In this document: positions 1 to 23,844 of the stretch, piece by piece
How positions within the stretch are numbered: position 1 is the stretch's first letter
How the letters are laid out: each line of letters begins with the position of its first letter
Assembly (NCBI GenBank): GCA_042218075.1
Contig: JBDGRK010000039.1
Coordinates: 1-23,844, forward strand
Source: Candidatus Nanohaloarchaea archaeon
GTDB lineage: Archaea; Nanohalarchaeota; Nanosalinia; Nanosalinales; Nanosalinaceae
Direction of reading: 5' to 3'
DNA length: 23,844 bases
Made by a program: the position numbers and the translations under genes
The notes under the pieces: model-generated
The model's database searches: none
Told to the model about the DNA's origin: nothing
Seen by the model: only the letters and a program-made list of their open reading frames with translations

Positions 1-3
1 CTC

Positions 4-54
4 CATCAGCGGAAAACCTCCGGTTTTCTGATGTCCCGAAAATCTTTGATTTTC
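4..54. repeat. Tandem hairpin (REP-like palindromic element or terminator)
   Basis: CATCA(4-8)/TGATG(29-33) encloses GAAAACC(12-18)/GGTTTTC(22-28). A second hairpin GAAAATC(38-44)/GATTTTC(48-54) follows. It lies just downstream of the RHH gene ending at 63. Confidence 0.6.
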
Positions 55-62
55 ACCTTTTT

Positions 63-260
63 TCACCTGTCCAGGTATCCCAGCTTTTCCAGCTTCTCGT
101 AGATTTCCTTTGCCTGTTCTTCAGTAATCTCTTCATCTTTAGATTCGGAGTCCGCAAGCTCTCTCAGCTTGTCCTGGACGAACCTTGAAAGATTGATATG
201 GTTCTCGTCCACGAACTCCGCCAGATCGTCAGGGAGAGAAATCGTTTTCCTCTGCATCAT
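63..260 (-). CDS. Small RHH/CopG-like protein with acidic linker and C-terminal LxxLGYLD tail
   Basis: N-terminus QRKTISLPDDLAEFVDENHINLSRFVQDKLREL is RHH-like, and the tail is EEQAKEIYEKLEKLGYLDR. Start moved from 281 to ATG 260 (or 257) because a TTTAAA box lies at 281-286. Confidence 0.75.
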   Translation of the reverse strand: MMQRKTISLPDDLAEFVDENHINLSRFVQDKLRELADSESKDEEITEEQAKEIYEKLEKLGYLDR

Positions 261-276
261 GCATAAGTTATGCATG
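258..276. promoter_or_regulatory. Perfect inverted repeat, candidate RHH autoregulatory operator
   Basis: CATGCATAA-G-TTATGCATG lies between the TATA-like box (281-288) and the start codon of the RHH gene. Confidence 0.6.
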
Positions 277-314
277 TTCATTTAAAAATAGAAGGGTGAA
301 AGTGATCCGGTTGA

Positions 315-536
315 TCAGTCAAGGTAGCCCAGGCTCTTCAGCCTCTCCTTTACCTTTTCCTCGTCCTCCTCGCTGAACTCTTCTTCCTCCTGCTCCATCT
401 TCCTCTTCACCTTTTCTGCGACTTGGTCAAGCACATAGTTGATGTACTCATCAGTCGAGTCAAACCCCTTGTCCTCGGCTCTCTTCGCAAGAAGGCCATA
501 AGTTTCCTCCGGGATTTCCACTGTGTTTCCAGTCAT
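315..536 (-). CDS. CopG/RHH-family small protein with C-terminal RLxxLGYLD tail
   Basis: TVEIPEETYGLLAKRAEDKGFDSTDEYINYVL is an RHH pattern, and the tail is EEFSEEDEEKVKERLKSLGYLD. A TTTAAA box lies at 570-575. Confidence 0.85.
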   Translation of the reverse strand: MTGNTVEIPEETYGLLAKRAEDKGFDSTDEYINYVLDQVAEKVKRKMEQEEEEFSEEDEEKVKERLKSLGYLD

Positions 537-580
537 TATTGTACCACAACTTACTATGAGATCACTGGCTTTAAACAGCT

Positions 581-1639
581 TTACACTTCTATATCCTCGA
601 CTTCCTCGGAAGTAGATTCAACCTCCATCTCGAACTCCTGCTTCTCGAACTTCTTGCCGAACAGCCTGAGGATCGCCGGAACAACGTCTTTCTGCTCCTT
701 CAATCCTAGATCAGTGTCCGATCTCCAGATGCCGTTCATCGGGTCGTGATCCATCTCAAGCCCTGGATACTGGTTCGGGTTCAGTGACTCCTCCGCCGGC
801 ATCATCCCGTGATCCGAGACAATCAGGACATGCTCCGGATCGATCTCTTCCACCAGCTCTTCCGTCCTCTCATCAATCCACTCGTAGGCCTCCGCGATCT
901 CATCCCGGTCATCCTCTGGATCTAGAGCGTGGAGCAGGTCGTCGATTATGGGGAATACAGCGAAGATCAGCTCGAAATCCTCCTCATCCGAAAGCTCCTC
1001 GATCATATCAAACGCTTCAGAATTGTACTCGTAGATATTATTCTTGTACTCCTCCAGGTTGGGCTTCGACTCATCCTGCAGCGGAGTCTTGCCGTCAACG
1101 TAATCGTAGCCGTTGTAGCGCCTTCTGTACTCTTCATAGCTTTCAGGATAGGCGGAGGGCATCGCTCCGTCGAGAGGTGCGGGGATCCCGGAAAGCATCA
1201 CGCCGTTATGCTTCCAGGCAGGATACGTGAGCGGCACCTCCATGGTCAGAGTCTTTCCATCGACGTAATCCCAGAGCCGCTTGAACTCGACATCGGTGCT
1301 CCTCGGAGTCCTGTCTTTCAGGTTGAATAGCTTGTTCGGGACATAATAGGCGTAGGTCCTGAGTTTTCCTGCAGGAATACGCTTTGTAATAGCCTTGGTG
1401 AAACCCAGGAACTTCCTCGACTTCACCACATTGTTTATGCTGAGGAAGCCGTGGTCCTCAACTTCCAGTCCGGTTGTGATGGTGGTCCACGCCGTTCCCG
1501 AATCAATCGGGATTCCCCTGTAGACATCTTCAGGCAGAAGTCTGCCTCCATACTCAAGGGAAGAGTAATAATCCGGCTGTATCTCATCAAGGTGCTTTTT
1601 CGAGGCTCCGTCCCAGCCTACCACAAGAACTTTGGTCAT
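581..1639 (-). CDS. AlkP superfamily protein, nucleotide pyrophosphatase/phosphodiesterase (NPP) type
   Basis: Motifs VLVVGWDGA, DSGTAWTTITTG (Ser nucleophile position), DDLLH, VSDHG and MDH. Start placed at MTKVLV (1639), which is preceded by GAGG; the ORF track start is 1660. Confidence 0.85.
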   Translation of the reverse strand: MTKVLVVGWDGASKKHLDEIQPDYYSSLEYGGRLLPEDVYRGIPIDSGTAWTTITTGLEVEDHGFLSINNVVKSRKFLGFTKAITKRIPAGKLRTYAYYVPNKLFNLKDRTPRSTDVEFKRLWDYVDGKTLTMEVPLTYPAWKHNGVMLSGIPAPLDGAMPSAYPESYEEYRRRYNGYDYVDGKTPLQDESKPNLEEYKNNIYEYNSEAFDMIEELSDEEDFELIFAVFPIIDDLLHALDPEDDRDEIAEAYEWIDERTEELVEEIDPEHVLIVSDHGMMPAEESLNPNQYPGLEMDHDPMNGIWRSDTDLGLKEQKDVVPAILRLFGKKFEKQEFEMEVESTSEEVEDIEV

Positions 1640-1710
1640 AATCCTCTGTTTTAAATCCATTTATTTTTATTGTATCCTGTAAACTTTCTCAGATAATTCG
1701 GGCCGATCCC

Positions 1711-1727
1711 AAAAAATTTTAATAAAT
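1711..1727 (+). promoter_or_regulatory. Putative BRE/TATA promoter for the structured RNA
   Basis: AAAAAATTTTAATAAAT lies about 22-30 nt upstream of the stem starting at 1749, and no + strand CDS follows. Confidence 0.45.
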
Positions 1728-1748
1728 CTGGCAGTCTGAATAGGAGGT

Positions 1749-1847
1749 GTGGGAGGTCTCTACGGCCACCCGTGGTAGAACCTCGGGCCAGCCGTTGAGC
1801 TTCACTCCTCAGAATACTGCCGAGGGGTCTCCCACTCTACAATTTTT
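1749..1847 (+). ncRNA. Putative structured non-coding RNA (three-way junction), convergent with the DQSG gene
   Basis: P1 is 1749-1758/1826-1835 (10 bp with two G-U pairs, which favour the + strand). P2 is 1759-1763/1775-1779, P3 is 1781-1786/1820-1825, and an inner hairpin pairs 1796-1799/1808-1811. It is a GC-rich island in an AT-rich spacer and is followed by T5 (1843-1847). Confidence 0.6.
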
Positions 1848-2318
1848 CATAACAGATCAGAGAAATCGCTAAAATCCAGCTTCCAGTCAGGTTCTACTTC
1901 TTTCCTTAAAACCTTCTTTGCCAGAATATCAGGATGGAAATCAGGCTGCCTCGGCTGGATAGTGAATTTTGCTGTATCCGCCTCTGATCCATGGATATCT
2001 CTAATCCAGCAGCAGGTAATATTAACTATATGGGCCATTTTGCCCTCATACTCTTCCTCCATCACCACTTCATAGACTTCCTCAATTGAATCTCTAAGGA
2101 GGTAGAAAAGAGCTGCCGCGTAGAACTTCGAGATGAACTTGCCTTTATCATCGTAGAAAGGCTTTATTCTGCGCCTTACCTCCGAAGTAACTTCGCTTTC
2201 AACCAAAAATTTTGTGGTTAGGAGTTTGACATTCCAGAGGGCAAAAAACTATTGCAGTATCGTTATTTGTTCTATCTATATTACCTGACTGGTCAACTCC
2301 TATCCTCTTGAGATCCAT
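1847..2318 (-). pseudogene. Frameshifted DQSG-motif protein, DUF3800/RNase H-like (about 156 aa if repaired)
   Basis: ATG at 2318 reads MDLKRIGVDQSGNIDRTNNDTAIVF and stops at 2199. The ORF 1847..2206 continues in the +1 frame, which is open from 2248, and contains EEEYEG and HPDILA. The overlap contains A6 (2243-2248) and A5 (2205-2209) runs. A TTTAAA box lies at 2342-2347. Confidence 0.65.
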
Positions 2319-2400
2319 AAAAACTTCAGATAATACAGAAATTTAAAACAATTATCAGACTAAAGTGATAGGCATTCTAAGCCCCATAATAGATATATCC

Positions 2401-3210
2401 CTATATATCCACTCCCTCTATCTCTCCCTCCTCAACTTTTTTCCTCTCACCCTTCTCTATCACCAGCCAGGGCACCTCTACCAGTTCCTTTATGTAGACC
2501 CCTCTGGGGTGCCTCTTCAGGAACTTCTCCCCGAAACAGTCCCCGTGATCCCCAGTGATCACGATCTTCCCCTCCAGCTGCTCGATCAGCTCCTCCACGG
2601 ATTCAAGCGCTCTCTCAAGATTGGCCTTGTAAGCCTCCCACGAGTTTTCCTGGGCGAAGTGCTCATGAGTCTCATCAACATCTCCCTCGAACATGGAGAT
2701 CGAAGGTTCGCCGATAAAGGGGTCGTGGGGCTGCATGTAGTGGATTATCTTCCTCTTGTCCGGGAAGTTTTCCTCTGCCTCTATCGCCTCCTCTGTCACC
2801 GCTTCCGGCTTGGTGATACCCTTCTCCTGGTAGTCATCCTCCATGTAAACAGGAATTACAGAGTGGAAATGCTCGCTGGCCCTGAAATCTTCCCTGTCCG
2901 AGATGTAGGGATTCGCGGTAACATAGACAACATCCCCGTAGTAGTCAGTGAAGTTCTCGTCCCTCCACTCGAAAGTCGCGGAGCCGAGGCTTCTCTTCTT
3001 CTCAAGCTCTCCTTCCAGCCAGTTCACCTCTTCAAAAGCGTCGTATCGGCAAGCGTCAAGCACAATCAGGTAGTCCCAGTCCTCCTCCATCACCCTGACT
3101 CCTCCTTTATTCTTCAGGGAGAAGTAGAATCTGTAGAAATAGGCTATGAAAGGCGTCCATACACCTCTCCTCAAATTTTTGAACACCATATTCCAGTCCT
3201 TGTCCAGCAT
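2401..3210 (-). CDS. Short AlkP superfamily, sulfatase-like protein
   Basis: Motifs WDYLIVLDACRYD, GSATFEW, HYMQPHDPF, ITGDHG and LVEVPW. Confidence 0.85.
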   Translation of the reverse strand: MLDKDWNMVFKNLRRGVWTPFIAYFYRFYFSLKNKGGVRVMEEDWDYLIVLDACRYDAFEEVNWLEGELEKKRSLGSATFEWRDENFTDYYGDVVYVTANPYISDREDFRASEHFHSVIPVYMEDDYQEKGITKPEAVTEEAIEAEENFPDKRKIIHYMQPHDPFIGEPSISMFEGDVDETHEHFAQENSWEAYKANLERALESVEELIEQLEGKIVITGDHGDCFGEKFLKRHPRGVYIKELVEVPWLVIEKGERKKVEEGEIEGVDI

Positions 3211-3255
3211 ATCTTTTGGATGAAACGCGAGAATTGATAAAGCTCGGCAGCCTGG

Positions 3256-3263
3256 TTTTTATA
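3256..3263 (+). promoter_or_regulatory. TATA box of the flippase operon
   Basis: TTTTTATA lies about 24 nt upstream of ATG 3287, consistent with a leaderless archaeal transcript. Confidence 0.55.
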
Positions 3264-3286
3264 GCTCTCGCGTCCTACTCTCGAAT

Positions 3287-4867
3287 ATGGAAAAAGACAG
3301 CGCCCTGAGAACGCTTGTGAAAGGTGCGGGTATAGCTGTAATCGGGATTATGGTGACCAACATCACCGGCTATCTCTACAAGATAGTGATCGGCAGGATG
3401 CTTGGCCCGGAAGGTTATGGGATTATTTCACAGGGCCTGATGATATTCTCCATCACCGCAACTATTGCAATGTTCGGTCTGCCTTCAGGAGTAAAGCGGT
3501 TCGTCAGTAAGTATAAAGCGGAGGAAAAAGAAAAACTTGAGAAAGGGACAGTTAGATCGTCACTGGAAATCGGATTAACCTCCAGTATCGCAGCCGCCAT
3601 AATCCTATTTTTGGGAGCGAAGTGGTTTTCAATACAGTTTTTTGGCGATCCAGATATAGCTATCGTTATCAAAATACTTGCATTTGCAGTGCCGATGCGT
3701 GCTTTGATGTCAGTATCCCTCAGCACTTCAATAGCCTACAAGAAGCTAGAATACAAGATCTACGCCAGGAATATAACCGAGGGAGTAGTGAAGATAGTAT
3801 CGACCCTGGTTCTACTCGCACTTGGATTCGAAATATTCGGTGCCGCACTCGCAGTACTTCTCGGCTGGATTTCAGCTGCATCTTTGGCTTTTTACCTCAT
3901 GCACACCCGTATAAGGCCCTACTTCACTGACGGAAAGCCATTCTCAAGGCCCTACAGGAAGCTTGTAAAGTTTTCAGGCCCACTGATCTTCTCGAACGTC
4001 TTCGGGCAGATTACCTCGTGGGCGGATATCTTCCTCGTCGGGTTCTTCATGTCAAGCGCTTCAGTGGGGATCTACAACTCTGCGCTTCCGACTGCGATGA
4101 TCCTGGGAATGGCCTCAAGCGCTATAACAGCTCTCTCAGTCCCTGTAATGACAGAGATGTACGCGAAGGAGAAACTTGGAGAGCTAGAGAAGGTGTACAA
4201 GACAGGTACCAAGTGGGTGTTCATGCTGGCCTTCCCCGGGGCTCTCCTGATGGCGCTGTTCGCGGACCAGGGTCTCTCCCTGATGTTCGGTAGAGAGTTC
4301 GTGGAGCAGAACGCCGGAATACCCTTCATCCAGATATCCACTGCAGGATTGTCGCTCGCGCTACTGACGCTCGGCTACCTTCTATTCTCGGTCACAAGTC
4401 TCAGCAGGCAGCTTGTACAGGCAACTGGAGACACGCAGTACAACCTCTACATATCCGGGATAGTCGGGGCAGGAAACCTTGGTCTTAACCTGTTGCTGAT
4501 TCCAATGTTCGGGATAGTAGGAGCAGCGCTCGCCACCGCCTCCTCATGGGTGCTCGGGGGCTTCTTCTCTCTCTACTACGTCTACAGGGATCTGAAAATC
4601 CATCCATTCAAGTCAACGTTCCTTCCTGTGGTCGTGGCTTCGATAATCTCCGCTTTCATACCTTATGCAGTCTCGAAGGCACTGTTTGAAACAGTTCCAA
4701 GGTTAATTATATTCCCGGCTTTTCTGGCGTTTGTCGCGCTCTACGTAACACTTTTCCTAGTTCTCGGCGGTCTCGAGAAGGACGACTCGATGATCCTGAA
4801 ATCCATCGAAAATAAATTAGGCGTCGAGGTTCCATACCTCGATAGACTGCTGGAGAGATATTCATGA
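3287..4867 (+). CDS. Oligosaccharide flippase (MOP superfamily, Wzx/AglR-like)
   Basis: 526 aa with many hydrophobic segments. Motifs RMLGPEGYG, ADIFLVGFF...VGIYNSA and LLIPMFGIVGAALAT. Confidence 0.92.
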   Translation: MEKDSALRTLVKGAGIAVIGIMVTNITGYLYKIVIGRMLGPEGYGIISQGLMIFSITATIAMFGLPSGVKRFVSKYKAEEKEKLEKGTVRSSLEIGLTSSIAAAIILFLGAKWFSIQFFGDPDIAIVIKILAFAVPMRALMSVSLSTSIAYKKLEYKIYARNITEGVVKIVSTLVLLALGFEIFGAALAVLLGWISAASLAFYLMHTRIRPYFTDGKPFSRPYRKLVKFSGPLIFSNVFGQITSWADIFLVGFFMSSASVGIYNSALPTAMILGMASSAITALSVPVMTEMYAKEKLGELEKVYKTGTKWVFMLAFPGALLMALFADQGLSLMFGREFVEQNAGIPFIQISTAGLSLALLTLGYLLFSVTSLSRQLVQATGDTQYNLYISGIVGAGNLGLNLLLIPMFGIVGAALATASSWVLGGFFSLYYVYRDLKIHPFKSTFLPVVVASIISAFIPYAVSKALFETVPRLIIFPAFLAFVALYVTLFLVLGGLEKDDSMILKSIENKLGVEVPYLDRLLERYS

Positions 4868-5829
4868 AGAGGAAATTCGAAATCCACGGAACCGGGATCA
4901 AGGTAGAGAGCGGGAAGGAAGAATTCCTGGAATTTCTCTCCGACAGGTTCAGTTACTTCAGAGACTCCGGGGCCGGAGTTGATGTGGAAGTTAATGTTAA
5001 TTTTGGTGAGCCGGGCTGGGATGAGAAAAATTTCTCGAAGTTGGCGAACGGAGTCAAGACGGACGGCAAAGAAATCATGTATCAGGACGGCCCGCTGAAA
5101 CTCCGGGCAGGTATAGACGGAAAAGTTTCCATAGAGGCGTTCTTAGATCCAGAGATGTGGAAACATTACGGCAGGATAGCGAAGAAAGGTTATCAGAGTA
5201 CATGGAACGAGTACTATGAGTACTTTCTAGTGAGAAGAGCTGTACAGCTGCCGATGATGTGGAAGATGCAGAGAGAGGGCTTTTACCCGGTTCACGCCTC
5301 CGCTGTGGAAAAAAAAGGAAAAGCGCAAGTCTTCGCGGGATCAGGAGGAGTAGGCAAGACAACACTCGCGCTCTACCTTGCGGAGAGAGGTTACAAGATG
5401 CTTGGAGACAACTTTGTCTTCCTAAAAGGCGGTAAACTGTATCCCTACCCAGAGATGCTGAGAGTCACTGACTTCACACTGGAAAGAGTCGAGAGCCTGG
5501 AGAAAACAGGGAGAGAAGTCTTCGGGCAGGAGGTGGTCGATGTTGAGGATAACATGATTGGAACGGAGCCCGTTGAACTGGAAAGCATCTTCCTGATGGA
5601 GCTGGGAGATTTCAGGCATCGAGAAGTGGAAAACGGAACTGATCGACTATTGTCACTTGCGGACAGCGTACAGGAGTTCCATACTCACCAATACGCTTCG
5701 CTTTTAAGCTTCATCACTGAGGAGAAGCTGGAGTCGAGGGAGAAAATTTACGAGGAAGCAGTGGAAGGATGCGATATAAGAGAAGTATCATACACCAACT
5801 TTGAAGATGTAAGAGAACTTGTAGATTAA
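4864..5829 (+). CDS. HPr kinase-related P-loop protein
   Basis: VHASAV followed by Walker A GSGGVGKTT and GYKMLGDN matches the HprK C-terminal domain layout. Its start overlaps the flippase stop (ATGA). Confidence 0.75.
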   Translation: MKRKFEIHGTGIKVESGKEEFLEFLSDRFSYFRDSGAGVDVEVNVNFGEPGWDEKNFSKLANGVKTDGKEIMYQDGPLKLRAGIDGKVSIEAFLDPEMWKHYGRIAKKGYQSTWNEYYEYFLVRRAVQLPMMWKMQREGFYPVHASAVEKKGKAQVFAGSGGVGKTTLALYLAERGYKMLGDNFVFLKGGKLYPYPEMLRVTDFTLERVESLEKTGREVFGQEVVDVEDNMIGTEPVELESIFLMELGDFRHREVENGTDRLLSLADSVQEFHTHQYASLLSFITEEKLESREKIYEEAVEGCDIREVSYTNFEDVRELVD

Positions 5830-5839
5830 GAGATCAATT

Positions 5840-5977
5840 TCATTTAAGATATTCTACAACTTTACTGTACTCTCTAATTCTGTCTCTAATCCTCTGCTTT
5901 CTATCCTTCTTTTCTTCAAGTTTATTCTCAAAGTTCCCTTTCATAACCTCTAATTCTATTTTTACTCTGAAAAGCAT
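5840..5977 (-). pseudogene. Possible truncated RelE/ParE-like toxin remnant (45 aa)
   Basis: Manual translation gives MLFRVKIELEVMKGNFENKLEEKKDRKQRIRDRIREYSKVVEYLK. It is basic, AT-rich and directly downstream of the RHH antitoxin-like gene. Confidence 0.3.
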
Positions 5978-6016
5978 TTAGAATCTCTCCAAGTTTTCCA
6001 GAGATCATCGTAAAAT

Positions 6017-6280
6017 TCATCCTCGAAGCTCAGATTCATCCATATCTAACCTCTCCAGCATTTCTTCCCATGGAATCCATTCCGGCTCTCCTTTCTCCTC
6101 CCTTTCTCTAACATTCATAATTCTCTGTATTTCCTCCGGTCTAATAGGAGTTTCTTTACGAAGTTTCTCCCTGATCGACTCGCGGATGAACTCGGATACA
6201 TTCTGGTAGTCGCCTCTCTCCATTCTCTCATCGAGTTCCTCCTTAAGTCCTTCCGGCAGGTTCACAGACTGTACAGGCAT
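6017..6280 (-). CDS. RHH (CopG/ParD-like) antitoxin-type regulator, 87 aa
   Basis: MPVQSVNLPEGLKEELDERMERGDYQNVSEFIRESIREKL is RHH-like, and the acidic tail EWIPWEEMLERL resembles antitoxin tails. Start corrected from 6406 to 6280. Confidence 0.8.
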   Translation of the reverse strand: MPVQSVNLPEGLKEELDERMERGDYQNVSEFIRESIREKLRKETPIRPEEIQRIMNVREREEKGEPEWIPWEEMLERLDMDESELRG

Positions 6281-6292
6281 AGCAAATACACA

Positions 6293-6311
6293 GATATTAA
6301 TCTTTAATATC
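6293..6311. promoter_or_regulatory. Perfect inverted repeat overlapping the RHH gene promoter
   Basis: GATATTAA-TCT-TTAATATC lies 13-31 nt upstream of ATG 6280, in the divergent spacer. Confidence 0.55.
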
Positions 6312-6378
6312 ATTATGGTTTTGATTCCTTCCTGGCAGAGAAACAATAAAGGTAGGGAACGGAAATTTCTACAGAAAG

Positions 6379-7311
6379 ATGAACTATCCTGCTCCATTGG
6401 ATCCAAAAGTCGAGGAAAAACAAGTTAGAACAGATGAATACAGCAGAGCCGGCAACTCCTACTTTTTTACGGAAAGCGGTATGGTGATTCAGAAAGCCGG
6501 AAACCGCTACTTGATCGAGTTCGAATCTCTGGGAGAAGAAACTGTTATAAAGTCCAGTACGGGAAGAAATAGCGATCTTGACCGGTACGTTCTCGACGCG
6601 GAATACTACAGGCTGCTTGAAGAGGGAATATCGCTGAGTCACTTCTCCACCTTTTCAGATGGAGACAAGGCATACGTGCTGACAGGACCCCCTAATACAG
6701 GAAAGACAGGAGTAAACCTCGCGCTGAACCTAAGGGGATACAGATTCATTGCGGATGAAGACGCGCCTGTAAATTCCGATGTTGAAGCACTACCGCTACC
6801 TATGCCCCTTTCAGTTGGAAACAGGAATATGGAGGAATTCCAGGATCTGCTGGATGATCTAGGAGCCGACTACTCCAGTTTCAGGGCTTCAGCCTTCCGG
6901 TCTCTCAGGAAACTTCCCGTACCTCTCGTGGGTAAGGCTCTTGACAGACTGGTGGAGCCGGTGAAGGTAGATCCCCGGGAGCTGAACTTTGAGGAGGATA
7001 AAAGAGAGATCAAAACCGCTTTCTACATACAGCCGGAGAATAGGGAAGACATAGAGATGGAGGAAATGGAGAAGGACGAATTCGTGAGAAAGATGTCGAT
7101 CTGGAACAGTATCCAGAGATCCGGATTCGAGAAGATCTACAGTATCTGGAGGACTGAAAACGATAACTTGAATGAAAATATAGAGGAATCGGAGCAGAAG
7201 GACAGGGAAATCCTCGAAAGCTGCTTTGATGAGGTGGAGGTCAAAAAGCTTAGAGTTCCCCTTGAAAGACAGCCGAGGAAGATCGCAGAGTTCATCGAGG
7301 GAGAGTTATGA
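6379..7311 (+). CDS. Second HPr kinase-related P-loop protein
   Basis: SHFST followed by Walker A GPPNTGKT and GYRFIADE has the same motif spacing as 4864..5829. Confidence 0.7.
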   Translation: MNYPAPLDPKVEEKQVRTDEYSRAGNSYFFTESGMVIQKAGNRYLIEFESLGEETVIKSSTGRNSDLDRYVLDAEYYRLLEEGISLSHFSTFSDGDKAYVLTGPPNTGKTGVNLALNLRGYRFIADEDAPVNSDVEALPLPMPLSVGNRNMEEFQDLLDDLGADYSSFRASAFRSLRKLPVPLVGKALDRLVEPVKVDPRELNFEEDKREIKTAFYIQPENREDIEMEEMEKDEFVRKMSIWNSIQRSGFEKIYSIWRTENDNLNENIEESEQKDREILESCFDEVEVKKLRVPLERQPRKIAEFIEGEL

Positions 7312-8255
7312 AGTTCGCATTCCTGATCCAGCGTGCCTACACCGGCGGGCTCGCCTCGATGCACACCCGGATGAAGGAGGCACTGGAGCGGAGAGGTCAC
7401 GAGGTTGACAAGCTGGTGGTCCAGGAAGAGGACGTGATTGGGAAAGTTGAGGAAGGCGATTACGATGTGGTGCACCTCTACTTCACCCCTTTCCTGAATT
7501 TGAAGTTCTTCGTTCGAATCCTGAAACTCAACTTGACTTCATCCGAGAAAGTGTTCGTCAACTACTACAACATCAAGCCGGAGAATCTTTTCCGCAGGAT
7601 TGTGAAGAGAACGTTTCTACCGCTTCTCTGCACTTTAGTGGTTCTGCCCTCAGAAAACATGGAAAACTTCTACAGGGAAGAGATAGGAATCGATAATACA
7701 GCAACTCTGAGACCGATAGTCGAGGAAAAATTTTACGAGATAGAGAGCGAAGGAGACAATATCATCTACTTCGGCCACTCCAGACCTGACAAAGGAATAG
7801 ATAGATTGATCGAAATCGCCTCGGAAGACATGAAGATCCACACATACTTCATACAGGACCGTGAAAGAGTCTACGGACAGCACCCGGAGATAGAGCAGAA
7901 GATCGAGGAGGGATCGATAGTCTGGCGCGACGAAATGCCCGAAGACGCTCTAAGGGAGGCGAAAGTATCGCTCTTCCCGTTCCACCACCTCCAGAGCACC
8001 GTGGACCTGCCTCTTGCGCTGATAGAGTCTCTGGCGGCAGGAATACCTGTGCTGACCTCGGACATAGCTCCAGTAAACGAGTATCTCCCTGAAGAGTTCC
8101 TGGTGGAAGACTGGAGCCGGGAAAACATCGAGCAGAGAATAGAGAAGATTGACAGCGACTTCTATAGAGAGAAAGCAAGGAATGCAGCGGAAGATATGGA
8201 GGTCGATGAAAGTTCTGTAATCGATCACTATATGGAAATCATCAGGGAAGCATGA
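7308..8255 (+). CDS. Glycosyltransferase, GT4 family
   Basis: Motifs TGG...LERRGHEV, YFGHSRPDKGID and LPLALIESLAAGIPVLTSD. Confidence 0.88.
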   Translation: MKFAFLIQRAYTGGLASMHTRMKEALERRGHEVDKLVVQEEDVIGKVEEGDYDVVHLYFTPFLNLKFFVRILKLNLTSSEKVFVNYYNIKPENLFRRIVKRTFLPLLCTLVVLPSENMENFYREEIGIDNTATLRPIVEEKFYEIESEGDNIIYFGHSRPDKGIDRLIEIASEDMKIHTYFIQDRERVYGQHPEIEQKIEEGSIVWRDEMPEDALREAKVSLFPFHHLQSTVDLPLALIESLAAGIPVLTSDIAPVNEYLPEEFLVEDWSRENIEQRIEKIDSDFYREKARNAAEDMEVDESSVIDHYMEIIREA

Positions 8256-8261
8256 TACAGA

Positions 8262-9710
8262 TCAGATATCGATATCTTCTACATCGTCCCTCTTGACTTC
8301 TTTTTCGACACCGGATTTATAGATCTCGGTCACCACGCGACCGTCCACATCAGAGGGAATCGACAGGCCGTAGTGGTGGAGAATCGTGGGCATCAGGTCG
8401 TAGATTTCGAGATCAAGTTCTCCATGCCAGAAATCCGGTCCATGGGCAGCCCAGATTCCTTCCTGTCTATGGTTGGCTATCCAGCTGCTGGCGCCGCATT
8501 CCTCATCTATCACCTTGTCCGAGAGATCCATCCTTATCTCGACGCCCGGAGCCTGGTCGAGGAAAAGGTCCGGGGCTTCGTCCCCAAACTCTCCCTCGTA
8601 GATTTGATCTCCGTCCTTGACTTCCCTGACAATCTCCCCGTTCTCAAAGCTCTCAAGCTCCTCTTTCAGCCTCTCTTTGAAGGTTTCCGGATCTTCGACG
8701 TTCTCTTCGATTATGTACAGAGGGCCTTCGGAAAGCGCGAATGCTTTGGAATTCTGGAAGTCTATCTTGGGAGCCATATCGGTCTCCTCCACGAACCCAT
8801 CTTCCCTGGGAATCCTTCTCCTGACAGACTTGGGGATAAGCTTCCTCGCCAGATCCTGAAGGCCCAGCTTTTTCACCAGCGAGAACAATCTATCCCTGTT
8901 CAGACCTGTCTTCTGGATCTTGTCCCCAACATCTTTGTTTCTACGTAGGTAGCCTTTTTCCTCAAGCCAGGAGTTGACGTAGAAAAACCTTTCCAGATCC
9001 TGGAAACCGTGGTCGGACATCAGGATTATGTTCACATCCTGCTCCATGATCCTCCCGATCTGTCTGTCGACCTCCTTCCAGACCTCTAGAGTCTCATCAG
9101 AATTCCAGTAGTTGTGCTGCACCCTGTCAGTGAAGAAGAAAGTCAAGTGAAGGAAATCCACCTCATCAAGCTTTTCCAGCGCAAGGTCAGTTCTCTTCGA
9201 AACTATCGACTTTATCTCATCAACCCATTCCCGGGTCTTTTTCTCCGCTGTCGGCTCCACCTGGTAATCCTTCTCGAGTAGTTGATCCTTCAGCTCTTCC
9301 GGATGCGTGAAATCGTCCTCATTAGATGCGAGAGTTCCAGAAACCATAAATTCATCTATCTCGCTCGGCGGATGGGTCGAGGGCATGTTGATCACGCCCG
9401 AGCTTATTCCCTCGTCCGATAGATAATCCCAAATCTCCCTGCTCCTGAAATCTTCAGAGTTAACGAACTCAAGCTCTCCATCCTCTTCATCAAAAGTGAA
9501 CCAGTAAAATACTCCGAACCTGCCGGGATTTCTGCCCGTGGAGTAGGCCTTCCACGCCGGTACAGTCACGTAGGGATGCGTACTCCTGAGATCTCCAGAA
9601 TAGCCGTTCTCGCGTATCTTCTCCAGGTTTGGTAGCTCGCCCTCCTGTATCCACGGCCAGAGGAGATTCCAGGATCCTCCATCTGTACCGATCACAACTA
9701 TTTTCTCCAT
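8262..9710 (-). CDS. AlkP superfamily NPP-type phosphodiesterase/transferase
   Basis: Motifs VVIGTDGG, PYVTVPAWKAYSTG, TDRVQH, MSDHG, ANH and DLMPTIL. Confidence 0.9.
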   Translation of the reverse strand: MEKIVVIGTDGGSWNLLWPWIQEGELPNLEKIRENGYSGDLRSTHPYVTVPAWKAYSTGRNPGRFGVFYWFTFDEEDGELEFVNSEDFRSREIWDYLSDEGISSGVINMPSTHPPSEIDEFMVSGTLASNEDDFTHPEELKDQLLEKDYQVEPTAEKKTREWVDEIKSIVSKRTDLALEKLDEVDFLHLTFFFTDRVQHNYWNSDETLEVWKEVDRQIGRIMEQDVNIILMSDHGFQDLERFFYVNSWLEEKGYLRRNKDVGDKIQKTGLNRDRLFSLVKKLGLQDLARKLIPKSVRRRIPREDGFVEETDMAPKIDFQNSKAFALSEGPLYIIEENVEDPETFKERLKEELESFENGEIVREVKDGDQIYEGEFGDEAPDLFLDQAPGVEIRMDLSDKVIDEECGASSWIANHRQEGIWAAHGPDFWHGELDLEIYDLMPTILHHYGLSIPSDVDGRVVTEIYKSGVEKEVKRDDVEDIDI

Positions 9711-9752
9711 TGAGTTATACAGAGACCTTATAGATTATAACTATTTAGATTT

Positions 9753-10708
9753 TCACTCCCTCCCAAGGTCCTCCGTGAAAAGGCCTTCTACCATTCCCAG
9801 GATCTCGGCGTAGCTCCGCACCACCTTGATCAGCGGAACGAAAACCATGTAGGGATTGGAGGTTCTTCGAATACCCTCTATAACGTAGATCATGACCAGG
9901 AAATACTGGAATACCGCAGTATAGAATATTATCTCATGGAAAGGTGCCATTATAGTCGTCAGTGGAAGTGCGGCGAAGAAAAAGATGCTGAGTAGGGTTG
10001 GGAACGCCTCCGGCCTCTTCCTGAAGTACTGGGGCATGCTCTTTCCGTACCAGCGGCCCTGCCTGAACACTTCACGCAGAGAGGATACTAGTCCGGCGTA
10101 CTCCTCCACATCCTCGAGCTCAACTATCTTGTCATCCGGCCGTTCCAGTCTTTCACCAAGATCCTCATCCTCTCCGTACGCGAGCGATTCGTCGAAACCT
10201 CCTGTCTTCTCCAGCCTCTGCTTCCTGTATATCAGTCCCACCGCAGAACACCTCTCAGCTTCTCCCAGATTTTTCTTATAGCTTTGGCGCGGTTGCTCTT
10301 GTGGCCGAACTTGTTTTCAGCCGAGACAGCCCTGCTGACCCATGTGTCCGTGTAGTGCCTGTGATTCATGTCCACGGAATCCGCGTTCTCCTCCCTGAAA
10401 GCTCTCGCGATCTCTTCCAGCGCGTTCTCGCCCGGAAACCAGTCAGCGTCAAGAAAGTATATCACCTCTCCTCTCGCGTTTCTCCACCCTAAGTTTCTCG
10501 CCACCGCTGTCCCCTTCTGCGGTCCTTCAAGAACCCTCGCACCGCGGCTTTCAGCTACATCGACAGTACCATCAGTCGATCCTCCATCCACCACAACAAC
10601 CTCGTAATCCGAGTAATCCTGTTCCTCCAGCTTCTGGAAAAGCCTCTCCAGGTTCTCCTCCTCGTTTCTCGCTGGCACCAAAATCGAGATGTAGGGATCG
10701 GAACTCAT
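9753..10708 (-). pseudogene. GT2 glycosyltransferase with C-terminal membrane segments, split by a frameshift
   Basis: 10232..10708 carries SILVPARNEE, VVDGGSTD and FLDAD. 9753..10241 carries GGFDESLAYGED, RQGRW and hydrophobic helices. The halves overlap, with the second in the -1 frame, and would give about 318 aa when fused. Confidence 0.8.
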
Positions 10709-12150
10709 ACCTCTATATCATCTATCATGCTGTAAGAAGCCTCTGAAGGATTTTGCTCCAGCTCTGTGAGAACCTCTCCCTCCATGTATCCGGGAATGTC
10801 GAGATCCATCAGGTGGAGCACAGTAGGAGCTATATCAATAATACTGGCATCGACCCTCTGGTTTGCCTTTATTCCTTCTCCAATCGCCCCAAATATACCC
10901 GTGTAGCTGTGGTATGCGTTGGGCGGATCATCGAAGTAGCCTTCCCTGACATCGCCAAGTATGAACTCGGGTTTTAATTCAGCGACGAGCTTCGGGCCCC
11001 TGCCCCTGTAGTCTGATTCTTCCTTAATCTCAAAATTCGAGAAAACCTTTCCTCCATCAGGACCTTCTATATCTTCCAGCTCATCGATCAGCTGTTCCAG
11101 TTTGTCCTGGTCTGAAAAGTCGAAGACCAGCGCGGCACCCACACCGGTCGCCACAAAGTCTGTTTCTTCTAGATCGATCTTGTCGTCCTCTATCTGGTGG
11201 GTTATCCCGGTTCTCCCGTCAGGTACAGCGTCCTGAATATTCTCCGGCACGAATTTTTTGGCCAGAGACCTCATTCCCAGCCTGTTCACGAGGTCCGAGA
11301 TATTGTCCTTCGTAACCCCCATCCTCTCGAGGAGGCTCGTTCTTTTCTTTCTCTTAATGTAGCCTTGGTCCTCCAGCCAGCTGTTCAGGTCGAAGGCGTA
11401 TTCCGGCATCACCATGCCGTGGTCCGACATGAAGATAACCTGATAGCCGTCGGATACAAGTTCGCCAACAATTCTCTCAAGATACGAATCAAGATCCCTG
11501 AACAGCTCCTTCACCTCCTCCTGCTCCGGCTCAGGGTAGAAATGTGTCAGTATGTCGGTTATCCTGATAACGGAGACAAAAAGATCCCACTCCTCCTTCT
11601 TCCTCAGGCGGTCAAGAGCCTGCTTCCTCTTCTCGTAGATCCTGTATATCTCGTCCAGGAACTCCTGCTCCTCCAGGGCGTAGATTCCCCTCGCCTCTAT
11701 CTCGTAGTCGAACTCTTCAAGCAGTTCCTGTTTCAGGTCTGAAGGATATGTAAAATCATTCTTCTCGGAGGGAGTAGTCATTCCAGAGACCATCAAACCG
11801 TTGATATCCTGTGGCGGAAAAGTCACGGGAACGTTGAATATGCAGCATCTTTTCCCCCTTGAAGAGGCGACCTCCCAGAACCTCTCATCCTGTATGTAAC
11901 TTCCGTTAACCGTTCGAATCTCTTCTCCATCGACCAGCTCAAAACCGTATATACCGTGGGACTCTGGCTTCTTCCCGGTCATGAACGATGGCCATGCAGA
12001 TGCAGTAACCGGCGGAGTAGTGGTCTCGAGCTCTCCCCACACGCCTTCCTTCTTCAGTCTCTCGAAGAATGAAAGCTCTCCCTCCTCTATCAGCGGGTCA
12101 AGTATTCGCCATGTAGCACCGTCAAGACCGATAACCGCTACCCTGCTCAT
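10705..12150 (-). CDS. AlkP superfamily NPP-type phosphodiesterase/transferase (paralogue of 8262..9710)
   Basis: Motifs VIGLDGAT, PPVTASAWPSFMTG, TDILTH, MSDHG, AYH and DIAPTVL. Confidence 0.9.
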   Translation of the reverse strand: MSRVAVIGLDGATWRILDPLIEEGELSFFERLKKEGVWGELETTTPPVTASAWPSFMTGKKPESHGIYGFELVDGEEIRTVNGSYIQDERFWEVASSRGKRCCIFNVPVTFPPQDINGLMVSGMTTPSEKNDFTYPSDLKQELLEEFDYEIEARGIYALEEQEFLDEIYRIYEKRKQALDRLRKKEEWDLFVSVIRITDILTHFYPEPEQEEVKELFRDLDSYLERIVGELVSDGYQVIFMSDHGMVMPEYAFDLNSWLEDQGYIKRKKRTSLLERMGVTKDNISDLVNRLGMRSLAKKFVPENIQDAVPDGRTGITHQIEDDKIDLEETDFVATGVGAALVFDFSDQDKLEQLIDELEDIEGPDGGKVFSNFEIKEESDYRGRGPKLVAELKPEFILGDVREGYFDDPPNAYHSYTGIFGAIGEGIKANQRVDASIIDIAPTVLHLMDLDIPGYMEGEVLTELEQNPSEASYSMIDDIEV

Positions 12151-12260
12151 CCTGACATCTAAAATATGAACCGGACTTGGTAAATAAATAGCGATTTCTC
12201 CGGGACTGACGAAGAGTTTCGATTGAATTTGGAGTAAAGATATGAATATTGTTTTAACTG

Positions 12261-13433
12261 ATGCTGACCATCAATCCTACAATGTCAGGATCAGGAGAAG
12301 AGCCGGAAAATAAAACGGTTTACCTCAGCAACCCGGGGCACGAGTTATTCAAGAGAACCATCAGGAACCCTCCCGAGGGCGTCGAATACTGTTCACGCAG
12401 CTTTTCCGGTCTTCGAAGCATTTACTGGAAGCAGGCATTCTCTTTCCTGGAGAAAAAACTGACTACCAACCTGAACACGCATTTAGTTGCTTCAACTGAA
12501 GAGATCGATCTGATCCATTCGAACGGCTCGATCCTGCTTGAAGAGAAGAGAGACTGGATGGTGGATTTCGAAGAACCCTGCGCCTTCACGTTTTTCAACC
12601 TGCCTGATGAAAGGGAAAAGGAAATAATAGTAGAAAGCCTTGAGAGCGAGAACTGCAGAAGACTTCTGCCTCACTGCGTTTCCGCTTACAAGGGATTGAA
12701 GAACCTGTACGACATCAGCGACAAGGTGGTCGAAAAGATGGATGTTGTCTATCCCTCCACAAGGATACCGGATGAATACCAGAAAGATAACGGTAAGATC
12801 TCCCTGATGTTCGTGGCGAGGAAGTTCGAGATTAAGGGAGGTTACGAGGCGGTCGAGGTATTCGAAGAACTGCAGGAATCGGTGGAAAAAGAGATAGAGC
12901 TTATACTGGTCACAAACCTGCCTGAAGATGTTGGCGAACTCCCCGAAAATACCAGGGTCTACTCCGGAGTTGAAAGAAGCAAGCTGGAGGAACTATACAG
13001 GGAAGCAGATCTCTTCCTATACCCGACCTACAATGACAGCTTTGGAGTGGTCATGATTGAGGCTATGGCCTTTGGACTGCCTGTAATCGCGCTTGATGAA
13101 TATGCGACAGACGAAATTGTCTCGGATGACGAGAGTGGCTACATAGTAGAGGGTTACAGCAGGAAATGGTTTGAAAAGGATACAAAAGTCAGGAGAATAG
13201 ATTTCCCGGACAATCCCCAGGTTGAAAACCCGAGAGTTGAGGAAGAAGGCGAAAGAGATAGGATTGTTGATACTTTATTCAGGAAAACCAAGAAGCTGGT
13301 CGAGGAAGATAATAGAAGGAAAGCAATGGCGGAAAAATCCAGGGAAATAGCCAGGAAAAAGTTCTCCAACAGCAATAGAAGGCAGAGGTTAGGAAAGATA
13401 TACTGGGGGGAAGAAGTCGAGAGCTATACTTGA
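12261..13433 (+). CDS. Glycosyltransferase, GT4 family
   Basis: Motifs FEIKGG and ADLFLYPTYNDSFGVVMIEAMAFGLPVI. The true start may be the second Met (MSGSG). Confidence 0.9.
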   Translation: MLTINPTMSGSGEEPENKTVYLSNPGHELFKRTIRNPPEGVEYCSRSFSGLRSIYWKQAFSFLEKKLTTNLNTHLVASTEEIDLIHSNGSILLEEKRDWMVDFEEPCAFTFFNLPDEREKEIIVESLESENCRRLLPHCVSAYKGLKNLYDISDKVVEKMDVVYPSTRIPDEYQKDNGKISLMFVARKFEIKGGYEAVEVFEELQESVEKEIELILVTNLPEDVGELPENTRVYSGVERSKLEELYREADLFLYPTYNDSFGVVMIEAMAFGLPVIALDEYATDEIVSDDESGYIVEGYSRKWFEKDTKVRRIDFPDNPQVENPRVEEEGERDRIVDTLFRKTKKLVEEDNRRKAMAEKSREIARKKFSNSNRRQRLGKIYWGEEVESYT

Positions 13434-13456
13434 GATGAATCTTCAATTTTCCCGGG

Positions 13457-14374
13457 TCACATATTTTTCTCGGGCCTCAGGAAAAGATACTGTAATCCTA
13501 CCTTTGTAGAGTAACCGGGCTTGGCTATGAAGCCTCTCAGCATGTTTTTCAATCCTTCGAGGTAGTTTTCGTTCCTGATATAGGTTATTCCCATGTCCAG
13601 GTCGAAGAAGCCTCTCCTCCTGTAGTAATGCTTCTTGAGGGGTGGATGAAGGTTGACCATCTTCTCCGTCATTATGCTGTGGTCGCGCACCATCTTCTCT
13701 CTCTTCCCTGAAGCGTTTCCTCCATGCTCTCTCTTGCTGAAAAGTACTTCGTCCATCACAGCCACATCGTACTCTCTCGCAGCTCTCACCATCAAATCCC
13801 GGTCGTTTAGACCGTAAAGACTTTCATCGTAGAAACCTATTTGTTCGAAAACCTCCGACCTTATGAGCTCCGTGGTCAGCGGTATAGGGGGATCTTCTGG
13901 CATCCAGTAGGTAGTGTAGACGTATTCAGCTATCTCTCCAAAGCTCATATCTCTGAGGCTTTTCTCGAACTTCTGCCTGTTGATGACTTCTCCCCCGGGA
14001 TCTATCTGCTGGAGGTTGGTGTAAGTGATACCTGTCTCGGGATTCTCCTCCATGTATTCAACTTGTTTCTCGAACCTCTCCTCGTGGCAGATATCATCCT
14101 GGTCAAGTATCGAGATGTAGTCTCCATCGGCAATCCTCACCCCCCTGTTCCTGTTAGCTGCCATTCCCAGGTTTTCATCGTTTTCAGCTATCTCTACTTC
14201 GAGATCGATCTCCAACGATCTGATGAACTCAAGAGAATCGTCCTGGGAATTGTCATCCACTATCACCAGTTCAATATTTTCGTAAGTCTGGTTCTCCACG
14301 CTCCTGATGGTCTCCTCCACCCACTCCTTACCCTCAAAATGGGGGATGACGACAGAAACCAGTGGTCCGGACAT
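13457..14374 (-). CDS. Glycosyltransferase, GT2 family
   Basis: Motifs VSVVIP, IVDDNSQD, NRNRG, ILDQDD and GFYDESL. Confidence 0.92.
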   Translation of the reverse strand: MSGPLVSVVIPHFEGKEWVEETIRSVENQTYENIELVIVDDNSQDDSLEFIRSLEIDLEVEIAENDENLGMAANRNRGVRIADGDYISILDQDDICHEERFEKQVEYMEENPETGITYTNLQQIDPGGEVINRQKFEKSLRDMSFGEIAEYVYTTYWMPEDPPIPLTTELIRSEVFEQIGFYDESLYGLNDRDLMVRAAREYDVAVMDEVLFSKREHGGNASGKREKMVRDHSIMTEKMVNLHPPLKKHYYRRRGFFDLDMGITYIRNENYLEGLKNMLRGFIAKPGYSTKVGLQYLFLRPEKNM

Positions 14375-14375
14375 T

Positions 14376-15293
14376 TCAGGTGTAGTGCTCTATTGTTTTC
14401 TCGATGCCGGTTTTGAAAGAAACCTCAGGGCTCCACCCGAGCTGCTCAATTTTTTCCGTATCGACCGCGTATCTCTGATCGTGTCCCGCCCGGTCCTCCA
14501 CGAATTCGATCAGGTCCTCCGATCTGTCAAGCCTGTCAAGTATCATCTTCGTTACCTCAAGATTGGTCCTGAAGTTCTGCGCCCCGACATTATAGATCTC
14601 TCCCGGTTCGCCTTTCTCAGCCACAAGTTCTATCGCCCTGCAGTTATCCTTTACATAGAGCCAGTCCCTGACATTCGAGCCGTCTCCATAGAGAGGTAGT
14701 TTTTCTCCGTTTCTTGCTCGAGTGATGAACTTCGGAATCAGCTTTTCCTCGTGCTGTCTCGGACCGTAATTGTTGGTAGGCCTCACAGTACAGACAGGAA
14801 GATCGTGCGTCACGCGCATCGCGTTCGCTATCATATCCGCCGAGGCCTTGGTGGCGGAGTACCTTGAGCTCGGATCCAACCTTGAATCCTCGGAGGCCTT
14901 TCCCTCCTCAAGGCTTCCGTAAACCTCGTCCGTAGAGATCTGCACGAACTTTTTGACGCCTTCCTCAACCGCGACTTCCATCAGATTGTGTGCCCCCCTG
15001 ACGTTGGAGTCAATGAAGGGTTCACCGCTTTCGATGCTTCTGTCGACGTGTGACTCTGCGGCAAAATTCACAACCACATCCGCCTCACTGACCAGATCTC
15101 TTGTAACATCTCTGTCCTGAATGTCTCCCTCCACAAACTTTACTTCGTCGAGATAAGCCTCAATGTTGGATTTCTCTCCGGCATAGGTCAGCTTATCTAG
15201 AACCACCACTTCAGCGTCCGACCTGTTTTCAATCAGGTGCTCCACGAAGTTCGATCCGATGAAACCTGCGCCACCGGTCACCAGAAACTTCAT
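14376..15293 (-). CDS. rmlB: dTDP-glucose 4,6-dehydratase
   Basis: Motifs GGAGFIGSNF, DKLTYAG, AAESHVDRSI, STDEVYG, YSATK and DRAGHDQRY. Confidence 0.96.
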   Translation of the reverse strand: MKFLVTGGAGFIGSNFVEHLIENRSDAEVVVLDKLTYAGEKSNIEAYLDEVKFVEGDIQDRDVTRDLVSEADVVVNFAAESHVDRSIESGEPFIDSNVRGAHNLMEVAVEEGVKKFVQISTDEVYGSLEEGKASEDSRLDPSSRYSATKASADMIANAMRVTHDLPVCTVRPTNNYGPRQHEEKLIPKFITRARNGEKLPLYGDGSNVRDWLYVKDNCRAIELVAEKGEPGEIYNVGAQNFRTNLEVTKMILDRLDRSEDLIEFVEDRAGHDQRYAVDTEKIEQLGWSPEVSFKTGIEKTIEHYT

Positions 15294-15340
15294 GCCAGAG
15301 TTTACTCTCTGAACTGATTTAATACCAGCGGTGTTCAGAC

Positions 15341-15898
15341 TCAGAATAGAGAGCCCTGATTCTTGAGCTGTTCAAAGCCTGGAAGTTCCTGATCGTCATC
15401 AGAGAGAACAGGGTTCTCTACAGGCCAGTCTATATCAAGTGTGGGGTCGTTCCATATGATTCCGGATTCGCTCTCCGGGCTATAATCGTTATCCACCTTG
15501 TAGCATACCTCTGCAGTATCGCTCAGCACCAGAAATCCGTGGGCGAATCCCCGGGGAACGTAGATCATCTTCCGGTTTTCCTCAGAAAGCTCGACTTTGA
15601 TGTGCTCTGAAAAAGTCGGAGAATCCTTCCTCAAGTCAACTATTACATCCAGAATCCCGCCTCTTACACACCTGACCAGCTTTGCCTGTGCATGCTCTCC
15701 TTTCTGGAAGTGTAAACCCCTAAGAACATTCTTCTTCGACCTGGAAAAGTTGTCCTGGATGAAATCAGCCTCAATTCCAGCCTCCCGGAAATCCTTTCTG
15801 ACATAGGTTTCCATGAAAAAACCTCTCTCATCCTCGAAGACCTGCGGTTCAACCATCACCGCATCCTCCAGTCCGGCTTCCCTGAACTCGAAAGGCAT
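15341..15898 (-). CDS. rmlC: dTDP-4-dehydrorhamnose 3,5-epimerase
   Basis: Motifs DERGFFME, VLRGLHFQ, QAKLVRC, VPRGFAHGF and YKVD. Confidence 0.96.
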   Translation of the reverse strand: MPFEFREAGLEDAVMVEPQVFEDERGFFMETYVRKDFREAGIEADFIQDNFSRSKKNVLRGLHFQKGEHAQAKLVRCVRGGILDVIVDLRKDSPTFSEHIKVELSEENRKMIYVPRGFAHGFLVLSDTAEVCYKVDNDYSPESESGIIWNDPTLDIDWPVENPVLSDDDQELPGFEQLKNQGSLF

Positions 15899-15948
15899 GA
15901 AGTAGCCTTCTCAGGAAAATACTTCAAGTTTCAGGATTCTAAGTAACT

Positions 15949-16806
15949 ATGGAAATACTGGTGACCGGGGCTAACGGCAGACTGGGATCAGCGATAGCGG
16001 AGAGAAGGGAGATAACCGGTCTGAGCCGTAGCGGAGCAGATATCTTGGCTGACGTGTCGGACGAAAGCGTGAGTCAGAAGATAGAGAGGGCAGAACCCGA
16101 CGCTGTAGTTCACGCGGCCGCTATGCACGCAAACGAATGCGAAGAGAACCCTGGTAGAGCTAGGGAAGTAAACGTCAGGGGGACTGAGAACGTGGCAAGG
16201 GCGGTGGAATCAATCGATGCGAGGATGGTATTTATCTCCTCCGAGCACGTATTCAGTGGAGACAAGGAAGAGAAGTACAGTGAGGACGACGAGAAAGACA
16301 CCAACCTGGTCTACGGCGAGACCAAGATCGATGCGGAGAGAAAAGTGAGAGAAATCTGCTCGGACTGGACCATACTCAGATCGGCGATAATGTACGGGGC
16401 GGACGAGAGCGGTGAGGCGAGTTCTGGAAACTTCTTCTCGTGGGCCAGAAACGATCTGAAGCAGGGAAACAGGGTCGACATAATAACCGACCAGGTAAAC
16501 ACCCCGATCTACATACCTAAGCTTGCGGAAATCATCCTGGAGAGCATAGACAGGGATATAGATGGATTATTCAATGCAGGAGGAAAGTCAAGTGTTTCCA
16601 GGTACGAGGCGGTCAAGAAGCTCAAGAAGATACACGATCTGGATGGAGAACTGAACCCAATCACGAGGGCCGATCTCGGCTGGGAGGAAAGAGGTGAAAA
16701 CTATGCACTCGACACCTCCAGGCTTGAGAAAAATTTTGAAAATAAGCCGCTTTCGATAGAAGAAGGTTTCAGGAGATGGAGAAGAAGGATCGAAAAAAGC
16801 TCCTGA
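15949..16806 (+). CDS. rmlD: dTDP-4-dehydrorhamnose reductase-family SDR
   Basis: Motifs TGANGRLG, HAAA...ECEENP, ISSEHVFSG, YGETK and DQVNTP, next to the other rml genes. Confidence 0.85.
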   Translation: MEILVTGANGRLGSAIAERREITGLSRSGADILADVSDESVSQKIERAEPDAVVHAAAMHANECEENPGRAREVNVRGTENVARAVESIDARMVFISSEHVFSGDKEEKYSEDDEKDTNLVYGETKIDAERKVREICSDWTILRSAIMYGADESGEASSGNFFSWARNDLKQGNRVDIITDQVNTPIYIPKLAEIILESIDRDIDGLFNAGGKSSVSRYEAVKKLKKIHDLDGELNPITRADLGWEERGENYALDTSRLEKNFENKPLSIEEGFRRWRRRIEKSS

Positions 16807-16849
16807 ACGGAAAATAGGTTTTTAGAACTTGGTTCAAAAGTAGGTTCTT

Positions 16850-17629
16850 ATGAAAGGCGTGATTCTGGCGGGCGGAACAGGTTCAAGGCTGATGCCCTCG
16901 ACCAAGGTGACAAACAAGCACCTGCTGCCTGTATACGACAGGCCGATGATCTACTACCCCCTCGACACTTTAGGCAAGGCAGGTATAGACGATGTGCTGA
17001 TAATCTCAGGTCAGGGACACGCGGGCGACTTCCTTGAACTTTTGGGAGACGGCTCGGATATCCCGACAGAGAGGAAGGGAAGAGAGCTGGAGTTTAACTT
17101 TGACGGGGAGATAACCTACAAGATACAGAAAGAACCCCTCGGCATCGCTCACGCGCTCAGCCTGGCGGATGATTTCATAGAGCCGGGAGAGAAGTTCGTG
17201 GTGATACTCGGGGACAACATCTACGGCGGCGATCCATCCGACCAGATAAAATCCTTCGAGGAAAGCGATTTCGAGGCACAGGTGTTCCTGAAGGAGGTGG
17301 AGGATCCGCAGAGATTCGGGAATCCCAGGGTCGAGGGAGACAGGATCACCCACATTGAGGAAAAACCCGACGAACCCCACTCGGAGTACGCCATAACCGG
17401 GCTCTACGGCTTCTACAACGATGAAGAAAACAGTCTTTTCAAGCATATTGAAACTCTTGAGCCCTCGGACAGGGGAGAGTACGAGATAACTGACATCCTG
17501 AGGTGGTACCAGGAGAGAGCAACTATGACATTCGAGGAGATGGACATGTTCTGGACGGACGCAGGAAAACCCGGAGCTCTGCTAGAAGCCAGCAACTTCA
17601 TGAAGAGAAAGTTTGAGCGGGAAGAATGA
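16850..17629 (+). CDS. rmlA: Glucose-1-phosphate thymidylyltransferase (short RmlA/SpsI type)
   Basis: Motifs GVILAGGTGSRL, KHLLPVYDRPMIYYP, LGDN, EEKP, SDRGEYEITD and WTDAG. Confidence 0.9.
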   Translation: MKGVILAGGTGSRLMPSTKVTNKHLLPVYDRPMIYYPLDTLGKAGIDDVLIISGQGHAGDFLELLGDGSDIPTERKGRELEFNFDGEITYKIQKEPLGIAHALSLADDFIEPGEKFVVILGDNIYGGDPSDQIKSFEESDFEAQVFLKEVEDPQRFGNPRVEGDRITHIEEKPDEPHSEYAITGLYGFYNDEENSLFKHIETLEPSDRGEYEITDILRWYQERATMTFEEMDMFWTDAGKPGALLEASNFMKRKFEREE

Positions 17630-18984
17630 ACATAGTTCTTCTTGTCGCTGACACTCTCAGGGCCAGGAACCTATCGATGTACGGCCACTCGAAGCAGGTC
17701 ATGCCGTTTGTGTCGCAGCTTGAAGAGAAGATAGTGGTCGATAACTACTACTCCAACTCCCCGTGGACACTGCCGGCCCACGCCACAATATTCACCGGCG
17801 AACTACCCTCGGAGCATGGATTTACCACGCAGAACACTTTCTTCGACAAGGACAACGAACTGATCGAATCACTGAAAGAGCAGGGGTTTGAAACCTTCGG
17901 TCTCAGCGAGAACAGCCTGATCTCGGAATCCTTAGGCTTTGGAGAGGAGTTCGACTACTTCTGGTCAGACGCTCCCGAACAGGAGGAAGGAGAGACCTGG
18001 AGAGAGGTCTGGGACAAGGACCTCGAGTACGGAAGCAGGCTGGAAAAGTACAGCGACTTCTTCAGTAAAGCTCTGCGGAGAGGCGACACGGAGTCGATGA
18101 AGACCTTCTTCAGGCATCTCAGGCGGAAGCTGAAAACTGATTCAGAGGACTACAACCCGACCGAGTCAGATCACACGATAAGAGAGGCGCAGAAGATACT
18201 GGAAAAAGGCGAGGACAGATTCCTCTTCGTTAACCTGATGGCGGCACACGCAGCCTACACATTCAACGAGGATCAGAAGGATCGATTCCTGGCAGATGTC
18301 TCAAGAGAGGACATACTAAAGGCGACCTCCTTCAAATCCATTGACGGCATGCTGGAGATGGAGGAAGTTACCGAGAGAGACTTTGAGATCAGGGAAAAGG
18401 CGTACGAGGCCTCCATAAATTACGTTGATAAACTGGTAGAAGAACTTTATAAGGAGGCGCCTGAAGACACTGTATTCCTGCTTGTCGGCGACCACGGCGA
18501 GCTTATAGGGGAGTACGAGAAGCATGGAGTAAGGCTGGTGGATCACCACTTCGGCACTTTCAAGGAAGTAATAGAAGTTCCACTGGTAATATTCGGGAAG
18601 AAAGATATCTCAGATCTTGAGCAGAAGTTTACCGCTGAAAAGCTCTACTCTCACGTGGATCTCTTCCGTCTTATCAGAGACATGGCCGGAAAAGAGGAAA
18701 GCGAGATTGGAGGAGAGCTGGCAAAAGTCGAGTACTATGGCCGGTCAGGTTTCAACAGGCAATTCAATCATGAAATAAAAGAAGGATACAGGCAGCTATA
18801 CGACCGAAAATCATTCTCAATGATAGACCCTGATTTTAAGTACGACCTTGCTTCGGACGGAGAATTCCTGTGGGAAAGAACGGGAGCAACAGAGAATGAG
18901 AACCTTATAGAGAAAGAGGAAGTTCCAGAGAAACTCAGCCAGAAGATGGACATACTCTACAGCTGGAGGATGGATTCGGACTAA
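17626..18984 (+). CDS. Sulfatase-like AlkP hydrolase/transferase (Thr at the nucleophile position)
   Basis: Motifs VADTLRA, SPWTLPAHATIFTG (no C/S-x-P-x-R motif), NLMAAH, VGDHGE and DHH. Its start overlaps the rmlA stop (ATGA). Confidence 0.85.
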   Translation: MNIVLLVADTLRARNLSMYGHSKQVMPFVSQLEEKIVVDNYYSNSPWTLPAHATIFTGELPSEHGFTTQNTFFDKDNELIESLKEQGFETFGLSENSLISESLGFGEEFDYFWSDAPEQEEGETWREVWDKDLEYGSRLEKYSDFFSKALRRGDTESMKTFFRHLRRKLKTDSEDYNPTESDHTIREAQKILEKGEDRFLFVNLMAAHAAYTFNEDQKDRFLADVSREDILKATSFKSIDGMLEMEEVTERDFEIREKAYEASINYVDKLVEELYKEAPEDTVFLLVGDHGELIGEYEKHGVRLVDHHFGTFKEVIEVPLVIFGKKDISDLEQKFTAEKLYSHVDLFRLIRDMAGKEESEIGGELAKVEYYGRSGFNRQFNHEIKEGYRQLYDRKSFSMIDPDFKYDLASDGEFLWERTGATENENLIEKEEVPEKLSQKMDILYSWRMDSD

Positions 18985-19029
18985 AACTTGATTCTTTTAT
19001 CTTTACCCTGCAATTGTGCATTATAATCC

Positions 19030-20226
19030 ATGAAAAAGGTGCTCTTCACCAAATCCCGGAACGACTATATCCACAAGCTTCACAGGAATTTCATCGAAAA
19101 TCCTGTAGAAGGGTTCAAATACGTTGACATTGATGGAAATAATTTCAACACCGATAAACCTGATGAGGAAGAAGATACAGAAGAGGTTAAAGGTGAGAAT
19201 CAGTTTATCGACACTCTCGTGGACAGAATCTACACCTTCACAAAGAGCAGCGGTCTGCTGATCTATCTTCAGAAGTTCTGGAGTGGGAGGAAGTACGTTG
19301 ACAGGATAGACAGCTCTGATCCTGACATCGTTTACGGTCTGAACGGCCAGTACTACTTCGGCGACAGGCCCTGGATCGTTGATTTTGAAGACGCCATGGT
19401 TTTCGCCGGCCACAACCGCTCCGCACTGAAGTACAGGAAACTCATGAAGAAAAGCTTCGAGAGAGAAAACTGCAAAGCTATAATTGCCTATTCGGAGACG
19501 GACAGGAGATCCTTCCTCGAATTATTTGGAGAAGAACTGGAGGAAAAAGTTCACGTCTCTCATAACGTTGTGCAGCAACCGGAAAACAATCAGAATATCG
19601 ATAGTGAAGGATTCAAGCTTCTCTTCACCGGTTCAGCCAATATAGAGGATGATTTCTACATGAGAGGCGGAAGGGAAGCGCTGAGAGCCTTCAAGAAGTT
19701 CAACGAAAAGCATCCTGACTCGGAGCTAATAATCAGGTCAAAAATACCGGAGGAGGAGAAGCACCTAATCGAGGACAATTCAATCCGGGTGATAGAGGAT
19801 ATAATACCTAAAGAAGAATTTGAGAATCTTTTCAGAAAAAGTGACGTGTATCTCCATCCTTCCTACAAGGGATGTGCTCTTTCCATTCCGGAGGCGATGA
19901 GTTTCGGTTTACCGATAGTGGGCAGCGACGTAGTTGAGAACGACGAATACATAGAGAGCGGGGTAAACGGCTACAAGGCAAGAGCCGACCATGTAAAATA
20001 CATATCGGAAGGCATACCGACCTACTACGGGAAGGGAGAACTACCCGGCTTGAACCAGAAGTTTATAGATAGATTAGCGTCTAAGATAGAGAAAATCTAT
20101 CAGAATCCGGAGAAAAGGAAGAAAATGAGGCATAACAATATAGAAAAGTCCAGGGAGATGTTTTCCATAGAGGCCAAGAAAAGAAAGTTAGAGGAAGTAT
20201 TTGAGAAATCACTCCAAAATGATTAG
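19030..20226 (+). CDS. Glycosyltransferase, GT4 family
   Basis: Motif SDVYLHPS...IPEAMSFGLPIVGSD...GVNG. Confidence 0.88.
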   Translation: MKKVLFTKSRNDYIHKLHRNFIENPVEGFKYVDIDGNNFNTDKPDEEEDTEEVKGENQFIDTLVDRIYTFTKSSGLLIYLQKFWSGRKYVDRIDSSDPDIVYGLNGQYYFGDRPWIVDFEDAMVFAGHNRSALKYRKLMKKSFERENCKAIIAYSETDRRSFLELFGEELEEKVHVSHNVVQQPENNQNIDSEGFKLLFTGSANIEDDFYMRGGREALRAFKKFNEKHPDSELIIRSKIPEEEKHLIEDNSIRVIEDIIPKEEFENLFRKSDVYLHPSYKGCALSIPEAMSFGLPIVGSDVVENDEYIESGVNGYKARADHVKYISEGIPTYYGKGELPGLNQKFIDRLASKIEKIYQNPEKRKKMRHNNIEKSREMFSIEAKKRKLEEVFEKSLQND

Positions 20227-20257
20227 GTAATTAATAATATCTGAGGAACTAATAATC

Positions 20258-21322
20258 ATGAAAAAAGCTTTAATTACAGGAATCACGGGGCAAGACGGGT
20301 CATACTTGGCCGAATTACTATTAGATAAAGGATACGAAGTTCACGGAATAATCAGAAGATCATCTACATTTAACACAGCAAGAATAGATCACATATTTCA
20401 AGATCCGCACGAAGATGATTATAAATTAAGACTTCATTACGGAAATTTGACAGATAGCAGTAGAATTTCCAGACTGGTAGAGGAAATTGAACCTGACGAG
20501 ATATACAATCTGGCTGCCCAGAGCCATGTAAAGACATCCTTTGAACAGCCAGAGCATACAGCCAATATAAACTCTCTTGGAGCTCTCAGACTTTTGGATT
20601 CCATCAAAAAATCGGGAATAGAAACAAAGTTCTATCAGGCATCTACCAGCGAGCTATATGGTGATGTGAGAGAGATGCCTCAGGACGAAGATACACCTTT
20701 TCGCCCTAGAAGCCCTTACGCTACTTCAAAACTGGCTGCTTATTGGAATACAGTGAATTATCGCGAATCCTATGACATTTTTGCCTGTAACGGGATTCTC
20801 TTTAACCATGAATCACCTAGAAGAGGAAAAAGATTTGTAACTAGAAAGATAACTCGTGCTGCTGCCCGTATAAAAGCAGGTTTACAGGATAAAACATATC
20901 TGGGAAATCTGGATGCTAAAAGAGACTGGGGTTATGCTCCGGAATATGTAAGAGCTATGTGGATGATGTTGAACAAAACAGAGGAACCTAAAGATCTGGT
21001 AATTGCAACAGGTGAAACCCACACTGTTAGGGAATTTGCAGAACTAGCATTCAATCGTGCAGGATTCGAACTACAATGGGAAGGGGAAGGTATTGATGAA
21101 AGAGGAATAGATAAAGATACAGGGAAGACATTAGTGGAAGTCGACAGCAATTACTTCAGACCATCTGAAGTAGAAGTTCTAAAAGGAGATGCCTCGAAGG
21201 CGAAGAAGGAGATCGGCTGGGAACCAGAAACAGATTTCAAAGAGTTAGTAAACAAAATGGTTGATCAAGATATTAAAACAATAGAAAACAAAGGAGAAGC
21301 TTTCCTAGATTACCTAACCTAG
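20258..21322 (+). CDS. gmd: GDP-mannose 4,6-dehydratase
   Basis: Motifs [46 protein letters not shown] and RDWGYA. Confidence 0.97.
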
Positions 21323-22566
21323 TGATAAAAATGGAAGAAGACCCTCTAGATTCAGTTTTGGAAAAATACTTTGATAATATAGGAACGGAAGAGCAAAACT
21401 ACATTATACCTCTAACTTCTTCAAGCCCTTTCACTAGAGAAGACCTTAAATCTGCGATTAAAACCCTTCTCTCCGGATATGTTACACAAGGAGAGAAGGT
21501 AAAAAGATTTGAGGAAAAGTTCGCAGATTACCTCGATGTAGAACATGCAATAATGGTTAATTCAGGTTCTAGCGCCAATCTCCTAGCACTTAAAACTCTG
21601 ACAGACAGCAATTACTCTAATAATGTAGAAAAGGGAAAGGTGCTAACTCCAGCAGTAACTTGGTCAACTACAATCTTTCCAATACATCAATCTGGTCTAA
21701 CTCCAAAGCTAGTAGATATAGATCTAGGCAGCTATACTCTAGATATTCAGACTCTAGAGGAAAATATTGACGATGCCACTGTTGGTATAATGCCAGTTCA
21801 CTTACTAGGGAACCCATGTAACATGGACCAAATAACAAGGTTGGCGGAGAGAAATGATCTCTTTATTTTAGAAGACTGCTGTGAAGCTCATGGTGCGGAA
21901 TGGAAATCAAATAAGGTCGGAAGCATAGGGGATATAGGCACATTTAGCTTCTATTTCTCACACCACATGACAACTATAGAAGGCGGTATTTTGGTCACTG
22001 ATAACGATGAAATCGCTCAAATAGCTAAATCGATTAGAGCACACGGATGGATCAAAGATAGAGATGATAAAGAAGAAATAGCCCAAAAATACCCAGAATT
22101 GGACAGCAGATTTCTTTTTGTCACAGAAGGTTATAATCTAAGGTCTACAGAGATAAACGCTGCCTTAGGCCTTAAACAACTTGATAGAATATCGGAGAAT
22201 ATAGAGAAAAGGCGAGAAATAGCAAGATACTGGAATAAAGAGATAGAGCAGAGATTTAGTAAGGAGGTAATACTGAATGAACAGCAGGAAAATGGCCTAC
22301 ATTCATGGTTTGCATATCCTATTGTTCTTAGAGATAGCAAGAAAAAAGAAGTAGTAGAGACATTGGAAGAAGAAGGTATAGAAACTAGACCTATAGTTGC
22401 GGGCAATATAGCTGAGCAACCTTGTATGGAAAGCATAAAGCATGAGAAAACTTCTCTAAAAAACGCCGAAAAAGTTATGGAAGACGGCTTCTATGTCGGC
22501 CTTCACAAAGATATAGAAAAACCAGAAGCCTTAATAAATGCTCTAAAAAAGGCGTTCAGGAAATAA
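21322..22566 (+). CDS. colD: PLP-dependent GDP-4-keto-6-deoxy-D-mannose 3-dehydratase (DegT family)
   Basis: Motifs MVNSGSSANLL, EDCCEAHG and FSFYFSHHMTTIEGG (His where the Schiff-base Lys normally sits). There is no Fe-S Cys cluster. It lies between gmd and an fcl-like reductase. Confidence 0.8.
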   Translation: MIKMEEDPLDSVLEKYFDNIGTEEQNYIIPLTSSSPFTREDLKSAIKTLLSGYVTQGEKVKRFEEKFADYLDVEHAIMVNSGSSANLLALKTLTDSNYSNNVEKGKVLTPAVTWSTTIFPIHQSGLTPKLVDIDLGSYTLDIQTLEENIDDATVGIMPVHLLGNPCNMDQITRLAERNDLFILEDCCEAHGAEWKSNKVGSIGDIGTFSFYFSHHMTTIEGGILVTDNDEIAQIAKSIRAHGWIKDRDDKEEIAQKYPELDSRFLFVTEGYNLRSTEINAALGLKQLDRISENIEKRREIARYWNKEIEQRFSKEVILNEQQENGLHSWFAYPIVLRDSKKKEVVETLEEEGIETRPIVAGNIAEQPCMESIKHEKTSLKNAEKVMEDGFYVGLHKDIEKPEALINALKKAFRK

Positions 22567-22577
22567 CCAGATAAAAA

Positions 22578-23516
22578 ATGAGACTTGAAGACAAGAAAAT
22601 ACTAATAACTGGAAGCCATGGTTTCCTTGGCTCTTTCGTATATGAGGAGTTTTTATCTAGAGGTATTAAAGAAGAAAACATAGCAAGACCCAGATCATTC
22701 GAGTATGACCTGCGCTTCAGGGAGAACTGTAGGGAAGTCGTGGAAGATCGAGATATTGTTATACACTTGGCGGCTAATGTAGGTGGAATAGGTTACAACA
22801 AGAAACATCCTGGAGACGTTTTTTACGACAATGCAACTATGAATATCAATATGATGGAGGAAGCCAGAAAGGCAGGAGTAGAAAAATATGTTGCTATCGG
22901 AACAGTTTGTTCCTATCCCAAAGAGATTTCAGCGCCATTTCAGGAAGAAGATATTTGGGAAGGCTATCCAGAAGAAACAAATGCTCCCTATGGAATAGCA
23001 AAGAGGTTACAAATTGTGCAATCCAAGGCTTACAGGGATCAGCATGGATTTAACGGAATTAATTTAATTTTAGAGAATCTCTACGGCCCCAGAGATAACT
23101 TCGATCCTGAAGAGTCACATGTCATTCCTGCTCTAATGAGAAAAATGCATGAGGCCAAGAGAAAAAATAAAGATAACGTGGTTGTATGGGGAACAGGAAA
23201 ACCGACGAGAGAGTTTCTGTATGTAAGGGATGCTGCAGAAGCTATTGTAGAGGCTACAGAGAAGCGGGAAAAAGCAGATCCTGTGAATATAGGTTCCGGA
23301 GAAGAAGTATCAATAAAAGAACTTGTAAATTATCTAATTGAAGTGACAGGATTTTCAGGAGATATAAAATATGATACAACTAAGCCAGACGGCCAACCTA
23401 GAAGAAAATTTGATGTCTCAAAAGCAAAGGAGGAATTTGGTTTTGAAGCTAAAACATCTCTTAAGGAAGGGCTCAAAAAAACTTACGAATGGTATAAAAA
23501 TAATAAGGATGATTAG
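22578..23516 (+). CDS. fcl: GDP-L-fucose synthase-family epimerase/reductase (probably ColC, GDP-L-colitose synthase)
   Basis: Motifs HLAANVGGI, GTVCSYPK, NAPYGIAK, NLYGPRDNF, SHVIPAL, WGTGKPTREFL and KPDGQPR. Confidence 0.9.
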   Translation: MRLEDKKILITGSHGFLGSFVYEEFLSRGIKEENIARPRSFEYDLRFRENCREVVEDRDIVIHLAANVGGIGYNKKHPGDVFYDNATMNINMMEEARKAGVEKYVAIGTVCSYPKEISAPFQEEDIWEGYPEETNAPYGIAKRLQIVQSKAYRDQHGFNGINLILENLYGPRDNFDPEESHVIPALMRKMHEAKRKNKDNVVVWGTGKPTREFLYVRDAAEAIVEATEKREKADPVNIGSGEEVSIKELVNYLIEVTGFSGDIKYDTTKPDGQPRRKFDVSKAKEEFGFEAKTSLKEGLKKTYEWYKNNKDD

Positions 23517-23518
23517 GA

Positions 23519-23535
23519 ATCAGAAGTTTTCTGAT
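23519..23535. terminator. Short hairpin between convergent genes
   Basis: ATCAGAA-GTT-TTCTGAT is a perfect 7-bp inverted repeat between the stops at 23516 and 23546. Confidence 0.4.
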
Positions 23536-23545
23536 AATATAATAT

Positions 23546-23844
23546 CTATCTGTATATCTCAATATACTGTTTCATAACTTCACCCCAGTCAAAGTTTCTC
23601 TCCGCGTAGGATCTGATATCATCTGTATCGTAAGCTCCATCCTTCAGCTCCTCAATGCCCGATTCAAGCTCTCTTTCAGTGTAATCCGTATCTATTCTCA
23701 CACCGCAGTAATCCGGTATCTCCGTTCCAAGTCCTGTATCGGTGGCGAGAACCGGCTTCCCGCAAGATAACGCTTCCGCCCACACAAGACCGAAACCCTC
23801 GCTCCTGCTCGGGAGGATCACACCTTTCGACCTTCCGATCAGCT
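23546..23844 (-). CDS. Glycosyltransferase, GT4 family (C-terminal part, truncated by the window edge)
   Basis: Motifs ILPSRSEGFGLVWAEALSCGKPVLATD and FDWGEV. Confidence 0.88.
   Translation of the reverse strand, partial: LIGRSKGVILPSRSEGFGLVWAEALSCGKPVLATDTGLGTEIPDYCGVRIDTDYTERELESGIEELKDGAYDTDDIRSYAERNFDWGEVMKQYIEIYR

Follow-up and report, generated by a model that had tools for sequence, protein, structure and literature searches.

Two small proteins encoded next to each other in the window (the whole stretch of DNA that was analysed, 23,844 nucleotides), designated RHH-A and RHH-B, are on balance probably autoregulators serving a locus for glycan sulfation and sulfate activation; the LGY tail which ends both would be a docking helix that enzymes of the pathway also carry. 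The original prediction had offered, as an alternative to its main proposal, that this tail links enzyme state to transcription; it is this alternative which is now favoured.

The two RHH mini-proteins

The two genes and their tails were located as follows:

Positions 315 to 536, minus strand: RHH-B, open reading frame of 73 amino acids, a CopG/RHH-type mini-protein of a family which heads archaeal sulfate-activation operons.
Positions 63 to 281, minus strand: RHH-A, maximal open reading frame of 72 amino acids (likely real gene 63 to 257, 64 amino acids), another RHH mini-protein, ending in the same tail.
Positions 318 to 377, minus strand: LGY tail of RHH-B (FSEEDEEKVKERLKSLGYLD), with a Ser N-cap, a 14-residue amphipathic helix and a Gly C-cap, followed by YLD.
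Positions 66 to 134, minus strand: LGY tail of RHH-A (EEITEEQAKEIYEKLEKLGYLDR), tail HMM E 8e-11.

Both genes lie directly downstream of, and on the same strand as, the AlkP/NPP gene at positions 581 to 1660 (AlkP1), as had been claimed for them. The start of RHH-A is probably at position 257, since the relatives of RHH-A are 64 amino acids in length and a TATA-like box lies immediately next to the ATG at 281. When the two proteins were compared by BLASTP the sole match was a 13-residue stretch of the tail (7 of 13 residues identical), which confirms the earlier description of dissimilar RHH bodies bearing a common tail.

RHH-B has 72 homologues, named in their sources as CopG family regulators, and the family is large and mostly archaeal. 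The AlphaFold2 (AF2) model of RHH-B (pLDDT 86) has residues 1-9 extended, helices at residues 10-23 and 28-51 and a tail helix at residues 56-69, while the RHH-A model, of low confidence (pLDDT 65), has the same layout; the N-terminal strand and two helices which characterise the RHH superfamily are therefore present in both models. The top Foldseek matches of RHH-B were all RHH proteins (among them Arc, the RHH-type MazE, NikR, ParD, omega and CopA), with no match at E ≤0.001. Neither protein passed the curated RHH profile cut-offs of Pfam or NCBIfam: RHH-A scored 14.2 bits against Pfam RHH_5 (cut-off 26), and RHH-B had no RHH family match in Pfam and none in NCBIfam. A tailed relative at positions 8280-8633 of locus L020 does pass Pfam RHH_1 (26.1 bits against a cut-off of 20.5).

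The LGY tail and the proteins that carry it

Both mini-proteins end in an acidic helix terminating in LGYLD(R) (RHH-B, ...EEFSEEDEEKVKERLKSLGYLD; RHH-A, ...EEITEEQAKEIYEKLEKLGYLDR). The LGY tail is defined by an acidic linker, an amphipathic helix, L-G-Y-hydrophobic and one to three residues after the Tyr, all of which are found in RHH-A and RHH-B. Hydrophobic residues fall at positions i, i+4, i+7 and i+10/11 of the helix, and among 98 distinct tail proteins GY was followed by two residues in 78, by one in 15 and by three in 4. In the RHH-B family the RHH body is variable, but the tail, SEEDEEKVKERLxxLGY, is close to invariant; in 29 aligned sequences, conservation of at least 90% was seen at S55, E56, E57, E59, K61, V62, K63, R65, L66, L69, G70 and Y71. 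In 12 aligned mini-proteins of the second type, that of RHH-A, residues L56, L59, G60 and Y61 of the tail are invariant.

The tail HMM was run against the 6824 open reading frames of at least 40 amino acids in the 1.10 Mb genome. The two mini-proteins were matched at E 2e-14 and 8e-11, and the next match was a sulfatase on contig C15 (...EEVKKKLRDLGYG) at E 0.065; because both rank far above the next open reading frame, the tail in RHH-A and RHH-B is not a chance occurrence. The tail was also seen at the end of a DUF2061 protein and, as set out below, of many AlkP-fold enzymes. True archaeal CysD ends in ...IMQKLRSLGYM, so that an LGY ending is native to an enzyme of the sulfate-activation pathway, and this ending aligns with the C-terminal end (...MEEKKRQGY) of CysD from the Pseudomonas syringae CysD-CysN complex (PDB 1ZUN, 1zun_A); the available portion of PMC5770160 contains no statement on CysD tail contacts in 1ZUN. 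The LGY tail is a module which the RHH mini-proteins share with CysD, with many AlkP-fold enzymes and with some membrane proteins of the DUF2061 type. A search for longer tail-bearing proteins with RHH-B as query scored nothing, a result which carries no weight as the E-value scale of that database is too harsh for a 19-residue motif.

Searches of the open-access literature for the LGY tail or a C-terminal LGYL with sulfatase, and for ribbon-helix-helix with sulfate adenylyltransferase, returned nothing relevant. Possible resemblances of the LGY tail, none of them claimed here, are to the MIM1 motif of ESCRT-III, to the C-terminal tail found on ribosomal P-stalk proteins and to the C-terminal MetJ helix.

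Linkage to sulfate activation

Sulfate-activation genes were found in 61 of the 79 loci bearing a tailed RHH gene, and in 34 of the 36 in which at least 5 kb was available on both sides (Sat in 37 loci, CysC in 34, DHH in 32, CysD-like in 17, sulfotransferase in 14 and CysN in 10). In 35 loci Sat, and in another 4 CysD, was the next gene on the same strand, giving 39 tailed RHH genes directly upstream of one or the other, and it was observed that RHH-B itself retrieves, by homology, small RHH genes directly upstream of ATP sulfurylase. AlkP genes were present in 38 of the 79 loci, where 67 of 68 did not end in LGY. The predicted co-occurrence of stand-alone RHH-LGY genes both with sulfate-activation genes and with AlkP enzymes lacking the tail was thus borne out. 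Neither activation genes nor AlkP genes were found in 11 loci, 10 of which are short on at least one side; the other (L067) has approximately 10 kb on each side. In a hand tally of 70 genomes of the phylum, 37 had a tailed RHH gene together with CysD-like or Sat, 3 had the RHH gene only, 9 had activation genes only and 21 had neither.

A further predicted link, to HprK-like kinases, found no support and was dropped, as the HprK-like protein of the window had no BLASTP match in any of the 79 loci. The search covered the P-loop protein (positions 4864-5829), the 310-amino-acid open reading frame (6379-7311) and the 119-amino-acid open reading frame (1847-2206) of the window, none of which had a BLASTP match at E <1e-4 among the genes of these loci.

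Contig C21 overlaps the start of the window by 55 nt and carries a DUF2061 gene, a short NPP gene, a 60-amino-acid open reading frame and the start of a CysD-like gene, broken off at the contig end after 18 residues. RHH-A is likely to be the first gene of an operon of RHH-A, DUF2061, short NPP and CysD-like, an order seen in full in L005, L018 and L052. The CysD-like protein of Nanohaloarchaea reaches 73 bits where the CysD cut-off is 195, and neither Sat nor APS kinase was found in this genome.

Operator-like repeats upstream of the RHH genes

Three elements were identified upstream of the two genes:

Positions 259 to 275, no strand assigned: perfect 8+1+8 palindrome (ATGCATAA-N-TTATGCAT), candidate operator, downstream of the TATA-like box and upstream of the start codon of RHH-A.
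Positions 281 to 288, minus strand: TATA-like box (TTTTTAAA on the minus strand), read from the sequence as a putative promoter element, centred approximately 27 nt upstream of the ATG at 257.
Positions 570 to 575, minus strand: TTTAAA box within the 44 nt that separate AlkP1 from RHH-B, a possible RHH-B promoter.

The palindrome was matched once, against 0.02 matches expected from shuffles, and is identical at the same position in L052 and near-identical in L005. By eye, the TTTAAA box was recognised in the corresponding position in 6 of 9 loci from Nanohaloarchaea. No palindrome was found upstream of RHH-B, whose strand is acidic (NTVEIPEE) and which, within the Nanohaloarchaeal phylum, is placed after an enzyme gene and not at the head of an operon; for these three reasons DNA binding by RHH-B is less certain than that by RHH-A.

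Across the family the motif TAATTA-N4-TAATTA (allowing one mismatch) was observed, with 49 of 69 sites falling in the 115-nt windows upstream of tailed RHH genes (36 of 79 loci) at a density of 4.26 sites/kb compared to 0.129 sites/kb in 368 other intergenic regions, statistics which are post hoc as the motif was chosen by eye after the upstream regions had been viewed, the related loci also not being independent. The motif co-varies with a [YF]TTVS strand, being present with 28 of 37 Y-type proteins and 8 of 58 others, 5 of those 8 being F-type; RHH-A-type genes have a different palindrome and a different strand. When the region upstream of the main tailed RHH gene was scanned in every locus for its best inverted repeat of any kind, only 9 of 78 regions beat shuffles (P <0.05). 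The palindrome and the TAATTA motif give indirect evidence that the tailed RHH proteins may bind DNA sequence-specifically.

The operator-like sites are arranged as tandem units approximately 10 bp apart (for example TAATTAAATG TAATTAAATA TCATTAA in L069 and L073), an arrangement which also suits another role for the tail, namely that of a self-association helix which would assemble RHH tetramers or arrays on the repeats and oligomerise the enzymes, with no contact between regulator and enzyme. The amphipathic character of the helix is compatible with this, no tail-free hub protein common to all the systems was found, and there is a precedent in the Mnt repressor of phage P22, in which an RHH domain is followed by a C-terminal tetramerisation helix and half-sites are repeated. 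Mnt resembles the present proteins in having one extra C-terminal helix, but that helix is not known from enzymes and has no sequence similarity to the LGY tail. Self-association alone leaves unexplained why the same near-invariant 19 residues should stand on a repressor and on unrelated pathway enzymes, and the AlkP1 co-fold described below, although weak, is far above its controls; we regard this reading as rather unlikely.

AlkP enzymes and the tail

Five AlkP-superfamily enzymes are encoded in the window (assigned by Pfam scan and inspection of the C-terminus):

Positions 581 to 1660, minus strand: AlkP1, NPP-type, 359 amino acids, Pfam PF01663 at 4.6e-15, ending ...EEVEDIEV.
Positions 2401 to 3210, minus strand: AlkP2, short sulfatase-type enzyme, ending ...EGVDI.
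Positions 8262 to 9710, minus strand: AlkP3, NPP-type, ending ...EDIDI.
Positions 10705 to 12150, minus strand: AlkP4, NPP-type, ending ...DDIEV.
Positions 17626 to 18984, plus strand: AlkP5, sulfatase-type, with no special tail (...WRMDSD).

Inspection of the C-termini showed that the LGY ending is absent from all five, as the original prediction had it. To call them simply tail-less was nevertheless inaccurate, as four of the five end in an acidic Phi-x-Phi tail of their own. The statement that many sulfatase/NPP proteins carry an LGY-type tail also proved sound: in the AlkP1 family, an ending of the form Phi-x-x-Phi-[GN]-[YF]-x0-4 was found in 60 of the best 150 representatives (35 by the tail HMM), 7 of the 9 closest among them. 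Orthologues of AlkP1 outside the phylum carry the LGY tail in cis, while 6 of 6 orthologues within the phylum are without it.

Co-folding of the tail with an AlkP protein, a check suggested along with the original prediction, was carried out for AlkP1 with RHH-B residues 38-73 and gave a weak pass, with a score of 0.55 (individual runs 0.61, 0.55 and 0.33) compared to 0.01 for the best of three controls. The runs agreed in at least 73% of contacts, with a partner pLDDT of at least 59. Of 80 solved complexes 58 reach the pass mark, as do 2 of 110 mismatched pairs, and passes at 0.60 or under comprised 7 of the 80 solved complexes and both of the passing mismatches, counts which hold roughly here as our own alignments were used. 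The model gives weak support to binding of AlkP1 by the RHH-B tail, and its signal may echo the cis-tailed AlkP1 orthologues. In five genomes whose RHH locus has no AlkP gene within 10 kb, PF01663 was found elsewhere in 5 of 5 and PF00884 in 3 of 5; AlkP as a universal receptor was not refuted by this, but the test is a weak one, PF01663 being present also in 9 of 14 control genomes.

The original prediction had the tail supplied in trans to the AlkP enzymes on an RHH scaffold. In this form RHH-B, and perhaps RHH-A, would act off the DNA as a bivalent adaptor giving AlkP enzymes of this lineage the LGY helix which they lack. The absence of the cis tail within the phylum and the weak co-fold pass fit such a role, as do the acidic strand of RHH-B, the lack of a palindrome upstream of it and its position approximately 40 nt after an AlkP gene in the window, L003, L004, L005, L014 and L052. 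In 3 of 6 phylum genomes, however, RHH-B is not within 1.5 kb of AlkP1, and the local AlkP enzymes have a conserved acidic tail of their own. RHH-LGY genes are equally conserved where no enzyme has lost its tail and are present alongside tailed enzymes, both in L018 and, given the contig C15 sulfatase, in this genome, so that supply in trans to tail-less enzymes is not needed to account for them. The family also tracks Sat and CysD (activation genes in 61 of 79 loci) rather than AlkP (38 of 79). An adaptor function is accordingly judged distinctly unlikely.

The Tyr of the tail had further been proposed as a sulfate or phosphoryl carrier by analogy with DltX. With either the Tyr or the Ser as a covalent carrier to or from the AlkP enzymes, the setting would be apt, as the locus handles activated sulfate, and the residues are well conserved: the first residue of the helix is Ser in 86 of the 98 tail proteins and Thr in 9, and Tyr is present in 97 of 98, although the latter count is circular since the HMM used to pick the proteins contains Tyr. 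No linked loading enzyme was found (the HprK-like kinase being absent from the 79 loci), related AlkP tails have Lys in place of Tyr (...LRLKGKI and ...NIGKI), and the Ser and Gly fit a helix N-cap and C-cap and the Tyr a hydrophobic anchor. DltX is a small membrane peptide encoded beside a DltB-type MBOAT and a carrier-protein ligase, whereas RHH-A and RHH-B were modelled by AF2 as soluble helical proteins, and a Pfam scan of the 24 open reading frames of the window found no DltX-associated family, whether DltB-type acyltransferase or D-alanyl carrier. A carrier role is very improbable.

The least credible reading of all takes the pair for orphan RHH-class type II antitoxins, despite an architecture of RHH domain plus C-terminal partner-binding helix, a weak CcdA match (E 0.003, below cut-off) and the Foldseek matches to MazE and ParD, as no toxin gene adjoins them (the neighbours being AlkP1, the other RHH gene and DUF2061) or is conserved next to them across the 79 loci, they keep their place among metabolic genes from one archaeal phylum to another, and their tail is common to enzymes.

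Comparison with known systems

A cluster in the order copG-sat-DHH-NPP-cysC has been described in Pyrococcus yayanosii (Jin et al. 2021, PMC8268124), encoding ATP sulfurylase, a DHH pApase, a type I PDE/NPP and APS kinase, with copG (PYCH_17520) as a putative regulator. As in the loci studied here, a small RHH gene heads genes which make PAPS, and an AlkP/NPP gene lies in the cluster; the same order, with the tailed RHH gene first, is found in Thermococcus and Methanocaldococcus (L064-L077), to whose proteins RHH-B is 46-53% identical. The relevant passages of the paper call the gene a putative regulator only and make no mention of a tail. The window differs from that cluster in having two RHH genes, a divergent CysD-like gene with no Sat, CysC or CysN, and RHH-B in an AlkP-rich glycan locus.

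Agl30 and Agl31 (VNG1056C/VNG1057C) of Halobacterium salinarum are AlkP-superfamily N-glycan sulfotransferases (PMC11980604). They are described, in common with the AlkP enzymes of the window, as sulfatase-like AlkP-fold enzymes in an archaeal glycosylation cluster; by this analogy the window AlkP enzymes are likely to act in glycan sulfation. PAPS has 0 occurrences in the available text of that paper, and its passages name no regulator or tail. With the P. yayanosii cluster and the AlkP-fold N-glycan sulfotransferases both published, the claim of an undescribed glycan-decoration system was too strong. The small RHH gene had already been named in the literature as a putative regulator. The LGY tail, defined here by sequence, appears to be an undescribed motif.

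Among RHH antitoxins (ParD, CcdA, MazE-mt9 as in 6a6x, and FitA), an RHH dimer is likewise joined by a flexible linker to a C-terminal helix which grips a partner, and the partner modulates operator binding (conditional cooperativity). They differ in that no toxin is present here, the presumed partner is a metabolic enzyme, and antitoxin tails are not known from enzymes. In the CysE-CysK cysteine synthase complex and in CymR-CysK of Bacillus subtilis, a C-terminal tail docks into an enzyme and the enzyme-regulator complex tunes transcription. These share with the present proposal sulfur metabolism, tail docking and tuning by an enzyme-regulator complex, but their folds and tails are unrelated.

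Proposed mechanism and its implications

In the autoregulation which we favour, an RHH dimer would bind an operator at its own promoter. Binding of RHH-A at the candidate operator (259-275) would block transcription of the RHH-A, DUF2061, short NPP and CysD-like operon, because the palindrome comes after the TATA-like box and before the start codon. The LGY helix would be non-catalytic, a docking helix like that which ends CysD, many AlkP-fold enzymes and some DUF2061 proteins. Most likely it would bind an enzyme of the pathway, an AlkP-fold enzyme such as AlkP1 being the first candidate, and the amount or state of that enzyme would feed back on transcription through the tail, much as a toxin acts through the tail of an RHH antitoxin or CysK acts with CymR.

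A broader proposal, which we consider unlikely, is that the LGY helix is a universal docking tag assembling a sulfation metabolon of the CysD or CysD-like APS-forming enzyme, AlkP-fold glycan sulfotransferases and pyrophosphatases, and a DUF2061 membrane anchor, with the RHH-LGY repressors competing for the same docking site. Transcription of sulfate activation would then report the number of free docking sites on the enzymes. The Nanohaloarchaeal AlkP enzymes would have swapped the tag for the acidic Phi-x-Phi ending, so that LGY would now be carried mainly by the RHH proteins and the CysD-like enzyme.

Sulfated surface glycans are common in archaea, and both the control of sulfate activation and the coupling of the thermodynamically unfavourable APS-forming step to its users call for an explanation. 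A 19-residue helix which is near-invariant from Nanohaloarchaea to Thermococci and some bacteria, and common to a putative repressor and enzymes of the pathway, offers an experimental handle on this, and the same gene is carried by the tractable hosts Thermococcus and Methanocaldococcus. If the tail does link enzyme occupancy to transcription, the tailed RHH proteins would represent a new and widespread kind of enzyme-sensing regulator.

Two RHH mini-genes with a common C-terminal tail

The window is the entire 23.8-kb contig C33 of a 1.10-Mb genome (47% GC, 40 contigs), which was placed in the Nanohaloarchaea by the names of its homologues. It is a glycan-biosynthesis locus: alongside a Wzx-type flippase and glycosyltransferases of the GT1 and GT2 types there are dTDP-rhamnose and GDP-sugar genes, a P-loop protein resembling HprK/PEPCK and five enzymes of the AlkP superfamily (AlkP1-AlkP5). 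The features under study are as follows:

63-281, minus strand, ribbon-helix-helix (RHH) gene RHH-A, maximal ORF of 72 aa, downstream of the first AlkP gene alongside RHH-B
259-275, perfect palindrome ATGCATAA-N-TTATGCAT
281-288, TATA-like box, the palindrome lying between it and the RHH-A start codon
315-536, minus strand, RHH gene RHH-B, 73 aa, directly downstream of the first AlkP gene
581-1660, minus strand, AlkP1, C-terminus EDIEV at 581-595
2401-3210, AlkP2, C-terminus EGVDI at 2401-2415
8262-9710, AlkP3, C-terminus EDIDI at 8262-8276
10705-12150, AlkP4, C-terminus DDIEV at 10705-10719
17626-18984, AlkP5

Both RHH-A and RHH-B end in LGYLD(R) after an acidic helix (the LGY tail), and this 13-residue tail was the sole stretch aligned when the two proteins were compared by BLASTP. 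When the genome's 6824 ORFs were all searched with a tail HMM, RHH-B and RHH-A were picked out (E 2e-14 and 8e-11, respectively); the third match was a PF00884 sulfatase on contig C15 (E 0.065), which ends ...EEVKKKLRDLGYG. The original observation of two RHH mini-genes with a shared tail is confirmed.

Homologues of RHH-B (n=72, 64-103 aa) were found in Nanohaloarchaea, MSBL1, Woesearchaeota and one Deferribacteres MAG. The tail is the most conserved part of the protein. When 29 sequences were aligned, the body was variable (27-86% identity to the first sequence), whereas conservation reached at least 90% at each of S55, E56, E57, E59, K61, V62, K63, R65, L66, L69, G70 and Y71. The AF2 model of RHH-B (pLDDT 86) has an extended segment at residues 1-9, helices at 10-23 and 28-51 and a separate helix at 56-69, spanning the conserved Ser to the Leu preceding the Gly; with these predicted limits the Ser and the Gly would suit N-cap and C-cap positions, respectively. 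The RHH-A model repeats this layout, although its confidence is low (pLDDT 65), and the start of RHH-A is likely to be the ATG at 257, matching 64-aa relatives. A Foldseek search with RHH-B gave no hit at E<=0.001, the top hits including Arc, NikR, omega, ParD and RHH-type MazE. Neither RHH-A nor RHH-B passes the curated RHH profiles; a tailed relative (L020:8280-8633) does.

Elsewhere in the window, a GT2-domain ORF (10232-10708, 158 aa) and a second ORF (9753-10241, 162 aa) overlap by 10 nt. The second has a weak, sub-threshold Pfam match to the membrane-protein family DUF2069, and the two together (9753-10708) may represent one glycosyltransferase gene broken by a frameshift. The ORFs at 1847-2206 (119 aa) and 6379-7311 (310 aa) matched no Pfam family and had no relative in 79 related loci.

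Gene neighbourhoods and sulfate activation

One genome per species was scanned, 80 loci being retained from 123 relatives; the 79 with a tailed mini-gene formed the counted set (L051, where the match was cut by the contig end, was excluded), and neighbouring genes were clustered and the clusters named by Pfam. Tail carriers were nearly all proteins of 64-119 aa. The recurrent gene order was RHH, ATP sulfurylase, DHH phosphoesterase, (NPP-type AlkP), APS kinase and often a sulfotransferase, and a second order was RHH, CysD, (DUF2061), CysN and a short NPP. Sat was present in 37 loci, CysC in 34, DHH in 32, CysD-like genes in 17, sulfotransferase in 14 and CysN in 10, with at least one of these six in 61 of the 79 loci and in 34 of the 36 where both flanks reach at least 5 kb. 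The predicted co-occurrence of stand-alone RHH-LGY genes with sulfate-activation genes was thus borne out.

AlkP genes were present in 38 of the 79 loci, and the next gene after RHH on the same strand was Sat in 35, AlkP in 6 and CysD in 4. The family tracks Sat and CysD more closely than AlkP. Two non-homologous kinds of ATP sulfurylase are preceded by RHH, which argues for a link with the pathway and not with a single enzyme. Neither activation genes nor AlkP were found in 11 of the 79 loci; in 10 of these at least one flank is short, L067 being the exception. In 20 of the 79 loci there are at least two tailed mini-genes, and tandem or paired RHH-LGY genes are therefore a recurrent feature.

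Part of this system has been described in print. A cluster of copG, ATP sulfurylase, DHH pApase, type I PDE/NPP and APS kinase was reported in P. yayanosii and other archaea (Jin et al. 2021, PMC8268124), where the account of the cluster treats copG as a putative transcription factor and leaves its tail unmentioned; the DHH protein was shown to be a PAP phosphatase (Jespersen et al. 2023, PMC10322725). A search of open-access literature for the tail motif found nothing relevant.

Seventy genomes of the phylum were tallied by hand; as these are related and not independent, the counts are descriptive. Tailed RHH genes were found in 40/70 and CysD-like (40) or Sat (8) genes in 46/70, Sat always being accompanied by CysC. 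Both kinds occurred together in 37/70, activation genes only in 9/70, neither in 21/70 and RHH only in 3/70, namely the window's genome, G008 (81% complete) and G037 (72% complete). APS kinase was confined to the same 8 genomes as Sat.

The reversed contig C21 (1307 nt) of the window's genome joins the window start (1-55) through an identical 55-nt overlap, and the locus therefore runs on into C21. There RHH-A is followed by a DUF2061 membrane protein, a 260-aa NPP-type AlkP, an unassigned 60-aa ORF (L089:1049-1231) and a CysD-like gene, of which the first 18 residues are present before the contig ends. The order RHH-A, DUF2061, short NPP and CysD-like gene is matched in L005, L018 and L052, whose CysD-like proteins are also tailed (...NKDDKEIMDKLR[SKE]LGYM); in L005 a PIN-domain ORF (9429-9839) occupies the position of the 60-aa ORF. 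No CysN adjoins the CysD-like gene in the four Nanohaloarchaeal loci inspected. The Nanohaloarchaeal CysD-like protein is a divergent family member (73 bits versus a CysD cut-off of 195). Its counterpart in Woesearchaeota is a genuine CysD (1zun_A, E 1.2e-66), with an end (...IMQKLRSLGYM) that aligns with the C-terminal end of the solved CysD (1zun_A). Across most genera of the family to which the window belongs, CysD-like proteins (304-324 aa) share 81-93% identity and are far better conserved than AlkP1 (62-77%).

Candidate operators

The palindrome at 259-275 was found once, against 0.02 matches expected from shuffles; L052 has the identical palindrome in the same position, and L005 has one that is nearly identical. 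Another motif, TAATTA-N4-TAATTA, was seen ahead of RHH genes of Thermoplasmatota, Thermococci, Methanocaldococcus, an Asgard MAG and Hadarchaeota and of two Nanohaloarchaeal genes of the RHH-A type; its units often lie about 10 bp apart. When up to one mismatch is allowed, this motif has 69 sites in 1.0 Mb of loci, of which 49 fell in the 115-nt windows upstream of tailed RHH genes (36/79 loci), a density of 4.26/kb versus 0.129/kb in 368 other intergenic regions; as the motif was picked after viewing the upstream regions, these numbers are descriptive and not a test. The motif goes with a [YF]TTVS strand (28/37 Y-type proteins versus 8/58 others, 5 of those 8 being F-type), and RHH-A-type proteins have the strand RKTISLP and are paired with the other palindrome. 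This co-variation of strand and site would be predicted of a strand-reading repressor. Nanohaloarchaeal RHH-B follows an enzyme gene and has an acidic strand (NTVEIPEE), and no palindrome was seen upstream of it; RHH-B of this phylum is the weak case for DNA binding.

The tail and the AlkP enzymes

Two AlkP-superfamily sulfatase-like proteins of a Halobacterium salinarum glycosylation cluster were shown to be N-glycan sulfotransferases (2025 mBio, PMC11980604), and this is a probable role for the window's AlkP enzymes. It had been proposed that RHH-LGY proteins supply in trans a tail that these enzymes lack. Such a reading finds some support: 60 of the best 150 representatives of the AlkP1 family have an LGY-type end (35 by tail HMM), as do 7 of the 9 closest relatives among them (P0073, P0075-P0080, 32-55% identity). 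The 6/6 AlkP1 orthologues in the 70 phylum genomes have an acidic Phi-x-Phi peptide (Phi being hydrophobic) as their ending, and in RHH loci 67/68 AlkP genes are not LGY-ended. Co-folding of AlkP1 with RHH-B residues 38-73 scored 0.55 (runs 0.61, 0.55 and 0.33), against 0.01 for the best of 3 controls; the runs share at least 73% of contacts, with partner pLDDT of at least 59. The mark was reached by 58/80 solved complexes and 2/110 mismatched pairs, but passes at 0.60 or under comprised only 7/80 solved complexes and both passing mismatches, counts that hold roughly since the co-fold used its own alignments. The co-fold offers weak support for supply in trans, and may echo the cis-tailed AlkP1 orthologues.

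As a general rule, trans supply is counted against by the closer tracking of Sat and CysD, by the retention of RHH-LGY where tailed enzymes also exist (L018; the C15 sulfatase) and by the enzymes' own acidic endings. Rather than being tail-less, four of the window's five AlkP enzymes have the acidic Phi-x-Phi ending E-[DG]-[IV]-[DE]-[IV], as do 19 AlkP genes in related loci, all Nanohaloarchaeal. Genome-wide, 10 of about 1100 long ORFs have this ending, versus 4 and 2 in shifted controls. AlkP1 orthologues outside the phylum have LGY there, and the acidic ending looks like a lineage-specific replacement tag.

Other tail variants were observed. DUF2061 proteins between cysD and cysN in Woesearchaeota (L020:9696-9950, L022:11048-11314) are LGY-tailed (...VIKKLRDLGYI), and the copy in the window's genome has no such tail. 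Degenerate endings (...RKARELGYL, ...KKAKELNYL, ...YLDDNGYL, ...YLETQGYLD) occur on APS kinases of Sat-type clusters (L073:14201-14731, L074:13746-14285, L007:9754-10332, L058:12302-12910), and in G003 a tail match shares an open frame with APS kinase. NPP-type AlkP proteins (L074:4874-6514, L062:4229-5758, P0088, P0109) have a sister tail in which Lys replaces Tyr (...IKNLRLKGKI, ...IREMRNIGKI).

A role for the tail Tyr as a sulfate or phosphoryl carrier is very improbable, given Lys at its position in related AlkP tails (...LRLKGKI or ...NIGKI) and no loading enzyme linked to the loci; Tyr was kept in 97/98 distinct tail proteins, a set picked by an HMM that itself contains Tyr. The proposed HprK-like kinase link fell away, as none of the 79 loci carries a relative of the window's HprK-like protein.

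The RHH-LGY family

RHH-A and RHH-B are local members of a widespread and partly described family of RHH regulators linked with sulfate activation and glycan sulfation, and the near-invariant LGY helix is an undescribed module common to CysD, AlkP-fold enzymes and DUF2061. Most likely the RHH domain would autoregulate its operon and the tail would dock on an enzyme of the pathway, with AlkP-fold enzymes as the foremost candidates; the main alternative to docking is that the tail self-associates. What the window adds is the form that the system takes in Nanohaloarchaea, where only the regulators and the CysD-like enzyme bear the LGY tail and the AlkP tails are swapped for an acidic Phi-x-Phi ending, together with the RHH-A palindrome and an operator motif that co-varies with the reading strand across phyla.

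What the first reader, a model, noticed from the sequence alone, without database searches (positions are those of the whole stretch)
581..10725. Four divergent AlkP-superfamily enzymes share one acidic C-terminal hexapeptide
Seen: the termini are VEDIEV (581-601), IEGVDI (2401-2421), VEDIDI (8262-8282) and IDDIEV (10705-10725), giving [VI][ED][DG][IV][ED][IV]-COOH after a short polar linker. The carriers range from 269 to 482 aa and span both NPP-type and LDACRYD sulfatase-like subfamilies. No other protein in the window ends this way, including the fifth AlkP enzyme. Inference: this is a dedicated docking, sorting or self-capping signal, reminiscent of EEVD/TPR or PDZ-ligand termini, that recruits these enzymes into a glycan-modification complex.
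Basis: partly seen in the sequence, partly recalled or inferred. Interest (0 to 1): 0.8.

Follow-up and report, generated by a model that had tools for sequence, protein, structure and literature searches.

The report
Conserved acidic-hydrophobic tail on AlkP enzymes
Four phosphatase/sulfatase-like enzymes in a sugar-coat gene cluster of a tiny salt-loving archaeon end in the same six-residue peptide, a real, selected and apparently undescribed tag on a flexible tether whose binding partner is still unknown.

Summary
Four minus-strand ORFs end VEDIEV, IEGVDI, VEDIDI and IDDIEV. Codons and stop codons differ, so conservation is at the protein level.

The motif is conserved:
- 33 of 41 distinct ~480-aa NPP-type homologues in related genomes carry it.
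- So do 31 of 48 homologues of the 359-aa carrier and 22 of 120 of the 269-aa carrier.
- In 21 related glycan loci plus the window, 48 of 74 AlkP-fold ORFs carry it, against 5 of 263 other ORFs.

Consensus: hydrophobic-x-[D/G]-hydrophobic-[D/E]-hydrophobic-COOH. AlphaFold2 gives it low confidence, so it probably sits on a flexible linker.

It is one of several interchangeable C-terminal states. Homologues elsewhere carry an "RLxxLGY" helix, a basic helix or nothing. Tail type switches within families.

Best reading: a nanohaloarchaeal short linear docking motif. The receptor is unidentified. No TPR protein was found, and the only PDZ proteins are membrane proteases. The one complex prediction gave no verdict.

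This scan found the LGY tail before on other DNA, but not this acidic tail.

The parts
581..1660 (-). NPP-type AlkP enzyme (longest ORF 359 aa; probable start at 1639, 352 aa) ending EEVEDIEV. Hexapeptide codons 584-601, stop TAA 581-583.
   Evidence: PF01663 at 56.5 bits. Translation. 31 of 48 homologues end in the same kind of tail, mostly E[VL]EDI[ES]V.
2401..3210 (-). 269-aa AlkP-fold enzyme (LDACRYD type) ending EIEGVDI. Hexapeptide codons 2404-2421, stop TAG.
   Evidence: Sub-threshold Sulfatase/PglZ hits. Model pLDDT 94 with the last 9 residues about 59. Fold matches EptA/MCR-type, LtaS-type and sulfatase domains. 22 of 120 homologues, the closest ones, carry the tail.
8262..9710 (-). 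482-aa NPP-type AlkP enzyme ending DDVEDIDI. Hexapeptide codons 8265-8282, stop TGA.
   Evidence: PF01663 at 132 bits. Model pLDDT 93.4 with residues 478-482 below 50. NPP/ENPP/PhnA fold. Orthologues at 63-69% identity end DDLDI or DDLNI.
10705..12150 (-). 481-aa NPP-type paralogue (32% identical to the 482-aa one) ending MIDDIEV. Hexapeptide codons 10708-10725. Its TGA stop overlaps the ATG of the next gene.
   Evidence: PF01663 at 134 bits. A 68%-identical orthologue in G034 ends FTGDLDV. Paralogue identity.
315..536 (-). 73-aa protein with a ribbon-helix-helix-like N-terminus, an acidic linker and the other tail, ...KERLKSLGYLD. It lies directly downstream of the 359-aa carrier.
   Evidence: Translation. 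10 of 10 family members in related loci end in LGY. In 5 of 8 short forms the gene just upstream on the same strand carries the acidic-hydrophobic tail. No Pfam family above cut-off.
63..281 (-). 72-aa protein of a second small family, ending ...YEKLEKLGYLDR.
   Evidence: 10 of 10 members end in LGY. Only a weak CcdA-like hit below the cut-off.
17626..18984 (+). Fifth AlkP enzyme (sulfatase type, 452 aa) with no tail. Serves as an internal contrast.
   Evidence: PF00884 at 104.7 bits. Ends WRMDSD with no tail in other frames. Homologues in relatives end GLDI, GIDV or LGY.

Best explanation
The hexapeptide is a C-terminal short linear motif that so far looks confined to nanohaloarchaea. Its consensus is hydrophobic-x-[D/G]-hydrophobic-[D/E]-hydrophobic-COOH. 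It is held on a flexible, variable, polar linker behind the catalytic domain of cytoplasmic AlkP-fold enzymes in surface-glycan gene clusters.

Shown here:
- It is selected at the protein level.
- It is almost confined to AlkP-fold enzymes.
- It occurs on at least five recognisably different AlkP subfamilies.
- It always sits at the very end of the protein.
- Within single families it is exchanged for the widespread RLxxLGY helix, a basic helix or no tail.

Inferred:
- It works as a docking peptide. The free carboxylate, the penultimate acid and the hydrophobic residues at 0, -2 and -5 would insert into a pocket of a shared receptor.
- My preferred receptor is another AlkP-fold protomer or paralogue. 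That would be tail-mediated homo- or hetero-oligomerisation, as C-terminal extensions do in dimeric and tetrameric sulfatases, phosphonate monoester hydrolases and choline sulfatase.
- My second choice is the small LGY-tailed ribbon-helix-helix-like proteins encoded next to the carriers.

The stated confidence is for 'selected docking motif'. The AlkP-to-AlkP receptor alone I put at about 0.3.
For: Specificity:
- The strict regex hits 4 of 1249 ORFs, all of them the carriers.
- The hexapeptide is on 4 of 8 AlkP ORFs against 1 of 1241 others in this genome.
- In 21 related loci plus the window and contig C21, 48 of 74 AlkP ORFs carry the tail against 5 of 263 others (Fisher p 2e-33; relatives are not independent).
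- The background rate of the loose three-residue ending is 1.5-2% in two whole proteomes.

Protein-level selection:
- The four tails use different codons and different stops, and nothing downstream is conserved.

Conservation at low body identity:
- 33 of 41 distinct ~480-aa homologues carry the tail, at 22-37% identity to the window protein for those included in alignment A2.
- Among 76 tails, positions not fixed by my regex are still biased: -3 is D/G/E in 84%, -5 is hydrophobic in 75%, -6 is acidic in 61%.

Flexibility:
- pLDDT is below 50 for the last 5 residues of the 482-aa enzyme and about 59 for the last 9 of the 269-aa enzyme, while the bodies score 93-94.

Modularity:
- The same four end states occur in three separately searched families and among the best 150 representatives (LGY 65, basic 45, none 24, acidic-hydrophobic 16).
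- Homologues of the 359-aa carrier at 64% identity carry either tail.
- On a tree built with the last 30 residues removed, the tail needs at least 3 changes, and the AU test rejects a single clade (delta lnL 160, p 1e-58).

Precedent:
- C-terminal extensions mediate oligomerisation in AP-superfamily sulfatases and phosphonate monoester hydrolases, and reach the neighbour's active-site entrance (PMC5870055, passages read).
Against: - No binding partner has been identified or tested.
- Alignment A2 of 40 tail-bearing NPP-type enzymes has no invariant or near-invariant Lys or Arg that could hold a carboxylate. Its conserved residues are Gly, Pro, Trp, Asp, His, Ser, Thr, Ala and Leu. This does not favour a conserved basic pocket on the AlkP body.
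- AlphaFold2 does not dock the tail in cis.
- Published AP-superfamily extensions are long, structured helices or hairpins, not six residues on a floppy linker.
- Other pathway enzymes in the clusters (glycosyltransferases, epimerases, nucleotidyltransferases, the flippase) lack the tail. That is odd for a general 'recruit the pathway' tag.
- The tail classes were defined after seeing the data, related genomes are not independent samples, and the AU group was named after a first tree had been seen.
Confidence: 0.5

Rival explanations
1. Self-capping pseudo-substrate. The penultimate Asp/Glu and the terminal carboxylate fold back, in cis or from a neighbour, onto the two-metal active site that all AlkP-fold carriers share. 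They mimic the anionic phosphate or sulfate ester and keep the enzyme closed until substrate or a partner displaces the tail.
For: - The only thing all carrier subfamilies obviously share is the AlkP core with its metal ligands. D10, T49, D195, H199, D233, H234 and H414 are invariant or nearly so in alignment A2.
- The tail is nearly restricted to that fold.
- The position before the last is acidic in 93% of 76 tails, though my regex partly selects for this.
- In choline sulfatase the extreme C-terminus contacts the loops over the neighbour's active-site entrance (PMC5870055).
Against: - AlphaFold2 places neither tail with confidence. It models no metals, so this is weak evidence.
- The interchangeable LGY and basic tails have no conserved terminal acid.
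- Ser replaces the acid in a number of tails (5 of 76).
Confidence: 0.15
2. Recognition signal for a PDZ-type protease or another C-terminus-reading quality-control factor. The ending hydrophobic-x-hydrophobic-COOH has the form of a class II PDZ ligand (class definition recalled, not from a call).
For: - Positions 0 and -2 are hydrophobic (partly by definition of my regex).
- The genome encodes PDZ domains.
Against: - The PDZ proteins found are an HtrA-like protease with an N-terminal membrane segment and an M50 membrane protease. In known relatives those PDZ domains face outward (recalled).
- The carriers have no signal peptide and begin directly with the catalytic GxDG strand.
- A degradation signal kept on most paralogues of one enzyme fold only would be unusual.
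Confidence: 0.08
3. No specific function. The tail would be inherited from a common ancestor of the paralogues or spread by recombination, and kept as a harmless acidic, solubilising end in a salt-adapted proteome.
For: - Most carriers form one large clade of nanohaloarchaeal paralogues.
- The proteome is very acidic, with 11.9% Glu.
Against: - The hexapeptide is conserved where the body is only 22-37% identical and the adjoining linker is not conserved.
- It occurs on subfamilies with no detectable similarity outside the AlkP core.
- Synonymous codons differ.
- The AU test rejects a single origin within the ~480-aa family.
- Background frequency is 1 of 1241.
Confidence: 0.07
4. Membrane or export address. 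The tail, like the basic helix seen in non-halophilic homologues, would bring the enzymes to the membrane where lipid-linked glycans are built. Alternatively it marks them for unconventional export to the cell surface or to the host.
For: - A basic amphipathic helix occupies the same position in many homologues.
Its homologues recur in 10 related loci.
- Bacterial AlkP-fold polymer-decorating enzymes work at the membrane (structural matches to EptA and LtaS-type domains).
Against: - Six residues, two or three of them acidic, cannot form an amphipathic membrane anchor.
- I know of no archaeal export route that reads C-termini of this type (recalled).
Confidence: 0.08

Closest known systems
C-terminal oligomerisation extensions of AP-superfamily sulfatases, phosphonate monoester hydrolases and choline sulfatase (PMC5870055; passages read)
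   Same: An extra C-terminal segment behind an AlkP-fold catalytic domain. It differs between subgroups and contacts another protomer, reaching towards its active-site entrance.
   Different: Those extensions are tens of residues long and fold into helices or a beta-hairpin. Here a six-residue motif sits on a flexible linker, and no oligomer has been shown.
The 'RLxxLGY' C-terminal helix on AlkP-fold enzymes of glycan loci. I know it only from this scan's earlier notes and found no paper on it.
   Same: Same position behind the same enzyme families, also after an acidic linker. It swaps with the acidic-hydrophobic tail inside single families and co-occurs in the same clusters.
   Different: - Different sequence and length.
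- LGY is phylogenetically broad. It is carried by homologues whose source names include several haloarchaeal genera and a record labelled 'bacterium'.
- LGY also sits on non-AlkP proteins: 9 of 10 PAPS-reductase-like ORFs and two small ribbon-helix-helix-like families.
- The acidic tail is nearly AlkP-only and so far seen only in nanohaloarchaeal-type sequences.
C-terminal peptide ligands read with a free carboxylate: PDZ class II ligands, Hsp70/Hsp90 EEVD with TPR clamps, and the acidic-hydrophobic tip of bacterial SSB (all recalled from general knowledge)
   Same: A short acidic stretch plus hydrophobic residues at the extreme C-terminus of a disordered tail, shared by several different client proteins.
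   Different: No TPR protein was found. No cytoplasmic PDZ protein was found. The sequences differ. No receptor is known.

Membership tests
AlkP superfamily, NPP type (Pfam PF01663): the 359-, 481- and 482-aa carriers | Pfam score above the curated cut-off | tested here: met
   56.5, 133.8 and 132.2 bits against a cut-off of 23.
AlkP superfamily, NPP type (Pfam PF01663): the 359-, 481- and 482-aa carriers | Conserved metal ligands and Thr nucleophile | tested here: met
   D10, D233 and H234 are invariant, and T49, D195, H199 and H414 invariant or at least 90% conserved, in alignments A1 and A2. Assigning these to the NPP metal sites rests on recalled knowledge of Xanthomonas NPP.
AlkP superfamily, NPP type (Pfam PF01663): the 359-, 481- and 482-aa carriers | NPP-like fold | tested here: met
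   For the 482-aa carrier only. Foldseek finds ENPP1/3/6, Xanthomonas NPP and phosphonoacetate hydrolase at E 1e-15 to 1e-18, TM 0.5-0.7.
AlkP superfamily, sulfatase / phosphoethanolamine-transferase branch: the 269-aa carrier | Sequence family match above cut-off | tested here: not met
   Sulfatase 24.2 and PglZ 22.8 bits, both just under 25. Some homologues carry precomputed PF00884.
AlkP superfamily, sulfatase / phosphoethanolamine-transferase branch: the 269-aa carrier | AlkP fold | tested here: met
   The model (pLDDT 94) matches EptA/MCR-type, EptC, LtaP, PorX and sulfatase domains at E about 1e-7 to 1e-4, TM 0.4-0.53.
PDZ class II ligand system | C-terminus of the form hydrophobic-x-hydrophobic-COOH | tested here: met
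   All four window tails. 76 of 76 collected tails also fit, but that is by definition of my regex.
PDZ class II ligand system | A PDZ protein in the same compartment | tested here: not met
   Only an HtrA-like protease with an N-terminal membrane segment, a contig-end fragment and an M50 protease were found. The genome is 92% complete.
EEVD/TPR-type docking | A TPR receptor encoded in the genome | tested here: not met
   TPR_16, TPR_12 and TPR_8 give no hit at E <= 0.1 in a 92%-complete genome, while the control genomes ring. Other TPR families were not searched.
AP-superfamily C-terminal oligomerisation extension | The extension contacts a second protomer | tested here: inconclusive
   The single homodimer prediction returned no verdict. 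No experimental data exist.
'LGY' tail | Ends in [RK]Lxx[LIM]GY plus 0-3 residues | tested here: not met
   None of the four carriers fits. The two small ORFs 63-281 and 315-536 and the sulfatase on contig C15 do.

The most novel reading that the evidence does not exclude
The acidic-hydrophobic tail and the LGY helix would together form a two-signal address system. It would assemble several AlkP-type decorating enzymes, a PAPS-reductase-like enzyme and two ribbon-helix-helix-like mini-proteins (as adaptors) into one cytoplasmic glycan-decoration machine beside the flippase. That would be a prokaryotic enzyme scaffold built from short linear motifs, with the acidic tail as a nanohaloarchaeal invention that replaced LGY several times.
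Probability: 0.15. Interest if true: 0.8.

Novelty: new variant of a known kind. Interest (0 to 1): 0.6.

Why it matters
Short linear docking motifs are well mapped in eukaryotes and barely at all in archaea. Here one enzyme fold carries a six-residue, carboxylate-terminated tag across many paralogues, and the tag is swapped within families for a second, far more widespread tag.

- If the receptor can be found, it would show how these tiny symbiotic archaea organise the enzymes that decorate their surface glycans. The surface is what they present to their haloarchaeal hosts (the host relationship is general knowledge, not tested here).
- It would also give a handle on the equally unexplained LGY tail carried by thousands of bacterial and archaeal enzymes.
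- The motif is short and sharply defined, so peptide pull-downs and deletion tests are straightforward.

Tried and rejected
- **DNA-level repeat or terminator translated by accident.** Rejected. The four tails use different codons and three different stop codons, and nothing downstream is shared.
- **Acidic-proteome background.** Rejected.
- **Cis docking in AlphaFold2 monomers.** Not seen. Both tails have low confidence.
- **Homodimer of the 482-aa carrier (complex prediction, alignment A2, two copies).** 'No answer', score 0.00 against a mark of 0.42, controls not run. This is no evidence either way.
- **TPR receptor.** Three Pfam TPR families give no hits in the genome.
- **PDZ receptor.** Only membrane proteases were found.
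- **Kinase-like P-loop ORFs 4864-5829 and 6379-7311 as conserved partner.** No homologues in 20 related loci.
- **A Pfam family covering either tail.** None, even at E <= 1.
- **A solved close relative.** None by sequence. Only remote phosphonoacetate hydrolase and ENPP matches.
- **Fusions that would place a partner domain behind the acidic tail.** None among the best 150 representatives. The one 1104-aa hit is a tandem duplication ending in LGY. I did not run a 'longer' search with the search for homologous proteins.
- **Literature.** Three full-text searches found nothing on these tails: nanohaloarchaeota + alkaline phosphatase + glycosylation; nanohaloarchae + C-terminal motif; COG3379. 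Only listings and abstract starts were seen for those hits.
- **Earlier notes of this scan.** None on the acidic tail.
- **G020 as an independent proteome test.** Less useful than hoped, because its cluster mostly uses LGY tails.


Full report
**What the window is.**
- The window is a whole 23.8-kb contig (C33) of a 1.10-Mb, 40-contig genome rated 92% complete.
- The proteome is very acidic, with 11.9% Glu.
- Close homologues of window proteins come from records named Candidatus Nanohalobium and Nanohaloarchaea archaeon. I therefore treat the organism as a nanohaloarchaeon. This rests on those names only.
- The contig is a surface-glycan cluster. Pfam finds GT1/GT4 and GT2 glycosyltransferases, a ribbon-helix-helix protein and five AlkP-superfamily enzymes.
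I did not scan them against Pfam.

**The observation.**
- Four minus-strand ORFs end VEDIEV (581-1660), IEGVDI (2401-3210), VEDIDI (8262-9710) and IDDIEV (10705-12150).
- Three are PF01663 enzymes.
- The 269-aa one is just under the Pfam cut-offs for Sulfatase and PglZ. Its AlphaFold2 model (pLDDT 94) matches AlkP-fold phosphoethanolamine-transferase, LtaS-type, PorX and sulfatase domains.
- The 482-aa model (pLDDT 93.4) has the NPP/ENPP/phosphonoacetate-hydrolase fold.
- The fifth AlkP enzyme (17626-18984) has no such end, and no tail is hidden in another frame.

**Is it chance or composition?**
- I called ORFs over the whole genome with a simple codon-usage score, giving 1249 ORFs at 86% coding.
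From the printed amino-acid frequencies I calculate by hand about 0.014 expected.
- The generalised hexapeptide, hydrophobic-x-x-hydrophobic-[DE]-hydrophobic, is on 4 of 8 AlkP-superfamily ORFs and 1 of 1241 others (p 3.5e-9).
- A loose three-residue ending occurs on 23 of 1241 non-AlkP ORFs (1.9%).
- The other AlkP members in this genome lack it: a 260-aa NPP type on C21, a protein on C27 that I read from its sequence as a phosphoglycerate mutase, and a sulfatase on C15 that ends in LGY.
- In a complete related genome, G020 (1,027,595 bases, 1165 ORFs of mine), the strict regex hits 0, the hexapeptide 3 and the loose ending 17.
- At the DNA level the four tails use different synonymous codons and the stops TAA, TAG, TGA and TGA, with nothing shared downstream. 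Conservation is therefore at the protein level.

**Do relatives conserve it?**
- 482-aa carrier: six of the seven closest homologues (63-69% identity) end DDLDI or DDLNI, and the seventh, at 69% identity over 90% of the query, also ends DDLDI.
- 481-aa carrier: a 68%-identical orthologue ends GDLDV.
- 359-aa carrier: 31 of 48 homologues carry the tail, mostly E[VL]EDI[ES]V. Fourteen end in LGY, two more have an LGY-like end with a longer trailer, and one ends EDIKV.
- 269-aa carrier: 22 of the 120 listed homologues carry it, and these are the closest ones. Forty-six end in LGY and 52 in something else or nothing.
- Across 61 related genomes, 37 have a homologue of the 482-aa enzyme, often several in one locus.
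- Among 41 distinct homologues of at least 440 aa that I could read, 27 end hydrophobic-[DES]-hydrophobic, 6 end x-D-F, 2 end in LGY and 6 otherwise.
- In alignment A2, the 32 more distant sequences are only 22-39% identical to the window protein, yet the ends align.
- A C-terminally anchored profile of 76 distinct tails gives, at positions my regex did not fix: -3 = D/G/E in 84%, -5 hydrophobic in 75%, -6 acidic in 61%.

**Is it tied to the enzyme fold?**
- I fetched 20 further stretches around such genes and added the G020 cluster, the window and contig C21. I then called ORFs and clustered all 337 of them.
- The two AlkP clusters hold 74 ORFs: 48 with the acidic-hydrophobic tail, 6 with LGY and 20 with neither.
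- The other 263 ORFs hold 5 such endings (1.9%, the background rate). One is a membrane protein whose homologues lack it.
- Pfam confirmed that several carriers with no window homologue are also AlkP-fold: sulfatase/DUF229 types of about 330 aa and NPP types of about 290 aa.
- The tail thus sits on at least five recognisably different AlkP subfamilies. It is absent from the glycosyltransferases, epimerases, nucleotidyltransferases and flippases of the same loci.
- One NPP subfamily, the 260-aa type that includes the C21 ORF, lacks the tail in every locus where I read it.

**A second tail, and interchange.**
- In homologues listed by the three protein-database searches, the same C-terminal position is occupied by one of three things: a helix ending [RK]LxxLGY plus 0-3 residues, a basic helix, or nothing.
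- Among the best 150 representatives to a profile of tail-bearing enzymes the split is LGY 65, basic 45, none 24 and acidic-hydrophobic 16.
- Five of the six named haloarchaeal homologues carry LGY and the sixth (Halopenitus) a basic tail; none carries the acidic tail.
- In nanohaloarchaeal loci both tails coexist.
- LGY also sits on non-AlkP proteins there: 9 of 10 members of a cluster whose tested member is a PAPS-reductase-domain protein, and all 20 members of two small-protein families. ORFs 63-281 and 315-536 of this window belong to those families.
- Tail type changes between close relatives. Homologues of the 359-aa carrier at 63-65% identity carry either tail.
- On an IQ-TREE of 54 ~480-aa enzymes built with the last 30 residues removed, the acidic tail needs at least 3 changes. 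The AU test rejects holding its 25 bearers together (delta lnL 160, p 1e-58).
- Caveats: I named that group by tail type, but after seeing a first FastTree, and the tree is a 'quick' search.
- This scan had already noted the LGY tail on other DNA. I confirm its breadth but did not test the TPR link proposed there. The acidic tail was not in the scan's notes.

**What it most likely does.**
- The anatomy is that of a selected docking peptide read together with its free carboxylate. It is a sharply conserved six residues at the extreme end. It follows a variable polar linker. Two models give it low confidence. It is carried by many paralogues, and it is exchangeable for another short C-terminal module.
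- The receptor is not identified.
- Because the tail is nearly confined to one fold, I favour another AlkP protomer or paralogue. That follows the precedent of C-terminal extensions that oligomerise AP-superfamily sulfatases, phosphonate monoester hydrolases and choline sulfatase and that reach the neighbour's active-site entrance (PMC5870055, passages read).
- Against this, alignment A2 shows no conserved basic residue that could hold a carboxylate, and the published extensions are long and structured.
- A self-capping variant, with the tail on the metal site, remains possible.
- The small LGY-tailed proteins are a second candidate receptor. In 5 of 8 short members of the 315-536 family, the gene immediately upstream on the same strand carries the acidic tail. 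Tail genes are common in these loci, so this is only suggestive.
- The EEVD/TPR and PDZ analogies find no matching receptor in this genome.

**Novelty and verdict.**
- I found no paper on either tail, no Pfam model covering them and no close solved structure.
- I rate this a real, conserved and apparently undescribed C-terminal motif. It is a new variant of the known kind 'C-terminal docking or oligomerisation tail'. Its specificity is well supported and its mechanism is unproven.
- No supplementary files were consulted.

Noticed in passing
window 9753-10708 (-): A GT2 glycosyltransferase is split into two overlapping ORFs of 158 and 162 aa in different frames. Homologues in related loci are single ORFs of about 296-349 aa. 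This is either a frameshift (pseudogene) or an assembly error.
   Followed up: partly
window 63-536 (-) and related loci (e.g. L083:6862-7338): Two families of roughly 65-80-aa proteins have a ribbon-helix-helix-like N-terminus, an acidic linker and an LGY tail. They recur in these glycan loci, often in the order: tail-bearing AlkP gene, mini-protein 1, mini-protein 2, 260-aa tail-less NPP gene, PAPS-reductase-like gene with LGY tail. Neither family has a Pfam match above cut-off.
   Followed up: partly
related loci, e.g. L049:14396-15310 (-); G000 as a whole: A roughly 305-aa PAPS-reductase-domain protein ending ...KLRELGYM is present in most related clusters. tblastn at E<1e-3 did not find it in this 92%-complete genome.
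   Followed up: partly
G000 contig C21 (1307 bases): C21 carries a small ORF ending ...WGLKEY and the 260-aa NPP-type gene. In related genomes these lie directly after the two mini-proteins, so C21 probably adjoins the low-coordinate end of the window.
   Followed up: no
window 4864-5829 and 6379-7311 (+): Two P-loop ORFs, the first with weak HPr-kinase/PEPCK-like hits, have no homologue in 20 related glycan loci. They appear to be a local addition to this cluster.
   Followed up: partly
window about 20000-23844: GC falls to 0.39 against 0.47-0.52 elsewhere. The three ORFs 20258-23516 have the lowest codon-usage scores on the contig (0.10-0.16 per codon), which suggests recently acquired sugar-modification genes.
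   Followed up: no
window 1639-1660: The longest ORF of the 359-aa carrier probably over-extends. Orthologues start at the Met of MTKVLVVGWDG, which gives 352 aa. The database copy of the window protein is called at 347 aa.
   Followed up: yes
P0289 (database protein, 1104 aa): This is a tandem fusion of two ~500-aa NPP-type domains. Only the second, terminal copy ends in the LGY helix.
   Followed up: no
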